From assembly GCA_964244175.1 (NCBI GenBank), contig CAXTHY010000009.1:29-64028 (forward strand): a stretch of 64,000 nucleotides of DNA, read 5' to 3'. A program made the position numbers and the translations under genes. This document shows positions 1 to 64,000 of this stretch, piece by piece. The notes under the pieces are model-generated. The model was given only the letters and a program-made list of their open reading frames with translations, had not been told where the DNA came from and searched no databases. The DNA is from an uncultured Jatrophihabitans sp. (GTDB taxonomy: Bacteria > Actinomycetota > Actinomycetes > Mycobacteriales > Jatrophihabitantaceae). Within the stretch, counting starts at the first letter, position 1. The number at the start of each line of letters is the position of its first letter.

Positions 1-1362
1 CTCGAGTGGTTCGAGAACCTGGGCCAGTACACCGGCCAGGACCCGCTGCAGTTCGCGTTCAACATCATGACCCGCAGCCGCCGGGTCACCTACGACAACC
101 TGCGCGTGCGCGACCCCGAATTCGTCGAGTCGGTCGACGCGTGGTTCGCCGGGCACGAGGCCGCGCGCGGCCTGGGCGACGGCGAGGTCCGGCCGCCGAT
201 GTTCCAGCCCTTGCGGCTGCGGGGCCTGGAGCTAGTCAACCGCGTGGTCGTCTCGCCGATGGATATGTATCGCGCTGTCGGCGGGTTGCCGACCGACTTC
301 CACCTCGTGCACCTCGGCGGCAAGGCGCTGGGGGGCGCCGGCCTGGTCATGACCGAGATGGTCTGCGTCTCCGACACCGGACGGATCACCCCGGGCTGCA
401 CCGGTATCTACACCGACGAGCAGGCGCGGGCCTGGCGCCGGATCACCGAGTTCGTGCACGCCGAGTCGAACGCGAAGATCGGCATACAGCTAGGGCACTC
501 TGGGCGCAAGGGCTCGACCCGGCTGATGTGGGAGGGCATCGACGAGCCGTTGCCGGACGGGAACTGGGCGGTGGTCGGGCCATCGCCGCTGCCATATCGC
601 GCCGGGATCAACCAGGTGCCGCGCGAACTCGGCGTCGCTGATTTGCGTGCGATCGAGCAGCAGTTCGTCGACTCCGCCGGGCGCGCCGACGCCGCCGGCT
701 TCGACCTGCTCGAGCTGCACTGCGCGCACGGCTACCTGTTGTCGTCGTTCATCTCGCCCCTCACCAATCAGCGGGGCGACCAGTACGGCGGGTCGCTGGC
801 CAACCGGCTGCGCTTCCCGCTCGAGGTGTTCGCCGCGGTCCGCGCGGTGTGGCCGGCCGACAAGCCGATGAGCGTGCGCATCTCGGCCACCGACTGGGAC
901 GACAACGGGGTCACCGAGGTCGACTCGGTCGAGATCGCGCGCGCCTTCGCCGCGGCCGGCGCCGACATCGTCGACGTGTCGTCGGGGCAGGTCACGGCCG
1001 ACGAGAAGCCGGCCTTCGGCCGTTCGTACCAGACGCCGTTCGCCGACCGCATCCGCAACGTAGCCGGCATCGCCACGATGGCGGTCGGGATCATCTCGTC
1101 CTACGACGACGTCAATTCGATCCTGCTCGCCGGTCGCGCCGACCTGTGCCTGCTCGGCCGCGCGCACCTCTACGACCCGAACTGGACGCTGCACGCGGCC
1201 GCCGAACAGGACTACGACGGGCCGGCCGCAGCGTGGCCGACGCCGTGGCGGGCCGGGGCGCGGCGCCCGCAGGCCGGTCGCCTCGAGGGCCCGAAACCCC
1301 GGCTGCAGCTCATTCGGGCTGGGCCGACCGGCACCGCGCATCGCCGCTGGGCACCGGGGTGA
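1..1362 (+). CDS. C-terminal part (5' end cut by the window edge) of a bifunctional flavin monooxygenase / Old-Yellow-Enzyme-type NADH:flavin oxidoreductase (salicylyl-CoA 5-hydroxylase / 2-aminobenzoyl-CoA monooxygenase-reductase-like)
   Basis: Frame 1 is open from base 1 (LEWFENLGQYTGQDPLQFAFNIMTRS...) and runs into the 67..1362 ORF. OYE hallmarks are present: VVSPMDMY, GIQLGHSGRKG, ELHCAHGYLLSSFISPLTNQRGDQYGGS. The stop overlaps the next start (GTGA at 1359-1362). Confidence 0.8.
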   Translation, partial: LEWFENLGQYTGQDPLQFAFNIMTRSRRVTYDNLRVRDPEFVESVDAWFAGHEAARGLGDGEVRPPMFQPLRLRGLELVNRVVVSPMDMYRAVGGLPTDFHLVHLGGKALGGAGLVMTEMVCVSDTGRITPGCTGIYTDEQARAWRRITEFVHAESNAKIGIQLGHSGRKGSTRLMWEGIDEPLPDGNWAVVGPSPLPYRAGINQVPRELGVADLRAIEQQFVDSAGRADAAGFDLLELHCAHGYLLSSFISPLTNQRGDQYGGSLANRLRFPLEVFAAVRAVWPADKPMSVRISATDWDDNGVTEVDSVEIARAFAAAGADIVDVSSGQVTADEKPAFGRSYQTPFADRIRNVAGIATMAVGIISSYDDVNSILLAGRADLCLLGRAHLYDPNWTLHAAAEQDYDGPAAAWPTPWRAGARRPQAGRLEGPKPRLQLIRAGPTGTAHRRWAPG

Positions 1363-2120
1363 GCAAACCGCCCCGGACGGCGCTCGTCACCGGCGCCGGG
1401 CGCGGGATCGGCGCCGCGATCGCCGGGCGACTCAGCGGCGCGGGCTTTCGCGTCGCCCTCACCGCCCGCAGCGCCGACGAGTTGGCCGCGGTTGCCGGGC
1501 AGTGCCCGGGCCCGACGATGGTCGTGGCCGCCGACATCACCGAGGTGGACGCGGCCGACCGGATCTTTGCCGAGGTCGAGGCCGCGTGGGGATCGGTGGA
1601 CGTGCTCGTGGCCAATGCCGGCTCGGGCATCTCGGCCCGGGTCGAGAAGACCTCGGACGCCGACTGGCAGCGCATGCTCGACGTCAATCTCACCGCGCCG
1701 TTCCGGTGCATCCGTCGCGCCGTGCCGTCGATGCGCGCCGCCGGGCACGGGCGGATCGTGGTGATCGCGTCGGTGGCCGCGCGGATCGGCGAGCCGTACA
1801 TCGCGGCGTACACCGCCAGCAAGCACGGCGTGCTCGGACTGGTCCGTTCGGCTGCGGCTGAGCTCGCCGCGACCGGGGTCACGGTGAACGCGGTCTGCCC
1901 CGGTTACGTCGACACCCCGATGACCGATGCGACGATCGAGGCCATCATGGCCGCGTCCGGCCGCAGTGCCGACGAGGCCCGGCAAGCACTCGAACGCAAA
2001 CAGCCCATCGGCCGCCTGATCACGACCGACGAGGTGGCCGCGGCCGTGCTCTACTGCGTGCACAACGGGGCTGTGACCGGGCAGGGGATCACCGTCGACG
2101 GAGGAGCCGTTCAGGCATGA
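1359..2120 (+). CDS. Short-chain dehydrogenase/reductase (3-hydroxyacyl-CoA dehydrogenase-like)
   Basis: GTG at 1359 is in frame with ORF 849..2120. Motifs: TGAGRGIGAAIA (TGxxxGxG), NAGSG, YTASKHG (YxxxK). Start and stop are 4-nt coupled to both neighbours. Confidence 0.85.
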   Translation: MSKPPRTALVTGAGRGIGAAIAGRLSGAGFRVALTARSADELAAVAGQCPGPTMVVAADITEVDAADRIFAEVEAAWGSVDVLVANAGSGISARVEKTSDADWQRMLDVNLTAPFRCIRRAVPSMRAAGHGRIVVIASVAARIGEPYIAAYTASKHGVLGLVRSAAAELAATGVTVNAVCPGYVDTPMTDATIEAIMAASGRSADEARQALERKQPIGRLITTDEVAAAVLYCVHNGAVTGQGITVDGGAVQA

Positions 2121-2515
2121 GCATCGAGCGCGTCAATCCGCCGGAGCTGGCCGAGCCGAAGGGCTTCGCGCACGCCGTGATCGGCCACGGGACGACGGTG
2201 TTCCTGGCCGGGCAGACCGCGCTCGACGCCGACGGCCGCATCGTCGGCGACGGCGTCGTCGCGCAGTTCGAGGTCGCGCTCGGCAACCTGTTGACGGCGC
2301 TGCGGGCCGCCGGTGGCCGCCCAGAGCAGCTGGCCGCCCTGACCGTCTATGTCGTCGACATGGACGACTACCAGGCGCACGCCCGCGAGATCGGCGGCGT
2401 GTGGCGCCGGCTCGTCGGCCGTGACTACCCGGCGATGGCCGGCATCGGCGTCGTCCGCCTGTGGGACGCCGAGGCGCTTGTCGAGGTTCAAGGCTTCGCC
2501 GTCCTCGACGACTGA
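2117..2515 (+). CDS. RidA/YjgF/TdcF family protein (enamine/imine deaminase-like)
   Basis: 132-aa ORF with typical size and sequence (GFAHAVIGHGTTVFLAGQTALD...). ATGA overlap with the SDR gene, and GGAGGAG upstream. Confidence 0.8.
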   Translation: MSIERVNPPELAEPKGFAHAVIGHGTTVFLAGQTALDADGRIVGDGVVAQFEVALGNLLTALRAAGGRPEQLAALTVYVVDMDDYQAHAREIGGVWRRLVGRDYPAMAGIGVVRLWDAEALVEVQGFAVLDD

Positions 2516-2900
2516 CGCTCGCCCCGTCCCGACACCCCCGCGCGTCTTGACAGCCGCGGACCCAGCCTTCAGTATACCGTCATGCATTCATTGCACAGCA
2601 GTGCAACTAATGAATTGGAGATAGCGATGACCGCAATGCTGGAGCGCACCGCGCCCCGCACCGCAGCAAGGCAACGCGCACCGTTTGCGCGTCGCGCCCT
2701 GTGGGCCGTGATCGAGATCCTCGGCGCGGCCTCCTGGTGCAGTCCGATGGGCTCCCCCGCGGCAGGCCTGGCCCTGATCGGACGACGGCTGGACGATCCG
2801 GCACGCACAACCTGTTCCGACGGGTGTTCGGTGACCTGCCCTACCTCCGACCACCTAGCCCGCCTCCCGCGGCGTGCGCGTGCCCTACGCCCCGTAGGCG

Positions 2901-3737
2901 TCAGCGGCCGGTCCAGCGCGGCGGCCGTTTCTCGTTGAACGCGGCATGGAACTCGGCGTGATCCTTCGTGGTCATCAGCAACGCCTGGGTCATCGCGTCG
3001 AGTTCCATCGCGGCCGGCATCGGCATGTCGAGCTCACGGGTCAGCAGCGATTTCGTCTGCGCATAGGCCAGGGTCGGTCCGGCCGCCAGTGTCGCGGCCA
3101 GCTCTCCCACCGCCGCGTCGAGGTCGACGTCGGCGACGAGTCGGGAGGCCAGGCCGTACTTGTCGGCCGTGGCGGAGTCGATGGTGCCGCCGAGCATCAG
3201 CAGATCGGTCGCCCGCCCGAGACCGACCACGCGCGGCAACAGGTAGGCCGCACCCATGTCCCCGCCGGACAGCCCGACCTTGGTGAACAGGAACGCAAAC
3301 CGGCCCGAGGTGCTGACGATCCGGAAGTCCGACGCCAGCGCGACGACCGCCCCGGCCCCGGCCGCGATGCCGTGGATCGCGGTGATGATCGGAATCGGGC
3401 ACTCGCGCATGGCCCGGATGACGTCGCCGGTCATCTTGGTGAAGCGCATGAGGTCGCGCGGTTCCATCTTGATCAGCTCGCCGATGATCTCGTTGACGTC
3501 GCCGCCGCCGCAGAAACCCCGGCCCTCACCGCGGATCACCAGCACCCGCACGTCCTGGTGGTGGGGCAGCTCGGCCAGCAGATCGCGCAGGTCGGCGTAG
3601 CTCTCGAACGTCAGTGGGTTGAGCTTCTCCGGACGGTCGAGCGTGACGGTCGCGACGCCGTCGGCCTTGGCGAAGCGGAAATGCTGCCAGTCCGTCGTCA
3701 GCGGCGCCGACGCGCGGAAACGGTAGTCCGAGGTCAT
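2901..3737 (-). CDS. Enoyl-CoA hydratase/isomerase (crotonase) family protein
   Basis: 278 aa. Motifs: LDRPEKLNPLT, GRGFCGGGDV, HGIAAGAGAVVALASD. ATGA overlap with the upstream acyl-CoA dehydrogenase. Confidence 0.9.
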   Translation of the reverse strand: MTSDYRFRASAPLTTDWQHFRFAKADGVATVTLDRPEKLNPLTFESYADLRDLLAELPHHQDVRVLVIRGEGRGFCGGGDVNEIIGELIKMEPRDLMRFTKMTGDVIRAMRECPIPIITAIHGIAAGAGAVVALASDFRIVSTSGRFAFLFTKVGLSGGDMGAAYLLPRVVGLGRATDLLMLGGTIDSATADKYGLASRLVADVDLDAAVGELAATLAAGPTLAYAQTKSLLTRELDMPMPAAMELDAMTQALLMTTKDHAEFHAAFNEKRPPRWTGR

Positions 3738-4915
3738 TGCACCGAGGCCTTTCCGATGACGGCCTTTCCGATGACGGCCCTTCCGATGACGGCCCTGGCG
3801 ATGATCGAGCGCTGGATCTCCGACGCACCCTCATAGATTCGCAGCGAACGCACGTCACGGTAGAGGTGCTCGAGCAGGTGCCCGCGCTGCAGGGCGCGGG
3901 CGCCGTGCAGCTGGACGCACCCGTCGATGATCTGCTGGGCGGCCTCGGTGGCGTGCAGCTTGGCCATCGCCGAGCGACGCGGCTGCTGGTCCGGCTCCGC
4001 CCCCTCGTCGTAGGCCGCTGCGGCGGAGTAGACGAGCAACCGCGACGCCTCGAGCTGGGTCGCCAGGTCGGCGATCTTGTGGGCCACGGACTGTTGCGCG
4101 GCCAGCGCAGCGCCGTACACCTGCCGCTCGCGGACGTGCGCCACGGTCGCGTCGAGCGCCGCTTGGGCCATGCCTACCGCGAAGGCGCCGACGCTCGGCC
4201 GGAACAGGTCGAGCGTGCGCATGGCCACCGCGAAGCCGGCATCGACCTCACCCAGGACGGCGTCCCGGCCGACGGCTACACCGTCGAAGACGAGCCGACC
4301 GATGGGGTGGGGCGAGAGCAGGTCAAGGTGTTCGCCGCTCAGGCCCGGGGTGTCGCCCGGCACGGCGAAAGCGGTGACGCCCCTGGCGCGGGTGCCCGGC
4401 GTCGTGCGGGCAAACACGGTGTAGATATCGGCTTCGGGCGCGTTCGAGATCCACAACTTCTCCCCCGACAGCCGCCACCCGACGCCGTCAGGATCGGCCC
4501 GCAGGGCCAGCGCCGCGGCATCGGAGCCCGCGTCCGGTTCCGACAGCGCAAACGCCGCGACGGCCTCACCGGAGACCACGGGCGGCAACCAGCGCGCGAC
4601 CAGTTCGGCCGAGCCGGACTGCAGGATCGGGTAACTGCCGAGCCCTTGCAGGGCCAGCGCGGTCTCCGCCGCACGGCTCACTTGCGCCAGCGACTCGCGC
4701 AGCAGACACAGCTGCAACGCCGCGGCGCCACGGACGGGGTCGCCCGGTGCCCCACCGAACAGGCCGCGCAGCAGACCGAGTTCGCCCATCGCCAGCAGCA
4801 GTGTGCGGTTGACCCGACCGTCGTCGGCCCGGGTCAGCGGCTCGACCGAGTCGACGGCCACACGGCGCACCCAGCGGGCGTACTCCTGCTGCGCCTCGGT
4901 GAGGTGGAACGGCAC
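3734..4915 (-). CDS. Acyl-CoA dehydrogenase with a repeat-extended C-terminus
   Basis: 393 aa, GTG start. Motifs: ALSEPDAGSDAA, WISNAP, IYEGASEIQRSII. The C-terminal tail is AVIGR-AVIGK-AVIGK. Confidence 0.9.
   Translation of the reverse strand: MPFHLTEAQQEYARWVRRVAVDSVEPLTRADDGRVNRTLLLAMGELGLLRGLFGGAPGDPVRGAAALQLCLLRESLAQVSRAAETALALQGLGSYPILQSGSAELVARWLPPVVSGEAVAAFALSEPDAGSDAAALALRADPDGVGWRLSGEKLWISNAPEADIYTVFARTTPGTRARGVTAFAVPGDTPGLSGEHLDLLSPHPIGRLVFDGVAVGRDAVLGEVDAGFAVAMRTLDLFRPSVGAFAVGMAQAALDATVAHVRERQVYGAALAAQQSVAHKIADLATQLEASRLLVYSAAAAYDEGAEPDQQPRRSAMAKLHATEAAQQIIDGCVQLHGARALQRGHLLEHLYRDVRSLRIYEGASEIQRSIIARAVIGRAVIGKAVIGKASVQ
3746..3805 (-). repeat. Tandem 15-bp repeat (three near-identical units plus one degenerate unit) inside the 3' end of the acyl-CoA dehydrogenase gene
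   Basis: Read directly: ggcctttccgatgac / ggcctttccgatgac / ggcccttccgatgac / ggccctggcgatgat. It encodes the AVIG(K/R) pentapeptide repeats. Confidence 0.9.
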
Positions 4916-4934
4916 GCCTGCGACCCTAGTTGCC

Positions 4935-4956
4935 TTCGTTGACGACCGTCAACGAA
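4935..4956. promoter_or_regulatory. Perfect 10+2+10 palindrome, candidate operator upstream of the acyl-CoA dehydrogenase operon
   Basis: TTCGTTGACG-AC-CGTCAACGAA lies 20 nt upstream of the GTG start at 4915. The 2-nt spacer is too short for a stable hairpin loop, which favours a dimeric protein-binding site. Confidence 0.45.
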
Positions 4957-4975
4957 ACGTTATGGGCCTCGACAC

Positions 4976-6436
4976 TCAGGTGACGACGGCCGACTCGTCG
5001 GGTTCGGCCGCCGGCGCACTCGGTGCAGGCGCGAAATGCGCGGGCATCAGCGACACCACGACCGCCGTCAGCACCGCCAACACCAGCACGGCGACGAACA
5101 CGTGGTGCACGGCATCGCTGAGCCGCAGCCGGTCGGTGTGCGCCGCCTGGATCGCCGATGTGGCGCCACCCAGAGTCGCGTTGGCCACGGCCCCGAACAC
5201 GGCGACGCCGAGGGCGCTGCCGAGTGAGCGGGCGAACAGGTTCGCGCCGGTGACGACCCCGCGTTCGCGCCACTGCACGGACGACTGCGCGGCGATCAAG
5301 GTCGGCGCGGCGAGCAACCCCATGCCCAACCCGATGAGGAAGCAGGTCGCCCCGACCTGCACCACACTCACCGTGGCGTCGAGCAACAGGAGCAGCGCGC
5401 CGCCGGTCACGACCAGGCTGCAGCCGATCAGCGCACAGGCGCGGACCCCGGCGCGCAGGTACAAGCGGCCGGCCTGCGCGGCCGCCAGTGGCCACCCCAA
5501 CGTCAGCATGGCCAACGCGAACCCGGCCACGAGCGGGCCCGTCCCTAGCACGTCCTGCACGAAGGTCGGGATGTAGGAGCTGAGGCCGATCAGGATCGCC
5601 CCCACGCCGAACGACACGAGGCTGCTCGTCGCCAGCAGCCGCCGCCGGAACACCCAGAGCGGCATCACCGGCTCCGGCGCGCGGGTCTCGACCGCGACGA
5701 AGACGGCGACGAGCGCGACGCCGGCGGCCGGGATGAGCACGCCGGCGGCCGAGGACCACGGCCACGCCTGGCCGCCCTCGAGCACGCCGAGAATGAGCAG
5801 GGTGAGCCCGGAGGTCAGGAACCCGGCACCCAGGTAGTCGATCTGGGGCCGCTTGCGATGCACGTCCTCGCTGAAGCGCCGGCTGATCATGGCCCCGGCG
5901 ATCAGGCAGATCGGGATGTTGAGGAAGAAGATCCAGCGCCACGAGACGTACTCGCTGAACACGCCACCGAGGGTCGGGCCGACAACCGACGAGATGCCCC
6001 ACACGCTGGCCAGGTAGCCCTGCACCTTGGCTCGTTCCTCGATCGAGTAGAGGTCGCCGATGATGGTGAGACTCATTGGCTGGATCGCGCCGGCCCCGAC
6101 GCCTTGCACGGCCCGGAAGGCAATCAGGATCGTCATGTCCCACGCGAACCCACACATGATCGATCCGGCCAGGAACGTCGCGATGCCGAACAGCAGGACT
6201 GGCTTACGGCCGAACAGGTCGGCGACCTTGCCGTAGACCGGCACCGTGAGCGCCTGCGCCAGCAGGTAGATCGAGAACAGCCACGGGAACTGCGCGAAGC
6301 CACCGATACTGCCGACAATCGACGGGACGGCGGTGGCGATGATCGTCGCGTCGATGGCCACCAGGGCGGTGGACATCATCAGGGCCAGCAGGATCGGTCC
6401 GCGCTCCGAGCGCAGCCCGACGTTCGAACGACTCAC
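4976..6436 (-). CDS. MFS transporter, DHA2 (EmrB/QacA-like, 14-TMS type)
   Basis: Long hydrophobic protein with MFS motifs ([33 protein letters not shown]). Start placed at GTG 6436. The ORF is open to 6511, but that extension is Arg/Pro-rich and hydrophilic. Confidence 0.8.
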
Positions 6437-6528
6437 CCCATGAGTGTCCCGGCGAGCACCCGGAATGCCCAACGGGCGGACCGGGGTTGCACACTGAGAT
6501 TGCCCGCCCATCGAAAGGTCGTCGTCTC

Positions 6529-7521
6529 ATGGCTGTGCCGCTGTCCATCCTCGACCTCGCGCCCGTGCGGCGCGGCGAGACGGCGGCCGACAGCTTCGCC
6601 GCGAGCGTCGCGCTGGCCCGGCTGGCCGAGGACGCCGGGTACCGGCGGGTCTGGTACGCCGAGCACCACAACATGCCCAGCATCGCGTCGTCAGCCACCA
6701 GCGTGCTGATCGCGCACGTCGGCGCCCACACCGAGCGCATCCGCCTCGGCGCCGGCGGGATCATGCTGCCCAACCACGCCCCGCTGCTGATCGCCGAGCA
6801 GTTCGGCACCCTCGAGGCGCTGCACCCGGGCCGCATCGACCTCGGCCTGGGCCGCGCGCCCGGTTCCGATCGCGCGACGATGTACGCGTTGCGCCGCGAC
6901 CACACCTCGGCCACCCGGTTCCCCGACGACGTGCAGGAGCTGCAGGGCTTCCTCGGCGCCGAATCACTCGTCCCCGGTGTGCGCGCGCATCCGGGGCAGG
7001 GTTCGCACGTGCCGCTCTACATCCTCGGCTCGTCGCTGTTCGGGGCCCAGCTCGCCGCCGCGCTCGGCCTGCCGTACGCGTTCGCCTCGCACTTCGCGCC
7101 GGCCGCCCTGCAGGCCGCCGTCGAGATCTACCGCCGCGACTTCCGGCCGTCCGAACAGCTCGACCAGCCCCACGTGATCGCCGGGGTCAACGTCATCGCC
7201 GCCGACACCGCGGCGGCCGCGGCCGCGCAGTTCCAGCAGGCGAAGCGTGCGCGGGTGCGGGCGCTGGCCCGGCCCGGGCTGTCGTTCACCGACGAACAGG
7301 CCGACGCCGTGCTGGCCTCACCGCAGGGTGCGCAGATCGAGCAGATGGTCGTCCACTCGGCCGTCGGGACGCCGGCCGAAGTCCGGGAGTTCCTCGACGA
7401 CTTCACCAAGTACGCCGACGCCGACGAGCTCATGGTCGCGCTGCAGTCACCGGCGATCGACGCCCGGCTGCGCTCGGCCGAACTGCTCGCCACCGAGATG
7501 CAGCTCGTGGCGGCCCCGTGA
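6529..7521 (+). CDS. LLM-class (luciferase-like) flavin-dependent oxidoreductase
   Basis: [13 protein letters not shown]..., [11 protein letters not shown], and TIM-barrel LLM-like length. Start chosen at the second ATG (6529) of ORF 6487..7521. Confidence 0.8.
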
Positions 7522-7570
7522 CCGCCACCCTGCGTGTCCGGCCTCGTCGCCGTGGTGCGGACGGCGAACG

Positions 7571-8050
7571 GTGAGCGCCGACATCGAGGTCGAGCAGACC
7601 GATACCAGCATCGAGGTACGCACGAGCGCGCCCGAGTCGCCGGCCCGGCTGTTCGCGGTGCTGGCCGATCCGCGCCGGCATGTCGACATCGACGGCTCAG
7701 GCATGCTGCAGGCTGACGTCGCGGCCGTCCCGATCGAGCACGTCGGTCAGGTGTTCACGATGGCCATGCGCTACCCGTCGCTGGGCGACTACCGCACCGA
7801 CAACCACATCGTCGGCTTCAAGCCCGCTCGCCGCATCGCGTGGGCGACGGCCCGCGAGGGCCAACCGCCGGCCGGCGTTGTGTGGTCGTGGGAACTCGCC
7901 GAGGAGCCCGACGGCCGGACGCGGATCGTTCACCGTTACGACTGGTCGGGGGTCACCGATCCCGCGATCCTGGCCCGGGTCAGCTTCCCGCGGGTGTCGG
8001 CCGAGCAGTTGCAGGGCAGCGTGTCCGGCCTCGTCGCCGCGGCCCGGTGA
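7571..8050 (+). CDS. SRPBCC (polyketide cyclase/START-like) family protein
   Basis: About 160 aa from GTG 7571, in frame with ORF 7247..8050. Typical SRPBCC layout (IEVRTSAPESPARLFAVLADPRRH...WSWELAEEPDGRTRIVHRYDW). Confidence 0.7.
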   Translation: MSADIEVEQTDTSIEVRTSAPESPARLFAVLADPRRHVDIDGSGMLQADVAAVPIEHVGQVFTMAMRYPSLGDYRTDNHIVGFKPARRIAWATAREGQPPAGVVWSWELAEEPDGRTRIVHRYDWSGVTDPAILARVSFPRVSAEQLQGSVSGLVAAAR

Positions 8051-8053
8051 GGC

Positions 8054-8884
8054 TCAGGCGGTGGCGGCGAAGGACGCCGTCAGGGCGGTGAAGGCCGTCC
8101 CGGTCGGTGCCATCAGGGAGTACACCCGGCCGTTGCTGTCGAGCGCGCTCAGCACGCTGAGTGTGGTGCCGGGGGAGGTGACGACCTCCATGCTCCAGGC
8201 CGGCCGATGCCGGTAGGTCGTCCGCTTCGCGTGCTCGACGGTCCCGCCGCCCGAAAGGTGCAGGCCGGCGCTGCGCAGCAGTTGATCACGCGCAGCCGCG
8301 CTGGGTGGCTGGCTCAGATCGAGCGATTCGACGCCGACGTGCAGCTCGAAGCACGCGACGGTGTGGTAGCTGTACCGCACGTTCTGCTCGGTCGTGCTCG
8401 CGGTCGACGTCTGTGGCCGGTAGGGGAAGCGCGCCGCGAGGTGCGCGTCCGGGAAGGCATAGCGCGAACCCGATTCCGGGAGAGCGGATTCGACCGGGCC
8501 GCCGAGCGACGGCGTCGGCTTGGCGACGGCTGAGGTCTTGGCCTTCGCGGTGGTCTTGCGGGGAGCCGGCCTGGTCTTGCTGCGCCCCTTGGCCTTGGCC
8601 TTGTGGGTGGCCGTGGCTTTGTGGGTGGCCGTGGCCTTCGCCGCAGTCGGGTGCGTGGCCGAACTGGTCGGGGCCGCGGCGCCGGCACTCGGCCCGGTCC
8701 GCGGGTCGGACGCCCAGGTGATGCCGACGTAGACCGCGCCCAACAGCACACCGAACAGCACAACGCCCATGAAGCCGAGCCACAACCCGCGGCGGCTGCG
8801 CCGGGGCGCGACGAGCGGGACGAACTGCGGGCTCGGCTCAGCGCGGCTGTTCGACGCGTCCGGCGATTCGCGGTCCCTCACCAT
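8054..8884 (-). CDS. Hypothetical single-pass membrane protein with a Lys/Thr/Ala-rich repeat linker
   Basis: One clear TM helix (GLWLGFMGVVLFGVLLGAVYVGITW), then ATATHKATATHKAKAKGRSK..., then a C-terminal globular region of about 150 aa. Start uncertain (ATG 8884 or 8935). Confidence 0.55.
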   Translation of the reverse strand: MVRDRESPDASNSRAEPSPQFVPLVAPRRSRRGLWLGFMGVVLFGVLLGAVYVGITWASDPRTGPSAGAAAPTSSATHPTAAKATATHKATATHKAKAKGRSKTRPAPRKTTAKAKTSAVAKPTPSLGGPVESALPESGSRYAFPDAHLAARFPYRPQTSTASTTEQNVRYSYHTVACFELHVGVESLDLSQPPSAAARDQLLRSAGLHLSGGGTVEHAKRTTYRHRPAWSMEVVTSPGTTLSVLSALDSNGRVYSLMAPTGTAFTALTASFAATA

Positions 8885-8953
8885 CGACACATCGGCCGAT
8901 GCCGCCGCAACCTGATGGCAACCGGGAAGATTCACCCGGCGGCGCGCGGCCCC

Positions 8954-9928
8954 TCAGCTGCGGCGTTGGCGCAGTTCGGCGTTGATCGCGGGCACGATCT
9001 CGTGCAGGTCGCCGATCACCGCGTAGTGCGCCTTGGTGACCATGGGGGCCTCGGGATCGGTGTTGATCGCGAGGATGGTCTTCGCCGACTGGCACCCGGC
9101 CCAGTGCTGGATCGCACCGCTGATGCCGCACGGGATGTAGACGTCGGGGGCGATGCGGCTGCCGGTCTGCCCGACCTGTTCGCTGTGCGGACGCCAGCCC
9201 AGGCCGGTGACGACGCGCGAGACGCCCAGGGCGCCGCCGAGCAGCTCGGTGAGTTCGAGCAGGTCGGTGAAGCCGTCGGCACTGCCGGCGCCGCGGCCGG
9301 CGCCGACGACCACGCGCGCGCTGGTCAGGGCACCGGTGTCGTCGGTCTCGGTCGCCTCCACCCGGGTCACCCGGGCGACAAGATCGCGCTCGGCGATCTT
9401 CGGGACGTACGTGACGACCTCGGTCTCGGCCGGCGCCGCCGCCGGCTGCGCGTCGCAGGCGTGCCCGGCCACCGAGACGACGGCCACGCGGTCGGGCAGC
9501 CGCAGCTCCTCCAGCACCGACCCGCCGACCACCTGGCGGGTCACCACGAACGGATCGGGCGTGTTCACCTGCACCACGTTGGCGGCCATCGCGACGTCGA
9601 GGCGGGTCGCGACGTGCGCGAGCACCTCCATGCCGCGCGGCGTGCCGGCCGCCATCAGCACATCCGCTGCGGCGGAGTCGACGACGTCCACGACGGCCGC
9701 GGCCCACGCCGCGGCGGAGTAGGCCGCCAGCCGCTCGTCGTCAGGGTGGTGGACGACGCCCACGCCCTGCTCGCCCAGCCGCGTCAGCACCTCGTCGGTG
9801 ACCTCACCCACGACGACGGCCTGCACCGCGTCGACCGAGCGCGTGCTCAGCTCGCGGGCGAAGGTCAGCACCTCTTGCGAAACGCCCATGACGCCCTTCG
9901 CGTCGGTCTCGACCAGAACGATGATCAT
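8954..9928 (-). CDS. etfA: Electron transfer flavoprotein, alpha (large) subunit
   Basis: 324 aa with the C-terminal FAD-binding signature PDVYIPCGISGAIQHWAG. ATGA overlap with etfB. Confidence 0.9.
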   Translation of the reverse strand: MIIVLVETDAKGVMGVSQEVLTFARELSTRSVDAVQAVVVGEVTDEVLTRLGEQGVGVVHHPDDERLAAYSAAAWAAAVVDVVDSAAADVLMAAGTPRGMEVLAHVATRLDVAMAANVVQVNTPDPFVVTRQVVGGSVLEELRLPDRVAVVSVAGHACDAQPAAAPAETEVVTYVPKIAERDLVARVTRVEATETDDTGALTSARVVVGAGRGAGSADGFTDLLELTELLGGALGVSRVVTGLGWRPHSEQVGQTGSRIAPDVYIPCGISGAIQHWAGCQSAKTILAINTDPEAPMVTKAHYAVIGDLHEIVPAINAELRQRRS

Positions 9929-10698
9929 GCCGACACCACCCCGAGCTCGACCAGCAGGTCGACGACGGCCGGCGCGGCCGCTGCGCCGCGACCGAGGACC
10001 TGCACGGTGCTCGGCCGGCGCGGCGGCAGCGTGAGTCGTACTCGCCGCGAGCCGCGGGGCTCGAGCGTCGGGGTCACCGTCTCGATCGGGGCGCGCTTGG
10101 CCTTCATCCGGCCGGGGATCGACGGGTAGCGCGGGCTGACGCCGCCCTCCATCACGGCCACGACGGCGGGCAGCGGCAGCTCGAAGATCTCGGTGCCCTC
10201 GGGTCCCTCGCCGCGGGCCACGGCGTGGTCGCCTGCGAGCTCGACCGTCGAGATGCCGGTGACCACCGGGCGGTCGAGTGCGTAGGCCAGCCGGATCGGC
10301 ACCTGGAAATCGCCGGTATCGGCGGCGTCGTTGCCGAGCAGGACCAGGTCGTAGGTCGTACCCGCGTCCTCATGGGCGCGCACCACGTCGGCGATCGCCG
10401 CAGCGACGTCGACCGGGCCGAAGCGCTCGGCGTCGGCCTCGATGAGCACACCGTCGGTGCAGCCGACCGCCAACGCGCTGCGCAGCTGCTCGACGGCCTC
10501 GGCCGCCCCGAGCGTCAGCACGGTCACCGTGCCACCGGACGCCTCGGCCAGCTGCGTCGCGAGCTCGACCGCGCACTCCTCGTGCGGGCTCACGGTGAAG
10601 CCGACGTGCCGGGCATCGACCGCCTGCTCGTCGGCGGTGAGCAGGACCTCCCCGGACACGTCCGGGACCCGCTTGATGCAGACCAGGATGTTGCTCAT
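9925..10698 (-). CDS. etfB: Electron transfer flavoprotein, beta (small) subunit
   Basis: 257 aa with N-terminus MSNILVCIKRVPD typical of EtfB/FixA. Starts 4 nt after the upstream dehydrogenase stop. Confidence 0.9.
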   Translation of the reverse strand: MSNILVCIKRVPDVSGEVLLTADEQAVDARHVGFTVSPHEECAVELATQLAEASGGTVTVLTLGAAEAVEQLRSALAVGCTDGVLIEADAERFGPVDVAAAIADVVRAHEDAGTTYDLVLLGNDAADTGDFQVPIRLAYALDRPVVTGISTVELAGDHAVARGEGPEGTEIFELPLPAVVAVMEGGVSPRYPSIPGRMKAKRAPIETVTPTLEPRGSRRVRLTLPPRRPSTVQVLGRGAAAAPAVVDLLVELGVVSA

Positions 10699-10702
10699 GA
10701 AC

Positions 10703-13219
10703 TCAGCTCCGGATCCGCTCGTTCTCGGGGTCGAACAGCGCGCTCGCGTCGGCCGCGGCGACCGTCACCGGGTAGCGCTCCTCGAAGTAGTCGACGGCGA
10801 GCTTGGTGCCGACGATCGCGGTCTCCGGCGGCAGGTAGGCCATCAGCACGTGCTGGCCCAGGGAGGGCGCCGAACCGGCCGTCGTGACGTAGGGGCGGTG
10901 CCCGTGGCCGTCGACCAGCGGCTCGCCGTCGGGGGTCACGATCGGCTCGCCGCCGAGCATGTAGCGCAACGTCCCGTCAGCCGACGTGTGGTCGTCGACG
11001 GTCAGCGAGCACAGCACCGCCTCGGGCGCGTTGTCACGCTGCTTGAGGTAGGCCTCGCGACCGACGAAGTCGGCGTCCTTCACCTTGGGTCGCATCATCC
11101 CGGCCTCGACGATCGTCCGCTCACTGTCGAGCTCGGCACCGTACGCGCGGTAGCCCTTCTCGATGCGGCCGGTCGTGCCGTAGACGCCGATGCCGACCGG
11201 CACCGCGCCGTGGGGCCGGCCGGCCGCCCGGACGAGGTCCCACAGGCGGGCGCCCTCTTCCATCGGGACGTACAGCTCCCAGCCGAGCTCGCCGACGTAG
11301 GAGATGCGCGAGGCCAGCACCGCCAGCGACTCGATCTCGAGATCGCGGCACGTCCCGAACTTGAACGCGTCGCCGCTGACGTCATCGGCGGTGAGCGCGC
11401 CGAGGATGTCGCGGGCCCGCGGGCCCCACAGCCCGATCGTGGTGAACGACGACGTGAGGTCGACGATCTGGGCCGAGCCGTCGGCCGGCAGGTGGTCGCG
11501 GAACCATTTGCGGTCGAGGTTGCCGTGCGCGCCGCCGGTGACCACGCGGAACCGGTCCTCGGCCAACCGCATGATCGTCAGGTCGGCGCGGAACCCGCCG
11601 CGCTCGTCGATGATCGGCGTGTAGACGACCTTGCCGGGCGCGACGTTCAGCTGACCGACGGCGATGCGTTGCACTGCGTCGAATGCGCCCGGCCCGACGA
11701 CGTCGAAGATCACGAAGGCCGAGAGGTCGACGTAGCCGGCCCGCTCGCGCATCGCGAGGTGTTCGGCGTTGATGATCGGCGACCACCAGCGCGCGTCCCA
11801 CTCGGCCGCGCGCGGCATGACGGCCGCGCCGTACTCGCCCAGCAAGGCTTCGTTCGAGGCGTACCAGTGGGGGCGCTCCCAGCCGGCCGTCTCGTAGAAG
11901 AAGGCGCCGAGCTCGCGCTGGCCGGCGTGCATCGGCGCCAGACGCACATCGCGATTGCTGCCCCACTGCTCGGCCGGGTGGATGATCCCGTAGGTCTTGT
12001 TGAAGCCCTCGCCGGTGCGGGCCCAGATGTGGTGCTTGGTGCGCTGGTGTGGGTAGAAGCGGGCGATGTCGGCGCCGTGCACGTCGATCTCGGGATTGCC
12101 GTCGGTCATCCACTCGGCGACGGTGCGTCCGACGCCCGGGCCTTCCTTGATCCAGACGGCCGCGGCCGACCAGACGCCCTTGACCTCGGGGCTCTCGCCC
12201 AGCACCGGCGCGCCGTCGGGGGTGAGCGACAGCAGGCCGTTGATGGCGTAGCGGATCTCGGCCGCCTCGTTGCCCAGCAGCTGCGGCATCAGCTCGAGGG
12301 CCTGCTCGAGCTGGGGGTCGAAGTCGTCTTCGGTGAAGGGCATCTCGGTCGGACTGAGCTTGGCCTGGTCGATGGACGGGATGTCCTCGGCGTCCATCAG
12401 GATCGCGCGGTGGGCGTAGGAGCCGACCTCCATATCGCTGCCGTGCTGGCGCTCGTAGCAGAACGTGTCCATGTCGCGCACGATCGGGTACGAGATCTCA
12501 CCGGGCTTGTCGGCCAGCTCGGGCACCGGGCCGACGCTGATCATCTGGTGCACCGCGGGCGTCAGCGGGATGTGCACGCCGGCCATCTTGGCCAGCTTCG
12601 GGCTCCAGACCCCGCACGCGATGACGACGGTGTCGGTGTTGATGTCACCGCCGCTGGTGCGCACGGCCCTGATCTGGCCGCCCTCGACCGTCATGGCCGT
12701 GACCTCGACGTTGGGGACGACGGTGAGGGCGTCGAGTGCCTGCGCCTTCTCGCGCATGATCGTCCCGGCCCGCAGCGAGTCGACGACGCCCACGCTCGGT
12801 GTGTAGAAACCGCCGATGATCACCGAGGGGTCGAGGAAGGGCACCTTCGCGGCGATCTGCTCAGGCGTCAGCAGCTCGGAGGCAATCCCCCAGGCCTTGG
12901 CGCTGGACATGCGCCGGCGCAGTTCCTGCATGCGCTCCTCGGTGCGGGCGACCTCGATGCCGCCGCATTCGGTGAAGACGTCCATTTCCTTGTACTGCCG
13001 CATGCTGTCGAGCGTCAGATCGGTGATCTCGCGCGAGTGGTCGACCGGGAAGATGAAGTTCGACGCGTGCCCGGTGGAGCCGCCCGGGTTCGGCAGCGGC
13101 CCTTTGTCGAGCTGCACGATGTCGCGCCAGCCGAGGCGGGCCAGGTGGTACACGAGGCTGTTGCCGACGATGCCGGCCCCGATCACCACGACCCGGGCGC
13201 TGCTCGGAACCGTTGCCAT
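10703..13219 (-). CDS. Dimethylglycine/sarcosine dehydrogenase-type flavoprotein (DAO FAD domain plus GcvT-like folate-binding aminomethyltransferase domain)
   Basis: 838 aa. VVVIGAGIVGNSLVYHLARLG (GxGxxG). STGHASNF resembles the covalent-FAD histidine region of this family. Long C-terminal GcvT-like region. First gene of an operon with etfBA. Confidence 0.85.
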   Translation of the reverse strand: MATVPSSARVVVIGAGIVGNSLVYHLARLGWRDIVQLDKGPLPNPGGSTGHASNFIFPVDHSREITDLTLDSMRQYKEMDVFTECGGIEVARTEERMQELRRRMSSAKAWGIASELLTPEQIAAKVPFLDPSVIIGGFYTPSVGVVDSLRAGTIMREKAQALDALTVVPNVEVTAMTVEGGQIRAVRTSGGDINTDTVVIACGVWSPKLAKMAGVHIPLTPAVHQMISVGPVPELADKPGEISYPIVRDMDTFCYERQHGSDMEVGSYAHRAILMDAEDIPSIDQAKLSPTEMPFTEDDFDPQLEQALELMPQLLGNEAAEIRYAINGLLSLTPDGAPVLGESPEVKGVWSAAAVWIKEGPGVGRTVAEWMTDGNPEIDVHGADIARFYPHQRTKHHIWARTGEGFNKTYGIIHPAEQWGSNRDVRLAPMHAGQRELGAFFYETAGWERPHWYASNEALLGEYGAAVMPRAAEWDARWWSPIINAEHLAMRERAGYVDLSAFVIFDVVGPGAFDAVQRIAVGQLNVAPGKVVYTPIIDERGGFRADLTIMRLAEDRFRVVTGGAHGNLDRKWFRDHLPADGSAQIVDLTSSFTTIGLWGPRARDILGALTADDVSGDAFKFGTCRDLEIESLAVLASRISYVGELGWELYVPMEEGARLWDLVRAAGRPHGAVPVGIGVYGTTGRIEKGYRAYGAELDSERTIVEAGMMRPKVKDADFVGREAYLKQRDNAPEAVLCSLTVDDHTSADGTLRYMLGGEPIVTPDGEPLVDGHGHRPYVTTAGSAPSLGQHVLMAYLPPETAIVGTKLAVDYFEERYPVTVAAADASALFDPENERIRS

Positions 13220-13249
13220 CCGTCCACCCCTTTACTGCCGTCCAGCCAG

Positions 13250-13265
13250 TGTTGCGTATCGTACA
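13250..13265. promoter_or_regulatory. Candidate IclR operator box A (TGTTGCGTATCGTACA), upstream of the dehydrogenase-etfBA operon
   Basis: 16-mer located 31 nt upstream of ATG 13219. It matches 15 of 16 positions of a box at 14191-14206. It is followed by CATCATGC, which also occurs next to box B. Confidence 0.45.
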
Positions 13266-13308
13266 ACATCATGCACCATAAGCAACGCCCCCGCCAACCC
13301 CTCGTTCT

Positions 13309-13371
13309 CTTCTCGGGTGCTGAGCTGACCACTTTTCGCCGTCGAAAGTGGTCAGCTCAGCACCCGAGAAG
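13309..13371. repeat. Long perfect palindromic element (27-bp arms, 9-nt loop); also a likely terminator of the IclR gene
   Basis: CTTCTCGGGTGCTGAGCTGACCACTTT-tcgccgtcg-AAAGTGGTCAGCTCAGCACCCGAGAAG. A degenerate copy lies at 53176-53238 and arm-terminus motifs lie at 32526-32556. Confidence 0.85.
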
Positions 13372-13395
13372 GGGCGGACAGTGGGGGGACGCGGG

Positions 13396-14169
13396 TCAGG
13401 TGGGCTGCCAGCCGAGGCGGTGCGAGACCTCGCCGGCGGCCGTGACCAGGTCCGGCAGCACCTCGGCCACCCGCTCCTTGTCGAGGCGCAACGTCGGTCC
13501 GGACAGGCTGAGCGAGGCGACGATGTCGCCGTGCGCATTGCGGATCGGCGCGGCCACCGCGGTCAGCCCGACCTCCAGCTCGTCAATCGCCACCGCGTAA
13601 CCGGCGCCCCGCACCTCGTCGATCTCGCGCCGCAGCTGCTTCTTCGTCGTGATCGTCGCGTCGGTGTACGCAGCCAGGGTGCCGAGCGTCTCGTTGAGCT
13701 CGCCCGGGCTCAATTCGCTGAGCAGCACCTTGCCGTTGGACGTGGCGTGCAGCGGGATGTGCTGGCCGACCCAGTTGTGCGCCTGCAGCGACGACGCGCC
13801 GGCGACCTGATCGACATAGAGCGCCGAGTTGCCCGACAGCACGGCGATGTTCACCGTCTCGCCGGTGGTGGTCGCGAGCCGACGGCAGACGGGCCGAGCT
13901 TCCTGGACGACGTCGAGACGGGCCGTGGTCGCACCGGCGAGGCGCAGGATGCCCATGCCGAGGCGGTACTTGCCGCGATCACCGGCCTGCTCGACCAGCC
14001 CGGCGTTCTCCAACGCCGACACGAGCCGGAACGCGGTGCTCTTGTGCACGCCGATCTCGGCCGCGATCGCGGTGACGCCCTCTTCGCCGGCGCGGGCCAG
14101 GATATCGAGGATCGTCAGCGCCCGTTCCACGGACTGCACCCCGGACGGCGCGGCGTCGCTGTTGCTCAT
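13396..14169 (-). CDS. IclR family transcriptional regulator
   Basis: 257 aa. N-terminal wHTH (VQSVERALTILDILARAGEEGVTAIAAEIGVHKSTAFRLVSAL) plus an IclR-type effector domain. Confidence 0.9.
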   Translation of the reverse strand: MSNSDAAPSGVQSVERALTILDILARAGEEGVTAIAAEIGVHKSTAFRLVSALENAGLVEQAGDRGKYRLGMGILRLAGATTARLDVVQEARPVCRRLATTTGETVNIAVLSGNSALYVDQVAGASSLQAHNWVGQHIPLHATSNGKVLLSELSPGELNETLGTLAAYTDATITTKKQLRREIDEVRGAGYAVAIDELEVGLTAVAAPIRNAHGDIVASLSLSGPTLRLDKERVAEVLPDLVTAAGEVSHRLGWQPT

Positions 14170-14190
14170 TATGCGACACTAGCGCAGGCA

Positions 14191-14206
14191 TGTTGCGTAT
14201 CGCACA
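14191..14206. promoter_or_regulatory. Candidate IclR operator box B (TGTTGCGTATCGCACA) in the iclR/purU divergent region
   Basis: Near-identical to box A. It is flanked by two copies of ATGCGACA (14171-14178 and 14221-14228) and by TGCATCATGC. Confidence 0.45.
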
Positions 14207-14243
14207 CTCGGTTGTGCATCATGCGACAGACGAGAGGCCTGAG

Positions 14244-15110
14244 ATGACAGCCGCGCGGCACCCCGAGTACGTCCTGACCATCGTCTGCCCGGACCGCCCT
14301 GGCATCGTCTACGCCGTCGCGTCGTTCCTCGTGCACAGTGCGGGCAACATCCTCGAGAGCCAGCAGTACGACGACCGGATCGAGGAGCGCTTCTTCATGC
14401 GCGTCCACTTCGAGGTCTACGACGAGGCGATGACCCTCGACCGGCTGCGCCACGGCTTCCAGGCGGTGGCCGACGCGTCGCAGATGACGTGGCAGATGTG
14501 GGCGGCCGACGCGAAGTACCGCACGCTGGTGCTGGTCTCGAAGGAAGGCCATTGCCTCAACGACCTGCTCTACCGGCAGAGCATCGGCGCGCTGCCGATC
14601 GAGATCCCGGCCGTGATCTCGAACCACACGAGCCTCGAGCGGCTCGTCACCTCCTACGGGATCGACTTCCACCACGTCCCGGTGACGGCGGAGAGCAAGG
14701 CAGCGGCCGAGGCCGAGCTGATGGCGCTGGTCGACTCGCTCGGCATCCACCTGGTGGTGCTGGCCCGCTACATGCAGATCCTGACCGACGAGACCTGCGC
14801 CGCTCTACAGGGCCGAGCCATCAACATCCATCACTCGTTCCTGCCCTCGTTCAAGGGTGCGCGGCCCTACCAGCAGGCTTACGACCGCGGCGTGAAGCTG
14901 GTCGGGGCGACTGCGCACTATGTCAGCCCGGACCTTGACGAAGGGCCGATCATCGAGCAGGACGTGATGCGCGTCGACCACGCGCTCAGCGGCCCGCAGC
15001 TGGTAGCGGCCGGACGCGATGTCGAGAGCCAGGTGCTCTCCCGAGCGGTGCGCTGGCACGCCGAGACCCGCGTGCTGCTCAACGGCCACCGCACGGTTGT
15101 GTTCCGCTGA
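14244..15110 (+). CDS. purU: Formyltetrahydrofolate deformylase
   Basis: N-terminal ACT domain (LTIVCPDRPGIVYAVASFL) plus a formyltransferase core (INIHHSFLPSFKGARPYQQA, GATAHYVSPDLDEGPIIEQD). ATG 14244 is preceded by GAGAGG. Confidence 0.9.
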   Translation: MTAARHPEYVLTIVCPDRPGIVYAVASFLVHSAGNILESQQYDDRIEERFFMRVHFEVYDEAMTLDRLRHGFQAVADASQMTWQMWAADAKYRTLVLVSKEGHCLNDLLYRQSIGALPIEIPAVISNHTSLERLVTSYGIDFHHVPVTAESKAAAEAELMALVDSLGIHLVVLARYMQILTDETCAALQGRAINIHHSFLPSFKGARPYQQAYDRGVKLVGATAHYVSPDLDEGPIIEQDVMRVDHALSGPQLVAAGRDVESQVLSRAVRWHAETRVLLNGHRTVVFR

Positions 15111-15128
15111 CCGGCCGGCCCGACGGGG

Positions 15129-16568
15129 TCAGTCGCCGAGTTCGGCCCGGCGGCGCACGACGTACTCCTCGAGCTCGGCCCGGATCGCGTCGTTGAGCGG
15201 CGGGGCCTCGTACTCCTCGAGCTTCTTCTGGTAGATCTTCGTTGCGCGCCCGGCCGCGTCGACCCCCCCGTTGCGCATCCAGCGCTCGTAGTTCTCCGAG
15301 GACGAGAGCAGCGGCCGGTAGAAGCAGGTACGGAAACGCTCCATGGTGTGCATCGCGCCCAGGAAATGGCCGCCGTGCCCGACCTCGACATGCGCACCGA
15401 AGGCCAGCGAGTCGTCGTCGATCTCGAGCGGGGTGAACTGCTCGCGCATCATCTGCAGCAGTTCGATGTCGACGATGAACTTCTCGTAGCCGGCGACCAG
15501 GCCACCCTCGAGCCAGCCGGCTGAGTGCATCACCCAGTTCGCCCCGGCGAGGAACGTCGGCATCAGCGTCATCAGCGCCTCGTAGCCGGCCTGCGCGTCG
15601 GGCACCTGCGACGACGTCATCGCGCCGCCGGAGCGAAACGGCAGCCCGAAGTGCCGGGCGATCTGCCCGGTGCACAGCAGGCCCATCGCCGACTCGGGCG
15701 TCCCGAACGTGGGCGACCCCGACTGCATGTCGATGTTGGACAGGAACGACCCGAAGACCACCGGGCAACCGGGACGGATCAGCTGCGAGAGCGCGATACC
15801 GGTCAGCGCCTCGGCGATCTGCTGCACCAGCGCCGCCGGGATCGTCACCGGCGACATCGCGCCCATCAGGATGAACGGGGTCAGCACGACGGCCTGGTTC
15901 GCGGCGCTGTACTCCATCTGCGCGTCGAGCATCCGGTCGTCCCAGCGCAGCGGCGAGTTGCAGTTGATCAGCGAGATCGTCGTCGGCGTCTGCTCGATGG
16001 CCGCGCGACCGCCGAACAGGATCGAGCTCATCTCGATGGTGTCGCGGGCGTTGACCCCGGACACGACGTTGCCCATGTAGATCTTGTCGGTCAGTGTCTG
16101 CAGCGCCAGCGTCATGTCGAGGTGGCGCGAGTCGAGCGGCGTGTCGTTGGGCTCGCAGATGACGCCGCCGGCCGAGTCGAGCACCCCGAAGGTCTGCGAG
16201 AGCTTGGTGAAGTTGCGGAAGTCCTCCATCGTCGCGTCGCGGCGCACCTCGCCCGCGCGGACGAACGGCGGCCCGTAGACCGCGCCGAAGGCCATCGAGT
16301 CGCCCCCGATGTGGATCGAGTTGGCCGGGTTGCGGGCGGCGACATCGAACTCGCGCGGGGCCTTGGCCACCTGTTCGAGGACGAACTCGGGGTCGAAGAA
16401 GACGGTGTTCTCCTCGACGCGCTGGCCGGCCTGGCGGAACAGTTCGAGCGCCGGCTCGGCCATGAACTCGACACCCACCTCGCTCACGAGCCGACGCCAG
16501 CCCGCGTCCAGCTTCGCCATCGCGTCCTGCGACAGGACCTCGTAGCGCGGCATGACGTTTCGGAACAT
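15129..16568 (-). CDS. MttB-superfamily (trimethylamine methyltransferase family) substrate:corrinoid methyltransferase, non-pyrrolysine type
   Basis: 479 aa from ATG 16568, with AGGAGG 6 nt upstream. Full-length similarity by eye to MttB/MtgB-type proteins (MFRNVMPRYEVLSQDAMAKLD...). The frame is uninterrupted, so there is no amber codon. Confidence 0.85.
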   Translation of the reverse strand: MFRNVMPRYEVLSQDAMAKLDAGWRRLVSEVGVEFMAEPALELFRQAGQRVEENTVFFDPEFVLEQVAKAPREFDVAARNPANSIHIGGDSMAFGAVYGPPFVRAGEVRRDATMEDFRNFTKLSQTFGVLDSAGGVICEPNDTPLDSRHLDMTLALQTLTDKIYMGNVVSGVNARDTIEMSSILFGGRAAIEQTPTTISLINCNSPLRWDDRMLDAQMEYSAANQAVVLTPFILMGAMSPVTIPAALVQQIAEALTGIALSQLIRPGCPVVFGSFLSNIDMQSGSPTFGTPESAMGLLCTGQIARHFGLPFRSGGAMTSSQVPDAQAGYEALMTLMPTFLAGANWVMHSAGWLEGGLVAGYEKFIVDIELLQMMREQFTPLEIDDDSLAFGAHVEVGHGGHFLGAMHTMERFRTCFYRPLLSSSENYERWMRNGGVDAAGRATKIYQKKLEEYEAPPLNDAIRAELEEYVVRRRAELGD

Positions 16569-16618
16569 CGGGTGCCTCCTTGACCTGGCTGGGTACGTCG
16601 CGCATCCTAACCCCGTAT

Positions 16619-16651
16619 TATGGAAGTGCAGTTCCATATTGTGAAACTGCA
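16619..16651. promoter_or_regulatory. Two interlocked inverted repeats in the mttB-like/iclR divergent promoter region
   Basis: TATGGAA-gtgcag-TTCCATA (16619-16638) and TGCAGTT-n11-AACTGCA (16627-16651), inside an unusually AT-rich stretch. Confidence 0.4.
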
Positions 16652-16677
16652 TCCTCGACGGTGGGACTCCGGAGACC

Positions 16678-17439
16678 ATGACCAACACGGGCGCACAAGC
16701 CGTCGACCGCGCGGCTCAGTTGCTGACGCTCGTCGTCCAGGCCGACGGGCCCATCACCTACACCGAGCTGGTCGAGGACGCCGGCCTGGCCCGCTCGACG
16801 ACCTCGCGCCTGCTCGCTGCCCTCGAGGCCAATCACCTCCTCGAGCGCGACGCCCACGGCGCCTACCGCTCGGGCGCACTGTTCGCGCTGTACGCGGCGC
16901 GCCACGATCCGTGGTCGCAGGTGGCCCGGCTGGCCGATCCGATCATGCGCACGGTCGGCGCGCTGACCGGCGAGACGGTGAACCTGGCCATCGCGCGTGG
17001 TGACGCCGTCGTGCAGATCGCGCAGGTCGACTCGACCTTCATGCTCAGCGCGCGCGACTGGATGCAGGTCGACGTCCCGCCGCACTGCTCGGCGCTGGGC
17101 AAGGTGCTCTACGCCTTCGGCGCGCTCGATTTGCCGATCGGCCGCCTCGAGCAACTCACGCCGCACTCGCTGCCGACGCCACAGGTGCTGGCGCGCGAGA
17201 TCGCGATCATCCGCCGGCGCGGCTACGCCGTCGCCCGCGAGGAACTGGAAATCGGCCTGGACGCCGTAGCCGCTCCCGTGCGCGGCACCGAGGGTGACGT
17301 CGTCGTCGCGCTCGGCGTGTCTGGCCCGAGCGCGCGCCTCGGTAAGAAAACCGACGAGATTGGACAGCTGCTGGTCGAGCATGCGAGCTCGCTGTCGCAG
17401 TTGCTCCGTCCCCGCATGCGAAAGAAAGGCGTGGCCTGA
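16678..17439 (+). CDS. IclR family transcriptional regulator (second copy)
   Basis: 253 aa. wHTH (AVDRAAQLLTLVVQADGPITYTELVEDAGLARSTTSRLLAALE) plus an IclR effector domain. Confidence 0.9.
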   Translation: MTNTGAQAVDRAAQLLTLVVQADGPITYTELVEDAGLARSTTSRLLAALEANHLLERDAHGAYRSGALFALYAARHDPWSQVARLADPIMRTVGALTGETVNLAIARGDAVVQIAQVDSTFMLSARDWMQVDVPPHCSALGKVLYAFGALDLPIGRLEQLTPHSLPTPQVLAREIAIIRRRGYAVAREELEIGLDAVAAPVRGTEGDVVVALGVSGPSARLGKKTDEIGQLLVEHASSLSQLLRPRMRKKGVA

Positions 17440-17440
17440 C

Positions 17441-18102
<662 letters not shown>

Positions 18103-18106
<4 letters not shown>

Positions 18107-18978
18107 CCACAACGCGTGAGACAAGGCTGCGCTCAGCCACCAAAGAGGTCGTCATCGGCCACGACCGGCCGTTCTGCCTGATCGGTGAGCGGATCAACCC
18201 GACCGGCCGCAAGATCTTCCAAGAGCAGCTGCGCGCCGGCGATCTGTCGGCCATCGAGCGGGACGTCGCGATGCAGGTGGCCGGCGGCGCCGACGTGCTC
18301 GACGTCAACATGGGCGTGCCACTGACCGACGAGGCCGAACTGCTGGCCAAGGCCGTCACGTTGATCCAGCAGCTCACCGACCTGCCGATCTGCATCGACT
18401 CGTCCGTCGTCGAGGCGCTCGAAGCCGGGCTCGCCGCCTACCACGGCCGGGCCCTCGTCAACTCGATCACGGCCGAGGACGACCGGATGGCCGCGATCCT
18501 GCCGCTGGTGAAGAAGTACGACGCGGCGATCATCGCGTTGCCGAACGACGCCGACGAGATCCCGATGGAGTCGGACAAGCGGCTCGACCTCGTGGGCAAG
18601 ATCGTCGAGGTCGCGACGACGGAGTACGGCATCGCGATCGAGGACATCGTCATCGATCCGCTGGCCATGCCGATCGGCGCCGACACCTCGCACGTGCAGA
18701 CGACGCTGACGACGATCCGCCGCATCCGCGACGAGTTCGGGTTGAACATGACCTGCGGCGCCTCCAACGTCTCGTTCGGCATGCCGGGCCGGCACCAGCT
18801 CGGCGCCGCCTTCCTGCCGATTGCGATGTCGGCCGGCCTGACCAGCGCGATCATGGATGCCCGGACGCCGCAGATCGTCGAGGCGGTCAAGGCCGCCGAC
18901 CTGCTGCTCGGTCACGACGAGTGGGGCATGGCCTGGATCGCGGCGCATCGGGCCCGGCAGGCTGCGGCCGCCACGTGA
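18103..18978 (+). CDS. Pterin-binding methyltetrahydrofolate:corrinoid methyltransferase (MtgA/MtrH/AcsE-like)
   Basis: 291 aa. Motifs: LIGERINPTGRK, DVLDVNMG, VNSI, CGASNVSFG. ATGA overlap with the corrinoid protein gene. Confidence 0.85.
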
Positions 18979-18988
18979 GTCACCCCAC

Positions 18989-20929
18989 GTGACCGAGCGG
19001 CCACCGGCCCTCGACGCCGACCTCGACAGCTACCGGCGCGAGGGCTTGATCGAACCTCCGGCGAACGCCGCCGAAAGCCGAGCCGCCGAGCACGACGGCA
19101 GCGGGCGCGTCGACCTGACGCTGCTGCCGGCGGGACGGACGGTGCGGGTCCCCCCGGGCGTGACGGTGTTCGACGGCGCGAGCTGGAACGGCATCGCCAT
19201 CGACTCGACCTGTGGCGGCCACGGCACGTGCAAGAAGTGCAAGGTGCAGATCGTCTCGGGGTCGGTGCCGGTATCGCGGCTGGACACCCGCGCGTTCACC
19301 GCCGACCAGCTGCGCGCCGGCTGGCGGTTGGCCTGCCTGGCCCAGGCGACGCAGCACCTCACCGTCGAGGTGCCGCCGCTGCTGACCCGGCCGAAGGCGG
19401 CCACCGTCGGCGTCGGCCGGCAGGTCATCCTGCGCCCGGCCGTGCAGAAGCGCTACGTCGAGCTCGGCGAACCGACGCTGACCGACCAGCGGCCCGACCT
19501 CACCCGGCTGCTGGCGGCCATCGACGACCTCGCACCGCAGCCCGACCTGCATCTGCTGCGGCGGCTGCCCACGGTGCTGCGGGCGGCCGACTACAAGATC
19601 ACCGCCGTCATCGTGGACGAGGCGCTGATCGACGTCGAAGCCGGCGACACGACGGCCCGGCAGTTCGGCATCGCCTTCGACCTCGGCACCACCACCGTCG
19701 TCGCCACGCTCGTCGACCTGACCACTGGCACGCCGGTCGCGGTGCGCTCGATGCTCAATCGCCAACAGCCCTTCGGCGGCGATGTGATCACCCGCATCAG
19801 CGCGACGATGATGGATCCCGAGGCGCTGGGCCGGCTGACGAGGGCGGCGCACGACACGCTGGCCGAGCTGGCGGCCGAGGTGTGCACCGAGGGCGAAGTG
19901 GCCCTGGCCGAGGTGTACGAGATCGCGGTCGCGGGCAACGCGACGATGACCGCGCTGGCGTTGGGCATCGACCCCGAGCCGCTCGGCGTCGCGCCGTTCG
20001 TCATGTCGTGCTCGACCCCGCCGGTGGTGCTGGCCAGCGACCTGGGCGTGCCGGTCCACCCGGGCGCGCGGGCGGTGACGTTCCCGGCCCTGGGCGCATA
20101 CGTCGGCGGTGACATCGTGGCCGGCATCCTGGCCACCGGCATGGACCGCGACAAGCGGCTGCGGCTGTTCATCGACGTCGGGACGAACTGCGAGATCGTG
20201 CTCGGCGACGGCGAACGCATCCTGGCCACGGCGGCGCCGGCCGGGCCGGCGTTCGAAGGCGGCGCGATCCGCTGCGGCATGCGCGCGGCCGACGGCGCGA
20301 TCGAGGTCGTGAAGCTCGGTGACGACGTCACCCTGGGCGTGATCGGCGACGTCACGCCGGTCGGGCTCTGCGGTTCGGGCCTCGTCGACGTCGTGGCCGA
20401 ACTGGTGAAGGTCGGCCTGGTCGACGCGTCCGGCCGGTTCGTCCCCGAAGACGCTGCCGCCACCATCGCGCCGGCGTTGGCCGATCGGCTGACCAAGGTG
20501 GGCGAGGAACGCGTCTTCATCCTGTACCGCCCGTCGCCGACGTCCGAGCCGCAGGACACCGTGTACCTCTCGCAGCGTGACATCCGCGAGTTGCAGTTCG
20601 CCAAGGCCGCCATCGCCACCGGCTGGGCGCTACTGGTCGAGGAGTTCGGGGTCGAGCCGCGTGAGGTGCAGCAGGTGCTGTTGGCCGGGTCGTTCGGCAG
20701 TTACCTGTCACCCTCGTCCGCGATCCGCATCGGTTTGGTGCCCAAGCTGCCCGTGCTGCGCATCGTCTCGGCCGGCAACGTCGCCGGCGAAGGGGCGAAG
20801 ATGGCCTTGCTGAGCCGCCGCGAACGCGAGGGCGCAGCCGCGCTGCTTGAGGAGGTGCGCTATGTCGAACTCTCCGACCGGACCGACTTCAACGACAAGT
20901 TCGTCGACCAGCTCGCCTTCCCGGGCTGA
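18989..20929 (+). CDS. RACo-type reductive activase of corrinoid proteins (2Fe-2S ferredoxin domain plus ASKHA ATPase-like domain)
   Basis: N-terminal CGGHGTCKKCKV...LACL cysteine pattern. C-terminal ASKHA-like motifs FDLGTTTVV and IDVGTNCEIVLG. GTG 18989 lies 10 nt after the previous stop. Confidence 0.8.
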   Translation: MTERPPALDADLDSYRREGLIEPPANAAESRAAEHDGSGRVDLTLLPAGRTVRVPPGVTVFDGASWNGIAIDSTCGGHGTCKKCKVQIVSGSVPVSRLDTRAFTADQLRAGWRLACLAQATQHLTVEVPPLLTRPKAATVGVGRQVILRPAVQKRYVELGEPTLTDQRPDLTRLLAAIDDLAPQPDLHLLRRLPTVLRAADYKITAVIVDEALIDVEAGDTTARQFGIAFDLGTTTVVATLVDLTTGTPVAVRSMLNRQQPFGGDVITRISATMMDPEALGRLTRAAHDTLAELAAEVCTEGEVALAEVYEIAVAGNATMTALALGIDPEPLGVAPFVMSCSTPPVVLASDLGVPVHPGARAVTFPALGAYVGGDIVAGILATGMDRDKRLRLFIDVGTNCEIVLGDGERILATAAPAGPAFEGGAIRCGMRAADGAIEVVKLGDDVTLGVIGDVTPVGLCGSGLVDVVAELVKVGLVDASGRFVPEDAAATIAPALADRLTKVGEERVFILYRPSPTSEPQDTVYLSQRDIRELQFAKAAIATGWALLVEEFGVEPREVQQVLLAGSFGSYLSPSSAIRIGLVPKLPVLRIVSAGNVAGEGAKMALLSRREREGAAALLEEVRYVELSDRTDFNDKFVDQLAFPG

Positions 20930-21521
20930 GGCCGCGGGGCGACGGGTCGCGTTGATCGCCTGCGGTGCGCTGGCCCAGCCGGCCGAGCAGATCGCGGCGC
21001 GGCGCGGGTGGCCGGTCGACGTCCACCCGCTGCCCCCGTTGCTGCACAACCAACCGCAGTTGATCGCCGGGCAGGTGGAAGCGTTGGCGGCGCAGTTGCA
21101 ACCGCGCTACCGCTCGGTGGTGGTCGGTTATGCCGACTGCGGGACGTACGGCGCGTTGGACGACGTGTGCGCGCGGCTCGGTCTGCAGCGCCTCGGCGGC
21201 CTGCACTGCTACGACGTGTTCGCCGGCGCTGATCGGCTGCGCGCGTTCTTCGCTGCGCAGCCGGGGACGTACGTGCTGACCGACTTCCTGGTGCGGTCCT
21301 TCGCCCGGACGGTCGAGCGCGAACTCGGCCTCGACCGCTATCCCGAGCTGCGCGACACCTACTTCGGTAACTACACCCGCGTGGTATGGCTGGCGCAGGA
21401 GCCCGACGACGAGTTGCGCGCACTGGCCGCCGCGGCCGCCGCCCGGATCGACCTGCCGCTGACCGTCGTCGACACCGGCACGGACGGGCTGGAACGCGAG
21501 CTGGCCGCGCTGCTGCGCTGA
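20862..21521 (+). CDS. DUF1638 domain protein (function unknown)
   Basis: Motifs: RRVALIACGAL, VVGYADCGTYGALD. ATG 20862 has AGGAGG 6 nt upstream and overlaps the activase 3' end by 68 nt in another frame. Confidence 0.7.
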   Translation: MSNSPTGPTSTTSSSTSSPSRAEAAGRRVALIACGALAQPAEQIAARRGWPVDVHPLPPLLHNQPQLIAGQVEALAAQLQPRYRSVVVGYADCGTYGALDDVCARLGLQRLGGLHCYDVFAGADRLRAFFAAQPGTYVLTDFLVRSFARTVERELGLDRYPELRDTYFGNYTRVVWLAQEPDDELRALAAAAAARIDLPLTVVDTGTDGLERELAALLR

Positions 21522-21528
21522 GCCCGGC

Positions 21529-22386
21529 TCAGGCGTCGACCGACGCGCCGAGTCGGTGCAGCAGGCCGCGGCGCCACTGCTCGGTCTCGGCCACCTGATT
21601 GAACGTGAACACGTGCAGGCCCTCGACCCGCGCGTCCGGGGCGGCCAGCGCCGGGGCCAGCTTCTCGAGGAAGCGCTCGCCGGTGAATCCGCCGGGCGCG
21701 GCCAGCCGGGTGAGCGTGCGCCGGTGCTTGGCCAGGAACTTCGTCGACTCGCCCACACCGATCTTCGTCGCCATCAGCACCAGCTTCGTGCGATCCACCG
21801 GCCCCGGCACACCGACCAGCAGCGGGATGGTGATCCCGCGCCCACGCATCCGGCGCAACCACGTCTGCACCAGGGCCGGGTCGAAGGTCAGGTTGCTGAC
21901 CACCTGGGTGGCGTGCCGGCGCTTGTCCCACATGGCCTGCACGGTCAGGTCGTCGTGGATCGACGGGTGCGACTCGGGATAACCGGTGACGCCGACGTTC
22001 GGGAACGGCCGGCCGAGGGCCTCGAGATCCTCGAGCAGGTCGAGGGCGGCGTGGTAGTCACCGGCTGGCGGATCGGCGTCGCCGGCCGGCACGAAGATCG
22101 TCCGCACGCCGGCGGCCCCGAGCCGGTCGCTGATCTCGGCCAACTCGCTTCGCCCGGACACCATCCGGGCGGCCAGGTGGGGCACGACCTGGTACCCGTG
22201 GCCGGCGAGCCGCTCGGCCAGGTCGAGCGTGGCCGCGATTCCCTTCGACGGCGAGGCCGTGATCGTGACGGTGAATCCGGCCGGCAGGTGCTCCAGCACC
22301 GCCGCCTCGGCCGCAGCAGTGGGCAGCACCTCGTAGCGGACGTGGGTCAGCAGCCGGCGCAGCGTCTCAGTAGTCTTGTTGCGCAT
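21529..22386 (-). CDS. metF: Methylenetetrahydrofolate reductase
   Basis: 285 aa from ATG 22386. MetF-like TIM-barrel sequence (SPSKGIAATLDLAERL..., GVTGYPESHP, LTFDPALVQTWLRRMRGRGITIPLLVGVPGP). Confidence 0.8.
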   Translation of the reverse strand: MRNKTTETLRRLLTHVRYEVLPTAAAEAAVLEHLPAGFTVTITASPSKGIAATLDLAERLAGHGYQVVPHLAARMVSGRSELAEISDRLGAAGVRTIFVPAGDADPPAGDYHAALDLLEDLEALGRPFPNVGVTGYPESHPSIHDDLTVQAMWDKRRHATQVVSNLTFDPALVQTWLRRMRGRGITIPLLVGVPGPVDRTKLVLMATKIGVGESTKFLAKHRRTLTRLAAPGGFTGERFLEKLAPALAAPDARVEGLHVFTFNQVAETEQWRRGLLHRLGASVDA

Positions 22387-22433
22387 AATGCAACTCAATT
22401 CAAATGATGCTACTAATCTTGGCCAGCATACCG

Positions 22434-24137
22434 TCAGTGCTGCGCGGCGAAGTCCTGGCCGCGGATGGTCACGAAGGCGATGACGCCCGCGGCCAGAGCG
22501 ACGATCGCGGCCACCAGCAGGATCAGGTTCAGCCCCGACGCGAACGCGTTCGTCGCGATGCTGCGAACCGTCCCGCGGGCCGAGTCCGGCAGCTTGGTGA
22601 TCACCTTCGCTACCGCCCCCGATTGGATGGCGGTCGCCAGCTCCTGGCCGTGTCCGCGCAGTGCCGACACCCCCGAGACCCGCGAGAGCACCTCGCTGCT
22701 GACGCGCGAGGAGAACAGTGAGCCCAGCATGGCGATGCCAGTGGCGATGCCGATCTGCCGGAACGTCGCGTTGATGCCGGACGCCATGCCGGCCTGGGCC
22801 GGTTTGACGACCCCGATCGCGGTCGAGGCCAGCGGCGGGTTGACCAGCCCGACCCCGATGCCACTGACGATCAGCCCGGGCACCAGGTGCGTCCAGACCG
22901 TCGACGCGTCCAGGCCGCGCATCAGCAACAACCCCACGCCGACAAGCACCAGCCCGGTGCCGATCAGCGCGCGGACCGGAACGTGCCCGCTGGCCCGGCC
23001 GGCGATCGTCGCGGTGACCAGGATGCCGCCGGACAGCACGAGGAGCCGCAGACCGGTCCCGAGTGCGTCGAAGCCGAGCACGTCCTGCAGGTAGAGCACG
23101 AAGTACAGCAGCAGCGCGAAGATCGACGCACTGAGCCCGAATGCTGCCACCGCACCGCCGGTGAAGGTCGGTTTAGCGAACAGGCCGAGGTCGAACATCG
23201 GCGCCTTACTGCGCAGTTCGACGCCGACGAACAATGCCAGCAGCACGCCGGCGGCGATCAGGCAGGCGACGACGCGGGTGGTGCCGAACGAGGTTTCCGA
23301 CGACTCGATCAGCGCGTAGATCAGGCTGGCCAGCGCGGCGGTGAAGATGACGAAGCCGACCCAGTCGGGACGACGGGCCTGCGGCGCCTTTGACTCGGCG
23401 ACCCGCAGTATCGTCAGCACGATCGCCACGGCACCGACTGGCAGGTTGACGAAGAAGATCCACCGCCACGACAGGCCCGAGGTGAGCACGCCCCCCAGCA
23501 GCGGGCCGAGGGCTACCGCCAGCCCGGTGATCGCGCCCCAAATGCCGAAGGCCACGCCGCGGTCCTTGCCGCGGAACGCGTCGGCCAGCAGCGCCAGCGA
23601 CACCGCGAACATAATCGCGCCGCCGAGGCCTTGCAGTCCGCGCGAGAGCTGCAGCATCAGCGTGTCCTGGGCCAGCCCGCACAGTAATGAGGCCGCGCTG
23701 AACACGGCCAGGCCGACGACGTAGAGGCGGCGGCGACCGTACAGGTCGGCCAGGCTGCCGGTGGTGAGCAGCAGCGAGGCCAGCGTCAGCGCGTACGCGT
23801 CGACGACCCATTGCAGGTCGGAGAAGCTGGACCCGAGCGCCGACTGGATGTCCGGCAGCGCCACGTTCACGATCGTCACGTCGAGCAGCAGCATGAAGGT
23901 GCCGAGACATACGGCGACCAGCGTCCACCATTTGTGCGGCTCGGGTCCGGTGCCCTTCGCCTTCGGCGGCGCCGCGGAACGGCCGCCGGCGGACGAAGCC
24001 GGCGACGCCGTTGCGTCGCCGGTCTCGCGCTCGACCAATTCGGCCACCGAGACCGGTGCGGCCGGGTGCTCGTGACGGCCGGCGGTGGGCTCTGGCGAAC
24101 TAGCTTGCGGTGAGTCGGTCACACTTTGCTCCAGCAC
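22434..24137 (-). CDS. MFS transporter, DHA2 family, with a hydrophilic N-terminal extension
   Basis: 567 aa, GTG start. WWTLVAVCLGTFMLLLDVTIVNVALPDI and LADLYGRRRLYVVGLAVF are typical DHA2 motifs. About 14 predicted TM segments. Confidence 0.8.
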   Translation of the reverse strand: MLEQSVTDSPQASSPEPTAGRHEHPAAPVSVAELVERETGDATASPASSAGGRSAAPPKAKGTGPEPHKWWTLVAVCLGTFMLLLDVTIVNVALPDIQSALGSSFSDLQWVVDAYALTLASLLLTTGSLADLYGRRRLYVVGLAVFSAASLLCGLAQDTLMLQLSRGLQGLGGAIMFAVSLALLADAFRGKDRGVAFGIWGAITGLAVALGPLLGGVLTSGLSWRWIFFVNLPVGAVAIVLTILRVAESKAPQARRPDWVGFVIFTAALASLIYALIESSETSFGTTRVVACLIAAGVLLALFVGVELRSKAPMFDLGLFAKPTFTGGAVAAFGLSASIFALLLYFVLYLQDVLGFDALGTGLRLLVLSGGILVTATIAGRASGHVPVRALIGTGLVLVGVGLLLMRGLDASTVWTHLVPGLIVSGIGVGLVNPPLASTAIGVVKPAQAGMASGINATFRQIGIATGIAMLGSLFSSRVSSEVLSRVSGVSALRGHGQELATAIQSGAVAKVITKLPDSARGTVRSIATNAFASGLNLILLVAAIVALAAGVIAFVTIRGQDFAAQH

Positions 24138-24245
24138 TCGGCAGGATCCGTTGACGTGTCTACGGTACGTAGTCGTGCCCCGGAACGGGACGGCGATGCG
24201 CTCCGGGGCGGCCGGTCACCAGGCCGCCGGTGACAAGGCGCGGGC

Positions 24246-25196
24246 TCAGCCGACGGTGATCGCGTCCAGCCGCTCGCGCAGGAAGTCGGCCGAGCGCACC
24301 GGCCGGTGTTGGTTCGGCCGGCCGACGGGGGGCGGCAGCGCCTCGATCGTCGCGTCACGGTCAGCCTCGTAGAAGTAGACGAGCGAGACGAGGTCCTCGT
24401 CCGGCGCCGCGGCCTGCGGCGGCAGCACGCGATGCCGGTTCGACGTCCACCGGTCACCGCTCCACCGGGCGAGCAGGTCGCCGGTGTTGACGGTGAACGC
24501 GTCAGGCACGAACGGCGCGTCCTCCCAGCCGTCGGACTCGGTCCACACCTGCAGGCCGCCCTTACCCGGCTCGCGATCGAGGATCGTCACCGTGCCGAAG
24601 TCGGTGTGCGGACCGATGCGGTACTGGCCGTCCTCGGGGGCGCCGGTGACCCCCATCGGCGGGTACCAGTTGATGTTCATGGTGTGCGTCGCGTGCTGAG
24701 TGTGCCGGGTGAAGAAATCGGGCTCCAGGCCCAGCGCCGTGCCGCACAGGCGCAGCAGTTCGTCGGCCAGCGTCTTCATCGTGTGCAGGTACTGCGTCAC
24801 CGCCGGCTCGAGGGCCGGCACCTCGGCCGGGAACACGTTGCGCTGGAACCAGTAACCGTCCAGCGGTGCGGTCGTGTCGTCGGCGCCGACGGAGAACGAC
24901 TCCTTGAGGTCCGGCGGCGTCTCGGTGCCCTCGGCGTAGCCGTTGGCCTCGACGCCCGGCGGCAGCCAGCCGCGCCCGGCCACCGTCACCGCGTAGGGCT
25001 GCTTGGTCGCCGCAGGCAGCGCGAAGAACTCGCGGGCGGCCGAGCGCAGCGCCGTGCGCGCCTGCGCGGTCACGCCGTGCCCGGTGATCAGGAAGAAGCC
25101 GACGTCCTGCAGCGCGGCGTCGACCTGGGCCGCAACCGGGTCGCGGCCGGTCCCGTCGAACCACGGTTGCAGGTCGATCACGGGCACGTGTGTCAT
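24246..25196 (-). CDS. 2-oxoglutarate/Fe(II)-dependent oxygenase, isopenicillin-N-synthase-like family
   Basis: MTHVPVIDLQPWFDG (DIOX_N-like), HTDFGTVTIL (HxD) and distal NRHRV. The ATG shares one base with the upstream stop (TGATG). Confidence 0.85.
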   Translation of the reverse strand: MTHVPVIDLQPWFDGTGRDPVAAQVDAALQDVGFFLITGHGVTAQARTALRSAAREFFALPAATKQPYAVTVAGRGWLPPGVEANGYAEGTETPPDLKESFSVGADDTTAPLDGYWFQRNVFPAEVPALEPAVTQYLHTMKTLADELLRLCGTALGLEPDFFTRHTQHATHTMNINWYPPMGVTGAPEDGQYRIGPHTDFGTVTILDREPGKGGLQVWTESDGWEDAPFVPDAFTVNTGDLLARWSGDRWTSNRHRVLPPQAAAPDEDLVSLVYFYEADRDATIEALPPPVGRPNQHRPVRSADFLRERLDAITVG

Positions 25197-25645
25197 CAGT
25201 CGACTCCGATGTCCTCGTTCCAGATGTCGGGGTGCGCGGCGATGAAGTCGGTCATCATCTGCACGCACGCCAGGTCGTCGAGCAGCACGACCTCGACGCC
25301 GTTCTCGGCCAGCCAGTCGTGCCCACCGTAGAACGTCCGCGCCTCGCCGATCACCACGCGTGAGATGCCGAACTGCCGGATGAGTCCGCTGCAGTACCAG
25401 CAGGGCGAGAGCGTCGTGACCATCGTCGTGCCCCGGTACGACGGCTGCCGGCCGGCCGCCTTGAACGCCGCGGTCTCGCCGTGCAGGGACGGATCGCCGT
25501 CCTGGACGCGCCGGTTGTGGCCGCGGCCGAGCACCACACCGTCGCGGCCGACGAGCGCGCCCCCGATCGGGACGCCGCCCTCGGCCAGTCCGGCCCGCGC
25601 CTCGTCGACGGCAACAGCCAGCCAGGCGTCGTAGTCCTCGCTCAC
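25196..25645 (-). CDS. CMP/dCMP-type zinc deaminase (Fcy1/cytosine-deaminase-like nucleobase deaminase)
   Basis: 149 aa from GTG 25645. Motifs: HGETAAF (HxE) and PCWYCSG (PCxxC). GTGA overlap with the permease gene. Only the last 149 codons of ORF 25196..26953 are used. Confidence 0.85.
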   Translation of the reverse strand: MSEDYDAWLAVAVDEARAGLAEGGVPIGGALVGRDGVVLGRGHNRRVQDGDPSLHGETAAFKAAGRQPSYRGTTMVTTLSPCWYCSGLIRQFGISRVVIGEARTFYGGHDWLAENGVEVVLLDDLACVQMMTDFIAAHPDIWNEDIGVD

Positions 25646-27081
25646 GCCAGGCGCGCGCCCACGCTCGGCGACTCGGTGGCCGGGGCGCCGTCGTCGACCG
25701 GCGGTCCGAGCTTCGGGCGCAGCGCGTAGAACAGCGCGGTGTAGACGACGGCCGCGATGACGAACCCGATCTCGAAGGTCAGATCGCCCAGCGCAGGATG
25801 ATCCTTGACCAGCAGGCCGACGTACTTGGACTGGTTGGAGAACAGCCAGATCGACAGGCCGCCGCCGACCAGCATGGCGATGGGGCCGGCCCAGTTCTGG
25901 TAGCGCCGATCGCCGATCAGCTCCTGGATGCTCGTGCCGCGTCGCAGCAGGCGGTCGAGAAGCACGACCCCGAGCCAGGGCCCGATCCAGTACGAGATGA
26001 TCAGCAGGAAGTCCTCGTAGTTCGTCCCCGCGTTCTTGATGCCAGGAAACGCGACCGCGAGCCCGATGAGGCTGAGCACCAGGGCCACCGCCGCGCGCGA
26101 GCCCTTCGTGGGCAGCCGGATACCCAGCGCCATGAAGGAGATCGAGCCCGAGTACATGTTCAGGGCGTTGGCCGAGATCGCCCCGATGACGACCGCGAGC
26201 AACGTCAGCTTGCCCAGCCAGGTCGGGACGAGGTTCGTGAACGAGGACGGCTCGAAGGCGCTCTGCCCGGCGGTGACGACGGCCGAGCCGGCGGTCTCGA
26301 GCAGCACGCAGGAGGCGAACACCCCGAGGCTCGACCACAGCCCCACCGACGCCGGCTTGGCGTCCGTCGGCAGGTAGCGCGTGTAGTCGGCGGCGTAGGG
26401 GTTCCAGCCGGCGGCGTACCCGAAGGTCGCGCCAACCATGATGAGGAAGCCGCCCGGGATCGTGTGGTGCGCGGCGCCCGGGTGCGCCTTCGTCAGCACC
26501 CACACGCTGACGACGACAAAGATCACCGTGAGCAGCGGAAAGGCGTAACGCTCGAACGCCTGCACGAGGTTGTGGCCGAAGAACGCGAGCAGCAGTTCGG
26601 CCGCCACGACGATGACCAGGCACAACCCCTTGGGGAACGCGTCGATGAGCGAGTGCAGGGCCAGCGCACCGCTGATGCTGTTGACCGCGAACCAGCCGAC
26701 GCCGGCCACCACGGTGTTCAGCCCGGCCGGCAGGATGTTGCCGAAGAAGCCGAAACCGCTGCGACTGAGCACCATCTGGGGCACCCCGTGGCGCGGACCC
26801 CACGTCGACAGGATCCCCTGCGTGCCGGCGCCGACCGCCGTGCCCAGCACGATCGCCAGGAACGACTGCCAGAACGAGAGCCCGAAGAACAGCGGCCCGA
26901 GGATGCCGACGCCCACGGTCGCGAATTCCATGTTCGGCGACGTCCACGTCCACAGCATCTGCAGCGGTGAGCCGTGGCGTTCGTCCAGCGGGATGAACTC
27001 GACCCCGCCCGGTTCGACCGCGACGATCTTGCTGCCGTAGTTGCGTTCCGGGTCATCAACGATGGGCAAGGTGGCCGTCAT
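25642..27081 (-). CDS. NCS1 (purine-cytosine permease, CodB-like) family transporter
   Basis: 479 aa, 12-TM type. N-terminus has IPLDERHGSPLQMLWTWTSPNMEF, typical of cytosine/purine permeases. Confidence 0.85.
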   Translation of the reverse strand: MTATLPIVDDPERNYGSKIVAVEPGGVEFIPLDERHGSPLQMLWTWTSPNMEFATVGVGILGPLFFGLSFWQSFLAIVLGTAVGAGTQGILSTWGPRHGVPQMVLSRSGFGFFGNILPAGLNTVVAGVGWFAVNSISGALALHSLIDAFPKGLCLVIVVAAELLLAFFGHNLVQAFERYAFPLLTVIFVVVSVWVLTKAHPGAAHHTIPGGFLIMVGATFGYAAGWNPYAADYTRYLPTDAKPASVGLWSSLGVFASCVLLETAGSAVVTAGQSAFEPSSFTNLVPTWLGKLTLLAVVIGAISANALNMYSGSISFMALGIRLPTKGSRAAVALVLSLIGLAVAFPGIKNAGTNYEDFLLIISYWIGPWLGVVLLDRLLRRGTSIQELIGDRRYQNWAGPIAMLVGGGLSIWLFSNQSKYVGLLVKDHPALGDLTFEIGFVIAAVVYTALFYALRPKLGPPVDDGAPATESPSVGARLA

Positions 27082-27182
27082 GGCGCATACCTTTCACCCG
27101 CGTTGTGTCGTGCGGGTTACGAACCGCGCGAGACAGGGTTGCGATGGATGAGGACCGCACCCACGAGGGGCACGATGGAAGC

Positions 27183-28199
27183 ATGGAATTCAGATACCTC
27201 GGCGGCTCCGGCCTGCAGATCTCAGAGATCACCTACGGCAACTGGCTCACCCACGGCTCGCAGGTCGAGAACGACGTCGCGACGCAGTGCGTACGGGCCG
27301 CTCTCGACGCCGGCATCACCACGTTCGACACCGCTGACGCGTATGCGAACGGCGCCGCCGAACAGGTGCTCGGCGCGGCGCTGAAGGGCGAGCGGCGCGA
27401 ATCGCTCGAGGTGTTCACCAAGGTGTACGCGCCGGTCGGGCCCGACCCCAAGGGCAAGAACGACACCGGCCTGTCGCGCAAGCACATCCTGGAAGGCATC
27501 GACGGGTCGTTGCGGCGCCTGCAGATGGATCATGTCGACCTCTACCAGGCGCACCGCTACGACACGTTCACGCCGCTGGAGGAAACGATGCAGGCCTTCG
27601 CCGACGTCGTGCGCGCCGGCAAGGCGCTCTACATCGGCGTCAGCGAGTGGACGGCCGAGCAGATCCGCGCCGGGCACGCGTTGGCCCAGCAGTTCGGCGT
27701 CTCGCTGGTGTCGAACCAGCCGCAGTACTCGATGCTGTGGCGCGTCATCGAGGACGAGGTCGTGCCGACCTCGCGCGCCCTGGGGCTCGGGCAGATCGTC
27801 TGGTCGCCGATCGCCCAGGGCGTGCTCACGGGCAAGTACCAGCCGGGCGAGGATGCGCCCGAGGGTTCGCGCGCGACCGATACCAAGGGCGGCGCCGACA
27901 TGATCTCGCGCTGGATGAGCGACGACGTCCTGACCCGGGTGCAGGAACTGCGTCCGATCGCCGACGACCTCGGGCTGTCGATGGCGGCGCTGGCCGTGGC
28001 CTGGGTGCTGCAGAACGACAACGTCTCGGCCGCGATCATCGGCGCGTCCCGTCCGGAGCAGGTGGGCGAGAACGCGAAGGCCGCGGGCGTCACGATCCCC
28101 GACGACGCGCTCAACCGGATCGACCAGGTACTCGGCGACGCGGTCACCCGCGATCCGGCCACGGTGGCGAAATCGACGCCGAAACGACGCGCCGTCTGA
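27183..28199 (+). CDS. Aldo/keto reductase (Kv-beta-like subgroup)
   Basis: MEFRYLGGSGLQISEITYGNW, FDTADAYANGAAE, and a conserved C-terminal IIGASRPEQV. Confidence 0.9.
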   Translation: MEFRYLGGSGLQISEITYGNWLTHGSQVENDVATQCVRAALDAGITTFDTADAYANGAAEQVLGAALKGERRESLEVFTKVYAPVGPDPKGKNDTGLSRKHILEGIDGSLRRLQMDHVDLYQAHRYDTFTPLEETMQAFADVVRAGKALYIGVSEWTAEQIRAGHALAQQFGVSLVSNQPQYSMLWRVIEDEVVPTSRALGLGQIVWSPIAQGVLTGKYQPGEDAPEGSRATDTKGGADMISRWMSDDVLTRVQELRPIADDLGLSMAALAVAWVLQNDNVSAAIIGASRPEQVGENAKAAGVTIPDDALNRIDQVLGDAVTRDPATVAKSTPKRRAV

Positions 28200-28235
28200 C
28201 CGAGCGCCGGCAGCTGCGCAAGATCGTCACCAGCA

Positions 28236-28427
28236 TCAGTCGGGCGTCTGCACCGACTCGCGCTTTGTCTTCTCCGGTTGCGCGGTGCGCTCATCGGAAT
28301 CCTCGAGCACCGCGCGCGCCTGCGCCTGCGGGTCGTCGCTGCCGACCGCCTGCTCCTCAGGCAGCAGGGTCGCGCGTTCGTCGGTCCGGCTCTGGTCCGG
28401 CTGGGTGTCGTCGGTCGGCTCACTCAT
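28236..28427 (-). CDS. Small acidic hypothetical protein (about 63 aa)
   Basis: MSEPTDDTQPDQSRTDERATLLPEEQAVGSDDPQAQARAVLEDSDERTAQPEKTKRESVQTPD. Codon usage is consistent with coding, but there is no recognisable family. Its start overlaps the divergent PLD start. Confidence 0.35.
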   Translation of the reverse strand: MSEPTDDTQPDQSRTDERATLLPEEQAVGSDDPQAQARAVLEDSDERTAQPEKTKRESVQTPD

Positions 28428-30030
28428 GCCCATCCCGTACCCACGGTTGCTCGCCTTCCCACACCGCTCGCCCGGCGTTGTCGGTGGGGCGGCGTTGACT
28501 GGAGCCGTGCCACCCGCATACTTCCCCCCTGCGAGCGACGAGTGCCCCACCTTCGTCGACGACAGCGAATGGCATCCGCTGGTCGACGGCGAGGAGTACT
28601 TCGGGCAACTCGACGCCTTGGTGCGCGACCTGGGTGCGGGCGACGCCGTGCTGATCGCCAGCCTGACTGTCGACCCGGGCATCGACCTGCACGGCCGGCG
28701 GCCGGGCGACGACGGGTACCTGCCATTGGGCGAACTGCTCGCCCGCGCGGCCGATCGCGGCGCGCTGGTGCGCGTCCTGGTCGCCGGGCGGGTACTCGCC
28801 TCGTCCCTGCCAACCTCGGCGCTCGGCGACTTCCGCGGGAACACCCATCGGGCCCGGCTGATGCGGTCCTGGCAACCGGAGGGCTCCCACTCGACACCGC
28901 TCGACGGAAACGTGATCGTCGACTTCGGGGGGTCGCTACCCGGTTCGAACCACCAGAAGGTCGTCGTGGTGTCCAAGGGCGGCGCGCTGACCGCGTTCGT
29001 CGGCGGCATCGACCTCGAGGACAACCGGTACGACGCCGCCCCCCACGATCGTCTGCGTCACAAGGGCGCACGGTGGGGCTGGCACGACCTGGTCGTACGG
29101 GTGCGCGGACCGGCGGCCGAACGCGTCTGGCGCATCCTCGCGGTGCGCTGGGCCGAGGCGACGACGTTGCCGCGCAAGCGCTACCGGCCCGACCCACTGC
29201 ACCTGGTCCCGCTCAACCCCGGCACCCTCGCCGCCCCACCCCCCGAACCCGAGCCCCAAGCGCCCGTCGTGGCCCAAGGAACTTCGGTGCGGGTGCTGCG
29301 CTCACTAGCCCGGCGCAAGTTCGAGTCCCTGCTACCGGGCCGCAGCATCAAGTGGGACGTCCTCCCCGACTCGGGCTACCAGCAGATCTTCGAGACGTTG
29401 ACGACGGCGATCGACGCCGCGCAGCGCTACGTCTACATCGAGGACCAGTACCTCGGCGAAGAACTCGGCGGCCGCAAACGCTACGAGCTGTACCCGCACC
29501 TGCGCGCGGCCGCCGCCCGTGGGGTGAAGCTGATCTTCGTCGGCTCGGGCACCCGTGATCCCGACGACCCGGGCTTTCACCCCCGCCCCATCAACCGGTC
29601 GCTCAACAGCGACCTGCGCACCAAGATCGTCGAGCCGCTCGACCGCGTCGACCGCGCCAACGTCGCCGTGTACCGGATCGAGCACGCCACTGTCCACGCC
29701 AAGCTCGTCATGATCGACGACGCCTTCGCCTGCATCGGTTCGGCCAACATGTTCAGCCGCTCGATGGGCGGGGTCGACAACGAGATCAGCGCGGCCGTGC
29801 AGACGAGCACCTCACTGGTGCGCGAGCTGCGCGTGCGCATCTGGGCCGAGCATCTGCGTACTCCGTTGACCGACGACGTACGAGCCGCGCTGGACGAGCT
29901 CGACCTCGCGCTCGGTATCTGGGACGAGCGGTGGCTGCCGCTGGGGGCCCCGGCCGTCACCTGGCGCAAGCGGGGCGAGCCCGCCGGGTTCGCACCGACC
30001 GAGACGGTCCTGCGTCGGGTGGACGAGTAG
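28426..30030 (+). CDS. Phospholipase D-like (two-HKD) family protein
   Basis: Two HKD motifs: HQKVVVVSKGGALTAFVGGIDL and HAKLVMIDDAFACIGSANMFSRS. Start uncertain (ATG 28426 or GTG 28507). Confidence 0.8.
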   Translation: MPIPYPRLLAFPHRSPGVVGGAALTGAVPPAYFPPASDECPTFVDDSEWHPLVDGEEYFGQLDALVRDLGAGDAVLIASLTVDPGIDLHGRRPGDDGYLPLGELLARAADRGALVRVLVAGRVLASSLPTSALGDFRGNTHRARLMRSWQPEGSHSTPLDGNVIVDFGGSLPGSNHQKVVVVSKGGALTAFVGGIDLEDNRYDAAPHDRLRHKGARWGWHDLVVRVRGPAAERVWRILAVRWAEATTLPRKRYRPDPLHLVPLNPGTLAAPPPEPEPQAPVVAQGTSVRVLRSLARRKFESLLPGRSIKWDVLPDSGYQQIFETLTTAIDAAQRYVYIEDQYLGEELGGRKRYELYPHLRAAAARGVKLIFVGSGTRDPDDPGFHPRPINRSLNSDLRTKIVEPLDRVDRANVAVYRIEHATVHAKLVMIDDAFACIGSANMFSRSMGGVDNEISAAVQTSTSLVRELRVRIWAEHLRTPLTDDVRAALDELDLALGIWDERWLPLGAPAVTWRKRGEPAGFAPTETVLRRVDE

Positions 30031-30101
30031 GCCGCGCCAGCTCGAGGTGAGTCGAGACCGCCGCTGACGTCTGGGGCCGAGCGTTCTGCCACGCTGCTGA
30101 C

Positions 30102-31256
30102 ATGGATCCGTTGTTCGCACCCGTGTTCGGGGCGACGGCCGTGTCGACGGCCACCGACAGTCGCGCGTGGCTGGGTGCGCTGTGCGAGGTCGAGACCGCG
30201 CTGGCCCGCGCCTGCGCCCGCGCCGGGCTGATCGAGACGGTGACCGCGCTCGAGATCGCCGCGGTTGCCGACGAGCTCGGCCGCGGCGATCCGGCCGAGC
30301 TGGGGCGCGACGCCGTCGCCGGCGGCAACCCGGTCATCGCGCTGGTTGCCCGGCTACGCCGCGCCGTGGCCGCCCGCGCCGGCGACGACGCGGCCGCGGC
30401 CGTCCACCTCGGCGCCACCAGTCAAGACATCATCGACACCGCGATGATGCTCGTCGCGCAGCGCGCGACCGGGGTCATCACCGCCGGCCTCGGGGCGTGC
30501 GCCGACGCCGCCGCCACCATGGCCGGCGAGCACCGCGACACCCCGATGGCCGGCCGAACGCTGCTGCAACAGGGCGTCGCGACGAGCTTCGGCGCCCTCG
30601 CCGCGGTATGGGGCGCCGGGCTCGACCGGGCCGGCGCCCGGCTGGCCGACGTGCGCGCGACGCTGCCCGTCCAGCTCGGCGGGGCCGCCGGCACGCTCGC
30701 GCCGCTGTACCCGCACGGGCCGGCGGTGCGGGCGGCGTTGGCCGACGAACTCGGCCTGGCCGACCCGCACGCGGTCTGGCACACCGAGCGCACCCGCATC
30801 GCCGAGCTGGCCGGCGCGCTGGGCGGAGCCTCGGTGGCGATCGGCAAGGTCGCCGGCGATCTGGTGCTGCTGGCCCAGACCGAGATCGGCGAGGTGCGCG
30901 AGGCCGCGCCGGGCGGTTCGTCGGCGATGGCCCACAAGCAGAACCCCGTCGCGGCGGTGACTGCGCGCGCCGGGGCCGCCCGCGCACCCGGCCTGGTCGC
31001 CACGCTGCTCACGGCCGGAGCACACGAGCTGCAGCGCGCGGCCGGCCCGTGGCACGCCGAGTGGCCGACGCTGACGGAGCTGCTGACGGCCGTCGGCGGC
31101 GCGACGTCACGGCTGGGCGACGCACTGCGCGGCCTGCAGATCGACCCGTCGGCCATGGCTGGCAATCTCGCGTTGCTAGCCGGGTACGTCGACGTCACCA
31201 ACCTTGGCCACGCGAGTGACCTCGTGGACGACTACCTCTCCGGGAGGACACCGTGA
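30102..31256 (+). CDS. pcaB: 3-carboxy-cis,cis-muconate cycloisomerase (fumarate-lyase superfamily)
   Basis: Signature GGSSAMAHKQNPV. N-terminal LFAPVFG...AWLGALCEVETALARA is typical of PcaB. 4-nt overlap with pcaL. Confidence 0.75.
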   Translation: MDPLFAPVFGATAVSTATDSRAWLGALCEVETALARACARAGLIETVTALEIAAVADELGRGDPAELGRDAVAGGNPVIALVARLRRAVAARAGDDAAAAVHLGATSQDIIDTAMMLVAQRATGVITAGLGACADAAATMAGEHRDTPMAGRTLLQQGVATSFGALAAVWGAGLDRAGARLADVRATLPVQLGGAAGTLAPLYPHGPAVRAALADELGLADPHAVWHTERTRIAELAGALGGASVAIGKVAGDLVLLAQTEIGEVREAAPGGSSAMAHKQNPVAAVTARAGAARAPGLVATLLTAGAHELQRAAGPWHAEWPTLTELLTAVGGATSRLGDALRGLQIDPSAMAGNLALLAGYVDVTNLGHASDLVDDYLSGRTP

Positions 31257-32374
31257 GTCTCGCCTACCGCATCGACGGCTCCGGCGATGCGCCACCGCTG
31301 ATGCTGCTCAATTCGCTCGGCACGACGACCGAGATGTGGGACCCATGCCTGGGCCCGCTGGCCGAGCGCTTCCGGGTTGTCCGCATCGACACCCGCGGGC
31401 ATGGCGGGTCGGCGCCCCAGCCGCCGTCCGACGGCGTCACCATGGCTGACCTGGCCCGCGACGTCCTCGATGCCCTCGACGCGCTCGAACTGGGGCGGGT
31501 GCACATCGCGGGTGTGTCGGTCGGCGGCATGACCGCGATGTGGCTCGCCGTACATCACCCGGAGCGGGTGGGGCGGCTCGGGCTGATCTGCACCTCGGCC
31601 GCGCCGCCGAACCGCGACGCCTACTGGTCGCGGGCCCGCAACGTGCGCAGCGAAGGGATGTCGGCCGCGGTGGGCGCGGCCGACCGGTGGCTGACAGCCG
31701 GGCTGCGCGACCGCGAACCCGTGCTCTACGGCACGTTGCGGGCCATGCTGACGGGCATCGACGCCGAGAGCTACGCCGAATGCTGCGAGGCGATCGCGTC
31801 CTTCGACATCACGCCCGACCTCGCCCGCATCGCGGCACCGACCCTCGTCATCGCCGGACACGAGGACGAGGCGCTGCCGGTCGAGCACGGCCAGCTGGTC
31901 GCGTCGTCGGTGGCCGGTGCCCGCTACGTCGAGCTCAGCCCGGCCGCGCACATCCCCACCTACGAACAGGGCGGCCCGCTGGCCGCGTTGCTGCTCGACC
32001 ACTTCGGGGGCAACCCGGCGCTGGCCGCCGGCTACACCATGCGGCGCGCGGTGCTCGGCGACGAGCACGTCGACCGCGCGGTCGAGGGCACCACCCCGTT
32101 CACCGCGCCGTTCCAGGACTTCATCACCCGCTACGCGTGGGGCGAGGTGTGGTCGCGGCCCGGGCTCGACAAGCGGGAACGCTCGCTGCTCACGCTCGCC
32201 TGTCTCGTCACGCTCGGGGCCGAGGACGAGCTCGCGATGCACGTGCGCGGCGCCGTCCGCAACGGGTTGAGCGCCGACGAGATCGCCGAAGCGCTACTGC
32301 ACACCGCGCTCTACGCCGGGCTGCCGCGCGCCAACCGCGCCGTCGCCATCGCCCGCGACACTCTCGCCGAGTGA
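31253..32374 (+). CDS. pcaL: Fused 3-oxoadipate enol-lactonase / 4-carboxymuconolactone decarboxylase
   Basis: N-terminal alpha/beta hydrolase (LLNSLGTTTEMWDP, GVSVGGM) plus a C-terminal CMD domain (WSRPGLDKRERSLLTLACL...HTALYAGLP). Confidence 0.85.
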   Translation: MSLAYRIDGSGDAPPLMLLNSLGTTTEMWDPCLGPLAERFRVVRIDTRGHGGSAPQPPSDGVTMADLARDVLDALDALELGRVHIAGVSVGGMTAMWLAVHHPERVGRLGLICTSAAPPNRDAYWSRARNVRSEGMSAAVGAADRWLTAGLRDREPVLYGTLRAMLTGIDAESYAECCEAIASFDITPDLARIAAPTLVIAGHEDEALPVEHGQLVASSVAGARYVELSPAAHIPTYEQGGPLAALLLDHFGGNPALAAGYTMRRAVLGDEHVDRAVEGTTPFTAPFQDFITRYAWGEVWSRPGLDKRERSLLTLACLVTLGAEDELAMHVRGAVRNGLSADEIAEALLHTALYAGLPRANRAVAIARDTLAE

Positions 32375-32448
32375 CCTGGGCCCCGCGCTCGGTCCGCGCA
32401 ACCCGCCCCGCCGCGTCCGGCCGCGATCAACCGGACCCTCCTCTCGAC

Positions 32449-32556
32449 GCTTTGCTCTGCTCACCTATACCGAGCGCTCGATCACACCGAGCAGAGCAAA
32501 GCGATCACAAACAGGTACCCCGCCCGCTGAGCACCCGAGCGCCGCTGAGCACCCGA
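32449..32556. repeat. Composite intergenic repeat: a 14-bp inverted repeat plus a tandem pair of the palindromic-element terminus motif
   Basis: GCTTTGCTCTGCTC (32449-32462) pairs with GAGCAGAGCAAAGC (32489-32502). GCTGAGCACCCGA occurs twice, 18 nt apart (32526-32538 and 32544-32556). Confidence 0.6.
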
Positions 32557-32632
32557 ACGCCGCGCGCGGTAGTAACTTGCCTCGCTAGTTTGAGGGCACC
32601 GGCCGTCGCGGTCGCCACTTGGAGGTTCTCTC

Positions 32633-33556
32633 ATGCGCGTACTTGTCACCGGCGCGTCCGGCTGGATCGGCTCGGCCGTCGTGCCCGAGCTCATCGGCGC
32701 GGGCCATCAGGTCGTCGGGCTGGCTCGCTCGGACGCCTCAGCTGCTGCCCTCGTCGCCGCCGAAGCGCAAGTGCAGCTCGGCACTCTCGACGACCTCGAC
32801 GGCCTGCGCACTGCCGCGGCGGCAGCCGACGGCGTCATCCACCTGGCGTTCAAGCACGACCTTGCGTTCTCCGGGAACTTCCAGGGCGCGGCCGACGCTG
32901 ATCGCGCGGCGATCGACGCGTTCGGTGACGTGCTGGCCGGCACCGACCGGCCGTTCGTGATCGCGTCCGGCCTGCTCGGGCTCGCTCCCGGCCGAGTGAG
33001 CACCGAACGGGACGGGCACGGTTCCGACTCGGACGCGCCACCCCTGACCGGTGGCCCGCAGACCCGGATGGCCAATGCCGAGACGACGCTCTCGTTCGCT
33101 GCGCGCGGCGTGCGCTCGTCCGTGGTGCGCCTTGCGCCGACAGTGCACGGCGACGGCGACACCGGGTTCGTGGCCACGCTGGTGGGTATCGCTCGCGACA
33201 AGGGGGTGTCCGGATACCTCGGCGACGGATCCAACCGCTGGCCCGCCGTCCACCGCCTCGATGCCGCCCGCCTGTTCCGTCTGGCTCTGGAGGAGGCGCC
33301 GGCGGGATCGACGCTGCACGCCGCTGCCGACGAAGGTGTGCCGATTCGCGAGATCGCCGACGTGATCGGGCGGCACCTCGACCTGCCGGTGGTGGCGATC
33401 TCAGCCGATGACGCCGCCGCGCACTTCACGTGGCTGGCGCACTTCGTGGCCGCCGACAGCCCGGCCTCAAGCAGACTCACCCGCGAGCAGATGGGCTGGG
33501 AGCCGAGCCATCCTGGTCTCATCGACGACCTCGACGAAGGGCACTACTTCCGCTGA
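32633..33556 (+). CDS. NAD(P)-dependent epimerase/dehydratase-type (atypical SDR) protein
   Basis: MRVLVTGASGWIGSAVVPELIGAGHQVVGLAR (Rossmann GxxGxxG). GGAGG RBS at 32621-32625. Confidence 0.8.
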   Translation: MRVLVTGASGWIGSAVVPELIGAGHQVVGLARSDASAAALVAAEAQVQLGTLDDLDGLRTAAAAADGVIHLAFKHDLAFSGNFQGAADADRAAIDAFGDVLAGTDRPFVIASGLLGLAPGRVSTERDGHGSDSDAPPLTGGPQTRMANAETTLSFAARGVRSSVVRLAPTVHGDGDTGFVATLVGIARDKGVSGYLGDGSNRWPAVHRLDAARLFRLALEEAPAGSTLHAAADEGVPIREIADVIGRHLDLPVVAISADDAAAHFTWLAHFVAADSPASSRLTREQMGWEPSHPGLIDDLDEGHYFR

Positions 33557-33588
33557 AGCGGTTCCGGCCGGCCTAGGACGGCGCGCGG

Positions 33589-34311
33589 TCAGGCCTCGAG
33601 GGCGGCCTGGGAACGGTCCTTGATCTTGACCCCCGACTCCCCCAGCTCGAACGACGCAGTCAACAGACCGGCGACCGCGTTGGCCGCCTTGGCGTAGCTC
33701 AGGCCGCCAGGCTGGTGCACGTTCGACACGCAATTGCGTTCGGCGTCGCTGCGCCCGGCCCGCGGCGCGTAGGTCAGGTAGCAGCCCAGGCTGTCGTTGA
33801 CCGACAGGCCCGGACGCTCGCCGATCAGCACCAGCACCGCGCGCGCGGCCAGCGCCGCGCCGATGTAGTCGCCGATGCCGACGCGGGCCTGCGTCGCGAT
33901 CACCGGTGCGGCCATGGTGCCGTCCCACCGTTCGCGCAGGGCTGCGATCACGGGTGCCGCGTGGGCCGACACCGCCCGCGCGGACAGCCCGTCCGCGCAG
34001 ACAACCACCAGGTCGGACGGGTCGCCGGAGGCCTCGAGCGGCGCACTGAGTTCGCGACCGAGATCGGGCCGGCGCAGGTACTGCGCCCGCGTCGCGGCCT
34101 GGCTGGCGACGACCACCGGGTCGCCCAGGTCGAGCGCCGCCAGCTGCGACACCAGATCGTCGACGTCGAGCTCGTCGTGCACCGCGTCGCGGGCGGCGGC
34201 GTGGGCGGCGCGGAAGCGCAGGTCGGCGCTGGTCGGCAACCCGTTGCCGGAGCGCCCGAGCCCGATGCGCGCCTGGGTGGTGCGGCGCAGTTCGTCCCAG
34301 AACGAGGTCAT
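33589..34311 (-). CDS. eutC: Ethanolamine ammonia-lyase, small subunit
   Basis: 240 aa. N-terminal WDELRRTTQARIGLGRSGNGLPT is typical of EutC. ATGA overlap with eutB. Confidence 0.85.
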   Translation of the reverse strand: MTSFWDELRRTTQARIGLGRSGNGLPTSADLRFRAAHAAARDAVHDELDVDDLVSQLAALDLGDPVVVASQAATRAQYLRRPDLGRELSAPLEASGDPSDLVVVCADGLSARAVSAHAAPVIAALRERWDGTMAAPVIATQARVGIGDYIGAALAARAVLVLIGERPGLSVNDSLGCYLTYAPRAGRSDAERNCVSNVHQPGGLSYAKAANAVAGLLTASFELGESGVKIKDRSQAALEA

Positions 34312-35708
34312 CGGCCGATGGCCAGCAGCGGCGAGGCCTCGACCGGCAGGACCGTCCCGGCGTCGTCGATCATGCCGAGGCCGCGCAGCCAGACCTCGAA
34401 CTCTGGGGCCGGCCGCAGTCCCAGCGCGCGGCGCACGTAGAGCGCGTCGTGGAAGGACGTGCTCTGGTAGCCGAGCATCACGTCGTCGGCCCCGGGCACC
34501 GCGATGACGTAGGTGCAGCCGGCGACGCCCAGCAGGGTGAGCAGCGTGTCCATGTCGTCCTGGTCGGCCTCGGCGTGATTGGTGTAGCAGACGTCGACGC
34601 CCATCGGCAGGCCGAGCAGCTTGCCGCAGAAGTGGTCCTCGAGCCCGGCCCGCACGATCTGCTTGCCGTCGTAGAGGTACTCCGGGCCGATGAAACCCAC
34701 GACGGTGTTGACGATGAGCGGTTCCAGATGCCGCGCCAACCCGTAGGCCCGGGCCTCCAGCGTCTGCTGGTCGACCGGCCGACCGTCGACGCCCAGATGC
34801 GCATTGGCCGACAGCGACGAGCCTTGACCGGTCTCGAAGTACATGACGTTGTTGCCCACCGTGCCGCGCTCGAGCCCGAGGGCGGCCGCGCGCGCCTCGT
34901 CCAGCACGGCCAGGTCGACGCCGAACGCCGTGTTCGTCCCCTGCGTGCCGCCGATCGACTGGAACACCAGATCGACCGGCGCCCCCTGCTCGATCAGCTC
35001 CAGCGTCGTCGTCACGTGGGCGAGCACGCAGGTCTGGGTCGGGATCTCGTAGCGCGCGCGGATGTCGTCGAGCAGGTGCAGCAGGTCGCGGGTCGCGGTG
35101 GGCGAGTCCGAGGCCGGGTTGACGCCGAGCACGGCATCACCGCAGCCGAGCAACAGGCCGTCGAGCGTTGCCGCGGCCACGCCCCGCGGATCGTCGGTGG
35201 GGTGGTTCGGCTGCAGCCGGGTGGCCAACCGGCCGGGCAGGCCGAGGGTGTCGCGGAAGGCCGTCGTCACACGCACGCACTGCGCGACCGCGATGAGGTC
35301 CTGGTTGCGCATCAACTTGCTGACCGCGGCCACCATCTCGGGCATCAGCCCCGGCGCCAGCGCCGCCAAGCCGGCGGCGGCGTTCGGCCCGGCCGCGGTC
35401 TCGAGCAGCCAGTCGCGCAAGCCGCCCACGGTCAGGTGTGACACGGCGGCGAAGGCCCGGTGGTCGAAGGTGTCGATGATCAGCCGGCTGACCTCGTCAT
35501 CGTCATAGGGCACGACGAGGTCGTCGAGGAACGCGGTGAGCGGCACCTCGGCCAGCGCCCACTGCGCGGCCGCCCGCTCGGCCGCCGACTCGGCTGCGCA
35601 ACCGGCCAACTCGTCACCGGAGCGCTGCGGGCTGGCCTTGGCCAAGAGCTCGACCAGTCCGCGGAACCGGTAGCCGTGCCCGTCGAGCTGCTGCGTGTAG
35701 ACCGTCAC
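34308..35708 (-). CDS. eutB: Ethanolamine ammonia-lyase, large subunit
   Basis: 466 aa, EutB-like throughout (YRFRGLVELLAKASPQRSGDELAG...). GTGA overlap with the permease gene. Confidence 0.9.
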   Translation of the reverse strand: MTVYTQQLDGHGYRFRGLVELLAKASPQRSGDELAGCAAESAAERAAAQWALAEVPLTAFLDDLVVPYDDDEVSRLIIDTFDHRAFAAVSHLTVGGLRDWLLETAAGPNAAAGLAALAPGLMPEMVAAVSKLMRNQDLIAVAQCVRVTTAFRDTLGLPGRLATRLQPNHPTDDPRGVAAATLDGLLLGCGDAVLGVNPASDSPTATRDLLHLLDDIRARYEIPTQTCVLAHVTTTLELIEQGAPVDLVFQSIGGTQGTNTAFGVDLAVLDEARAAALGLERGTVGNNVMYFETGQGSSLSANAHLGVDGRPVDQQTLEARAYGLARHLEPLIVNTVVGFIGPEYLYDGKQIVRAGLEDHFCGKLLGLPMGVDVCYTNHAEADQDDMDTLLTLLGVAGCTYVIAVPGADDVMLGYQSTSFHDALYVRRALGLRPAPEFEVWLRGLGMIDDAGTVLPVEASPLLAIGR

Positions 35709-37297
35709 GTGGTCATCGTGGCCGCCGACGCGTCAGTAGTCACGGGCGGCGTCTCCAGCGTCGACTTCGGGCCGGTGAACCAGTTCTTCACCGACACGTG
35801 CCACGCGATCCACAGGATGAGCAGCAACCCAATGACGACGAGCGGCGTGTAGTTGACGAACTTCCAGGCGAAGCCGTCATACCACGGCGCCCCACCGGTC
35901 GAGGTCGGGAACATCGCCACGAGCGAGGTCAGCAGGATCTCGAGCACGGCCAGCGGGGCCATCCAGCGGTACTTGCCCCCCAACGTCCACTTGCCGACCT
36001 TGAACGCGCTGCCGGCCTTCCACCGCAGGTAGATCGGGATCGCGAAGGCGAGGTACAGCCCGACGACGCCGATCGAGACGACGGCGAAGAACGCCACCGG
36101 CACCGGTGCGCCGTTGATGTCAACCTTGATCAACGCCGGCAGCGTCAGCACCACCGCGATCACCGCCGACGCGAGCACACCCTGCACCGGCACCCGCTTG
36201 GCGTTGAGCCGCGACAGGTACTTCGCCCCGGGCACGGCGCCGTCGCGGCTGAACGCGAACATCATCCGCGACGTCGAGGTCATGCAGGCGACGGTGCAGA
36301 AGAACTGGCCCGCCGTCGAGATGATCAGGACGAGACCGCCCCAGTTGCTGCTCAGCGCCTGCTGGAAGATCGAGATCGAACTGCCGCCGGCCTTGGTGAC
36401 CCCGCTTTCGTCCTGCACCGCGAACAGGAAGCTCAGCAGCAGCACCCAACCGCCGATCGCGGAGTAGAGGATCGAGCGCCAGATGCCCTTGGCCGACGCG
36501 TTCGCAGCCGATTTCGTCTCCTCCGAGAGGTGGGCCGACGCGTCGTAGCCGGTGATCGTGTACTGCGTGAGGATGGCCGACAGCGGCAGCACGATCAGGA
36601 TGAAGCCGGCGCCGCTGGTGTGCCCGCCGAAGAAGCCGGTGTTGTTCACGGTGTGGGTGAATACCGACGACACGCTGGCGTGATGCTTCGGGACCACGAC
36701 CAGGATCAGCACGACCGCCAGCGCGCCGGCCACATGCCACCAGACCGAGATGTTGTTCAGGATCGCCAGCAGGTGGGACGAGAAGATGTTCACCGCCGCG
36801 GCCAGGGCCAGGATGATCACGAACTCGAGGAAGACCCGGTTGAGGCTGTAGTCGGCCGCCCACGAGTCGCTGTAGGTGCCGACCACCGTGTCGAAGAACG
36901 AGGCGCAGCCATAGGCGACGGACGCATCGATCGCCAGCAACCCCACCAGGTTGAGCCAGCCGGTGTAGTAGCCGGCCTTCGCGCCACCGAGCTTGGACGC
37001 CCACCAGTAGATGCCGCCCGAGGTGGGCATGGCCGAAACCAGCTCGGACATGCACAGCCCGATGACCAGGATCAGCGCGGCGACGACCGGCCAGCCCCAC
37101 GCGATCGCGGCCGGGCCGCCACCGTTCCAGCCCAGCCCGAAGCTGGTGAAGCAGCCGGCCAGGATCGAGATGATCGAGAACGAGATCGCGAAGTTGGAGA
37201 AGCCCGACCACGACCGGTTCAATTCCTGCTTGTAGCCGAGTGCGGCCAGCTCGTCCTCGTCGGTGTCGACGGGCGGTTGTTCGGCGATGGTCGACAC
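35705..37297 (-). CDS. APC-family amino acid/ethanolamine permease
   Basis: 531 aa from GTG 37297, with GGGAG upstream. 12-TM APC pattern (FSNFAISFSIISILAGCFTSFGLGW..., SGGIYWWASKLGG). Only the 3' third of the 1379-aa ORF 35705..39844 is used. Confidence 0.85.
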   Translation of the reverse strand: MSTIAEQPPVDTDEDELAALGYKQELNRSWSGFSNFAISFSIISILAGCFTSFGLGWNGGGPAAIAWGWPVVAALILVIGLCMSELVSAMPTSGGIYWWASKLGGAKAGYYTGWLNLVGLLAIDASVAYGCASFFDTVVGTYSDSWAADYSLNRVFLEFVIILALAAAVNIFSSHLLAILNNISVWWHVAGALAVVLILVVVPKHHASVSSVFTHTVNNTGFFGGHTSGAGFILIVLPLSAILTQYTITGYDASAHLSEETKSAANASAKGIWRSILYSAIGGWVLLLSFLFAVQDESGVTKAGGSSISIFQQALSSNWGGLVLIISTAGQFFCTVACMTSTSRMMFAFSRDGAVPGAKYLSRLNAKRVPVQGVLASAVIAVVLTLPALIKVDINGAPVPVAFFAVVSIGVVGLYLAFAIPIYLRWKAGSAFKVGKWTLGGKYRWMAPLAVLEILLTSLVAMFPTSTGGAPWYDGFAWKFVNYTPLVVIGLLLILWIAWHVSVKNWFTGPKSTLETPPVTTDASAATMTT

Positions 37298-37330
37298 GAT
37301 GCGGCTCCCTGACTCGGTGACCGCACAACT

Positions 37331-38341
37331 ATGGGAGGGCTCTTTACGGACCCGGTGTCCGGCGCGTTGCCGCCGTGTTTCCGCGATACTGGCCGGGTGC
37401 CTGACGACGACACCCCCCTCGGCCCGGTCGACGCGGCGCTCGTCCCCCGCTACGCCGGGCTGACGACCTTCGCCCGCCTGCCCCGCCGCGAGGACGTCGC
37501 CCGCATGGACGTCGCCGTGGTCGGCGTGCCGTTCGACTCCGGCGTCAGCTACCGCCCGGGCGCGCGGTTCGGCCCGTCGCACATCCGGCAGAGCTCGCGG
37601 CTGCTGCGCCCGTACAACCCGGCGCAGGATCACGCCCCGTTCGCGACCCAGCAGGTCGTCGATGCCGGCGACATCGCGGTCAACCCCTTCGACATCCAGC
37701 AGGCCATCGCCGAGATCGAGGCGGCCGCGCGCGAACTCAGCGCCGGGGCCAAGCTGCTCACGCTCGGCGGCGACCACACGATCGTGCTGCCGTTGCTGCG
37801 GGCGATGCACGCGCGGCACGGCCCGATCGCGGTGCTGCACTTCGACGCCCACCTCGACACCTGGGACACCTACTTCGGCGAGCCCTACACGCACGGCACC
37901 CCGTTCCGCCGCGCGTCCGAAGAGGGCCTGCTCGACCGTGAGCACTGCATGCACGTGGGCATCCGCGGGCCGCTGTACTCCGAGCGCGACCTGCCCGAGT
38001 CGGCCGACCTCGGCTTCGCCGTCGTGCACAGCACCGAGCTGGACGAGCTGGGCGTCCCCGCCGTCGTCGAGCGTGTCCGGGCCCGACTGGGTGATCGGCC
38101 CGTGTACGTCTCGGTCGACATCGACGTGCTTGACCCGGCGCACGCACCCGGCACCGGCACACCCGAGGCCGGCGGCCTCACCTCGCGCGAGCTGCTGGCC
38201 ATCGTGCGCGGGCTGGCCGGGCTCGACGTGGTGTCGGCCGACGTTGTCGAGGTGGCGCCGGCCTACGACCACGCCGAGATCACCGGCATCGCCGCCGCCC
38301 ACGTCGCTTACGAATTGTTGTCGCTGTTCGCTGCGAAGTGA
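37331..38341 (+). CDS. Ureohydrolase (agmatinase / guanidino-acid hydrolase family)
   Basis: Mn-binding motifs: [35 protein letters not shown]. Start uncertain (ATG 37331 or a downstream GTG). Confidence 0.85.
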
Positions 38342-38368
38342 CACTATCCCGCGGGTAGGACAGGACGC

Positions 38369-39856
38369 ATGGCGACGCCCACGCAGGACAAGTCCGCGCC
38401 GGAGAAGAAGATCAGCGGCCTGGAGACGCGCTCGATCGACTACGTCCCCCTGGACGAGCGGCACGGCAAGCTCTGGCACCTGGGCCCGCTGTGGTTCATG
38501 TCCAACGCGCAGATCGCGACGCTGGCTGTCGGGCTGATCAGCATCACCGAGGGCGGCACACTGCTGTGGTCGATCATCGCGATCGTGGCGGGCATTCTGC
38601 TCGGCACGCTGTTCATGGCCTTCCACTCGGCGCAGGGGCCGCAGCTCGGGCTGCCGCAGATGATCCAGTCGCGGCCGCAGTTCGGCTACCTCGGCGCGCT
38701 GCTGGTCTGGCTCTTCGCCTACATCCAGTACGCCGGCTTCAACGTGTTCAACAGCGTGCTCGGCGCCGAGGCCATGCACACGACCGCGCACGGCAGCACC
38801 AAGCTCTGGATCGTCGTCGTCACCGTCGTCGCGTTCGTCATCGCGATGGTCGGCTACGACATCATCCACAAGGCCGAGCAGGCGCTGACCTACCTCATGC
38901 TCGGCATCTTCGGTCTGTTCACCGTCGCCCTGTTCTTCCTGCACTACCCGGCCGGCACGTTCGAGCTCGGCACCTTCAAGACCACGCCGTTCCTGGCCCA
39001 GTTCGGCGTCGTGGCCGGCTACCAGATCAGCTGGGCCATCTACGTTTCGGACTACTCGCGCTACCTGCCGCCGGGCGTCACCGTGCGCAAGACCTTCTAC
39101 TGGACGTACTGGGGTTCGGCCCTGGGCGGCGCCTGGCTGATGATCGTCGGGTCCGTCCTGGTCGCGTGGGTCGGGCTGAACAAGTTCGACGGCTCGGGCA
39201 TCGCCGAGATCAACGCCGCCGGCGACCATGTGTTCAACGGCTTCGGGGCGATCGTGCTCATCCTGTCGGCGCTCGGGCTCGTATCGGTGATGGCCCTCAA
39301 CATGTACGGCGGCTCGCTCACCCTGATCAGCGCGATCGACTCGTTCAAGCGGGTCCGCCCGACGGTCGGCGTACGCATCTTCACCGTCGGCCTCACCGCG
39401 GTGCTGTCGCTCGTCGGCGCGCTCGCGGCCAGCGCGAACTTCCTCTCGAACTTCAACAACTTCTTGCTGATGGTGCTCTACCTGTTCATTCCGTGGACGG
39501 CGGTGAACCTGGTCGACTACTACGTCGTGCGCCGCGGTCATTACGCCATCGCCGAGATCTTCAACCCCAACGGCATGTACGGGCGGTGGGGGTGGCGCGG
39601 AATCATCTCCTACCTCGTCGGCTTCGCGGCCATGATCCCGTTCTTCTCGGTCGGCGCCCCGCCCAACGACCTGTTCATCGGCCCGGTGGCGAACGCCCTC
39701 GACGGTGCCGACATCTCGCTGTTCATCGGCCTGCCGGTGGCCGGGATCCTGTACTGGTTGCTGTGCCGCAGCATCGACGTTGCGGCCGAGACCAAGGTGG
39801 CCGAGGCCGAGGCGAAGGAACTGGAGAAAGCCGCGCACGAGCACCAGCAGCCGTGA
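38369..39856 (+). CDS. NCS1 (purine-cytosine/hydantoin-type permease) family transporter
   Basis: 495 aa. YVPLDERHGKLWHLGPLWFMSNAQI plus a 12-TM pattern. GTGA overlap with the amidase gene. Confidence 0.85.
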   Translation: MATPTQDKSAPEKKISGLETRSIDYVPLDERHGKLWHLGPLWFMSNAQIATLAVGLISITEGGTLLWSIIAIVAGILLGTLFMAFHSAQGPQLGLPQMIQSRPQFGYLGALLVWLFAYIQYAGFNVFNSVLGAEAMHTTAHGSTKLWIVVVTVVAFVIAMVGYDIIHKAEQALTYLMLGIFGLFTVALFFLHYPAGTFELGTFKTTPFLAQFGVVAGYQISWAIYVSDYSRYLPPGVTVRKTFYWTYWGSALGGAWLMIVGSVLVAWVGLNKFDGSGIAEINAAGDHVFNGFGAIVLILSALGLVSVMALNMYGGSLTLISAIDSFKRVRPTVGVRIFTVGLTAVLSLVGALAASANFLSNFNNFLLMVLYLFIPWTAVNLVDYYVVRRGHYAIAEIFNPNGMYGRWGWRGIISYLVGFAAMIPFFSVGAPPNDLFIGPVANALDGADISLFIGLPVAGILYWLLCRSIDVAAETKVAEAEAKELEKAAHEHQQP

Positions 39857-41244
39857 CCGACGCCTGGGCCGCGGCCGCGGCGATCCGTTCGGGTTCGGCC
39901 TCGGCTCTCGACGGCGTCGAGGCGGCGCTGGCGCGTATCGCGGCCGTCGATGGTGAACTCAACGCGTTCACCGTGGTCACGGGCGCGGCCGCGCGGGCGC
40001 GGGCCGCGGCCGTCGACGCGGGCTCAGTGCACGGGCCGCTGGCCGGCGTCCCGATCGCGATCAAGGACCATGTCTGGCTGGCCGGTGTGCCCGCCACCAA
40101 CGGCTCCCGCGCGCTGCGTGACTACGTGCCCGATCGCAGCTGCGCCTGCGTTTCGCGGCTCGTCGAGGCGGGCGCGATCGTCGTCGGCAAGACCAACAAT
40201 CCGGAGTTCTGCTACCGCGGCGTCACCGACAACGAGCTGTTCGGGCCGACCCGCAACCCGCGTGACCGCACCCGCACGACCGGCGGCTCGAGCGGCGGAT
40301 CAGCGGCTGCGGTCGCCGCCGGGCTGGTGCCCCTGGCGGTCGGCACCGACGGTGGCGGCTCGATCCGCATCCCGTCGGCGTTCTGCGGCACATACGGGCT
40401 GAAGCCGACCTTCGGGCTCGTCCCCAAGCTGCCGGGCTTCCGCGGCTGGCCGACGCTGTCGGTGACTGGCCCGATCGCCGGGTCGGTGCGCGATCTCGCG
40501 CTGGCGTTGTCGGTGATGGCGGGTCCGTCCGCAGACGACCAGCTCTCGTGGGTCGGCGCGCCCGGTGACTACCTGGCGGCGGTGACCGCGCCGTCGTGGG
40601 CCGGAGTGCGGGTGATGGTCTCGGCCGACCTCGGTTTCGCCGAGCTCGACCCGGACGTGCGGTCGTCGTTCGCAGCGGCCGTCCAACTCGTGACGGCGGC
40701 CGGTGCACAGATCGTCGAGATTGCGCCGCCCACGGAAGACCCGACGCAGTTGTGGGACGCGATCGCGCTGCCGGAGGGCTACGCATCGGACGGTCCACTG
40801 GTCGAGGCGCAGCCCGAGCTCGTTGGTGCGGACGCGGCCGCGATCGCCCTGGCCGGGCGTGACGTCTCGGCGCGGGCCTACCTCGACGCGCAGGAGGCCC
40901 GGTACGCGTACGCCGCCGGGTGGGACGCGTTCTTCACCCAGGCCGATGTCGTGCTGACGCCGACGATGCCGGTGACCGCGTTCGATGTCGGCCGCCTGGC
41001 CCCGGCCACGATCGACGGCCGGGCCGTGCCCGAGTCGTTCGATGCGTGGTGCGCGCTCGCGTTGCCGGCGAACCTGGCCGGGCTGCCCGCGGCCAGCGTG
41101 CCGATCGGCGCGGGCCGCGACGGGCTGCCGGTGGGGCTGCAGGTGCTGGGCCGCCGCGGTGACGACACTGCGGTGCTGCAGGTCGCGGCCCTGGTCGATG
41201 CCGCCGTCCGCGCTGCCGTCCGCGCCCCGTCTCCTTCGCGATGA
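39853..41244 (+). CDS. Amidase-signature family amidase
   Basis: 463 aa from GTG 39853. Motifs: GVPIAIKD, GKTNNPEF, GGSSGGSAAAVAAG, GTDGGGSIRIPSAFCG. Confidence 0.85.
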   Translation: MTDAWAAAAAIRSGSASALDGVEAALARIAAVDGELNAFTVVTGAAARARAAAVDAGSVHGPLAGVPIAIKDHVWLAGVPATNGSRALRDYVPDRSCACVSRLVEAGAIVVGKTNNPEFCYRGVTDNELFGPTRNPRDRTRTTGGSSGGSAAAVAAGLVPLAVGTDGGGSIRIPSAFCGTYGLKPTFGLVPKLPGFRGWPTLSVTGPIAGSVRDLALALSVMAGPSADDQLSWVGAPGDYLAAVTAPSWAGVRVMVSADLGFAELDPDVRSSFAAAVQLVTAAGAQIVEIAPPTEDPTQLWDAIALPEGYASDGPLVEAQPELVGADAAAIALAGRDVSARAYLDAQEARYAYAAGWDAFFTQADVVLTPTMPVTAFDVGRLAPATIDGRAVPESFDAWCALALPANLAGLPAASVPIGAGRDGLPVGLQVLGRRGDDTAVLQVAALVDAAVRAAVRAPSPSR

Positions 41245-41289
41245 TCGCGGTGCCTGCACGCGAATCTGCGTGCAGGCACCGAGATCATC
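41240..41289. terminator. 22-bp-arm hairpin between convergent operons (probable bidirectional terminator)
   Basis: GATGATCGCGGTGCCTGCACGC-gaatct-GCGTGCAGGCACCGAGATCATC, with one arm mismatch. It starts at the amidase stop codon, and the creatininase gene ends at 41323. There is no U-tract. Confidence 0.55.
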
Positions 41290-41322
41290 AAGCAGTGGGA
41301 CGCGCCGGCCCGCCACGAACCT

Positions 41323-42099
41323 TCAGCTGGGCAGGAAGGTCGCGATCTCGTGCAGCGCGTCGACGCAGCCGGCGACGCCCGCCTCGAAATGCGCCTTGCC
41401 CGCCTCGGCGCTCGCCCCGGTCGGGTCGCCGATGGTGCCGTCGGTGCCGAAGTCGTCGGACAGCCAGCCGAAGCTGACGGGCTTGCCGAAGCCGACCTTC
41501 GCGTAGCGCGCAACGTTCTCCGGAACCGAACGCACCGCGCTTTCCATGTGCACGAGGTCCGGACGCAGGTGCAACATCACCGACGTCTCGGTGTGCCCGC
41601 CGTGGATGCCGAGCCCGAGCTCGTCAGGAACGTTGCCGCGATCGGGGCCGCCCTGGTCGATGGGCACGCTGGGGTGCATCAGGAATGTCCGCAGCCCGAA
41701 TTCGCGGCGCAGCTCGCGGCAGGCCACCTGCAGCAGCGCGCTGTTGCCGCCGTGCCCGTTGAGGAACACCAGCCGTCGGGCGGGTGACGCGGCCACCGAG
41801 CGGCCGATGTCGACGAGCACCCGCATCAGCGTGTCCCACGACAGCCAGATCGTGCCCGAACTCCAGGAGTGCTCGTCGGACTTGGTGAAGGCGAGTGTGG
41901 GCAGCCGCCAGATGTCGAGGCCGGCGCCGGCGGCCTCGGCGGTGACGGCTGCGCTCGTCGCGTCGGCCACCGTGTAGTCGGTCGAGACGGGCAGGTGCGC
42001 GCCGTGCTGCTCGACCGCGCCGAGGCCGAGCAGCACGATCGAGTCGGGGCCGAGCGTGGCCACCGAGCCGGGGCCGGTGAGATCGACGAACTCGGGCAT
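41323..42099 (-). CDS. Creatininase-family amidohydrolase
   Basis: 258 aa. LGLGAVEQHGAHLPVSTD and NGHGGN motifs. GAGGAG RBS, and 15 nt after the upstream stop. Confidence 0.85.
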   Translation of the reverse strand: MPEFVDLTGPGSVATLGPDSIVLLGLGAVEQHGAHLPVSTDYTVADATSAAVTAEAAGAGLDIWRLPTLAFTKSDEHSWSSGTIWLSWDTLMRVLVDIGRSVAASPARRLVFLNGHGGNSALLQVACRELRREFGLRTFLMHPSVPIDQGGPDRGNVPDELGLGIHGGHTETSVMLHLRPDLVHMESAVRSVPENVARYAKVGFGKPVSFGWLSDDFGTDGTIGDPTGASAEAGKAHFEAGVAGCVDALHEIATFLPS

Positions 42100-42114
42100 G
42101 ACGCTCCTCGGGTC

Positions 42115-43437
42115 TCAGGCGGCGGCGAGCTTGCCCGGGTTGAGCAGGCCCTTCGGGTCGTAGCGGTCGAGCACGGCGCGGATGCCGTCGATGCGCCGAT
42201 CGAGAATCCACGTGTGCGGGCTGTGGATGCCGACGCCGAGCTCGCCCAGCTCGCGCATCCCGCGGTAGACGTCGTCCTCGCTGACGTAGGGCGCCATCAG
42301 CATGCCGACGAGCGCGTCGCGCATCTTCTCGAGGTGGATGACGCTGCCGGCATAGACCGCGCGCACGTCGTCCGGACGGTCGCCGAGCACGTCGCCGCCG
42401 ACCTCGAGGTGGAACCAGTGGTCGGGCGTGCGCTTCTGCATGTGGAACGTCGTGTGGTTGAACGACAGGGACGTCACGCGATCGGAGCCCTTGCCGCCGG
42501 GGCGCACGTCGAGCACCTCACCACCGTGCTCGACCAACAGCGCGCGGGCCGCGTCGACCGTCCCGATCTCGACGATGGCCCGCAGAGACAGGCGCTGCGG
42601 GTCGAGGGCGCGCCGATCGCTGGGCAGGTCGGCCACGATGCTGGCCTCGTCGCCGGAGATCAGCCGCGGCGCCTCGGCCAGGCCGACGGCGAGCGCCCGC
42701 ATGGCCGCCACCAGCGCGGCGTAGTCGGTGAAGGCGGCGAACAGGCCGGCCCACTCATGGATCGGCTCCGTCATCACCGTGGCGCGCGAGATGATCCCGG
42801 TGGTGCCGTAGGCGTGCACGAACGGCAGCGTCTCGGCGCCCTCGATGTGGCGCAGGCCGGGTTCGCCGTCGCACGCGGCGACGTCCAGGGCGCGCACGAA
42901 CCCGTCGGCGTTGGTGCCGTGCCGCAGCGAGCCGGTGCCGCCGCTGCCGCCGGCGAGGAAGCCACCGAGCGTCGAACCCTTGGTCGACGGGAACATCCAC
43001 AGCTCGCGGCCGTGCTCGGCCAGCACGTCCTCGAGATCACGCATGCGCACGCCCGCCTCAGCGGTCACTGTCTCGTCGTCGACGGACAAGATGCGGCGGC
43101 AATCGCTCACGTCGATGACCACGCCGCCGTGCAGCGGGATGGCCTGGCCGTAGTTGCCCAGGCCGGTGCCGCGGGCGGTCACCGGCACGTCCAACTCGTA
43201 GGCGTGCGAGACGACGACGGCGATCTCGTCGGCATTGCGCGGCGTCACGACGACATCGGCCAGCCCGGCCGGCAGCTTGGCGGTGAGGATCGGCGACATG
43301 TGGGCCCAGTCGACCGACAGCCGCTCGCGGCGCTGCTCGTCGAGCGTCACCGACTCCTTCCCGAGCTCCGAGCGCACCCGCGCCACGAACTCGGCGATCC
43401 GCAACTCGCGTTCGGTGCTGGTGTCGGCCGCCGTCAC
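42115..43437 (-). CDS. FAD-binding (FAD_binding_4 / GlcD-like) oxidoreductase
   Basis: PRNADEIAVVVSHAYELDVPVTARGTGLGNYGQAIP. Start uncertain: GTG 43437 is preferred because it leaves 77 nt to the divergent gene. The ORF is open to ATG 43512. Confidence 0.75.
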   Translation of the reverse strand: MTAADTSTERELRIAEFVARVRSELGKESVTLDEQRRERLSVDWAHMSPILTAKLPAGLADVVVTPRNADEIAVVVSHAYELDVPVTARGTGLGNYGQAIPLHGGVVIDVSDCRRILSVDDETVTAEAGVRMRDLEDVLAEHGRELWMFPSTKGSTLGGFLAGGSGGTGSLRHGTNADGFVRALDVAACDGEPGLRHIEGAETLPFVHAYGTTGIISRATVMTEPIHEWAGLFAAFTDYAALVAAMRALAVGLAEAPRLISGDEASIVADLPSDRRALDPQRLSLRAIVEIGTVDAARALLVEHGGEVLDVRPGGKGSDRVTSLSFNHTTFHMQKRTPDHWFHLEVGGDVLGDRPDDVRAVYAGSVIHLEKMRDALVGMLMAPYVSEDDVYRGMRELGELGVGIHSPHTWILDRRIDGIRAVLDRYDPKGLLNPGKLAAA

Positions 43438-43514
43438 CCGAGCGAACCTAATCGGGCCATGTTTCGCGCCGGTGACGAGACGTGCCGGAAACACCCGGGT
43501 GCTGTGCTGCACTG

Positions 43515-45074
43515 GTGAACGACCTGCCGGCCACCGCGGACGTGGTCGTGGTCGGTGGCGGGCACAACGGGTTGGCCTGCGCCGCCTACCTGGCCCGGGC
43601 CGGCCGCCTGGTGGTGCTGCTCGAAGCGCGCGCGTCGCTCGGTGGCTGCGCCTCGACCGTCGACGCCATCGGGGCGCGGGTCAACATCTGCAACTGCGAC
43701 CACACGATGGTGCTGGCCAGCGGCATCGTCGACGACCTCGACCTGGCTGCCCACGGGCTGCGCTACCTCGACGTCGATCCGGTGTCGGTCGCTGTCGGGT
43801 GGGACGAAGCGACGCCGCCGTTCGTGCAATGGCGCAGCATCGAGCGCACGATCGACGGGCTGCGCCGCACCGACCCGACCGCCGCAGACGCGTACCGGCG
43901 TTACCTGGCCGCGGCGTTGCCCGTCGCCCGGCTGATGCTGGAGGTGCAGCGCGGCCGGCCGACCATGACGGCGATCGCCGCCGCGGCCGGTCGACGCAGG
44001 CTGCGCGGCAGCACCACCTTGCTGCGCTGGGCCCGCTCGACCGTGCTCGACGTGATGAGCGGCTTCGGCCTGCCGTCGTGGCTGATCGCCGCCGTCGCGA
44101 CCAGCGGGCCGGCCGTGTGGGGACTGCCACCCGACGCCGCCGGCACCGGTCTGGCCGCGCTGGGACCGGCGGTGCGGCATCTGGTCGGGGTGGGTCGCCC
44201 GGTGGGCGGTAGCGGTTCGTTGCCGGCGGCGCTCGCGGCCTGCGCCATTGCGCACGGCGCCCGACTGGTCACCGGCGTGCCGGTCGACGGCCTGCTCGTC
44301 GAGCACGGGGCCGTGCGCGGAGTGCGTACGAGAGCCGGCGAGGTCCGCGCGCGTTCTGTCGTCGCGGCGATCGACCCGAATGTCGTGGTGCGTGACTGGC
44401 TCGGCGCGGTCGAGGCCGGTACGGCCCTGCGCGCCGCCTATGCCCGTGCCGAACCCGGTGACGGGTACGAGTCGAAGCTCGACGCCGTGGTGGGTGCGGT
44501 GCCGGTGCCGCAGGCGCTGCTCGCCCTGCCCGAGGACGTCCTGCCCGCCGCCTCGCGCGGCGTCGCCACGACGCTGTTCTGCCCGACGCCGGCGCAGCAG
44601 ATCGCCGCGGTGGCCGCGCGGCGGGCAGGGCGGGTGTCGGATCCGCCGATGTTCCTGGTCAACGTCGCGTCGGTGCTCGACGAGACGATGCGGCCCGCCC
44701 CCGACGCGCACCTGCTCAGCCTCGAGGTGCTGTGGACGCCGTACGCCCTGGCCGGGGGCTGGGCCGGGTCGAGCGAACCGTACGGCTGGCTCGAGCGGCT
44801 GGCCACGCAGTGCGCGCCCGGCCTGCTGGACTCGGTGCGCGAGTGGCGGGTGGTCACCCCGGTTGACTACGAGCGCGACTTCGGGTTGGCCCGCGGGTAC
44901 GCGCCGTCGTACCCGGGCAGCGTGCTGGCCACCCTGCTCGGCCGCCGCCGTGAGCTGTCGCGCTACCGCACGCCGGTCGACGGGCTTTACCTCACCGGGG
45001 CCGGCACGTTCCCGGGCGCCGGCGTGTGGGGAGCGAGCGGACGCAATGCCGCGGCCACCGTCCTGGCCGCGTGA
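43515..45074 (+). CDS. NAD(P)/FAD-dependent oxidoreductase of the phytoene-desaturase (CrtI-like) family
   Basis: GTG 43515. DVVVVGGGHNGLACAAYLARAG dinucleotide-binding motif. C-terminal LYLTGAGTFPGAGVWGASG. Confidence 0.8.
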   Translation: MNDLPATADVVVVGGGHNGLACAAYLARAGRLVVLLEARASLGGCASTVDAIGARVNICNCDHTMVLASGIVDDLDLAAHGLRYLDVDPVSVAVGWDEATPPFVQWRSIERTIDGLRRTDPTAADAYRRYLAAALPVARLMLEVQRGRPTMTAIAAAAGRRRLRGSTTLLRWARSTVLDVMSGFGLPSWLIAAVATSGPAVWGLPPDAAGTGLAALGPAVRHLVGVGRPVGGSGSLPAALAACAIAHGARLVTGVPVDGLLVEHGAVRGVRTRAGEVRARSVVAAIDPNVVVRDWLGAVEAGTALRAAYARAEPGDGYESKLDAVVGAVPVPQALLALPEDVLPAASRGVATTLFCPTPAQQIAAVAARRAGRVSDPPMFLVNVASVLDETMRPAPDAHLLSLEVLWTPYALAGGWAGSSEPYGWLERLATQCAPGLLDSVREWRVVTPVDYERDFGLARGYAPSYPGSVLATLLGRRRELSRYRTPVDGLYLTGAGTFPGAGVWGASGRNAAATVLAA

Positions 45075-45134
45075 CGCCGCAGCCGTCGGCCATCCGGCCC
45101 CGCGGGCGACAACCCGCGGGACCGGCAGCCTGCG

Positions 45135-46313
45135 TCAGCCCGGCAACTTGATCGCCTTGTCGAGGAACTGGTTGTCGACCAGGTCGGACGGCTTGAGCCC
45201 GGCCTTGAGCTTCTTGCCCGACTTCGAGTAGATCGGGGTCAGGATGTCGATCAGGTGTTGCACCCGGGCGGTGTCGAAGTCGCCGAGTGTGCCGCTCTTC
45301 GGGTCGTTGCCGAGGATGCCGAGCTTGGTCATCGTCGACACCGCGTAGCTCGCCACCCCGGGTGTGTAGACCCAGCCGTTGTTGTACGCCTTCACCAGCT
45401 GGAGGATCAGCTTGTTCGTCGCCGTCGGGTCCTTGGCGAAGTCGACGATCGCCTGTTGCATGATCGGCACCAGCTTCGTCAGGCACTTCTTCAAGCCGGG
45501 CAGCGCCGCGGCCCGCACCCCGATCTGCTGCTGGTAGAAGTCGAAGCCGGCATCGGCGATGAGCTGGTACTTCATCGGCTTCATCCAGGCCTTGACCTCG
45601 TGCTGGTAGGTGTAGGGCTCGGACGTGGCGAAGCCCTGCACCGCGAACTGGCCGCGCGAGCCGACGAACTCCGTCGGCGTGCCGTCATACCCACCGTCGA
45701 TCTGGCTCTTCTTCAGGATCCCCTTGCCCACCAGGTAATCCATGTACGCGGCGCCCTGGAAGTACAGCACCTTCGTATTGGTCTTGCCGATGTCGGCGAT
45801 CGTCTTCCAGGTCGGGTGAACCTGTGGCGACCACTGGATGATCTGCGGGCTCTTCTGCAGCCCGGCCAGCACCGCGACCGTTGGCAGCGTGGCCGACAGC
45901 GACACCTGCTCGTCGGTACCGAGGTAGCCGAGCGTGATCGACTTGTCCTTGTACAGCTGCGAGGTGACGGTCTGGAACCCGACCGCCGGACCGCCGGAAC
46001 GGATCTGTACCTTCACCCCGGTCGCGTGCCCGGACGCGTACAGATCACCGGTCACCGATTTCTGCGCGGCGTTGATCGTCGGGTTGGGCCCGACCAGCTG
46101 GTACTGCCCACCGTGTTCGCTCTCGGGGTTCCAGTCGGTCTGGATGCTCACCGTCGCCGGGCAACCGGCCGCCTTGAGGTCGTACTTGGAGGCCGCGGCG
46201 CTCTTCGCCGGTCCAGCGGACTTGGCGGCACTGTTGCACGAGGCCAACAGAACGGCCACGCCGATACACGCCATGGCGCGCGACGCATGTCGCACGGCTC
46301 GGGTTCGGGTCAC
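45135..46313 (-). CDS. ABC transporter substrate-binding lipoprotein (NitT/TauT - NMT1/ThiY-like family)
   Basis: 392 aa from GTG 46313, with GAGGAG upstream. Signal peptide with lipobox LLASC. NMT1-like body. Confidence 0.8.
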   Translation of the reverse strand: MTRTRAVRHASRAMACIGVAVLLASCNSAAKSAGPAKSAAASKYDLKAAGCPATVSIQTDWNPESEHGGQYQLVGPNPTINAAQKSVTGDLYASGHATGVKVQIRSGGPAVGFQTVTSQLYKDKSITLGYLGTDEQVSLSATLPTVAVLAGLQKSPQIIQWSPQVHPTWKTIADIGKTNTKVLYFQGAAYMDYLVGKGILKKSQIDGGYDGTPTEFVGSRGQFAVQGFATSEPYTYQHEVKAWMKPMKYQLIADAGFDFYQQQIGVRAAALPGLKKCLTKLVPIMQQAIVDFAKDPTATNKLILQLVKAYNNGWVYTPGVASYAVSTMTKLGILGNDPKSGTLGDFDTARVQHLIDILTPIYSKSGKKLKAGLKPSDLVDNQFLDKAIKLPG

Positions 46314-46363
46314 ATGTGCTCCTCTGGAAGGTGGCCGGGACGGCCGTGATGGGTGTGCAGTGA

Positions 46364-47242
46364 TCAGCCGCGGTTGGCGTTGTACCAACGGCCGACGACG
46401 CGGTTGTTGAGCCAGCCGAAGATGACGAAGACGGCGACCCCGAGCAGGCTCGAGAGCAGCACCGCGGCGAACAGCGGTGGGAAGTCGACGCGCGAGGTGT
46501 AGACCGAGAGCAGCGTTCCGAGACCGGCCACGCCCTGCTTGAAGTACAGCTCGCCGACGATCGCGCCGATCACTGAAAGCCCTGCGGCCACGCGGAATCC
46601 GGCGAACATCGCCGGCAGCGCGGCCGGCAGCTGCAGCTTGAGCAGTCGGGTCAACCGCCCGGCCTTGTGCAGCGTGAACAACTCGTGCGACCCGCGGTCG
46701 GCCGACTTCAACCCGAACACCGTGTTGGAGACGATCGGGAAGAACGAGATCAGCACGCAGACGACGATGCGGCTCGACAGTCCGTAGCCGAACCAGAAGC
46801 TGATCAGCGGGATGAGGGCCAGCACCGGCACCGTCTGCAGGATGATCGCCCAGGGGAACAGCGACGCCTCGAGCCACTTCGTCTGCGTCATGATCATCGC
46901 CGAGAGCACGCCCAGCACCATCGAGATGCCCAGCCCGATGAAGGTCACCTCGGCCGTGTTGCCCAGCCCGCTGAGCAGTTCGCTGCGGGTGGCCGAGTCG
47001 ACGAAGCCGCGGTCGATCACCTCGTGCGGGGCCGGGAGCTCGAAGCGCAGGTCGGGCTCGAGCACGACGTAGGTGACGAAGTACCAGGCCCCGATGATGA
47101 TCGCGAACACGATCGTCGGGCCGATCATCGATTTGAGCACGGCCCTGACGCTGCGCCTTTTCGCCCGCGGCTGCCGGGTGAGCAGGGCGGTATCTGCCGG
47201 TCCGGGCACGACCGGAGCGTCCTTCTTGACGACGGTGGTCAC
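46364..47242 (-). CDS. ABC transporter permease (NitT/TauT-type)
   Basis: 292 aa from GTG 47242. Six hydrophobic segments. GTGA overlap with the ATPase gene. Confidence 0.85.
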   Translation of the reverse strand: MTTVVKKDAPVVPGPADTALLTRQPRAKRRSVRAVLKSMIGPTIVFAIIIGAWYFVTYVVLEPDLRFELPAPHEVIDRGFVDSATRSELLSGLGNTAEVTFIGLGISMVLGVLSAMIMTQTKWLEASLFPWAIILQTVPVLALIPLISFWFGYGLSSRIVVCVLISFFPIVSNTVFGLKSADRGSHELFTLHKAGRLTRLLKLQLPAALPAMFAGFRVAAGLSVIGAIVGELYFKQGVAGLGTLLSVYTSRVDFPPLFAAVLLSSLLGVAVFVIFGWLNNRVVGRWYNANRG

Positions 47243-47985
47243 GACACGCTCCGTAGGTGGTGGCTGACCTCGCCGGAGAGTTCGGCGAACTCGGCGGTGT
47301 AGCGCAGGTCGGGTTCGCGTGGGTAGGCGAATGGCACGTCGACCTCGGCGACGATGCGACCCGGCCGTCCCGACATCACAACGACCCGGGTCGACAGGAA
47401 CACCGCCTCGGCGACCGAGTGCGTGATGAACAGGCCGGCGAAGCTGCGGGCCGTGAACAGCTTGAGCAACTCGTCGTTCAGGCGTTCGCGGGTGATCTCG
47501 TCGAGTGCGCCGAACGGTTCGTCGAAGAGGAAGATGTCGGGTTCGAGGGTGAGCGAGCGGGCCAGCGAGGTCCGCATCTTCATGCCGCCGGACAGTTCGT
47601 GCGGGAGGTGCTCCTCGAAGCCGGTCAACCCGACGAGCTCGATCGCCTCGTTGGCCCGCTTGCGCCGCTCGGCCTTCGGCACGTCCTCGAGCTCGCAGAA
47701 CAGCTCGATGTTGGCCCGCACCGTCCGCCACGGCAGCAGCGTCGCGTCCTGGAAGACGTAGCCGACGTTACGACCGTTGATCTGCACCTCGCCGCCGGTC
47801 GCCTTGTCGAGACCGCTGGCGATACGCAGCAACGTGCTCTTGCCGCAGCCGGACGGGCCGACGACCGACACGAATTCGCCCGGCCGCACCAGCAGGTCGG
47901 CGTCGGTGAGCGCCACCGTGCCGTCGCGGAACCGCTTGCTGACTCCGGTGAAGCTCATCGCCGGTTCGGCGAGCGCTGTACTCAT
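47239..47985 (-). CDS. ABC transporter ATP-binding protein
   Basis: Walker A GPSGCGKST, signature LSGGMKMR, Walker B IFLFDEPFGALD. ATG 47985 with a GGAGG RBS. ATGA overlap with the amidohydrolase gene. Confidence 0.9.
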   Translation of the reverse strand: MSTALAEPAMSFTGVSKRFRDGTVALTDADLLVRPGEFVSVVGPSGCGKSTLLRIASGLDKATGGEVQINGRNVGYVFQDATLLPWRTVRANIELFCELEDVPKAERRKRANEAIELVGLTGFEEHLPHELSGGMKMRTSLARSLTLEPDIFLFDEPFGALDEITRERLNDELLKLFTARSFAGLFITHSVAEAVFLSTRVVVMSGRPGRIVAEVDVPFAYPREPDLRYTAEFAELSGEVSHHLRSVS

Positions 47986-49202
47986 ACTGGTACCTCCACC
48001 TCGAGTGGGCTGGACAGCTGGGTCTCGACGCGGGTACGCGCGACCAGCCGGCCGGCGCGAAAGACCATCCGTTGCGGGCTGGCGGCGCCGAGCACCTCGT
48101 TGGCGTCCACGGCCTGCACGGCGACGAGGTCGGCCGGACTGCCGGCGGCGATGCCCACGGGGGGTCGTCGCAGCGCCGCCCGCCCGGCCGCGGTCACTGC
48201 ATGCAGCGCTTCGTCGACGAGCAGGTGGCCGTCGGTGACGAGTAGGGCGCCGACCTCGAGCGCGTCGCCCCGACCGACCGGGTGGAAGGCGTCGCGCAGG
48301 TTGTCGCCGCCGGCCGCGACGATCGCGCCGGCGTCGAGCAGCGCGCGCACGGCCGTCAGCCCCCGCGGGGTCGACTGCGGGTGCGCGCGGCCCTGCAGGT
48401 AGAGGTTCGTCTGGGGCAGGGCGACGATCGCGACGCCGGCGGCGGCGATCTTCTCGGCCACCCGGCGCTGGGTCGACATCGGCTGCACGCCGAGGCTCAC
48501 GCAGTGGCTGGCGGTGACCCCGGGCGCGAAGCCGGTGGCGGTGACGAGGTCGGCCAGCCGCTCGAGCGTCAGCATCTCGGGGTTGAGCGTCTCGTCGGTG
48601 TGCAGGTCGAGGGGCACACCGAGCTCGCCGGCGATGTCGAGGCAGGCTCCGACGCCAGCGATCGGATCGGGATCGAGGTGCGGGCAACCGCCCGCGACAT
48701 CGGCCCCCTCGGCCATGGCCCGGCGCAGGTCGAGGCCGGCCGCGCCGGTAAGCGGATGCCCGACGAGCGCGACCAGTTCGAGGTCGACGAGTGGACGCCA
48801 GCGTTCGCGCACCTCGACCAGGGCCTCCAGCGCCCGCAGCCCGAAGGCGTGGCCGATGTTGACGTGGCTGCGCACCGTCGTCGTGCCGAACGCCAGGTGC
48901 AGGCGCAACGCTGCCTCGGCCCGCGCGACGAAGTCGGCGTGCGTGAACGTCTCGGCGATCTCGCCCATCGCGATGATCGCGCCGAGCAGATCGCCGGTCG
49001 GATTCACCGAGCGCGACACCGTCAGCGCCTTGTCCAGGTGCGCGTGCGGCTCGACGAACGACGGCATCAGCACGTACCCGTCGAGGTCGATCACCTCGGT
49101 GCCGGCCGCGGCGGAACCGACCCCCGCGATCCGGCCGTCGGCCAGCGTCACGTCGGCGACCGTGCCGTCGAGCAGCCGCGCGTTGCGCAGCACCGTCGTC
49201 AT
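47982..49202 (-). CDS. Metal-dependent amidohydrolase, CodA (cytosine deaminase)-like
   Basis: 406 aa from ATG 49202. Motifs: FVEPHAHLDK (HxH), LHTDE, ASHCVSL, GGDNLRD. ATGA overlap with the upstream gene. Confidence 0.8.
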   Translation of the reverse strand: MTTVLRNARLLDGTVADVTLADGRIAGVGSAAAGTEVIDLDGYVLMPSFVEPHAHLDKALTVSRSVNPTGDLLGAIIAMGEIAETFTHADFVARAEAALRLHLAFGTTTVRSHVNIGHAFGLRALEALVEVRERWRPLVDLELVALVGHPLTGAAGLDLRRAMAEGADVAGGCPHLDPDPIAGVGACLDIAGELGVPLDLHTDETLNPEMLTLERLADLVTATGFAPGVTASHCVSLGVQPMSTQRRVAEKIAAAGVAIVALPQTNLYLQGRAHPQSTPRGLTAVRALLDAGAIVAAGGDNLRDAFHPVGRGDALEVGALLVTDGHLLVDEALHAVTAAGRAALRRPPVGIAAGSPADLVAVQAVDANEVLGAASPQRMVFRAGRLVARTRVETQLSSPLEVEVPV

Positions 49203-50233
49203 GTCAGCACCGGATGCGGTTGCTGTGCGCGGACCGCGACTGCGATCTCGGCCAGTGCGCCGGCCGTGGCCAGTTCGTCGCCGGGTTGGGTCCCACCGGA
49301 CAGGTTGACGCCGTCGACGCCCGGCATGGCCAGCATCTGCAGGCTGAGCTCCACGGCGGCCGCGACACCGGCCGCCCTTGGATCGGCGGCGGCGACGATG
49401 CCCTCGACGTAGCCGGTCGGCACCCGCCCGGCCGCGAACGACAGCAGGACCAACGCAGTGGCTTGGTTCAACACGAAGGGGACGCAGGCCAGCACGGTGC
49501 CGGCGAATCCGGCCGCACGCAGTTCGGCAGTCGCGTCCGCCACGTGCGTCGGGCCACCGCAGTGATCGACGAACACGGTGTCGGCGCCGGCGGCGATCTT
49601 GGCGAGCAACCGCGGCAGGCGGATGGCGGCCGGCGGCACGTCCGGCGCGTGAGCCACCGAGCATGGCCGTCCGCGATCGGCCGCGAACTCGATCAGCTCG
49701 ACCGAGTCCAGGTCGAAGACCGGCGCGGCGTCGGGTCGCAGGCCCAGCGCCGGGTGGTCACCGGTGACGCAGTGTAGGCCCGCGGCGCCGGCATCCAGGC
49801 ACGCCGCGATCTCGCCTTCGAGCGCGACGCGGTTGCGGTCGCGGCAGTTCAGCCCGACCCAGGCGGGCACTCCGGCGTCGGCGAGCAGGCGCGCACGGTA
49901 GGACGGCGGGAACTGCACCCGGGCGCCGCCGTGATCGCCGGTCAGGACCGCATCGACGGTGCCGGTGAGGACACCGGCCACCTCGCGCAGGGACGTCGAC
50001 GACAGCGGTGCGGCCGGGAGATCCACGACCACCAGCGGGCGGTTGGGCGGCGGGCGGCCGGTAACGGTCGTGGCGTCATACGGCCACAGGTCGGCCGGCA
50101 GCTCGATGAAGGTGCAGCGTCCGATACCCGGAACCTCGCAGTCGCCGGCCGGCGTCACGCCGGCGCAGGGGCCGTTGGCCATCGATTTCGGGCAGCGCGC
50201 GGCGGCGTCGACCCAGTCGTCCGCCCGCTGCAC
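49199..50233 (-). CDS. Fusion of a MetV-type Cys-rich motif (MTHFR C-terminal-domain family) with a methylenetetrahydrofolate-reductase-like barrel
   Basis: N-terminus CPKSMANGPCAG...GDCEV...GRCTF (four Cys in 27 residues, CPKxMxNGPC motif), followed by a MetF-like region (LTGDHGG, GLNCRDRN, HCVTGDHP). First gene of a 5-gene operon. Confidence 0.65.
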   Translation of the reverse strand: MQRADDWVDAAARCPKSMANGPCAGVTPAGDCEVPGIGRCTFIELPADLWPYDATTVTGRPPPNRPLVVVDLPAAPLSSTSLREVAGVLTGTVDAVLTGDHGGARVQFPPSYRARLLADAGVPAWVGLNCRDRNRVALEGEIAACLDAGAAGLHCVTGDHPALGLRPDAAPVFDLDSVELIEFAADRGRPCSVAHAPDVPPAAIRLPRLLAKIAAGADTVFVDHCGGPTHVADATAELRAAGFAGTVLACVPFVLNQATALVLLSFAAGRVPTGYVEGIVAAADPRAAGVAAAVELSLQMLAMPGVDGVNLSGGTQPGDELATAGALAEIAVAVRAQQPHPVLT

Positions 50234-50277
50234 GGCACCAATTTCTGTCGCGGCTGTCGACAGCGGGTTTCCCGGTC

Positions 50278-50736
50278 ATGAACAGTGCGTTTCGCCCCCC
50301 GCGGCGGGCGGATATGGTCGCGGTCGTGGAGGACGTCGACCGCACGCAGCGACCGGTCATGCCGCCGACCATCGCGCCGCCGGCGGCGCGCTATGCGCAC
50401 GCCATCCTGGTCACCAACCCGACGCGCTGGCTGCACTCGTCCGGGGTGGTGCCGATTACGCCGGACGCGACGGTGCCGGCCGGGGTCGCGGCCCAGGCCG
50501 AGGTCGTCTGGACGAACATCGCCGCGATCCTCGACGACGCCGACATGGGACCGGCCGACATCGTCAGCGTCACGACCTACGTGGTGGCCGAGGCGATGGG
50601 CGACGGATTGGGTGAGGCGATGGCCGCGCGTGATCGTTTCCTCGGTGGCCGGCTGGTGGCCAGCACACTGGTGACCGTGCCGGCCCTGGCCCAGCCGGCC
50701 TGGCTGATCGAGATCGCCGTCGTCGCTGCGTCCTGA
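50278..50736 (+). CDS. RidA/YjgF-like family protein
   Basis: YAHAILVTNPTRWLHSSGVVP...EVVWTNIAAILDDADMGPADIVSVTTYV. Start uncertain, with several in-frame ATGs between 50278 and 50358. Confidence 0.7.
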   Translation: MNSAFRPPRRADMVAVVEDVDRTQRPVMPPTIAPPAARYAHAILVTNPTRWLHSSGVVPITPDATVPAGVAAQAEVVWTNIAAILDDADMGPADIVSVTTYVVAEAMGDGLGEAMAARDRFLGGRLVASTLVTVPALAQPAWLIEIAVVAAS

Positions 50737-50758
50737 GACCTATCGTCTCGCGAGCGGG

Positions 50759-51277
50759 TCAACGCCGGCGGCGTTTGATCTCGGGATCCTGGCCCACCAA
50801 CGCCTTCTCGAGCAGGGTGGCCAGCGTCGAGCGCTCGGCATCGGTGAGCGGCGCGAAGATCCCGGCCTCCTCGCTCTCGGCGTCGAGCACCGCGCGCCGG
50901 AACAGCTCCCACCCCGCCCGCGTCAGCGACACCACCATGCGCGTGCGGTTCTGCGGGTCGGGTGATCGCTCGACCAGCCCGCGCTCGACCATCCGATCGA
51001 GGCGGTGCGTCATCGTCGACGCCGATACCCCGGCCGCGTCGGCGAGCAGGGACGGATGCGAGCTCCCACCGCGGCCCTCCATCGCCAGCGCCTGCAGCAC
51101 CGGCCACTCCGTCCGCGAGATGTCGATCTCGTCGAAACGCTTGGTGTAGAAGACATCCAGGCGCCGCGACAGCCGCGACAGGGCGGTGACAATCCGTTGC
51201 ACCGTCTCGGCCGCGCCGGCCTCGGTGTACACCCGGACGGCGCGCTCGTACTCGGCCCAGGGCGTGCGGCGCGTCAT
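50759..51277 (-). CDS. MarR family transcriptional regulator
   Basis: 172 aa. wHTH region (WPVLQALAMEGRGGSSHPSLLADAAGVSASTMTHRLDRMVERGLVER). Divergent from an MFS gene. Confidence 0.9.
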   Translation of the reverse strand: MTRRTPWAEYERAVRVYTEAGAAETVQRIVTALSRLSRRLDVFYTKRFDEIDISRTEWPVLQALAMEGRGGSSHPSLLADAAGVSASTMTHRLDRMVERGLVERSPDPQNRTRMVVSLTRAGWELFRRAVLDAESEEAGIFAPLTDAERSTLATLLEKALVGQDPEIKRRRR

Positions 51278-51369
51278 TCCCGAACCCTACGGGCCCCCGC
51301 GACAAGCGTGGTGAACGCCGTCACCTTCGCCCCGGCCGGTGGAACATCCTCGACCCCCGTCAAGTTATC

Positions 51370-51388
51370 TTCGATATCGAAGTTCGAA
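51370..51388. promoter_or_regulatory. Candidate MarR operator
   Basis: Perfect palindrome TTCGATATCGAA (51370-51381) followed by TTCGAA (51383-51388), in an AT-rich marR/MFS divergent region. Confidence 0.4.
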
Positions 51389-51421
51389 ATAAAAGTCTTT
51401 CTATGTGAAGTGGGTTGTGTC

Positions 51422-52645
51422 ATGCGTTCCACCCACCGCCGACTGGCGGTGCTTCTGCTCGGTGCGTCCCTCGGCGCGGTCGGCTGGGGAGCCGTCCTGC
51501 CGTTCCTGTACGCCGATATCGCCGACGCCCGGCACCTCGGCGCATCCGTCGCCGCCGTGACGTTCTCGGCGTTCGCGCTCGGCGCGTTGCTGGCCGCACC
51601 GCTGGCCGGGCGCCTCGCCGACCGCGCCCGGCCGGTCCGGGTCGCGACGGCGGCGCGACTGGCCCTGGTGCTCGCGATCGCCGGATTGATGTACGCCGGC
51701 ACCGCCGCGCAGCTGTGGGTATCGGCGTTCGCCTACGGCGCCGCGCTGGCCACCGTCCAGCCCTCGATCTCGGTGATGATCCTGGCGCTCACCCCGGCGC
51801 ACCGCCGCCGCGACACCTTTGCCTGGCAATTCATCGGGCAGAACCTCGGCCTGGCGCTCGGCGGCTTCGTCGGCGGCTACCTCGTGAACCTGGACAGCCC
51901 GACCGGCTCGCGGCCGGCCTACGCTTTCGCCGCCGTGTGCAGCCTGGCCAGCGCCGGGCTGGTCGCGGTCAGCGGACGACGCGCCGTACGGTCGCACCTC
52001 GCCGTCGACGAGCCGTCGGCCGAGGCCGGCTACCGCGCCGTGCTGCGCTCCCCTGGCGTGCGCTGGCTGCTGGCCGTGACAGGCTTGCTGACCCTGGCCT
52101 GTTACGCCCAGTTCGACTCGGGCCTGCCCGCGTACGCGCTCAGCGTCCTGCACGTCGCACCCACCACGCTCGGCACGGCGGTCGCGATCAACGCGATCCT
52201 GGTCGCCGCGCTCACTGCCCCCGTCGTCCGCGCGACCCGCGACATCGCCCCGGCCAGACTGCTTGCCACCTGCGCCGTGATCTGGATCGGCGTGTGGCTG
52301 GTGCTCGCCGCCCCGATGCTCGACCTTGCGCCCGCGTCAACTCTGGTGATCGCCGGGTACGCGCTGTTCAGCGTCGGCGAGACGATGCTGGCGCCGGTCC
52401 TGACGCCGCTGGCCGCCGCCCTCGCCCCACCGGGTGCGACCGGGCGCACGCTCGCCGCGCTGAGCGGCGCGCAGACGCTGGCCACCGCGGTCGGGCCGGG
52501 GCTGTCCGGGTTGCTGCTCGGCTTGGGGATGCCGGTCGGGTTCGTCGCACTGCAGCTGGCCTGCTGTCTGCTCGCCATCGCCGGCGCCCGCCGGCTCGGG
52601 CGTACCGACGGCGTCCGGCGTCGTGAGGTCGCACTCGTCGCCTGA
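51422..52645 (+). CDS. MFS transporter (12-TMS type)
   Basis: 407 aa from ATG 51422. Hydrophobic throughout (LAVLLLGASLGAVGWGAVLPFLYADI..., GRLADRARP loop). Confidence 0.8.
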   Translation: MRSTHRRLAVLLLGASLGAVGWGAVLPFLYADIADARHLGASVAAVTFSAFALGALLAAPLAGRLADRARPVRVATAARLALVLAIAGLMYAGTAAQLWVSAFAYGAALATVQPSISVMILALTPAHRRRDTFAWQFIGQNLGLALGGFVGGYLVNLDSPTGSRPAYAFAAVCSLASAGLVAVSGRRAVRSHLAVDEPSAEAGYRAVLRSPGVRWLLAVTGLLTLACYAQFDSGLPAYALSVLHVAPTTLGTAVAINAILVAALTAPVVRATRDIAPARLLATCAVIWIGVWLVLAAPMLDLAPASTLVIAGYALFSVGETMLAPVLTPLAAALAPPGATGRTLAALSGAQTLATAVGPGLSGLLLGLGMPVGFVALQLACCLLAIAGARRLGRTDGVRRREVALVA

Positions 52646-52714
52646 CCCTGATTACTCGAACCGGCCCTGTGGACAACCGCGATGCGGGTCGTCCGCCGGG
52701 TCAGGATCGGTCGC

Positions 52715-53248
52715 ATGACCAAGTCGTTCGAAGCCGTCATCCGTACCGAAGCCGACCTGCACGCCCTGTGGCGCAAGCTGATGGGGCACGACGGCTTCTC
52801 GATGCGCAGCCTGTGGTTGATCTTCCTGGAACAGGACGGGCGGACGCAGCCGCTCATCGTGCCCATCGACGATTTGCCCGATGAGCCCCATCAAGGATTT
52901 CTCGACGGGCTGCGCCGCATCGTCAGCGGGCTGATCACCGAGGGCGTGGCGGCGTCGGTCGCGGTGCTGCTGTCGCGCCCGGGGCACGGCCCGATGACCG
53001 AGGCCGACCGCCGCTGGGCCCGCGGGTTGCGCGCGACGCTCGGCTCCGAGTTCGGCCGCTGGCCGGTGCACCTGGCCACCCACGATCAGGTCCGCGTCTT
53101 CGCTCCGACTCGGTCCGACGCGGCGGCGCTCGCCCCCGACCGCCCCGCCCCTGCGCCCCCGATCCGTCCGTCCCCCTTCTCGGGTGCCGAGATGACCACT
53201 TTCTCGCCCGAATACTGGTCAACTGAGCACCCGACAAGGGCCGGATGA
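52715..53248 (+). CDS. Hypothetical protein whose last ~25 codons lie in a palindromic repeat copy
   Basis: MTKSFEAVIRTEADLHALWRKLMGHDGF...HLATHDQVRVFAP has good codon bias. The frame then reads through repeat-derived sequence (FSGAEMTTFSPEYWSTEHPTRAG). No family recognised. Confidence 0.5.
   Translation: MTKSFEAVIRTEADLHALWRKLMGHDGFSMRSLWLIFLEQDGRTQPLIVPIDDLPDEPHQGFLDGLRRIVSGLITEGVAASVAVLLSRPGHGPMTEADRRWARGLRATLGSEFGRWPVHLATHDQVRVFAPTRSDAAALAPDRPAPAPPIRPSPFSGAEMTTFSPEYWSTEHPTRAG
53176..53238. repeat. Degenerate copy of the 13309-13371 palindromic element
   Basis: The left arm CTTCTCGGGTGCCGAGATGACCACTTT has 2 mismatches to the 13309 copy. The right arm ATACTGGTCAACTGAGCACCCGACAAG has 5 mismatches. 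The arms no longer pair perfectly. Confidence 0.7.
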
Positions 53249-53290
53249 TCTCGACACCGGCCGCCCCCATCCGGCGGCCGGGTCAACCGA

Positions 53291-55288
53291 TCAGCTCAGC
53301 GAGACCGTGACGTCGTCGAGATAGAAGGCGGTGGCGCGCGAACTGTCCTCCCGGCCCGTCCAGCTGATCGTGATCTTCTTGCCCGCGTAGCGCGTGGCGT
53401 CCAGCGTCCGCAGCACGTAGTGCTTGGTGCTGAGGTTGCTGTACGCCTGCCGCGTTGCGCCGTTCACGGCGACCGTCAACTTGTCGTGCGCGGTCTTCGT
53501 CTTGTCGGCACTGCTCACCCGCAGGTAGTAGCGGACGATGGCCTTGCAGCCGGCCGGGATGGTCACCGTCCGCGCGACCCGGTCGGTGTGCGTCCGGCCG
53601 TAGCCGTCCAGTCGGACGTAGTGGGTGCCGCGGTGCGCGAGGCTCGAGTGGTAGACCCGGTTCGACGACATCGCCCAGCCGGCGCGGCCGGACTCGAAGC
53701 CAGGGTTGGTGAGCGTGAGCGAGCACGACGCCGCGATCGTCCAGGTGAACGTCATGCTGTTGGTCGCGCCGGTCGCGTCGGCGGCGGTCACCGAGACCGT
53801 GCGGCGGCTCGTCGTGATCGGCGTGCCCTTGATCAGACCGGACGATGCGTTGATCGACAACCCGGCCGGCAAACCGGTGGCCTGGAAGGTCAGCGCCTGA
53901 GCACCGGAATCGTGGGCCTTGATCTGTAGTCTCGTCGCCCGCCCGACATTCCCGCTGCGAGTGCCCGGGTTCGTCATCGACACCGCATTCGCCCGGGCGT
54001 CGTCGCTGGTGAAGCCGTCGACACCGTTGGGCGTGCCGAGGCCGGTCGGGCCGTCCCATCCGGTGCCGGCATGGCACAGGGCCGCCTGCGCGCAGCTACC
54101 GTTCGAGCCGCTGGTGACATCGTTGAGGTGCGCACGGTCGACGTAGGGCGACGCGCCGGGGTGACTGCCCGCACTCGGGGTGCCGGCCAGGGCGTAGGTG
54201 GCGGCGATGATCGGCGCACTCGCGCTCGTGCCGCCGAAGACCGACCAGCCGCCGGCGGAGCCTTGGTTGTAGGTGAAGTAGACGGCCACGCCGGTGGCCG
54301 GGTCGGCCACGGCCGACACGTCGGCCGTGGCGCGCTGGGCGCAGGTCGAGGTGGCGATGACACTTTGCCAGGCCGGCTTGGCCTCCGAATCCGAACAGCC
54401 GGATCCGGTGCCGCCGTTGTCGTTGTTCCAGACCGATTCGCTCCACTTGCGCGCGGTGGACACAGCGCGGGTGAGATGGGTACCGCCGACCGCGACGACG
54501 CTGGGCGAGCTCGCCGGGTAGGACACGCCGGCGTCGTAGGCGTTGTCGCCGGTCGCGGCGGCGTAGACGACGCCGGTCGGCGCGAAGTAGCGCTTGTCGT
54601 AGGCGGGCTCGGTCCCGTCCTCGGGGCCGCCCCAACTGAGTGAGACGAACCTGGCGCCGAGCGTGTTGGCTTGCTGCACGGCTGTGAACAGGTTCTCGCC
54701 GTCGTCATCGGCCTCGACGAGGGTGATCTTGCAGAGCGGGCAGACGGCCGACACCATCTCGAGGTCGAGTGCGATCTCGGCGGCCCAGCCGTCGTCGGGC
54801 GCAGGGTAGGGGCCGGCCGCGCCCCTCTGGTTCAGCTTGCGAAAGCAGAGGTTGCTTGTGGTGCACGCCGGCAGTCCGTACTTGGCCCGGTAGACCGCGA
54901 GGTCGGCTTCGGCGTTCGGGTTGTCATAGGCGTCGACCACGTAGACGGTCTGGTCGCTGCCCTTAGTGGCCGCGGCTTGGGCGAGCGCGTAGGCCGACTG
55001 CAGGTCCGCTGGCCCGTAACCGCTGAAGGCGGTACTCGCCGCGGCGGCTTTCAGTTGGCGCCGGGCCGTGGAGGGGGGGTCGACCCGTCGCTGCGCGAAG
55101 CAGGAATAGTGCCCGGGCGCCGGCGTCTGGTCGCAGGCGTCGGCCACCTTCGCCGGAGCAGAAGTTGGAGCGGCAGCGGCCGGAGCGGCAGCGGCAGCGG
55201 CCGGCACCGCGGCGACACCGGCGGCGAGCGCGCACGTCGCGAGCACCGCACTCATCGCGCGGAGCGAGCGGGACGTGATCGCAGGCAT
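53291..55288 (-). CDS. Secreted S53 (sedolisin-like) serine peptidase with an Ig-like domain and a C-terminal beta-rich domain
   Basis: Signal peptide (MSAVLATCALAAGVAAVPA). WAAEIALDLEMV (Glu/Asp region) and GGTSASAPIIAATYAL (Ser motif). Then LTFQATGLPAGLSINASSGLIKGTP (He_PIG/Ig-like) and a C-terminal domain of about 150 aa. Confidence 0.75.
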   Translation of the reverse strand: MPAITSRSLRAMSAVLATCALAAGVAAVPAAAAAAPAAAAPTSAPAKVADACDQTPAPGHYSCFAQRRVDPPSTARRQLKAAAASTAFSGYGPADLQSAYALAQAAATKGSDQTVYVVDAYDNPNAEADLAVYRAKYGLPACTTSNLCFRKLNQRGAAGPYPAPDDGWAAEIALDLEMVSAVCPLCKITLVEADDDGENLFTAVQQANTLGARFVSLSWGGPEDGTEPAYDKRYFAPTGVVYAAATGDNAYDAGVSYPASSPSVVAVGGTHLTRAVSTARKWSESVWNNDNGGTGSGCSDSEAKPAWQSVIATSTCAQRATADVSAVADPATGVAVYFTYNQGSAGGWSVFGGTSASAPIIAATYALAGTPSAGSHPGASPYVDRAHLNDVTSGSNGSCAQAALCHAGTGWDGPTGLGTPNGVDGFTSDDARANAVSMTNPGTRSGNVGRATRLQIKAHDSGAQALTFQATGLPAGLSINASSGLIKGTPITTSRRTVSVTAADATGATNSMTFTWTIAASCSLTLTNPGFESGRAGWAMSSNRVYHSSLAHRGTHYVRLDGYGRTHTDRVARTVTIPAGCKAIVRYYLRVSSADKTKTAHDKLTVAVNGATRQAYSNLSTKHYVLRTLDATRYAGKKITISWTGREDSSRATAFYLDDVTVSLS

Positions 55289-55479
55289 GCCGAGCCTTCC
55301 GTCGTCCGGGCCGGACGAATCGGCCGGAGAAAGTGACTCTACCTTTACTTAACACGTACTAAACATTCTGGTAGTTACTCACTGCAACCAACGTCGACAG
55401 ATATCTAACACGCATCTCACAAGCGTGCTATTCTTTGATCAACGATCTGCGGGGGTCGCGCAACAGACGAGGTGACTCC

Positions 55480-55746
55480 GTGACATCGATTCAGCCGCCT
55501 TCCCTCTCGGTCATCGTGCAACGCTCGCGCGGCACCGGCCCTGGTCGCGCCACGGTGCGCGTGGGTAATGTCGAGGCCGGCTACCGCGACCTGCAGACCG
55601 GCGAAGTCCACTGCTCCGACGTCCGGTACTTCGAGATCGTCACCGACGCCACTGCCCCGATCGCCATCGCAACCGCACGCACCGGCCGGCCGCGCACGGC
55701 GCGCGTCGCCGACCTCCGCGACACCCGCTCCGCCGCGACCGGCTGA
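55480..55746 (+). CDS. Small hypothetical protein (88 aa)
   Basis: GTG 55480 in ORF 55435..55746. High G/C at third positions. It stops 15 nt before the GGDEF-EAL start. No family recognised. Confidence 0.4.
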   Translation: MTSIQPPSLSVIVQRSRGTGPGRATVRVGNVEAGYRDLQTGEVHCSDVRYFEIVTDATAPIAIATARTGRPRTARVADLRDTRSAATG

Positions 55747-55761
55747 ACGCTCTCCCCGGCA

Positions 55762-58026
55762 ATGAGGCTCATCTTCTGGCGGGTCTATCTTGCCGCCGGG
55801 ATCGCCATCGTGGGCGGCTATCTATTCGTCCCCGACGGCGTGCCGCAGGACCTCGTCTACGCCCTACTCGGCGGGTCCAGCCTTGCCGCCATCGCCGTCG
55901 GGATCAGGCTGCACAACCCGGCCCGTCAGCTCCCGTGGTGGCTGATGTTCGCCGGCCTGCTGCTCTGGGTGGCCGGCGACGCGCTCAGCAGCTGGTACGA
56001 GGACATCGCCCACGACGCCGCCTACCCGTCATGGGCCGACGCGTGCTATCTCGCCGCCTACCCCGTGATCGCCGCCGGCCTGCTGATCCTGATCCGCGGG
56101 CGGCTGCCGCGTCGCGACATCGCCGGCCTGCTCGACAGCGCCACGGTAACCGCTGGGCTCGGCCTGCTGTCGTGGGTACTGATCGCCCGGCCCACCCTGA
56201 GCGCGTCGGAACACACCCCGGCCGCAGCCATCGTCGGCGTCGCGTACCCGATGGCCGACATCCTGCTGGCCAGCATGCTGATCCGGCTCGTCACCACACC
56301 AGGTGGGCGCACGCCGGCGTTTCGCTGGCTGTTCGGTGCGGTATCTCTGCTGATCGCGGGCGACACGCTCTCGGCTGCCCTCAGTCTGTGGTCGACATCA
56401 TCGACGTCGGCCTTCGAACTCATCTGGCTCGCGTCCTACGTCGCCTGGGGCACCGCCGCTCTGCATCCCTCGATGGCCCGGCTGTCCGACCGCTCTCATG
56501 GCAACGGGGTCGACTTCTCCCGCTGGCGGCTGGCGGCGCTCGGTGTCGCGATCCTTATCGCCCCCGGCACGCTGGCAGTGCAATCGCTGGCCCATGTCAC
56601 GATCGACGTCTGGGCGGTCGTCACCGGATCGGTGGTCCTTTTCCTCCTTGTCGTCGCGCGGATGCACATCGGGATCAGACAGGTCGTCACGGCCAACCGG
56701 GAACGGGCGCGGGCGCAGCACGATCTCGTCTACCAAGCTGCGCACGACGCGCTGACCGGTCTGCCCAACCGGGCCGACGCGCTGCACCAGATCGAGGCGG
56801 CCCTGAGCCGCGCGCAGCGGACCGGCGGCCTGCTCGGGCTGCTGTTCGTCGACCTCGACGGGTTCAAGAGCGTCAACGACAGCTTCGGTCACCGCGGTGG
56901 CGACGAAGTGCTCCGGGTCGTCGGCGGCCGCCTCAGTGACCTGGTGCGCGGCGGCGATCTGGTCGCGCGCCTCGGCGGCGACGAATTCGTCGTACTGCTC
57001 GAGTGCCTCGACTCCGAAACGACCGCGCTGCACGTGGCACTGCGCCTCATCGAAACGATCTCGGCCCCGATCCGCCTCCCCCTGGCCGGCGACCACGTTG
57101 TGAGCGTCGGTGCCAGCGTCGGCATAGCGATCAGCGTGGACGGCTCCACAGACGCCGGTCGGTTCCTGCACGAGGCCGACACCGCCGTCTACCGCGCGAA
57201 GAAGGCGGGCCGGGGCCGGGTCGAGATCTTCGACGACGTGCTGCGCCACGAGCTGGCCGAAAGGGCCGAACTCGAGGCCGCACTGCGGGTCGCGATCGAA
57301 CAAGAGCAGCTGATGGTGCAGTACCAGCCGATCGTCGAACTCGCGACCGGAGGGGTCAGTGGGTACGAGGCGCTGGTGCGCTGGCAGCGTCCGCTTCAGG
57401 GGCTGCTACCGCCGTCCGCGTTCATTCCCACTGCCGAAGCGTCGAACCTTGTCTGCGACCTGGACGCGTGGGTGCTGCGTCACGCCACGGCCCAGCTCGC
57501 GCGGTGGACCGAATCGGGCGGGCCCCGGCGAACGGTGGCGGTCAACATCTCCGGACGGCACATCGGTGAGCCGCGCGTCGTCGACGACGTCCGCGCCGCC
57601 CTGGCCGAGTCTGGGTTGGACGCGCGCCAGCTCGTCCTCGAGATCACCGAAACGGTACTGACCGAGGACATGCGGGCCGTGGACCACCTGCAGCAGTTGC
57701 GGGCACTGGGCGTGGCGATCAGCATCGACGATTTCGGCACCGGCTACAGCTCGATCGCGCGGTTGCAGCACCTGCCCGTCGACGTGATCAAGATCGACCA
57801 CAGCTTCCTCGACCAGCAGCCGTCCTCGCGCGCGCTGCTCGAACTGATGGTGCACGCCGCCCATGCCTTCGGCCTGCCCGTCGTCGCGGAAGGCGTCGAG
57901 ACCGTCGAGCAGCTCGAGATGGTGCGGGCGATGAGCTGCGAGTTCATCCAGGGCTTCCACGTGGCCCGCCCCCTGACGGCCGAGCAGATCGGTCGCCTCG
58001 ACCTCAACTTCGCCGCGGCGTCGTGA
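55762..58026 (+). CDS. Membrane-anchored GGDEF-EAL protein (diguanylate cyclase/phosphodiesterase)
   Basis: About 300-aa multi-TM N-terminus. GGDEF domain (GHRGGDEVL, RLGGDEFVVLL). EAL domain (YEALVRW, DDFGTGYSS, KIDHSF). Confidence 0.9.
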   Translation: MRLIFWRVYLAAGIAIVGGYLFVPDGVPQDLVYALLGGSSLAAIAVGIRLHNPARQLPWWLMFAGLLLWVAGDALSSWYEDIAHDAAYPSWADACYLAAYPVIAAGLLILIRGRLPRRDIAGLLDSATVTAGLGLLSWVLIARPTLSASEHTPAAAIVGVAYPMADILLASMLIRLVTTPGGRTPAFRWLFGAVSLLIAGDTLSAALSLWSTSSTSAFELIWLASYVAWGTAALHPSMARLSDRSHGNGVDFSRWRLAALGVAILIAPGTLAVQSLAHVTIDVWAVVTGSVVLFLLVVARMHIGIRQVVTANRERARAQHDLVYQAAHDALTGLPNRADALHQIEAALSRAQRTGGLLGLLFVDLDGFKSVNDSFGHRGGDEVLRVVGGRLSDLVRGGDLVARLGGDEFVVLLECLDSETTALHVALRLIETISAPIRLPLAGDHVVSVGASVGIAISVDGSTDAGRFLHEADTAVYRAKKAGRGRVEIFDDVLRHELAERAELEAALRVAIEQEQLMVQYQPIVELATGGVSGYEALVRWQRPLQGLLPPSAFIPTAEASNLVCDLDAWVLRHATAQLARWTESGGPRRTVAVNISGRHIGEPRVVDDVRAALAESGLDARQLVLEITETVLTEDMRAVDHLQQLRALGVAISIDDFGTGYSSIARLQHLPVDVIKIDHSFLDQQPSSRALLELMVHAAHAFGLPVVAEGVETVEQLEMVRAMSCEFIQGFHVARPLTAEQIGRLDLNFAAAS

Positions 58027-58068
58027 CCGCGCCGAGCCGGTAGGTTCGCTGGTCGTGAGGAGCGATCG

Positions 58069-60456
58069 ATGACCGAATCGGGGGGCGCCGCGGCCAGCAG
58101 CGCCGTCGCCGATCGGTTGACCGCGTTGCAGGCACGCATCGGCCTCGGTATCACCGATGCGGCGACCAGTGACGCGCTGCGCGGGTTGCTCACCGACATC
58201 GCCGCGGCGCAGGGGACAAGCCCGGCCAGCGCGCCTGACCTGCAGTGGTGGGCTGCCGCGACCCGCGATGCCCTCGCCCTGACGCTCGTCCACCGTGGCG
58301 ACGCGTCCGGGGCGGCGAGGGAGTACCGGCAGGCGGCCGCTGTCTGGACTCAGCTGGGCGAGGACGCGCGCGGCGGTGAGTCCGCAGCTGCCGCGGTCAC
58401 CCAGGCGGTGGCGGCCGGGGGTGCCCTGGACGGCGTGATCACCGATCTCGTCGCCGACCTCGGCGCTGCGCAGGGGCTGCCGCGGGCCGCGCTGTTGGTC
58501 CGGCTCGCTCGGTTGGCCGCCGACGTCGGAGACCACTTCGAGGCCCGGCGCCGCGCCGAAGAGGCCGCACAACTCCTCGTCGGGCTCGGGTACCTGGATC
58601 CGAGCTCCGATCCGGCCGGCGCGTTCGCGACGTGGCTGCCGCCGTCGGCCGACGCGAGGGACGTCGCGACCCTGCGCAAGGTCACCACGGTGCTCACCAC
58701 GTGGGGCGCGCTGCTCGGGGTCCGCGGGGCGATCGGCGACGGCTGGGCCACCGCCGCCCTGCAGGCCCTGCCCGAGCTCAGCCGCCGGCTGATGGCCCAG
58801 GCCGGGATGCCGGCCGACGAGACGGCGCAGCGGGTGCTCCGGTTGTCGGCGCGCCTCGACCAGCTGCAGGACGCGTACGACAACAGCCCCGACACGCCCG
58901 ATCCCGCGACGTGGCAACGGTTGTACGACGCGACGCGTGCCGTCGTCACCGAGGCCGCCGAACTCGATCAGCCGACGGTGGCGGCCATGGCCCACATCCT
59001 GGAGTCGGACCTGCTGACCTGGGCCGGGCGCCCCGCCGACGCGTCGACCGTGCTGGCCACGGCCCGCGTCGAACTGCGCGCGGCACAATCAGCGCCCGAG
59101 GCCATACGCAGCGCGCTGGTGGTGCAGCTGATCCGTCGCCAGGTCGAGATCGCCGCGGCCACGCCGGACTCGGCCGCGGTCTCGCGCTTCGCCGGCGAGG
59201 GCATCGACGCGATCGAGGCCGACCGGCGGCGGCTCAACCTGCCCTACCTGCAGGACAGCTATCTGCGCGACCGGCGCCTGATCTACGTCGCCGGGATGGC
59301 CGCCGCCCGTCGCCTGGACGACCTCGACCTGCTGCTCGAGCGCGCCGACCTCGTGAAGGCCCGCGGGTCGGTGGCCTGGCTGCGTGAGGCACCCGCGCCG
59401 ATCGGGGCGATCCGGGCCTCGCTCGGGCCCGACGAGGTCGTGGTCTACCACCTGTGGGCCGACCGCACCGTGCTCTACGTGCTGAGCGTCGACCGCGACG
59501 AGATCGTCTGCGACCGCAAGCTGCTCACCGAGGGGCAACGGGCTGAGCTGGACTCGCTCGTCGCCGACTTCGCCGGACTGCGCAGCGAGGCGACCTGGCC
59601 GGATCGCGCCATCCCACCGCTCGGCGATCTGCTGTTGCCAACCGACGGTGCCCGCCTGCTGAGCGGCAAGACGCGGCTGATCGTCTCGCCCAACGGCCTG
59701 CTGCACCAGGTGCCGATGCATGCGCTGCGCTGGCAGGGCGGGCCGCTCGTCGAGTCGTTTGCCATCAGCTACGTCCCCAACTTCGCCGCCCTCACCCGGC
59801 GGCCGGCGCGCCCGGCCGCCGGGTCTGCGCTCGTCGTCGGCATCGGGGCGTTCCCGAACGCCCGGACGCTGCGCACGGCCGAGCAGGAGGCCACGGCGGT
59901 CGCCGCCCGCTACCCGCAGGCCGACCTGCTGCTCGGGCCGCAGGCCGACCGGGCCGCACTGGCCGCGCGCGTCGCCGATGGTCGGCTGGGCGGCGTCCCC
60001 ATGATCCATCTCGCCACCCACGGGCAGGACGGCCCGCTCGACGATCCCCTGGCCGCCCGGTTCCTGCTGGCCGACGGCGACGTCGAGGGCACGGCCATGG
60101 CCGGATGGCAGCTGGCGGCCGATCTCGTGGTGCTCTCGGCCTGCTGGTCGGCGCAGCGCGCGGTGCTCGGCCGCGACGGCAGCGAACTGTTCGGCGACGA
60201 GGTGTACGGCCTGCAGTCGGCGTTCTTCGCCGCCGGCGCGCGGCAGGTGCTCGGCGCGATGTGGCCGGCCCGTGACGCGGTCACCACCGCGCTCATGACC
60301 CGCTTCCACGGCCTGCTGACCACGGGGACGCCGGCCGACGTCGCCCTGCAGACCGCGATGATCGAAGCCTGGCGCGCTGACGGGTTGCTTTACCACTGGG
60401 CGCCCTACAAGCTGACCTTTCTCGGCCGCCCGCCCCAGAACATGGAGAATTCATGA
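58069..60456 (+). CDS. TPR-like/alpha-helical repeat protein with a C-terminal CHAT (caspase-fold protease) domain
   Basis: 795 aa. C-terminal region has MIHLATHGQ (His) and DLVVLSACWSA (Cys), followed by YGLQSAFFAAGARQVLGAMW, as in CHAT domains. GAGGAG RBS. Confidence 0.8.
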   Translation: MTESGGAAASSAVADRLTALQARIGLGITDAATSDALRGLLTDIAAAQGTSPASAPDLQWWAAATRDALALTLVHRGDASGAAREYRQAAAVWTQLGEDARGGESAAAAVTQAVAAGGALDGVITDLVADLGAAQGLPRAALLVRLARLAADVGDHFEARRRAEEAAQLLVGLGYLDPSSDPAGAFATWLPPSADARDVATLRKVTTVLTTWGALLGVRGAIGDGWATAALQALPELSRRLMAQAGMPADETAQRVLRLSARLDQLQDAYDNSPDTPDPATWQRLYDATRAVVTEAAELDQPTVAAMAHILESDLLTWAGRPADASTVLATARVELRAAQSAPEAIRSALVVQLIRRQVEIAAATPDSAAVSRFAGEGIDAIEADRRRLNLPYLQDSYLRDRRLIYVAGMAAARRLDDLDLLLERADLVKARGSVAWLREAPAPIGAIRASLGPDEVVVYHLWADRTVLYVLSVDRDEIVCDRKLLTEGQRAELDSLVADFAGLRSEATWPDRAIPPLGDLLLPTDGARLLSGKTRLIVSPNGLLHQVPMHALRWQGGPLVESFAISYVPNFAALTRRPARPAAGSALVVGIGAFPNARTLRTAEQEATAVAARYPQADLLLGPQADRAALAARVADGRLGGVPMIHLATHGQDGPLDDPLAARFLLADGDVEGTAMAGWQLAADLVVLSACWSAQRAVLGRDGSELFGDEVYGLQSAFFAAGARQVLGAMWPARDAVTTALMTRFHGLLTTGTPADVALQTAMIEAWRADGLLYHWAPYKLTFLGRPPQNMENS

Positions 60457-60806
60457 CCGCCTCGTCCGACGCGTCCGCCCCCATCTCGCTCGCGCTGCAC
60501 ATCGAGGGTGATGCTGCCGACGTCGGCGCGCTGCTGGCCGAGGTGCCCGAGGTCGCCACCGTCGATCATGTCTCGACGTCGGACAACCGTGACCTCGCCA
60601 CGATCGCCACCACGCTGGTCACCCTGACGACGATCGCGGCCAACGCGTCGATGCTGATCGCCACCGTCGACAAGGTGATCGACCAGCTCAAGGCCATCGC
60701 GAAGAAGCGGGGCTGGAAGATCTCGGTCGAGGTCGGCCGCAAGAACGTCGACGTCCACAGCGTCACGGCCGAGCAGAAGGAAACGCTGGCCCAGCCCGCC
60801 TCGTAG
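60453..60806 (+). CDS. Small (117 aa) partner protein of the CHAT gene, EACC1-like layout
   Basis: ATGA overlap with the CHAT stop. N-terminal strand plus acidic segment, a Thr/Ala/Ile-rich hydrophobic stretch (LATIATTLVTLTTIAANASMLIATV), and a basic beta-like tail (KKRGWKISVEVGRKNVDVHSV). Confidence 0.6.
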   Translation: MTASSDASAPISLALHIEGDAADVGALLAEVPEVATVDHVSTSDNRDLATIATTLVTLTTIAANASMLIATVDKVIDQLKAIAKKRGWKISVEVGRKNVDVHSVTAEQKETLAQPAS

Positions 60807-60840
60807 CGCCGCCGCCGCCCGGGCTTGGCAGGATCAGGTA

Positions 60841-61371
60841 GTGACCATCGACAGTGAGACCAGCAGCGCGTGGTTGACCCGCGAAGAGCTCGACAACGCG
60901 CGCGAACGGTTGCCGATCCTCTACATCGACGCCATCCCGGTGCGCGTTGATCAGACCGGTGAGGTGACGTCGGTCGGCCTGCTGCTGCGTGCCACCGGGC
61001 ACGGCGGGATCAGCCGGGCGCTGGTGTCCGGCCGCGTCCTCTACGGCGAGCGGGTCCGGCAGGCCCTGCTGCGGCACCTCGAGAAGGACCTCGGGCCGCT
61101 GGCACTGCCCCGCGTCCCGCCCTCGCCGCAGCCGTTCACGGTGGCCGAGTACTTCCCCGTCCCGGGGGTGACGCCGTTTCACGACCCGCGCCAGCACGCG
61201 GTCTCGCTCGCCTATGTCATCCCGGTCGAGGGCGACTGCGCACCCCAGCAGGACGCGCTCGAGCTGGCCTGGATGACGCCGGCCCAGGCCCGCGACGAGC
61301 GCATGCTGGCCGAGATGCACGGTGGTCAAGGAGTGCTGCTGCAGCAGGGTCTCGCGCACATCGGCTGCTGA
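60841..61371 (+). CDS. NUDIX-fold-like protein with a degenerate NUDIX box (possibly the DUF4916 family)
   Basis: GTG 60841. GRVLYGERVRQALLRHLEKDLG fits Gx5Ex7R-U-x-G spacing, but the catalytic REUxEE glutamates are replaced (RHLEKD). Confidence 0.55.
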   Translation: MTIDSETSSAWLTREELDNARERLPILYIDAIPVRVDQTGEVTSVGLLLRATGHGGISRALVSGRVLYGERVRQALLRHLEKDLGPLALPRVPPSPQPFTVAEYFPVPGVTPFHDPRQHAVSLAYVIPVEGDCAPQQDALELAWMTPAQARDERMLAEMHGGQGVLLQQGLAHIGC

Positions 61372-61377
61372 CTCCAG

Positions 61378-63234
61378 TCAGGTCGCCGCCGGTGCCGTCC
61401 ACTCCTGCGCCGGCAATACCTGGGCCAGGTTCTCCATCCGGCGCTGCACCGCGGCCACCTCGCGCACGGCCTGCGCCACCACGCTGCGGTCGATGGGTGA
61501 GAGCAGCTGCATCGTGACCACGTCAGACGGCCGGTGGCCGCGCTGGTGGGCCCGCAGCTGGTAGCGCAGCCGCAAGCGCTGCAGCACCTCGAACACCTCG
61601 ATCAGCGTTGTGGCCTGCTCGTCCGGCAGCATCGTCGACCCGGCCGCCGCTTGCAGCCGGGCGGTGGTCGCAAGCTCCGACGCGCCGACGCTCAGGGCCG
61701 CCCACCGCGCGATGTTGATGATGGGGACGAGGGCGTGGGCTTTCATGTCGAACGTCCCGCCCCGGCGGGCCAGCACGTCGCGGACCGAACGCAGCTTGGC
61801 CCGGTGCGACAGCGATTCGTGCAGCAGGAGCCGCATGGTGCCGGGATGCCGGCGTAGCTCGGCGAACACCTTCGACACGACCGGCAACCCGGGGTCGCCG
61901 TGGATGGGGCGGCCGTCGACGAGCAACGACGTCATGATCGCGCCCTTGTTGTCGGCCGGCGCGGCGAGCCAGTCCTGCGCGGCCGCGCGCCACTGCGTGT
62001 CGGTGCGGGCGAACAACCGATGGGCGGCCGTCGCACCGTGCTCATCGACGCCGACACCGGCCGCCTCGAGGATCTCGTTGACCTCAGCGAAGGCGGCGCG
62101 GTAGCGGTCCTGGTCGGCCGCAGTGATGGAGGCGTGGAAGGCGACGGCCGAGTCGACGTCGGAACTGGGCACCGCCTCCCGCCGGCCGTTGCTGCCCAGC
62201 GACAGCCAGGTGAAGGCGTCGATGTTCAGCTCGGGATGCCGCTCGAAGGTCAGCACGAGCGCGCGGCGCACCATCGTGTCGATGGTGGCCGAGTACACCG
62301 CGATCACCTTGTTGGTGGCCAGGCCGCGGTCGAGCAGGTCGTCGAGCATCGCCGGCGCCCGCCGCCCGCGCTGGACGAGGTCCTCGACGCTGCCCGCTCG
62401 GGCGAGCTGCTGGCGCAGCGCGACCCCGGCCGTCGCCGTCGACACCACGAAGTCGGTGGGGGCCACCGCGCCGCGCAACCGGCCGGCGCGGTCGACCACC
62501 AACAAGAAGTCGGCCTGCTGGTCCAGCAGCGTGATCAGCGCTTCGGCCGCCGACTCGCCCACCGTGGTCGTCGGGGCCGGCGAGTCGACCAGCTTCCCGA
62601 CCGGATCGCTCGGCGGCGTCGCCCCGACGATGACCCGCTCACGCAGCAACGCGTCGGTGATCAGGCCGTACCGCCGCTTCCCGAGATCGACGGCGGCGTA
62701 GGCCACGCCGTGTTCGCCCATGCGCCGCGCGACCTCGCTGATCGGGGTCCGCGGGCCGACGATGACCGGTTCGCGGACGATCAGCTCGTCGACGACCCCG
62801 TAGGAGGGGAACGCCGCGGACCGCGGGGGCGATTGCGATAGGTGCTCGGCCAGGAAGCGCGCCCCGGACGCGGACGAGAACGCCGGCTTGACCGCCGACG
62901 AGGGGATGCGCGCCAGCGTCGTGTCCTGCGTCGCGACCACCCGGGGGCCGACGGAGCGTTGCGTGAGCATTGCTGAGTAGCCGAACACCCCGCCCGGGCC
63001 GAGGGCCTCCTCCGGTTCGTCGGCGCTTGATTCGACGCTGCCCCACAGCTCGACCGCGCCGCTCACCACGACGAACAGCTCGCGGATCGGCTCGACGAAC
63101 GCGTCGATCACCTTTGCCCCGGGGCGGACGCGCTCAATTCGTGCGGCGTCGGCCACCTTGCGCAACGCCGCGTCATCCAGCCCGTCGAAAGGCGCGTGCT
63201 CCGAGAGGAAGCGGGCGAGATCGTCGGCCTGCAC
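61378..63234 (-). CDS. cNMP-binding / tandem CBS / DUF294-type nucleotidyltransferase signal-transduction protein
   Basis: 618 aa from GTG 63234. N-terminal cNMP-binding-like domain (GGVFGYSAML). CBS pair. Pol-beta-type NTase motif LSLGSNGRREAVPSSDVDSAV. C-terminal substrate-binding helical domain. Confidence 0.8.
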   Translation of the reverse strand: MQADDLARFLSEHAPFDGLDDAALRKVADAARIERVRPGAKVIDAFVEPIRELFVVVSGAVELWGSVESSADEPEEALGPGGVFGYSAMLTQRSVGPRVVATQDTTLARIPSSAVKPAFSSASGARFLAEHLSQSPPRSAAFPSYGVVDELIVREPVIVGPRTPISEVARRMGEHGVAYAAVDLGKRRYGLITDALLRERVIVGATPPSDPVGKLVDSPAPTTTVGESAAEALITLLDQQADFLLVVDRAGRLRGAVAPTDFVVSTATAGVALRQQLARAGSVEDLVQRGRRAPAMLDDLLDRGLATNKVIAVYSATIDTMVRRALVLTFERHPELNIDAFTWLSLGSNGRREAVPSSDVDSAVAFHASITAADQDRYRAAFAEVNEILEAAGVGVDEHGATAAHRLFARTDTQWRAAAQDWLAAPADNKGAIMTSLLVDGRPIHGDPGLPVVSKVFAELRRHPGTMRLLLHESLSHRAKLRSVRDVLARRGGTFDMKAHALVPIINIARWAALSVGASELATTARLQAAAGSTMLPDEQATTLIEVFEVLQRLRLRYQLRAHQRGHRPSDVVTMQLLSPIDRSVVAQAVREVAAVQRRMENLAQVLPAQEWTAPAAT

Positions 63235-63250
63235 CCGGCCATCGTGCCTG

Positions 63251-64000
63251 TTACGCCAAGACGGTGGCCAGTTCCAGCACGAAGGCGCGCCACGGCCGGT
63301 GCGGCTTTGCACCGTGCCCAGGATCGACGCCGACGATGCGGGCGTCACTGAGGGTGACGGTGGTGTGCGCCGCGTCCGGGTCGAGCGTGACCAGCCCGGC
63401 CAGCTCGGCATCGCCGCGCACCCAGCGGCGGCGCCAGTCGACGACGCTCGAGTGGCCGTGCACCTGGCTGAACGGCATCGCGCCCGCCGCCTGCCAGCTC
63501 GGCACGAGCTCGGTCGCGGCGGCCGCCCACAGTGGACCGGCGCTCGCGGTCGGCTCGCTGCGCCCGAGCATCTGCCCGGCGGCGAACAACACGTCCTCGT
63601 GCGTGCCGATGAAGGAGTTGATGGCCTTGGCCGCCAGCGTCGCGGCGGCCGGCGCGTCGAGGGCGCGGCGCCAGTAGCCCTCGGTCAGCCCGGCATGCGT
63701 GACAACGAAGTCCTCGCCGCCGCAGCGGACGGCGGCCGCGGCCCGCATCTGCCCGTTCGACCACCAGCGCCGCAGCGTTTCGGCGGCGACGTCCTCGATG
63801 CGGTGCGGCCACTCGAACGCGGGGTCGCGCAGGTACTGCCCCTCGTGGTTGCCGGCCAACTGCACCCACTGCCCGGACTGCGTGCGGAGGTAGCGGTCGA
63901 CGAGCGCGACGACGCCCTCGGAGTCGGGGCCGCGGTGGACCAGGTCGCCGACCTGGATCACGGTCAGGTCCTCGGGCAGGCGCAGCGTCTGCGGGTCGGC
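63251..64000 (-). CDS. Calcineurin-like metallophosphoesterase (5' end beyond the window)
   Basis: Motifs: GDLVHRGPDS, LAGNHEG, VHGHSS. The frame stays open to base 64000 (ADPQTLRLPEDLTVIQVGD...). It ends 16 nt upstream of the next gene. Confidence 0.8.
   Translation of the reverse strand, partial: ADPQTLRLPEDLTVIQVGDLVHRGPDSEGVVALVDRYLRTQSGQWVQLAGNHEGQYLRDPAFEWPHRIEDVAAETLRRWWSNGQMRAAAAVRCGGEDFVVTHAGLTEGYWRRALDAPAAATLAAKAINSFIGTHEDVLFAAGQMLGRSEPTASAGPLWAAAATELVPSWQAAGAMPFSQVHGHSSVVDWRRRWVRGDAELAGLVTLDPDAAHTTVTLSDARIVGVDPGHGAKPHRPWRAFVLELATVLA

What the first reader, a model, noticed from the sequence alone, without database searches (positions are those of the whole stretch)
8954..15110. 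ETF-coupled dimethylglycine/sarcosine-dehydrogenase-type operon and PurU flank the corrinoid module, suggesting a hybrid stepwise N-demethylation island
Seen: an 838-aa DAO plus GcvT-like flavoprotein (10703-13219) is followed 4 nt later by etfB, which overlaps etfA. Upstream are an IclR gene and a divergent purU (14244-15110). purU ends 18 nt before the MttB-family gene.

Established: dimethylglycine and sarcosine dehydrogenases pass electrons to ETF and transfer the C1 unit to THF. PurU recycles 10-formyl-THF to THF plus formate. MTHFR interconverts methyl- and methylene-THF.

Inference: together with 15129-22386, this encodes a plausible route from betaine-type substrate to dimethylglycine, then sarcosine or glycine. 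The first methyl would leave via B12 as methyl-THF, and later methyls would leave oxidatively via ETF as methylene-THF. Combining an anaerobe-type first step with aerobe-type later steps is unusual. No FolD-type enzyme is present in the window to link methylene-THF to formyl-THF.
Basis: partly seen in the sequence, partly recalled or inferred. Interest (0 to 1): 0.6.

Follow-up and report, generated by a model that had tools for sequence, protein, structure and literature searches.

The report
Actinobacterial betaine demethylation island with private ETF
A soil-type actinobacterium keeps a flavoprotein that most likely demethylates dimethylglycine, its own electron-transfer flavoprotein and a folate-recycling enzyme beside a vitamin-B12 methyltransferase system, forming a glycine betaine breakdown island of a kind described in marine proteobacteria in 2025, so it is a new lineage and not a new mechanism.

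Summary
An 838-aa DAO/FAO_M/GCV_T/GCV_T_C flavoprotein (10703-13219, -) is followed after 4 nt by etfB, which overlaps etfA by ATGA. IclR and a divergent purU (ATG 14244) lie upstream, and purU ends 18 nt from the stop of a non-pyrrolysine MttB gene.

- The dehydrogenase-etfB-etfA operon is conserved in at least seven families of Actinomycetia.
- Of 34 sampled genomes with an MttB orthologue, 27 also carry this enzyme clade, and in 15 the two genes lie 4-22 kb apart.
- In Nocardioides, betB, betA and an OpuA-type betaine ABC transporter sit between the two modules.

The enzyme is not an orthologue of mitochondrial DMGDH. It belongs to an ETF-linked sister clade of Arthrobacter dimethylglycine oxidase, which falls in a clade without ETF.

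Two different IclR operators suggest separate regulation of the two modules. FolD, canonical MTHFR, MetH and betAB lie elsewhere in the genome. So does a sub-threshold GbcA-like Rieske oxygenase.

The "unusual hybrid" is already published for Ruegeria and Phaeobacter (2025), including GB-induced ETF. This scan had already followed up the adjacent corrinoid module of this window (e1-4247134). Verdict: a real, coherent system and a new actinobacterial member of a known kind. The sarcosine step and the substrates remain untested.

The parts
8954..9928 (-). etfA, the alpha subunit of a second, locus-specific electron transfer flavoprotein
   Evidence: PF00766 and PF01012. Only 34% identical to the housekeeping EtfA on contig C33. 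Follows etfB in every relative of this clade examined.
9925..10698 (-). etfB, the beta subunit; starts 4 nt after the dehydrogenase stop and overlaps etfA by ATGA
   Evidence: PF01012. Junctions read. Conserved directly downstream of the dehydrogenase in families f10, f14, f27, f42, f53 and f60 and in Nocardioidaceae.
10703..13219 (-). 838-aa FAD- and THF-dependent N-methyl amine dehydrogenase of the dimethylglycine oxidase/dehydrogenase family (ETF-linked clade); likely dimethylglycine dehydrogenase
   Evidence: DAO + FAO_M + GCV_T + GCV_T_C. Best solved relative is DMGO 1pj5, E 9e-161; mammalian DMGDH scores E 1e-84. Equivalents of His48 (covalent FAD), His225, Tyr259 and Asp552 are conserved. 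It is the only DAO-GcvT fusion in the genome.
13250..13265 (+). 16-nt operator-like box TGTTGCGTATCGTACA upstream of the dehydrogenase operon
   Evidence: One of only two copies in the 4.0-Mb genome. The same box sits before dmgdh or betB in relatives.
13309..13371 (.). Long perfect palindrome between the iclR1 stop and the dehydrogenase promoter; separates the two transcription units
   Evidence: Seen. Already noted by the scan (e1-4247145).
13396..14169 (-). IclR-family regulator 1, the likely regulator of the dehydrogenase-etfBA and purU promoters
   Evidence: HTH_IclR + IclR_C. An orthologue of at least 60% identity sits next to purU in about 70 of 80 related loci.
14191..14206 (+). Second copy of the box (TGTTGCGTATCGCACA), in the iclR1/purU divergent intergenic region
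   Evidence: Present at the same place, with up to 2 mismatches, in most of the 37 (of 80) related loci that carry a copy of the box.
14244..15110 (+). purU, formyltetrahydrofolate deformylase
   Evidence: NF004684 411 bits and TIGR00655 334 bits, both above their cut-offs. Next to mttB in 64 of 80 loci.
15129..16568 (-). Non-pyrrolysine MttB-superfamily methyltransferase (MtgB-like), 479 aa
   Evidence: PF06253 622 bits. PDB 4yyc E 9e-127; D. hafniense MtgB 2qne E 2e-116; GB methyltransferase 9yce E 3e-115. Three of the four GB-contact residues are conserved (with PMC13080624). The only MttB in the genome.
16569..16677 (.). Divergent mttB/iclR2 promoter region with conserved TTCCA...TGGAA-type inverted repeats; a different operator from the IclR1 box
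   Evidence: alignment A1 of 12 loci.
16678..17439 (+). IclR-family regulator 2, the first gene of the corrinoid operon
   Evidence: conserved in 79 of 80 loci.
17441..18106 (+). Corrinoid (B12-binding) protein, MtgC-like
   Evidence: B12-binding + B12-binding_2. Best NCBIfam match is MtgC, 206 bits, below its cut-off. Start read.
18103..18978 (+). Methyl-corrinoid:tetrahydrofolate methyltransferase (Pterin_bind)
   Evidence: PF00809; NF005719 314 bits, above its cut-off.
18857..20929 (+). RACo-type reductive activator of corrinoid enzymes with an N-terminal 2Fe-2S domain (start uncertain)
   Evidence: Fer2 + RACo_linker + Raco_middle + RACo_C_ter.
20847..21521 (+). DUF1638 protein, the usual companion of corrinoid methyltransferase operons
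   Evidence: PF07796; conserved in 68 of 80 loci.
21529..22398 (-). Divergent MTHFR-family protein; likely oxidises methyl-THF to methylene-THF
   Evidence: PF02219 only 33 bits. Best solved relative is S6MTHFR 7xg9, E 1e-31, against 4e-07 for canonical MTHFR. Conserved in 64 of 80 loci. A canonical MTHFR lies elsewhere, on C8.

Best explanation
The window carries a glycine betaine (GB) catabolic island of an aerobic actinobacterium. The genome is MAG-like, its nearest relatives are Jatrophihabitans and Nocardioidaceae, and it is built from two regulatory modules.

Module 1 runs from mttB to the MTHFR-like gene (15129-22398).
- The non-Pyl MttB enzyme moves one methyl from GB to a Co(I) corrinoid protein.
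- A Pterin_bind methyltransferase passes that methyl to THF.
- RACo re-reduces the corrinoid when it becomes oxidised.
- A divergent MTHFR-family enzyme oxidises methyl-THF to methylene-THF.

Module 2 is the finding itself (8954-15110).
- The 838-aa covalent flavoprotein oxidises dimethylglycine, and perhaps sarcosine as well.
- It hands the C1 unit to THF as 5,10-methylene-THF in its GcvT domain.
- It passes the two electrons to its own translationally coupled EtfBA, and from there to the respiratory chain.
- FolD, encoded on another contig, and PurU convert surplus methylene-THF through formyl-THF to formate and regenerate THF.
- IclR1 controls the dehydrogenase and purU promoters through a shared 16-nt box. 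IclR2 controls mttB and the corrinoid operon through a different operator.

Shown here: gene identities, junctions, catalytic residues, conserved linkage and co-occurrence. Inferred: the substrates (GB, dimethylglycine), ETF as electron acceptor, the direction of the MTHFR-like enzyme, and the regulator assignments.
For: 1. Domain and family matches for every gene.
2. The equivalents of the covalent-FAD His, His225, Tyr259 and THF-site Asp552 of DMGO are conserved.
3. The dehydrogenase-etfB-etfA order is conserved in 5 of 5 Nocardioidaceae genomes and in families f10, f14, f27, f42, f53 and f60.
4. In a quick ML tree the 16 ETF-linked enzymes form one clade (SH-aLRT 100), separate from 5 enzymes without ETF.
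5. In an even sample of 401 Actinomycetia genomes, 34 besides this one carry an MttB orthologue. Of these, 27 also carry this enzyme clade, and in 15 both genes lie on one contig 3.9-21.5 kb apart.
6. In Nocardioides locus L056 the gene order is IclR1 - aldehyde DH (betB) - GMC oxidoreductase (betA) - ABC ATPase/permease - OpuAC - dehydrogenase. In family f42 the OpuA genes flank mttB.
7. This genome has betA (TIGR01810, 807 bits, above its cut-off) and betB on contig C28, and one OpuAC on C4.
8. purU is next to mttB in 64 of 80 loci. FolD is present on C2.
9. The MTHFR-like protein is nearest to the methyl-THF-oxidising S6MTHFR (PMC11868366).
10. The IclR1 box occurs only twice in the genome, both times here. 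In relatives it recurs before the betB or dehydrogenase genes.
11. The same pathway logic was shown experimentally in Ruegeria, and GB-induced fixAB ETF genes were shown in Phaeobacter (PMC12478193; 10.64898/2025.12.19.695462).
Against:
- The nearest characterised enzyme is an oxidase (DMGO), so ETF dependence rests on gene order alone.
- One of the four GB-contact residues of D. hafniense MtgB is not conserved: F356 aligns with Gly, and a Trp lies four residues earlier, as in 4yyc (PMC13080624). MttB specificity is therefore open.
- This genome has no betaine transporter or bet genes inside the island.
- No second DAO-GcvT enzyme and no SoxA was found. The genome is 91% complete, so the sarcosine step is unassigned.
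- A GbcA-like Rieske oxygenase (385 bits against a cut-off of 670) lies beside an MSOX-like oxidase on C55 and could be an alternative betaine-type demethylase.
- The two modules have different operators, and in three well-assembled genomes of one genus they lie on different contigs.
Confidence: 0.72

Rival explanations
1. The 838-aa enzyme is an oxidase like Arthrobacter DMGO. It reduces O2 to H2O2, and the adjacent EtfBA serves another dehydrogenase or is only loosely related.
For: The best solved match is dimethylglycine oxidase (E 9e-161), and all DMGO active-site residues checked are conserved. No ETF-oxidising partner gene is conserved downstream of etfA.
Against: etfB starts 4 nt after the stop codon, and the order dehydrogenase-etfB-etfA is invariant in 16 of 16 members of this clade from at least seven families. 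Characterised DMGO falls in the sister clade: L114 scores 1050 bits to 1pj5 against 540 bits for this enzyme. That sister clade never has ETF and is followed by soxB or soxBDAG instead.
Confidence: 0.1
2. The island degrades another N-methylated compound, such as proline betaine, carnitine, gamma-butyrobetaine or a methylated amino acid. The flavoprotein would then act on the corresponding N-methyl amine, as gamma-N-methylaminobutyrate oxidase does in nicotine catabolism (that example is from my own knowledge).
For: The aromatic pair that binds the GB trimethylammonium group is only half conserved in MttB (PMC13080624). In this genome no bet or opu genes lie in the island. MttB-superfamily members are known for several quaternary amines (PMC12478193 discussion; PMC8604678).
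Against: Orthologous islands in Nocardioidaceae and in families f42 and f61 embed betA, betB and OpuAC-type transporter genes. R312 and H348, the carboxylate contacts, are conserved. The flavoprotein keeps the DMGO substrate-site residues. Sister islands pair the same MttB module with DMGO-like plus sarcosine oxidase genes.
Confidence: 0.1
3. The two modules are functionally independent neighbours. The first betaine demethylation would be carried by the GbcA-like Rieske oxygenase on contig C55 or by the stand-alone homocysteine S-methyltransferase on C20, and the MttB system would serve another purpose.
For: A GbcA-family protein aligns over its full length at 385 bits, next to an MSOX-like oxidase. 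The modules have different IclR operators. They are unlinked in three well-assembled genomes.
Against: The GbcA match is far below the equivalog cut-off of 670, and no GbcB-type reductase is adjacent. The co-occurrence of 27 of 34 genomes and the tight linkage across families are hard to explain without a shared pathway. Phaeobacter carries both routes, and they are used under different cobalamin supply (10.64898/2025.12.19.695462), so the two routes need not exclude each other.
Confidence: 0.06

Closest known systems
Aerobic MtgBCD glycine betaine pathway of Ruegeria pomeroyi and Phaeobacter inhibens (Mausz et al. 2025, PMC12478193; bioRxiv 10.64898/2025.12.19.695462)
   Same: A non-Pyl MttB-type methyltransferase, a corrinoid protein, a methyl-THF-forming methyltransferase, a reductive activase and a second MetF-type enzyme proposed to oxidise methyl-THF. 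Genes for the later demethylation steps are often co-located. ETF genes (fixAB) are induced on GB. A Rieske GbcAB route can coexist in the same organism.
   Different: A different phylum (Actinomycetia). MetH is present here (fragment on C121; full length in three of the four relatives searched), so no dual role in methionine synthesis is implied. The dimethylglycine enzyme is of the DMGO lineage and has a private etfBA in one operon. The regulators are of the IclR type. The activase is of the RACo type and carries a 2Fe-2S domain.
Arthrobacter globiformis dimethylglycine oxidase (PDB 1pj5, 3gsi)
   Same: The same four-domain architecture and a full-length alignment (E 9e-161). The covalent-FAD His, the active-site His and Tyr, and the THF-site Asp are conserved.
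   Different: DMGO belongs to the sister clade, which lacks ETF and is followed by sarcosine oxidase genes. This clade is always followed by etfB-etfA.
Mitochondrial dimethylglycine dehydrogenase with ETF (PDB 4pab, 5l46)
   Same: The proposed mechanism: FAD-dependent oxidation of dimethylglycine, C1 transfer to THF, electrons passed to ETF.
   Different: Only a distant relative (E 1e-84). It uses the general ETF, whereas this enzyme has a dedicated paralogous ETF only 34% identical to the housekeeping one. A third actinobacterial clade is the one nearer to the mammalian enzyme.
Desulfitobacterium hafniense MtgB/MtgC/MtgA (PDB 2qne, 9yce; PMC13080624)
   Same: An MttB-fold GB:corrinoid methyltransferase aligned at E 2e-116. 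Y97, R312 and H348 are conserved.
   Different: F356 is replaced by Gly. The host is aerobic. The THF methyltransferase is of the Pterin_bind/MetH type, not the MtgA type (NF047990 scores only 19 bits).
S6MTHFR (type 4 MTHFR) of Sphingobium lignivorans, with the ligM-metF-ligH logic (PMC11868366)
   Same: The nearest solved relative of the MTHFR-like gene (E 1e-31). It is likewise placed next to a THF-dependent demethylation system that produces methyl-THF.
   Different: Only two of the seven signature residues checked are kept: P49 and F269. The others differ: L48 to S, R78 to M, F215 to M, C219 to I, P268 to T (one search read against the paper).
Pseudomonas GbcAB-DgcAB-SoxBDAG betaine pathway (from my own knowledge, not tested here)
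   Same: Stepwise removal of three methyl groups, with etf-like genes beside the dimethylglycine step.
   Different: The first step there is a Rieske monooxygenase that releases formaldehyde, and the dimethylglycine enzyme is DgcAB, which is unrelated to the DAO-GcvT fusion.

Membership tests
Dimethylglycine oxidase/dehydrogenase family (DAO-FAO_M-GCV_T-GCV_T_C) | Four-domain architecture with an N-terminal FAD domain and a C-terminal folate-binding aminomethyltransferase domain | tested here: met
   Pfam: DAO 9-370, FAO_M 373-426, GCV_T 431-709, GCV_T_C 758-821.
Dimethylglycine oxidase/dehydrogenase family (DAO-FAO_M-GCV_T-GCV_T_C) | Histidine for covalent 8-alpha-FAD attachment, plus the active-site His and Tyr and the folate-site Asp of DMGO | tested here: met
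   His51 aligns with DMGO His48. The equivalents of His225, Tyr259 and Asp552 are conserved.
Dimethylglycine oxidase/dehydrogenase family (DAO-FAO_M-GCV_T-GCV_T_C) | Dimethylglycine (or sarcosine) as substrate | not testable with these tools
   Context only: bet and opu genes in orthologous islands.
Arthrobacter-type dimethylglycine oxidase (orthologous clade) | Falls in the same clade as 1pj5, with O2 as acceptor | tested here: not met
   540 bits to 1pj5, against 1050 bits for the enzyme of L114, which has no ETF. The ETF-linked clade is separated with SH-aLRT 100 on a branch of 0.94 (a quick tree).
ETF-dependent dehydrogenase | Electron transfer to an ETF heterodimer | not testable with these tools
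   Inferred from the 4-nt junction and the invariant dehydrogenase-etfB-etfA order.
Electron transfer flavoprotein heterodimer | An alpha subunit with ETF and ETF_alpha FAD domains and a beta subunit with an ETF domain | tested here: met
   The subgroup (housekeeping or bifurcating-like) is inconclusive: solved matches of both kinds score alike and all NCBIfam equivalogs fall below their cut-offs.
PurU formyltetrahydrofolate deformylase | ACT domain plus formyltransferase domain, scoring above the equivalog cut-off | tested here: met
   TIGR00655 334.5 bits against 285.95; NF004684 411 bits against 223.
Aerobic MtgBCD-type betaine demethylation system | Non-Pyl MttB, a corrinoid protein, a methyl-THF methyltransferase and a reductive activase in one locus | tested here: met
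   Conserved in 68-80 of the 80 loci, depending on the component.
Aerobic MtgBCD-type betaine demethylation system | The corrinoid and THF modules double as a split methionine synthase in genomes that lack MetH | tested here: not met
   A MetH C-terminal fragment lies at a contig end, C121 (458 bits). Full-length MetH is present in three of the four relatives searched.
MtgB (glycine betaine:corrinoid methyltransferase) | The four GB-contact residues Y97, R312, H348 and F356 (PMC13080624) | tested here: inconclusive
   Y, R and H are conserved. F356 aligns with Gly, and a Trp lies four residues upstream; the same holds in 4yyc.
Type 4 (methyl-THF-oxidising) MTHFR | Signature residues L48, P49, R78, F215, C219, P268 and F269 of S6MTHFR | tested here: not met
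   Only P49 and F269 are kept (alignment read against PMC11868366). It is still the nearest solved relative.

The most novel reading that the evidence does not exclude
The private EtfBA could be the common electron sink of the whole island. It would accept electrons from the DMGO-lineage dehydrogenase acting on both dimethylglycine and sarcosine. It would also accept them from the methyl-THF-oxidising MTHFR-like enzyme, whose physiological acceptor is unknown for the S6MTHFR type. All three methyl groups of betaine would then feed respiration through one dedicated ETF. The hint is family f14, where a GcvT-like demethylase, the MTHFR-like gene, FTHFS, the dehydrogenase and etfBA form one gene string.
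Probability: 0.12. Interest if true: 0.6.

Novelty: new member of a known kind. Interest (0 to 1): 0.33.

Why it matters
The result extends B12-dependent aerobic betaine catabolism from marine Proteobacteria to common soil Actinomycetia. About one in ten sampled genomes of the class carries it, and it is abundant in Nocardioidaceae. This bears on soil osmolyte turnover, cobalamin demand and C1 flux.

It also defines an uncharacterised ETF-linked sister clade of dimethylglycine oxidase. Together with that oxidase it forms a natural pair for studying what makes a flavoprotein an oxidase or an ETF-dependent dehydrogenase.

It does not reveal a new mechanism.

Tried and rejected
- **Complex prediction.** EtfA and EtfB with the MTHFR-like protein, using alignments A2-A4: no verdict. 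This is not evidence either way.
- **Riboswitches.** An Rfam scan of the window and of the C55, C28 and C20 regions found no RNA family, in particular no cobalamin riboswitch before the GbcA-like gene as reported in Phaeobacter.
- **ETF-oxidising partner.** I searched for a conserved gene downstream of etfA. None is shared across families. The ORF at 8054-8935 has no family and no counterpart in relatives.
- **Split methionine synthase.** tblastn with window proteins first suggested that MetH was missing. The family search then found a MetH fragment at a contig end, so I rejected this idea.
- **ETF subgroup.** Assignment is ambiguous.
- **Type 4 MTHFR membership.** Not met, judged on signature residues.
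- **Literature on the Arthrobacter dmg/purU/folD cluster.** The search returned nothing decisive in the held library.


Full report
**Observation.** The window is 71% G+C and lies on contig C9 of a 4.0-Mb, 200-contig genome that is 91% complete.

- etfA 8954-9928(-) and etfB 9925-10698(-)
- an 838-aa DAO/FAO_M/GCV_T/GCV_T_C flavoprotein at 10703-13219(-)
- IclR at 13396-14169(-)
- purU on the + strand
- a non-pyrrolysine MttB, with a corrinoid protein, a Pterin_bind methyltransferase, RACo, DUF1638 and a weak MTHFR-family gene beyond it

Reading the junctions confirms the 4-nt gap before etfB, the ATGA overlap of etfB and etfA, the purU ATG at 14244, and the 18 nt between the convergent purU and mttB stops.

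Two gene starts need correction. mttB starts at ATG 16568 behind AAGGAGG, giving 479 aa. The corrinoid gene starts at ATG 17441.

**What the flavoprotein is.**
- Its best solved relative is Arthrobacter dimethylglycine oxidase (E 9e-161). Mammalian DMGDH is much further away (E 1e-84).
- The covalent-FAD histidine, the active-site His and Tyr, and the folate-site Asp are all conserved.
- It is the only DAO-GcvT fusion in the genome. The only other GCV_T hits are gcvT and a YgfZ-like gene, so no SoxA was found.
- The genome has a second ETF pair on C33, only about 34% identical, so the pair in this locus is a dedicated paralogue.

**Conservation.** A scan of species-representative genomes with MttB returned at least 576 related loci. 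The best 80 are all Actinomycetota, mostly Nocardioidaceae, with Jatrophihabitans among the two closest.
- In those 80 loci, the corrinoid module, purU and IclR1 accompany mttB in 64-79 cases.
- The dehydrogenase-etfBA operon is directly adjacent only in the two closest loci. In 15 further loci an orthologous N-terminus appears at the edge of the 10-kb flank.
- In 5 of 5 Nocardioidaceae genomes the orthologue (72-78% identity) lies 9-15 kb from mttB and is followed by etfB and etfA.
- In locus L056 the intervening genes are betB, betA and an OpuA-type ABC transporter with an OpuAC binding protein. This places choline-to-betaine conversion and betaine uptake between the two modules.

**Neutral sample.** I searched 401 Actinomycetia genomes drawn evenly.
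- Besides this genome, 34 have an MttB orthologue of at least 66% identity.
- Of those, 27 also carry an orthologue (at least 61% identity) of the 838-aa enzyme.
- In 15 of them both genes lie on one contig, 3.9-21.5 kb apart.
- In three well-assembled genomes of one genus they lie on different contigs.
- Four further genomes have a DMGO-like homologue (35-42% identity) near mttB instead.
- The tallies include one unpublished genome (G040). No specific claim here rests on it.

Fetched loci show the dehydrogenase-etfB-etfA order in families f10, f14, f27, f42, f53 and f60. They also show OpuA genes beside mttB in f42.

**Two alternative modules for the dimethylglycine step.**
- A quick maximum-likelihood tree puts all 16 ETF-linked enzymes in one clade (SH-aLRT 100, branch 0.94). 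This clade is sister to 5 enzymes without ETF. I chose the rows, and the careful search did not finish.
- An enzyme of the clade without ETF scores 1050 bits to DMGO 1pj5, against 540 bits for the window enzyme. The characterised oxidase therefore belongs to the clade without ETF.
- In that clade the next genes are soxB or soxBDAG.
- A third clade, the Nocardioides paralogues at 33% identity, is nearer to mammalian DMGDH.
- The window enzyme is best described as an uncharacterised, ETF-linked sister of dimethylglycine oxidase.

**C1 handling.**
- purU scores above its equivalog cut-offs.
- FolD is on C2 and a canonical MTHFR on C8.
- The island's MTHFR-like protein is nearest to S6MTHFR (E 1e-31), an enzyme shown to oxidise methyl-THF beside THF-dependent demethylases (PMC11868366).
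- It keeps only two of the seven signature residues I checked. I infer its direction from context and do not file it as type 4.

**MttB specificity.** Three of the four GB-contact residues of D. hafniense MtgB are conserved. F356 is Gly here, as in 4yyc (PMC13080624). Betaine is therefore supported by context, not by residues.

**Regulation.**
- The box TGTTGCGTATCG(T/C)ACA occurs only twice in the whole genome: before the dehydrogenase operon and in the iclR1/purU intergenic region.
- In relatives it recurs at the purU/iclR1 position and before betB or the dehydrogenase.
- The mttB/iclR2 intergenic region carries different, conserved TTCCA...TGGAA-type repeats.
- This suggests two IclR regulons, perhaps sensing betaine and a downstream product. 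It is an inference.

**Caveats from the rest of the genome.**
- betA and betB lie on C28 and one OpuAC on C4. No BCCT transporter was found.
- There are three MSOX/MTOX-like oxidases on C18, C20 and C55. They are candidates for the sarcosine step.
- On C55 one of them is followed by a GbcA-family Rieske oxygenase (385 bits against a cut-off of 670), with a divergent LysR gene.
- On C20 another is followed by a stand-alone homocysteine S-methyltransferase.
- MetH is present as a fragment at a contig end.

**Comparison with the literature.**
- Mausz et al. 2025 (PMC12478193) showed that aerobic Ruegeria uses MtgBCD for the first betaine demethylation. A MetF paralogue was strongly induced there, and the later demethylation genes are often co-located in marine Proteobacteria. 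Actinomycetota appear in that paper only as 5% of mtgC reads.
- A December 2025 preprint on Phaeobacter reports GB-induced fixAB ETF genes and the coexistence of MtgBCD with GbcAB.
- An earlier follow-up of this scan on 15129-22386 reached the same reading for the corrinoid module.
- I found no paper describing the actinobacterial island or its ETF-linked enzyme clade in the held library.

**Verdict.** The system is real and widespread, but its kind is already known. What is new is the actinobacterial lineage and the ETF-linked sister clade of dimethylglycine oxidase. I score interest as moderate to low.

Noticed in passing
own genome contig C55, locus L100:3933-7354: A LysR regulator lies divergent from an MSOX/N-methyltryptophan-oxidase-like gene (413 aa). 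A GbcA-family Rieske oxygenase (412 aa; NF058607 385 bits, cut-off 670) follows immediately, and no GbcB-like reductase is adjacent. This may be a second, oxygen-dependent demethylation route for a betaine-type compound.
   Followed up: partly
own genome contig C20, locus L094:3686-5943: An MSOX-like oxidase (404 aa) is directly followed by a stand-alone homocysteine S-methyltransferase (about 348 aa). It is the only full S-methyl_trans hit in the assembly, because MetH is cut at a contig end.
   Followed up: partly
L107:3181-12638 and L108:3198-12638 (family f14, no MttB orthologue): One gene string reads: stand-alone GcvT-family protein (412 aa) - MTHFR-like - formate-THF ligase - ETF-linked dehydrogenase - etfB - etfA - IclR. 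It resembles the ligM-metF-ligH logic fused to the dimethylglycine module, and suggests a THF-dependent first demethylase that needs no B12.
   Followed up: partly
L109:10634-14351, L110:15903-19529, L114:7288-15127: An alternative island design pairs the same MttB module or bet/opu genes with a DMGO-type enzyme (36-40% identity) followed by soxB or soxBDAG, without ETF.
   Followed up: partly
window 15129-16688: The longest ORF of mttB (519 aa, GTG 16688) overshoots. Homology starts at residue 41, where ATG 16568 has an AAGGAGG ribosome-binding site.
   Followed up: yes
window 13309-13371: A long perfect palindrome lies between the iclR1 stop and the dehydrogenase promoter. The scan has already noted it as part of a dispersed repeat family.
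   Followed up: no
window 8054-8935: The ORF just downstream of etfA has no Pfam or NCBIfam match and no counterpart downstream of etfA in any relative examined. It is unlikely to belong to the island.
   Followed up: partly
G003 (Nocardioides sp. B-3 chromosome), about 1192550-1195072 and 3963241-3966806: Both the dehydrogenase orthologue and metH read as several consecutive frames. This looks more like frameshift-rich assembly than gene loss.
   Followed up: no
window 22434-24137: The MFS gene next to the MTHFR-like gene matches the DHA2/EmrB efflux type (TIGR00711, above its cut-off), not a betaine importer. It is present near the island in only 9 of 80 relatives.
   Followed up: partly

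Follow-up and report, generated by a model that had tools for sequence, protein, structure and literature searches.

A cobalamin-dependent methyltransferase cluster with a predicted role in glycine betaine demethylation in an aerobic actinobacterium

Introduction

Which methyl donor is used by a corrinoid methyltransferase system encoded in an aerobic actinobacterium, and where would the methyl group go? This question is raised by a 64,000-nucleotide stretch of DNA from an uncultured Jatrophihabitans sp. (hereafter, the window). A first-pass annotation of this DNA had taken such architectures to be known from strict anaerobes only. This premise is outdated, since comparable systems exist in aerobic Phaeobacter, Ruegeria and Paracoccus. 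In Phaeobacter inhibens, genetic work of 2018 showed a three-part split MetH that acts together with DUF1638 and a RamA-like protein (PMC5764234), and an mtgB1 knockout followed in a later study (bioRxiv 10.64898/2025.12.19.695462). In Ruegeria pomeroyi, proteomics and knockouts published in 2025 showed that MtgB/MtgC/MtgD, RamA, DUF1638 and MetF2 demethylate glycine betaine; the component set was induced on glycine betaine, mtgC and mtgD were genetically needed for growth on it, co-located clusters were reported in other aerobes, and Actinomycetota represented 5% of ocean mtgC reads (PMC12478193).

Results

Gene content and conservation of the cluster

The seven adjacent genes at 15129-22386 were all supported by Pfam profile search. 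The first-pass annotation had placed them at these coordinates and proposed profile-HMM searches for the MttB, B12-binding, pterin-binding, RACo, DUF1638 and MTHFR families; every one of these families was supported, and the four-part architecture and THF C1 context that it described were correct, as judged from domain matches and flanking genes. Conservation of the neighbourhood in Actinomycetota, another check that it had suggested, was also observed: the core block was syntenic in 65-73 of the 80 closest genomes, every one of them from Actinomycetota, the loci scored without it corresponding to a contig end or to a homologue under the match threshold. Relatives were encoded in at least 570 species-level genomes. 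A chance origin of the cluster is excluded, because E-values went down to 1e-186 and the gene order was kept in these 65-73 of 80 related genomes.

The MttB-family methyltransferase

The first gene of the block (15129-16568, minus strand) encodes a non-pyrrolysine, MtgB-like member of the MttB superfamily, which matched PF06253 (MTTB) with 619 bits over profile positions 25-500 of 500. Source annotations call this protein "trimethylamine---corrinoid protein Co-methyltransferase", as do most database names, and its PF06253 membership is compatible with a trimethylamine substrate. In contrast, the 479-aa reading frame is single and uninterrupted, without internal stop, as was noticed at first reading together with the ribosome-binding site (AAGGAGG precedes the ATG), and the pyrrolysine position (X334 of 7xcl) corresponds to Met317. 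In addition, TIGR02369 gave 273 bits, short of its cutoff of 525, and the pyrrolysine-containing MttB 7xcl gave just 117 bits, compared to 426 bits for 4yyc and about 390 bits for MtgB of Desulfitobacterium hafniense (2qne/9yce). We consequently regard trimethylamine as a most improbable substrate.

The D. hafniense MtgB, a non-pyrrolysine MttB TIM-barrel enzyme, has four structurally validated betaine-binding residues, Y97, R312, H348 and F356 (PMC13080624). The equivalents of Y97, R312 and H348 are kept in the window enzyme and were invariant across 80 homologues. By contrast, F356 is replaced by Gly, and an invariant Trp stands four residues earlier, at position 352. The motif at this place, WLEGGL, is also present in a Sinorhizobium paralogue of a different, proline-betaine-like context. 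The window protein is 40% identical to D. hafniense MtgB over a full-length alignment, 44% to 4yyc, 47% to the Paracoccus enzyme and 43% to the Sinorhizobium paralogue. Because these comparators are about equally distant (40-47%), sequence cannot establish orthology to a betaine-specific enzyme.

These observations give some weight to a reading in which the machinery is unchanged and the MttB-family enzyme is specific for one or several other quaternary amines (proline betaine, carnitine, gamma-butyrobetaine, choline or phosphocholine). Divergence within the MttB superfamily has given rise to paralogues that act on many substrates and use one common corrinoid protein (PMC12478193; PMC13080624). 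According to their literature description, MtpB, MtcB, MtyB and MthB of Eubacterium limosum are likewise MttB-superfamily quaternary-amine:corrinoid methyltransferases with one common corrinoid protein and activase, although that organism lives as an anaerobic acetogen and its enzymes take other substrates. The Sinorhizobium paralogue adjoins genes of the mandelate racemase family, of the Xaa-Pro peptidase family and for a glycine betaine ABC-transporter binding protein. We take these neighbours to resemble proline-betaine or hydroxyproline-betaine catabolism. On the other hand, the cluster holds a single MttB paralogue.

Dimethylglycine and betaine genes around the cluster

In the neighbourhood of the cluster, the first-pass annotation had rightly recognized PurU and an ETF-linked operon of the dimethylglycine dehydrogenase type. 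The 838-aa product of the gene at 10703-13219 (minus strand) combines a FAD domain with a THF-binding GcvT domain (DAO, FAO_M, GCV_T and GCV_T_C) and matched the Arthrobacter dimethylglycine oxidase 1pj5 with 540 bits and mammalian DMGDH with 289 bits. It is predicted to carry out the second demethylation, from dimethylglycine to sarcosine and methylene-THF. The genes for ETF beta (9925-10698) and ETF alpha (8954-9928), both on the minus strand and recognized by their ETF and ETF_alpha domains, are co-operonic with it, with 4-nt gaps or overlaps between genes, and are syntenic in two related loci (L001 and L002); the ETF is the predicted electron acceptor of the DMGDH homologue. In the window itself, no betA, betB or opuA genes were found next to the cluster. 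Across the related loci, the second regulator gene, iclR2, headed in 64 of 80 cases an operon with an aldehyde dehydrogenase (betB-like), a GMC oxidoreductase (betA-like) and an OpuA-type ABC transporter with an OpuAC betaine-binding domain.

The conserved neighbours are thus betaine-forming, betaine-importing and dimethylglycine-consuming, and are not carnitine, proline-betaine or butyrobetaine genes, which argues against another quaternary amine. Genes for a 2OG-oxygenase, an NCS1 and an MFS protein adjoin the MTHFR gene in the window without explanation, and would favour another amine; however, the MFS gene was present in just 8 of 80 loci and the other two in none of the 80. Overall, we consider a different quaternary amine to be rather unlikely, and glycine betaine to dimethylglycine to be the best reading, because of the dimethylglycine, ETF and PurU neighbours, the betB/betA/OpuA context in 64 of 80 loci and the invariance of three of the four MtgB residues. 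The view of the first-pass annotation that the methyl donor could not be read was too pessimistic, as the window context and these 64 loci point to glycine betaine. The MttB-family protein is accordingly a predicted glycine betaine:corrinoid protein Co-methyltransferase, on the strength of its sequence and context.

Corrinoid protein, methyltransferase and reactivation proteins

The MtgC-like corrinoid protein (17441-18106, plus strand; B12-binding_2 and B12-binding domains) carries the DxHxxG motif as GDVHDIGKN at residues 101-109. Its top NCBIfam match was MtgC_2, with 207 bits, and it stayed below the cutoffs of both MtgC models. It scored 191 bits against 1y80 and 144 bits against MttC 7xcn, and shares 47% identity with its B12-binding counterpart in the Paracoccus cluster. 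The next gene (18103-18978, plus strand; Pterin_bind) encodes a pterin-binding methyltransferase with a putative MtgA/MtgD role as methyl-corrinoid:THF methyltransferase. It exceeded the cutoff of the NCBIfam model PRK07535 (methyl-THF:corrinoid methyltransferase; 314 bits vs. 259) and matched MeTr 2yck with 140 bits, and the NCBIfam MtgA model barely matched, with 19 bits; judged by these profiles, the protein is MeTr/MetH-like rather than MtgA-like. D. hafniense also has a separate corrinoid protein and methyl-corrinoid:THF methyltransferase, but it is a strict anaerobe, and the window proteins differ from that system by the MtgA and MtgC model scores above. The tight packing reported at first reading was seen again: the corrinoid ATG lies 1 nt past the TGA of the preceding iclR gene, and an ATGA overlap at 18103-18106 joins the corrinoid and pterin genes.

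The RACo-type protein (18989-20929, plus strand, from the GTG start given at first reading) is a predicted ATP-dependent reductive activase of the corrinoid protein, with [2Fe-2S] ferredoxin and ASKHA domains (Fer2, RACo_linker, Raco_middle and RACo_C_ter) and the motif CGGHGTCKKC at residue 75. It matched Carboxydothermus hydrogenoformans RACo (3zyy) over its full length (323 bits, residues 47-642), with an identical four-domain architecture. Unlike that protein, whose partner is CoFeSP, the window RACo is paired with a small corrinoid protein of the MtgC type, is coupled to DUF1638 at the level of translation and belongs to an aerobic host. The DUF1638 protein (20862-21521, plus strand), a predicted accessory of corrinoid reactivation, was found by the first-pass annotation and matched PF07796 with 74 bits, although its start is less certain than was assumed: ATG 20862, at which the gene overlaps the 3' end of the RACo gene, has the better ribosome-binding site (GAGGAGG), and TTG 20952 is possible (189 aa, source gene call P0121). 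Its AF2 model had a pLDDT of 89.6, and no PDB fold match was found for it. The conserved residues are H32, D62-C63 and H85-C86. In P. inhibens, genetic evidence connects DUF1638 with the RamA-like protein (PMC5764234).

P. inhibens and R. pomeroyi cannot make methionine without the MtgC/MtgD/RamA-like/DUF1638 set (PMC5764234; PMC12478193). The four corresponding window proteins could by analogy be mainly a split methionine synthase that, like the one in Phaeobacter, carries methyl groups from methyl-THF via the corrinoid to homocysteine, with mttB a mere neighbour or a secondary methyl input. However, the about 57 window ORFs scanned contained no homocysteine-binding module (MtgE, S-methyltransferase domain), and neither did the few flank genes scanned in two related loci (L003 and L009). 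Moreover, the first gene of the operon encodes a pathway-type IclR regulator, the operon is divergent from mttB with a common operator, and its constant neighbours, purU and the gene for an MTHFR that most resembles the methyl-THF-oxidising type, are catabolic C1 genes. We judge such a main function to be improbable and, with no MtgE module nearby, see no indication of a second role in methionine synthesis.

MTHFR and PurU

The MTHFR-family protein (21529-22386, minus strand) matched PF02219 weakly (33 bits, cutoff 24). Its gene was convergent to that of DUF1638 in 65 of 80 loci. The top PDB match was S6MTHFR of Sphingobium lignivorans SYK-6 (7xg9), with 113 bits compared to 33 bits for Thermus MetF. 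S6MTHFR is a methyl-THF-oxidising "type 4" enzyme encoded beside a demethylase that produces methyl-THF (PMC11868366). By this match and its similar position, the window protein is predicted to oxidise 5-methyl-THF to 5,10-methylene-THF, even if only 2 of 7 S6MTHFR signature residues are kept (P49 and F269; the changes are L48->S, R78->M, F215->M, C219->I and P268->T). The corrinoid-dependent example given for a type 4 partner is CmuAB, and a corrinoid-dependent MttB-type demethylase, the partner in the window, is absent from that list (PMC11868366). By BLASTP, the window MTHFR is unrelated to the Paracoccus pair of MTHFR and MTHFR-C-terminal proteins. On the other side, purU (14190-15110, plus strand; formyl-THF deformylase, TIGR00655, 334 bits vs. 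a cutoff of 286) adjoined mttB in 62 of 80 loci. Translation of purU probably starts at ATG 14244 and not at 14190, since a conserved operator occupies 14191-14206.

Proposed pathway and relation to known systems

Taken together, we think it likely that the cluster encodes an MtgB/MtgC/MtgD-type demethylase for glycine betaine that depends on cobalamin and needs no oxygen, and that would feed the THF C1 pool of an aerobic soil actinobacterium. Domain identities, gene order, conservation, operators and conserved residues are observed, whereas the substrate, the direction of the MTHFR reaction, the role of DUF1638 and the assignment of the regulators are inferred. The MttB-family enzyme would move the first methyl group from the nitrogen of glycine betaine onto Co(I) of the corrinoid protein, yielding dimethylglycine and methyl-Co(III), and the pterin-binding methyltransferase would pass the methyl group to THF, giving 5-methyl-THF. 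The convergent MTHFR-family protein would return this to methylene-THF, which may be oxidised on to formyl-THF and split by PurU to formate and THF. The DMG oxidase/dehydrogenase homologue would remove the second methyl group as methylene-THF, with electrons passing to the ETF. Under oxic conditions, the cofactor should often be oxidised adventitiously to Co(II); the RACo-type activase would repair this by ATP-dependent reduction via its [2Fe-2S] domain, with DUF1638 as a presumed obligatory partner.

Full-text literature searches returned no biochemical or genetic description of an actinobacterial cluster, and the narrower claim that this actinobacterial arrangement is biochemically undescribed still stands. 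Since systems of this kind were reported from aerobic marine proteobacteria between 2018 and 2025, the actinobacterial cluster adds a new lineage to a known system and not a new mechanism. As in Ruegeria and Phaeobacter, it comprises an MttB-family enzyme, a corrinoid protein, a pterin-binding methyltransferase, a [2Fe-2S]-ASKHA activase, DUF1638 and an MTHFR, in an aerobic host and with a link to dimethylglycine demethylation and THF C1 oxidation; unlike theirs, all its genes stand in a single tight locus. Paracoccus methylovorus plasmid p1 carries the same cluster, co-located, with mttB divergent from the remaining genes as in the window, and five window components are 32-47% identical to their counterparts there. 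These three genera are Pseudomonadota, whereas the window cluster belongs to Actinomycetota.

Regulators and conserved operators

Two IclR-family regulators accompany the cluster. IclR1 (16678-17439, plus strand; HTH_IclR and IclR_C) is the first gene of the plus-strand operon and adjoined the cluster in 79 of 80 loci; iclR2 (13396-14169, minus strand; IclR_C, 155 bits) was also present in 79 of 80. The gap between mttB and iclR1 holds a shared operator/promoter region (16604-16650; core palindrome 16631-16647) with the sequence GTTCCATATTGTGAAAC. Its consensus, TTCCAYRWYRTGGAAC, was found at the equivalent intergenic position in 60 of 80 related loci (at most 1 mismatch), compared to 0 in shuffles. 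A second core, TGTTGCGTATCGCA, was found upstream of iclR2 in 34 of 80 loci (at most 1 mismatch; 0-1 in shuffles). Both operator types are conserved across loci far beyond the shuffled expectation. In the window, the second type matched only at 14191-14206 in the iclR2/purU divergent gap (TGTTGCGTATCGCACA) and at 13250-13265 upstream of the DMGDH-ETF operon (TGTTGCGTATCGTACA), a number of matches reached in 5 of 100 shuffles. IclR1 may thus control the divergent mttB and iclR1-mtgC-mtgD-raco-duf1638 units, and IclR2 may control purU and the DMGDH-ETF operon and, elsewhere, the betB/betA/opuA genes. The aerobic proteobacterial system has a GlxA/GbdR-type regulator instead of an IclR pair with its own operators. 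The actinobacterial version is set apart by this IclR regulation with conserved operators, by an MTHFR closest to S6MTHFR and by having no methionine-synthase module nearby. A long perfect hairpin, terminator-like in its sequence, was read at 13316-13365; it separates the iclR2 3' end from the promoter of the DMGDH gene and has the arms GGGTGCTGAGCTGACCACTTT and AAAGTGGTCAGCTCAGCACCC.

Gene content and conservation of the cluster

The most likely interpretation of the cluster is an actinobacterial lineage of the glycine betaine demethylase that depends on cobalamin and operates in aerobes: that it carries out corrinoid-dependent quaternary-amine:THF methyl transfer is very likely, and that glycine betaine is the substrate of its MttB homologue is probable. 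The seven gene assignments of the first-pass annotation were all confirmed by Pfam profile search, with NCBIfam and PDB sequence searches in agreement: an MttB homologue (15129-16568, minus strand), an IclR regulator (16678-17439), a B12-binding corrinoid protein (17441-18106), a pterin-binding methyltransferase (18103-18978), a RACo-type activase (18989-20929) and DUF1638 (20862-21521), the last five of these on the plus strand, and an MTHFR (21529-22386, minus strand). The motifs and junctions it had described (GDVHDIGKN, CGGHGTCKKC, AGGAGG, the 1-nt gap and the ATGA overlap) were also found. The GC content of the window is uniformly high (68-75%), and coding frames are clear by third-position GC. 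The corrinoid protein combines a B12-binding_2 cap (PF02607) with a Rossmann domain (PF02310), carries its DxHxxG His-on motif as DVHDIG at residues 102-107, and has Moorella 1y80 and MttC as its closest structures in the PDB sequence search. The pterin-binding protein (Pterin_bind) passes the NCBIfam cutoff of PRK07535. The activase shows the domains in RACo order ([2Fe-2S] Fer2, linker, middle and C-terminal ASKHA ATPase), with the CGGHGTCKKC motif at residue 75, and its match to Carboxydothermus RACo (3zyy, 323 bits) is full-length.

Upstream, the flanking ETF-linked dimethylglycine dehydrogenase-type operon and PurU (annotated at 14190-15110, plus strand) were found as first described, and a second IclR gene (iclR2, 13396-14169, minus strand) is also there. 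By profile searches, the 838-aa protein of this operon (10703-13219, minus strand) is of the DAO/GcvT type and is accompanied by ETF beta and alpha (8954-10698, minus strand); it matches Arthrobacter dimethylglycine oxidase with 540 bits. An ORF at 8054-8935 had no family match and no conservation in related loci, and no B12 riboswitch or other RNA matched Rfam at the gathering threshold anywhere in the window.

Relatives of the MttB homologue are encoded in at least 570 species-representative genomes, of which the 80 best loci were covered by our synteny counts. The protein is 82-91% identical across Nocardioides, Marmoricola, Pimelobacter, Jatrophihabitans, Geodermatophilaceae and Dactylosporangium. 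The test of neighbourhood conservation across Actinomycetota proposed earlier showed that the core order, with mttB divergent from iclR-corrinoid protein-pterin methyltransferase-RACo-DUF1638 and MTHFR convergent, is kept in 65-73 of the 80 loci, gaps lying mostly at contig ends. Of the 80, 62 have PurU and 79 the second IclR. The dimethylglycine dehydrogenase-ETF operon of the window is common only to its two closest relatives among the 80, L001 and L002 (the latter a Jatrophihabitans MAG). In its place, 64 of the 80 loci carry, after the second IclR, an aldehyde dehydrogenase, a GMC oxidoreductase and an ABC transporter whose binding protein contains the OpuAC glycine-betaine domain. BetA and BetB convert choline via betaine aldehyde to betaine, and OpuA serves uptake; by analogy, we read this set as a putative choline-to-betaine and uptake module. 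With betaine-forming and betaine-importing genes on one side and a dimethylglycine-consuming enzyme on the other, the conversion of glycine betaine to dimethylglycine is bracketed as the reaction of the MttB homologue, and the initial view that the methyl donor could not be read was too cautious. Plasmid-borne actinobacterial copies were not found: all 196 plasmid matches were below 60% identity, and the organisms listed among them were Alphaproteobacteria.

The MttB homologue and its substrate

The 479-aa protein matches the MTTB profile (PF06253) with 619 bits over profile positions 25-500 of 500, and its ORF is uninterrupted, with no in-frame UAG. Family membership would also allow a trimethylamine methyltransferase of the pyrrolysine type (Pyl-MttB), which we rejected on three grounds: with the TIGR02369 equivalog the score of 273 bits fell short of the 525 cutoff, the Pyl-MttB structure 7xcl matched far less well than non-Pyl structures, and the Pyl position (X334 of 7xcl) aligns with Met317. 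Among 80 homologues this position is occupied by Leu in 72 and by Met in 8. Structure matches ranked 4yyc (426 bits) and Desulfitobacterium hafniense MtgB (DhMtgB, about 390 bits) above 7xcl (117 bits); no MtgB-specific model was matched in NCBIfam. Identity, for which the comparators were DhMtgB, 4yyc and two plasmid homologues only, was 40% to DhMtgB, 44% to 4yyc, 47% to the Paracoccus homologue and 43% to a Sinorhizobium paralogue.

In the betaine-bound structure of MtgB (2026; PMC13080624), betaine is bound by Y97, R312, H348 and F356. The window protein and 80/80 closest homologues have, without exception, the equivalents of the carboxylate-binding R312 and H348 and of the aromatic Y97. 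The second cation-pi aromatic of DhMtgB, F356, is replaced by Gly in all of these proteins, and an invariant Trp stands four residues before this Gly, at position 352. The resulting WLEGGL motif is common to the window protein, 4yyc, the Paracoccus homologue and the Sinorhizobium paralogue. We considered this motif as a betaine signature and rejected it, because it is present in the Sinorhizobium paralogue, whose genomic context is different; given this distribution, WLEGGL marks the aerobic branch and not the substrate. The substrate of the MttB homologue is not fixed by sequence alone.

The WLEGGL-bearing paralogue lies in Sinorhizobium sp. C101 plasmid pC101c (locus L082, 11914-22378) next to a GlxA regulator, an Xaa-Pro peptidase-like protein, a betaine-type ABC transporter and a mandelate-racemase-family enzyme. 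Such a neighbourhood resembles that of proline-betaine or hydroxyproline-betaine catabolism, which suggests a different substrate.

MTHFR and DUF1638

The Pfam match of the MTHFR is weak, though above threshold. Its best structural-database match is Sphingobium S6MTHFR (7xg9), which scores 113 bits where Thermus MetF (1v93/3apt) scores 33. A flavin-free mycobacterial MTHFR (MSMEG_6649 type) was also considered and was rejected, since 7xg9 came first in the PDB search and neither 7WMW nor 7WMZ was returned. S6MTHFR oxidises methyl-THF, rejects NAD(H) and defines a "type 4" family accompanying THF-dependent demethylases (2025; PMC11868366). By analogy, the genomic logic of a type 4 MTHFR beside a demethylase would fit the window cluster. 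The S6MTHFR signature has seven positions, spread over loop beta2-alpha3, helix alpha8 and loop beta8-alpha11: L48, P49, R78, F215, C219, P268 and F269. Of these the window protein keeps only P49 and F269; L48, R78, F215, C219 and P268 are replaced by S, M, M, I and T, respectively. The Ser at position 48 matches neither S6MTHFR, with its Leu, nor the NADH-using enzymes, which have Gly. BLASTP detected no similarity of the window MTHFR to the pair of MTHFR and MTHFR-C-terminal proteins in the Paracoccus cluster; the MTHFR step is filled non-orthologously relative to that cluster.

In P. inhibens, DUF1638 is co-fit with a RamA-like protein and is required for methionine synthesis by a split MetH (PMC5764234). 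In the window, the DUF1638 gene (20862-21521) overlaps the 3' end of the RACo gene. Its AlphaFold model, built from 40 homologues, is confident (pLDDT 89.6, pTM 0.83), and a search of this model against solved structures in the PDB gave no match passing E = 0.001 (best E = 0.018, TM <0.31). Actinomycetota and Paracoccus share H32, D62-C63 and H85-C86, which suggests a possible metal or redox site. A four-Cys cluster was dropped as a candidate, as Paracoccus keeps only C63 and C86, together with H32 and H85. The N-terminal extension of DUF1638 is Ser/Thr-rich and is encoded within the overlap with the conserved 3' end of RACo; we suspect that this overlap accounts for its apparent conservation.

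Comparison with known aerobic systems

The first-pass annotation had taken this architecture to be known from strict anaerobes, a premise superseded by the aerobic R. pomeroyi and P. inhibens and by a Paracoccus plasmid cluster. In aerobic R. pomeroyi, betaine induces MtgB, MtgC and MtgD together with RamA, DUF1638 and MetF2; other aerobes have co-located clusters, and the actinobacterial share of oceanic mtgC reads is 5% (PMC12478193). Knockouts of mtgB1 in P. inhibens came later (bioRxiv 10.64898/2025.12.19.695462). On the Paracoccus methylovorus plasmid, mttB is divergent from B12-binding, DUF1638, MTHFR, pterin methyltransferase and ASKHA genes; this cluster is like that of the window, with five proteins 32-47% identical. 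The annotation part of the earlier interpretation holds and its novelty part is outdated, aerobic proteobacterial systems being already known. Its narrower statement, that the arrangement had not been described biochemically for actinobacteria, stands, as our full-text literature search found no study of the actinobacterial cluster. Metagenomic work has recorded expression of mtxB genes by Actinobacteriota, noted only under anaerobic methylotrophy.

All six parts of the aerobic MtgBCD system (Mausz et al. 2025), namely MtgB, MtgC, MtgD, a RamA/RACo-like activase, DUF1638 and a second MTHFR, are adjacent here. That system shares MtgC and MtgD with the homocysteine methyltransferase MtgE and so has a dual role in methionine synthesis. 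The window cluster is distinguished by IclR regulation, a different MTHFR and the lack of an adjacent methionine-synthase module. No S-methyltransferase-type (MtgE) gene was found among the approximately 57 window ORFs scanned or the few flank genes of two related actinobacterial loci, L003 and L009.

In soil, glycine betaine and choline count among the major osmolytes and are substrates rich in nitrogen. A wider reading, to which as a whole we give somewhat less than an even chance, is that in aerobic soil Actinomycetota this clade performs the principal, hitherto unassigned step that opens glycine betaine and choline catabolism, making turnover cobalamin-dependent; that the catabolic module is dedicated and not shared with methionine synthesis; that the MTHFR is a new methyl-THF-oxidising subtype; and that DUF1638 is a novel-fold, His/Cys metal-dependent partner letting RACo keep Co(I) alive in air. 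Should betaine demethylation in Nocardioidaceae, Jatrophihabitans, Geodermatophilaceae and relatives be the work of this cluster, the cobalamin route recently found in marine proteobacteria would reach a second phylum and soils, and soil betaine turnover would depend on cobalt/B12 supply. Thousands of "trimethylamine methyltransferase" annotations would then be wrong, and metagenomic counts using these genes as markers of anaerobic methylotrophy would be affected. The role of DUF1638 and the electron acceptor of methyl-THF oxidation would become testable in culturable aerobes; the known mechanism is left unchanged by the cluster.

Operators and regulation

A palindrome, GTTCCATATTGTGAAAC, is located at 16631-16647 in the mttB/iclR1 intergenic region; its consensus, TTCCAYRWYRTGGAAC, occurs at the same position in 60/80 loci and is absent from shuffled sequence. 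A second conserved operator core, TGTTGCGTATCGCA, is distinct from this palindrome and has two copies in the window, one upstream of the dimethylglycine dehydrogenase-ETF operon (13250-13265) and one in the iclR2/purU gap (14191-14206). The same core is found upstream of iclR2 (-betB-betA-opuA) in 34 of the 80 related loci. These copies would join PurU, the dimethylglycine dehydrogenase-ETF operon and, elsewhere, betB, betA and opuA in one putative regulon adjoining the methyltransferase operon. The copy at 14191-14206 also implies a predicted PurU start at 14244 and not at 14190.

A perfect hairpin with a stem of about 21 bp (GGGTGCTGAGCTGACCACTTT ... AAAGTGGTCAGCTCAGCACCC) lies at 13316-13365, between the iclR2 3' end and the dimethylglycine dehydrogenase promoter, and is probably a bidirectional terminator or insulator. 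Another palindrome, GTTGCGCATAATGCAAC (22376-22392), covers the MTHFR start codon and borders the AT-rich gap of 47 nt that follows the MFS gene. It is similar to the GTTGCG half-sites of the IclR2-type operator, and may bring MTHFR under that operator's regulator.

Neighbouring regions

The region 22434-28199 adjoins MTHFR. It encodes an MFS transporter, whose gene recurs in only 8/80 related loci, together with a 2OG-Fe(II) oxygenase (DIOX_N type), an NCS1 permease and an aldo-keto reductase, each found in 0/80. Further catabolic genes for small nitrogen compounds occupy 33589-42099. Ethanolamine ammonia-lyase EutBC and an amino-acid permease are encoded on the minus strand at 33589-37300, an arginase-family enzyme is accompanied by an NCS1 permease at 37331-39856, and a creatininase gene lies at 41323-42099; a creatininase is also found near the Paracoccus cluster. 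The region 45135-50233 has ambiguous overlapping frames and lower third-position GC, with possible frameshifts or mis-called starts; it contains an ABC permease, an ABC ATPase, an amidohydrolase and a 344-aa ORF weakly matching DUF5981 (MTHFR C-terminal domain). Unrelated neighbours at 30102-32374 and 55762-60456 are a pcaB-like lyase with a hydrolase/CMD fusion (PcaL-like), a GGDEF-EAL protein and a CHAT-domain protein.

Follow-up and report, generated by a model that had tools for sequence, protein, structure and literature searches.

Pairs of a tetrahydrofolate (THF)-dependent demethylase and a MetF enzyme are known, examples being DmdA and LigM/MetF of Sphingobium. MetF, as found in E. coli and Thermus, is an FAD-dependent methylenetetrahydrofolate reductase (MTHFR; PF02219). 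The acetogens Clostridium ljungdahlii and C. formicoaceticum possess MetVF (PMC8515935, PMC8760232), whose MetV signature was described as NGPCGG (PMC8515935). Purine clusters are represented by puc of B. subtilis and hpx of Klebsiella; in Proteobacteria, xanthine/urate riboswitches control NMT1/THI5-like and TauA-type binding-protein genes (PMC7373994); and the pterin/lumazine cluster of Cupriavidus sp. LA-1 deaminates a pteridine, oxidizes it, and rearranges its ring to give xanthine, which enters purine catabolism (PMC12391406).

In the window analyzed here (the whole stretch of DNA, 64,000 nucleotides), five minus-strand genes had been described in an earlier note as an operon led by a MetV-motif/MetF-like fusion. 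The fusion is borne out by PF12225, by a family profile and by a predicted fold of the MTHFR type. Like acetogen MetVF, gene 1 (49199..50233, minus strand) has the signature NGPC[GA]G upstream of a MetF barrel, in the same metV-then-metF order; unlike it, it carries both parts in one chain of 344 aa, which makes it a single-chain relative of the MetV–MetF-type reductases, it comes from a high-GC soil actinobacterium, and its context is heterocycle catabolism rather than the Wood-Ljungdahl pathway.

Gene 1, a MetV core fused to a divergent MetF barrel

Gene 1 starts at a GTG, with no other start upstream of the Cys motif, and re-reading the sequence agreed with the ends and the four Cys in 27 residues reported earlier. 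These Cys (C14, C23, C32, and C40; CPKSMANGPCAGVTPAGDCEVPGIGRC, residues 14–40; 50114..50194, minus strand) include the signature as NGPCAG. PF12225 (MTHFR_C/MetV) matches residues 11–44 with 27 bits, above the Pfam cut-off of 23; across 45 orthologs, C23, C32, and C40 never vary and C14 is kept in at least 90%, and all of 64 diverse homologs have both C32 and C40, so that the motif is not due to chance. The module also aligns with a stand-alone MetV-like protein from another actinobacterium. The MetV-like nature claimed for it holds, but as a core only: gene 1 has a stretch of roughly 33 residues where the profile of the MetV domain has 95 positions, and its four Cys include none of the ferredoxin-type [4Fe-4S] motifs of acetogen MetV.

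The kinship of the barrel with MetF requires a family profile or a predicted fold, as the single-sequence match to PF02219 reaches 17.2 bits, below the Pfam cut-off of 24. The profile of the gene 1 family retrieved human, Thermus, and E. coli MTHFR with E-values from 9e-17 (human) to 4e-11, and the top PDB folds for the AF2 model (pLDDT 94.7) were all MTHFR (TM 0.67–0.76, normalised to target). The earlier assignment to MTHFR thus fails as a Pfam match and stands by profile and fold. Gene 1 is predicted to share the (beta-alpha)8 fold of E. coli and Thermus MetF, from which it differs by its low identity (16–18%) and its extra N-terminal Cys4 module. The best model for its MetF part is NF006396, and the TCRDRN and (V/L)TGD motifs place this part nearer to the YitJ-type lineage than to E. 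coli MetF.

In hhalign alignments with E. coli MetF, Asp120 corresponds to D159, Lys172 to K212, and Gln183 to D223, a position held by Asp or Asn; the KxxAGA motif is also kept. In an alignment with the canonical MetF of the same genome (probability 96.7%), D71 falls opposite the equivalent of Glu28. Most of the FAD contacts presumed for E. coli MetF are replaced (Arg118 by T157, His88 by Gly, and likewise Y152, H156, D165, N168, and R171), as are most of the presumed adenosine/pyrophosphate contacts of E. coli and Thermus MetF. Any flavin binding by gene 1 is therefore putative. With functional roles taken from PMC11094777, the barrel is a divergent MetF, in which Asp71 substitutes for Glu28 at the end of strand 1 and Asp159 is the pterin-binding Asp120; as judged from the alignments, pterin-binding and catalytic positions appear conservatively kept (Asp71, Asp159, Asp/Asn223). 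All subfamilies have R131, R133, T157, G158, D159, R205, R208, and K212 without exception, and R105, R131, R133, R135, R205, R208, and K212 form a conserved, strongly basic pocket in the orthologs.

Relatives of gene 1 occur in other arrangements. In one split relative (L019), a full-length MetV-like gene (PF12225, 91 bits), whose product aligns to the N-termini of gene 1 orthologs, is followed by a MetF-like gene to which the model of YitJ-type MTHFR gives 202 bits. At five independent loci, a DmdA-like gene of the GcvT family, with 285 bits against the model of DMSP demethylase, directly precedes a distant fused MetV-core/MetF homolog (30–37% identity), recalling the known demethylase and MetF pairs; this layout would be expected for the re-oxidation of demethylase-made 5-methyl-THF. 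Such pairing lends indirect support to the earlier suggestion that gene 1 may capture a C1 unit. The gene 1 subfamily differs in that no demethylase, GcvT/DmdA-like or other folate-dependent gene was found within 10 kb at 80 loci; the tree that parts these subfamilies is a quick one with weak support (SH-aLRT 80–90).

As had been proposed, gene 1 is additional to other MTHFRs. The same genome encodes a canonical MetF (310 bits) and, in the window, a mycobacterial-type MTHFR (best match 7xg9, E-value 1e-31), besides a further paralog, and a canonical MetF is present in four of five other carrier genomes examined. Gene 1 is therefore not the housekeeping MTHFR. That it might be an alternative one for methionine, with a meaningless position in the operon, we regard as extremely improbable: it is a MetF homolog with conserved core residues, and one carrier, Agreia (G402), has no other PF02219 match, but the two other MTHFRs of this genome speak against the idea, no met genes lie nearby, and gene 1 remains tied to the same non-methionine genes through rearrangements and across families.

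The amidohydrolase, the importer, and their neighbors

The reported overlaps (ATGA, ATGA, GTGA) and 50-nt gap along the five genes agree with the coordinates, and the genes are translationally coupled. Gene 2 (47982..49202, minus strand; 406 aa), which overlaps gene 1 by ATGA, encodes a CodA/AtzC-like metal amidohydrolase (Amidohydro_3/1 in Pfam) with the motifs PHAHLD, DLHTDE, and GGDNLRD. It matches E. coli CodA with an E-value of 8e-42 and AtzC (N-isopropylammelide isopropylaminohydrolase) with 1e-22 to 1e-25. Its description as CodA-like is right for the metal and catalytic residues, the equivalents of HxH, His214, Glu217, His246, and Asp313 being retained, and falls short at two cytosine-specific ones: GH replaces Q in the Gln156 region, and Asp314 is Asn, giving after the metal ligand the Asp-Asn that we take AtzC to have as well. 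Because gene 2 misses all NCBIfam equivalog cut-offs (NF005759, 232 bits for a cut-off of 403), its substrate is probably not cytosine.

Gene 3 (47239..47985, minus strand), joined to gene 2 by an ATGA overlap, encodes an ABC ATPase of the nitrate/sulfonate/taurine type (ABC_tran; top NCBIfam models ntrCD, SaoA, and TauB-like, all below cut-off), and gene 4 (46364..47242, minus strand), joined to it by GTGA, an SsuC/TauC/SaoP-like permease (BPD_transp_1; NCBIfam matches below cut-off). After 50 nt follows gene 5 (45135..46313, minus strand), encoding a lipoprotein substrate-binding protein (lipobox LLAS|C). No sequence match to gene 5 was found in Pfam, NCBIfam or PDB, so that its assignment to the NMT1/ThiY type rests on the predicted fold (AF2 pLDDT 91): ThiY (3ix1) and a thiamin-binding protein (4nmy) come first (TM 0.75–0.76, normalised to target), followed by Thi5, TauA, and SsuA.

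These two top folds, ThiY being a formylaminopyrimidine binder, raise the idea of a salvage or degradation system for the thiamin pyrimidine (FAMP/HMP). The creatininase family, represented downstream, includes the formamidopyrimidine deformylase ArfB, and a PdxH-like oxidase could act on an aminomethyl- or hydroxymethyl-pyrimidine. Gene 5, however, is only 15% identical to ThiY and has no NMT1 Pfam match, searches for TenA, ThiD, and YlmB genes and for a TPP riboswitch were negative, and the neighbors are purine-catabolic genes. Moreover, work on xanthine riboswitches showed that labeling transporter genes of this kind as NMT1/THI5-like wrongly pointed to thiamin (PMC7373994). We consider this proposal very improbable.

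The functional unit is larger than the five genes initially delimited, since an FAD_binding_4 (GlcD/D-lactate-dehydrogenase-like) oxidoreductase (42115..43512, minus strand; PF01565; top PDB match 6v42, E-value 6e-48) and a creatininase-family hydrolase (41323..42099, minus strand; PF02633, 209 bits) lie just downstream; with a flavin oxidase, the genes at 41323–45074 belong to it. That oxidase, convergent with gene 5, is a CrtI/amine-oxidase-like FAD oxidoreductase of the CrtO/CrtI family (43482..45074, plus strand; NAD_binding_8, DAO, and Amino_oxidase in Pfam). It occurs in eight transporter-bearing loci, none of which has a PNPOx-like gene, and in this lineage it takes the place of the PNPOx-like oxidase. 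On the other side, a RidA/YjgF (L-PSP) family gene (50278..50736, plus strand; PF01042, 52 bits) diverges from gene 1, whose start is 44 bp away; only L023, the nearest relative, shares this layout. Close to the module, the window also encodes an agmatinase-family ureohydrolase, an amidase, and an NCS1 permease.

A CodA-type deaminase alongside a creatininase-family hydrolase would fit a degradation pathway for creatinine, N-methylhydantoin or some similar cyclic amide of the guanidino type. Gene 2 would then be the creatinine deaminase, the hydrolase would open the ring, and a flavoenzyme would oxidize sarcosine to yield methylene-THF for gene 1. The ureohydrolase, permease, and amidase are in keeping with such a route, and a sarcosine-type N-methyl group would account for a folate C1 enzyme. 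Yet the hydrolase falls below both the MftE and the creatininase equivalog cut-offs (86 bits against 235 for the latter, the MftE model scoring higher), the module has no sarcosine oxidase/SoxA or GcvT-type gene, and its recurring neighbors are urate/allantoin genes, not creatine genes. Creatininase and creatinine deaminase, besides, normally belong to alternative routes. The creatinine route is thus improbable.

Conservation of the module in Actinomycetota

We surveyed 80–81 loci carrying gene 1 relatives, many from closely akin genomes. Among 81 loci, the partners of gene 1 are the ATPase in 57, the permease and the binding protein in 51 each, the CodA-like protein in 44, the FAD_binding_4 and PNPOx-like proteins in 52 each, and the creatininase homolog in 41; further partners are allantoinase and uricase (30 each), allantoate amidohydrolase (26), HIU hydrolase (22), OHCU decarboxylase (17), and xanthine dehydrogenase (XDH; 15). 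The gene order is the same in Dactylosporangium, Pseudofrankia, and Jatrophihabitans and varies between families, gene 1 remaining linked to the same non-methionine genes. Its tightest partner is the PNPOx-like oxidase, even at loci without importer, and in Microbacterium an XDH-family enzyme accompanies it even then.

The co-conservation expected for the operon members is therefore seen in many actinobacterial families and several gene orders, and speaks, as had been suggested, against a part in methionine synthesis and for a function dedicated to catabolism or salvage. They form the core of a larger conserved module, in which gene 1 and a NitT/TauT-type ABC importer with its ThiY-fold binding protein are joined by a CodA/AtzC-like aminohydrolase, a creatininase-family hydrolase, an FAD_binding_4 protein, and a flavin oxidase. 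Many genomes have next to it the genes for xanthine dehydrogenase, uricase, HIU hydrolase, OHCU decarboxylase, allantoinase, and allantoate amidohydrolase, a link absent from the earlier note. Neighbors of this sort recall the puc and hpx clusters, which lack the MetF-like, creatininase-family, FAD_binding_4, and PNPOx-like genes. An NMT1/ThiY-fold binding protein with purine oxidation genes also recalls the xanthine-riboswitch transporter genes (PMC7373994), although a riboswitch search at this locus found none. In agreement with the earlier statement, no characterized example of the module was found in the literature.

A possible role in heterocycle catabolism

Our tentative explanation, to which we give somewhat less than an even chance, is that gene 1 is a folate C1 oxidoreductase for an undescribed module degrading a purine- or pterin-like heterocycle. 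It would serve this module, not methionine synthesis, by acting on a tetrahydropterin-bound C1 unit (5-methyl-THF <-> 5,10-methylene-THF), probably with a bound flavin and with the Cys4 metal site relaying electrons to some partner that is not NAD(P)H. The imported compound may be a purine- or pterin-like base, possibly N-methylated; gene 2 would remove its exocyclic amino group, the flavoenzymes would oxidize it, and the creatininase-like enzyme would open a ring or amide. The product would enter the xanthine/urate/allantoin route, while gene 1 would dispose of or recover the C1 unit.

Several points weigh against the folate part of this explanation: the 80 loci lack a folate-dependent gene near gene 1, MTHFR would be an unusual tool for handling formaldehyde, the DmdA-linked relatives are only distantly similar, two catalytic positions are changed (Glu28 and Gln183, both to Asp), and most of the presumed FAD contacts are replaced. 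Against the purine part, no urate genes lie near the module in this window; they are on other contigs of the genome, which encodes uricase, and the purine link is drawn from other genomes, many closely related to each other.

The same observations could indicate that gene 1 has given up folate as its substrate and instead reduces or oxidizes a C=N/C–N bond in the imported heterocycle itself, such as C8=N7 in the imidazole of a purine or a bond in the pyrazine ring of a pterin; the imidazolidine/iminium chemistry of methylene-THF offers the analogy. Gene 1 would then provide the ring-redox step in a new pathway leading to urate/allantoin catabolism. The close partnership with the PNPOx-like oxidase and the XDH-family enzyme, the module's lack of folate enzymes, the altered catalytic positions, and the basic pocket are all consistent with this, as is Asp159, the counterpart of the residue reading N3 and the 2-amino group of the 2-amino-4-oxopyrimidine ring common to pterins and guanine. 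But the DmdA-linked and methyltransferase-linked subfamilies share the same conserved residues, which points to a common substrate or cofactor, and no MetF-fold enzyme is known to act on substrates other than those of the folate or methanopterin type. We hold ring redox to be rather unlikely.

The route proposed for the module matches the logic of the Cupriavidus sp. LA-1 cluster, whose own enzymes (a Mo lumazine dehydrogenase, an Amidohydro_2 isomerase, and a UbiD/UbiX decarboxylase) are all missing from the module; that cluster shows that urate degradation can indeed be fed from heterocycles (PMC12391406). The locus belongs to a conserved, never-characterized actinobacterial gene set, presumably for the import and breakdown of a nitrogen-rich ring compound.

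The MetV-core/MetF fusion

The five minus-strand genes between positions 45135 and 50233 lie exactly as an earlier note had read them from the sequence. The first, gene 1 (49199-50233), encodes a protein of 344 residues in which a small Cys4 module precedes a MetF-like barrel. Its four cysteines lie within 27 residues (14-40), around CPKSMANGPCAG. The Pfam MTHFR_C/MetV family (PF12225) matches residues 11-44 with 27 bits, above its cut-off of 23, and ANGPCAG, read in the sequence, fits the NGPC[GA]G signature, so that the cysteine motif is indeed MetV-like, as the note had claimed. The match corresponds to profile positions 39-71 of 95, which is only about one-third of the domain, and no CxxCxxCxxxC or other ferredoxin-type [4Fe-4S] motif occurs in the N-terminal 60 residues, the four cysteines being spaced 8-8-7. 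Unlike full-length MetV, gene 1 thus possesses only the core of the domain, without the ferredoxin-type cluster motif. This module is 40-60% identical, over 24-60 residues, to a complete MetV-like protein that another actinobacterium encodes as a separate chain. MetV itself is an Fe-S/Zn protein with an NGPCGG signature, whose gene is located upstream of metF (PMC8515935). Given this gene order and the alignment with the MetV-like protein, gene 1 is best described as a metV-core/metF fusion with its parts in ancestral order.

The Pfam MTHFR family (PF02219) scored 17.2 bits on gene 1, below its cut-off of 24, and the best NCBIfam model was a YitJ-type MTHFR domain. Searching the PDB with the single sequence gave no match, whereas the family profile retrieved human, Thermus, Haemophilus, and E. 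coli MTHFR (E-values 9e-17 to 4e-11). In an AlphaFold (AF2) model built on 64 homologs (pLDDT 94.7), the protein adopts a (beta-alpha)8 fold whose top 47 Foldseek matches in the PDB are MTHFRs (TM 0.65-0.76, normalized to the target; 16-18% identity with the best-matching structures). The proposed MetF-like barrel is therefore upheld by fold and family profile but not by the Pfam threshold.

Functional positions were mapped by profile alignments to E. coli MetF and to the genome's own canonical MetF. Published mutagenesis defined, in E. coli MetF numbering, Glu28 as the proton donor, Asp120 as binding the pterin N3 and 2-NH2, and Gln183 as binding N1/N8 (PMC11094777). Asp120 corresponds to the invariant Asp159 of gene 1, and Lys172 and the KxxAGA motif are also retained. 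Glu28, aligned via the genome's own MetF, is replaced by Asp71, and Gln183 by Asp223 in gene 1 and its close orthologs and by Asn in most relatives; these two changes are conservative, not identical. Other substitutions relative to E. coli MetF are R118 to T157, H88 to G127, Y152 to A196, H156 to P200, D165 to R205, N168 to R208, and R171 to A211. When the earlier suggestion to examine the flavin-binding residues was followed, most E. coli FAD contacts, several adenosine/pyrophosphate contacts among them, proved to be replaced, and only G119, D120, A150, and K172 are retained. An E. coli-like FAD site is predicted from these replacements to be absent. MetVF enzymes bind FMN, and gene 1 may do so too. 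By its TCRDRNR and CVTGDH motifs and its best NCBIfam model, the barrel is more akin to YitJ-type MTHFR than to that of E. coli.

The source assembly (4.0 Mb, 91% complete) encodes a canonical MetF on contig 8 (310 bits), and the window contains a further MTHFR-like protein of 289 residues (21529-22398, minus strand), which matches PDB 7xg9/7xlf (E-value 1e-31); 7xg9 is an MTHFR of 288 residues that we take to be of mycobacterial type. A paralog of gene 1 (38% identity), which likewise fuses a Cys4 module to a MetF-like part, is found on contig 81 (11164-12914 of locus L009), followed by a gene for a SAM-type methyltransferase whose start overlaps its stop; two genomes of the same order (L011 and L012) also carry this pair. 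Counting the canonical MetF, four MTHFR-fold genes of three kinds are thus present in the genome. Four of five other gene 1 carrier genomes examined also possess a canonical MetF. Gene 1 is not the housekeeping enzyme; it is an additional, non-canonical MTHFR-like protein, as had been proposed.

The amidohydrolase, the importer and the surrounding genes

Gene 2 (47982-49202, minus strand) overlaps gene 1 by ATGA and displays the motifs PHAHLD, DLHTDE, and GGDNLRD. It belongs to Pfam Amidohydro_1/3 and aligns over its full length with E. coli CodA (1k6w; E-value 8e-42), of which all the metal and catalytic residues (His61, His63, His214, Glu217, His246, and Asp313) are present. The CodA-like label given previously holds for these residues, but not for cytosine recognition, where FPQE is changed to LVGH, with loss of Gln156, and DD to DN (Asp314 to Asn), nor for equivalog scores: the best equivalog reached 232 bits against a cut-off of 403, and cytosine deaminase-type NCBIfam models were far under theirs. 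The Asp-Asn pair resembles that of AtzC. From these changes, the probable substrate is not cytosine but another oxo-heterocycle bearing an amino or alkylamino group.

Genes 3 and 4, also on the minus strand, encode an ABC ATPase (47239-47985; ATGA overlap; ABC_tran) and a permease (46364-47242; GTGA overlap; BPD_transp_1), both of nitrate/sulfonate/taurine type. After a 50-nt gap comes gene 5 (45135-46313, minus strand), a binding protein with a lipoprotein signal (LLAS|C). It found no sequence match in Pfam, NCBIfam, or the PDB, even with a 40-sequence profile. Its model, built from 40 orthologs (pLDDT 91), is closest in fold to the formylaminopyrimidine binder ThiY (3ix1; E-value 6e-14, TM 0.76 normalized to the target) and the thiamin-binding protein 4nmy, followed by Thi5, TauA, and SsuA; the NMT1/ThiY designation consequently survives as a predicted fold and not as a sequence family. 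Xanthine and urate riboswitches control NMT1/THI5-like and TauA-type transporter genes in purine oxidation regulons of Proteobacteria, in which the thiamin annotation is misleading (PMC7373994). In contrast to these, the module described here carries no riboswitch: an Rfam scan of positions 33-56 kb (E-value up to 1) gave no match, hence no such clue to the ligand, and a scan of seven related loci returned tRNA only. GC content dips to 0.66 at 45-47.5 kb, over the transporter genes. Horizontal transfer was considered and rejected: because GC3 is 0.91-0.94, as in neighboring genes, and only GC1 and GC2 differ, the dip is a matter of amino-acid composition and not of foreign origin.

Convergent with the operon is a CrtI/amine-oxidase-like FAD oxidoreductase (43482-45074, plus strand). 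Just beyond it lie a FAD_binding_4 protein (42115-43512) and a creatininase-family gene (41323-42099), both on the minus strand. Over its full length, the former aligns with PDB 6v42/6v43 ("FAD/FMN-containing dehydrogenase"; E-value 6e-48); 6v42, the best match, might hold a clue to the substrate, and a literature search did not establish the nature of this entry. Converging on these two genes, a plus-strand operon (37331-41244) encodes an agmatinase-family ureohydrolase, an NCS1 permease, and an amidase-signature amidase. This operon may be part of the same pathway, since its amidase falls in a cluster that is found with gene 1 in 23 loci. On the other side, a RidA/YjgF (L-PSP) family gene (50278-50736, plus strand) diverges from gene 1 with 44 bp between start codons, an arrangement common only to the closest Jatrophihabitantaceae MAG; it may point to a reactive intermediate of imine or enamine type. 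At a distance of 38 kb from the operon, a weak GcvT-family match (10994-11770, minus strand), 24-25% identical to DmdA-like proteins, is probably the ordinary GcvT or a YgfZ-type protein.

Distribution and conserved neighborhood

Scanning one genome per species, we found relatives of gene 1 in at least 401 species genomes of the collection. The nearest belong to Jatrophihabitantaceae MAGs (64-67% identity), and Frankia, Dactylosporangium, many Microbacteriaceae, Nocardioides, Klenkia, Kineosporia, Cellulomonas, and a few Deinococcota are among the other carriers. No ortholog turned up in 401 genomes sampled evenly across the phylum, which makes the distribution of the family patchy. In anaerobic acetogens, from which they are known, MetV-MetF reductases work in CO2 fixation; the form described here differs in being minimal, fused, and spread widely among actinobacteria, many of which are cultured species that live in soil or with plants. 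Literature searches on PF12225 and on the gene combination found no characterized example, in agreement with what the earlier note had stated.

The identical five-gene order is present in Dactylosporangium, Pseudofrankia, and a Jatrophihabitans MAG. To describe the neighborhood, genes were called in the best 80 loci and the window with a GC3 suffix-score caller and then clustered; because these loci are not phylogenetically independent, the counts are descriptive. Gene 1 is accompanied by the ABC ATPase in 57 loci, by a FAD_binding_4 oxidoreductase and a PdxH/PhzG-like PNPOx protein in 52 each, by the binding protein and the permease in 51 each, by the CodA-like enzyme in 44, by a creatininase-family hydrolase in 41, and by an SDR in 33. 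Enzymes of purine catabolism also recur: allantoinase AllB and uricase (30 loci each), allantoate amidohydrolase (26), HIU hydrolase (22), OHCU decarboxylase (17), and XDH subunits (15). Linkage to the urate/allantoin genes (uricase, HIU hydrolase, OHCU decarboxylase, and allantoinase) is seen at 30 of the 80 related loci and not in the window, the uricase and allantoinase of the source genome residing on other contigs. Operon members are thus co-conserved, both as an intact order in the three taxa named above and as partners in many of the 80 loci.

Gene organization varies among clades. Gene 1 comes first in the operon of the Frankia/Jatrophihabitans/Dactylosporangium type; in Microbacteriaceae it is divergent from allantoinase-uricase and convergent with an operon running from the CodA-like gene to PNPOx, and in several Microbacterium species it is paired only with a PNPOx-XDH operon. 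That the association persists through rearrangement is our main argument for a functional link between gene 1 and the module. Transporter-bearing loci contain either the PNPOx-like (36 loci) or the CrtI-like protein (8 loci), never both, a pattern suggesting that a non-orthologous enzyme has taken over one oxidation step, or no more than lineage history. The source genome has no close PNPOx-like partner; its only homolog, located elsewhere (34% identity), is probably housekeeping. Also encoded at many module loci (L034, L044, L049, L067, L079, and others) are a PuuR-like HTH-cupin regulator, a second amidohydrolase that resembles 8-oxoguanine deaminase, and an FNR-type reductase with a 2Fe-2S domain, a candidate electron partner.

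Subfamilies and possible roles

More distant fused homologs (30-37% identity to gene 1) are found directly downstream of a GcvT-family gene in other actinobacterial genomes and metagenomes, at five independent loci (L013, L014, L015, P0173, and P0236). This upstream gene scores best with the model of the THF-dependent DMSP demethylase DmdA (285 bits, under its cut-off). Locus L019 harbors a split form, with a DmdA-like gene followed by a full MetV-like gene (136 residues) and a MetF-like gene. Together, the DmdA-like protein and the fused homolog seem to form a demethylase/methyl-THF oxidoreductase pair not yet reported from actinobacteria. Genomic context defines at least three subfamilies (demethylase-linked, methyltransferase-linked, and purine-module-linked); in a quick tree, the demethylase-linked sequences are basal and the purine-module ones derived, with weak deep support. 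Since active-site residues are common to all subfamilies, the simplest inference is that the whole family, gene 1 included, would handle methyl- or methylene-tetrahydrofolate.

Gene 1 is a new, fused, minimal variant of MetVF-type MTHFR, recruited into a conserved, uncharacterized module for the predicted uptake and degradation of a heterocycle, with a link to urate/allantoin catabolism in many genomes. The interpretation of the earlier note was largely right but incomplete, as it did not include the FAD_binding_4, creatininase-family, and flavin oxidase partners nor the urate/allantoin link. A folate C1 role is a serious possibility, to which we give slightly less than even chances: gene 1 would carry out methyl- or methylene-THF chemistry on behalf of the module. 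The weakness of this reading is the C1 source: we looked for a folate-dependent demethylase inside the module and rejected this idea, finding neither a demethylase nor another folate enzyme within 10 kb of gene 1 in any of the 80 loci. The C1 unit would thus have to have one of three origins: oxidative N-demethylation by the module flavoenzymes, with release of formaldehyde; the ureide pathway, through glycine; or the compound that is imported, were it a methylated pterin or folate.

The same lack of a folate enzyme nearby may be set beside another explanation, that gene 1 acts directly on the heterocycle, which we consider rather unlikely given the shared active-site residues. Along this line, we also regard as doubtful that the module is an undescribed route by which a modified purine or a pteridine/folate, such as an N-methylated purine, a formamidopyrimidine, or a 5-methyl-tetrahydropterin, enters urate/allantoin degradation, with the fusion re-tooled so that its redox chemistry takes place on the heterocycle itself or on the N-C1 unit of the latter. 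If true, this would provide the MTHFR fold with a new substrate class and a minimal Cys4 metal site as electron entry point. The published Cupriavidus pterin/lumazine pathway also feeds purine catabolism, through xanthine; identity with it was rejected, as its enzymes are of different families, unrelated to those of the module. Lower odds still are given to roles in creatinine or thiamin-pyrimidine metabolism, which the creatininase-family partner and the ThiY-like fold might evoke, and to a housekeeping role, beside the canonical MetF.

Several carriers of the module are in culture, among them Klenkia brasiliensis DSM 44526, Microbacterium testaceum, Agreia spp., Cellulomonas marina, and Dactylosporangium, so that its substrate and function are directly amenable to experiment. 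The purine-linked module comprises six to eight enzymes and a dedicated importer, and identifying its substrate would fill in a missing branch of the turnover of nitrogen heterocycles (purine, pterin, or vitamin) by soil bacteria and, at the same time, assign a function to a family that databases name only "MTHFR C-terminal domain-containing protein."
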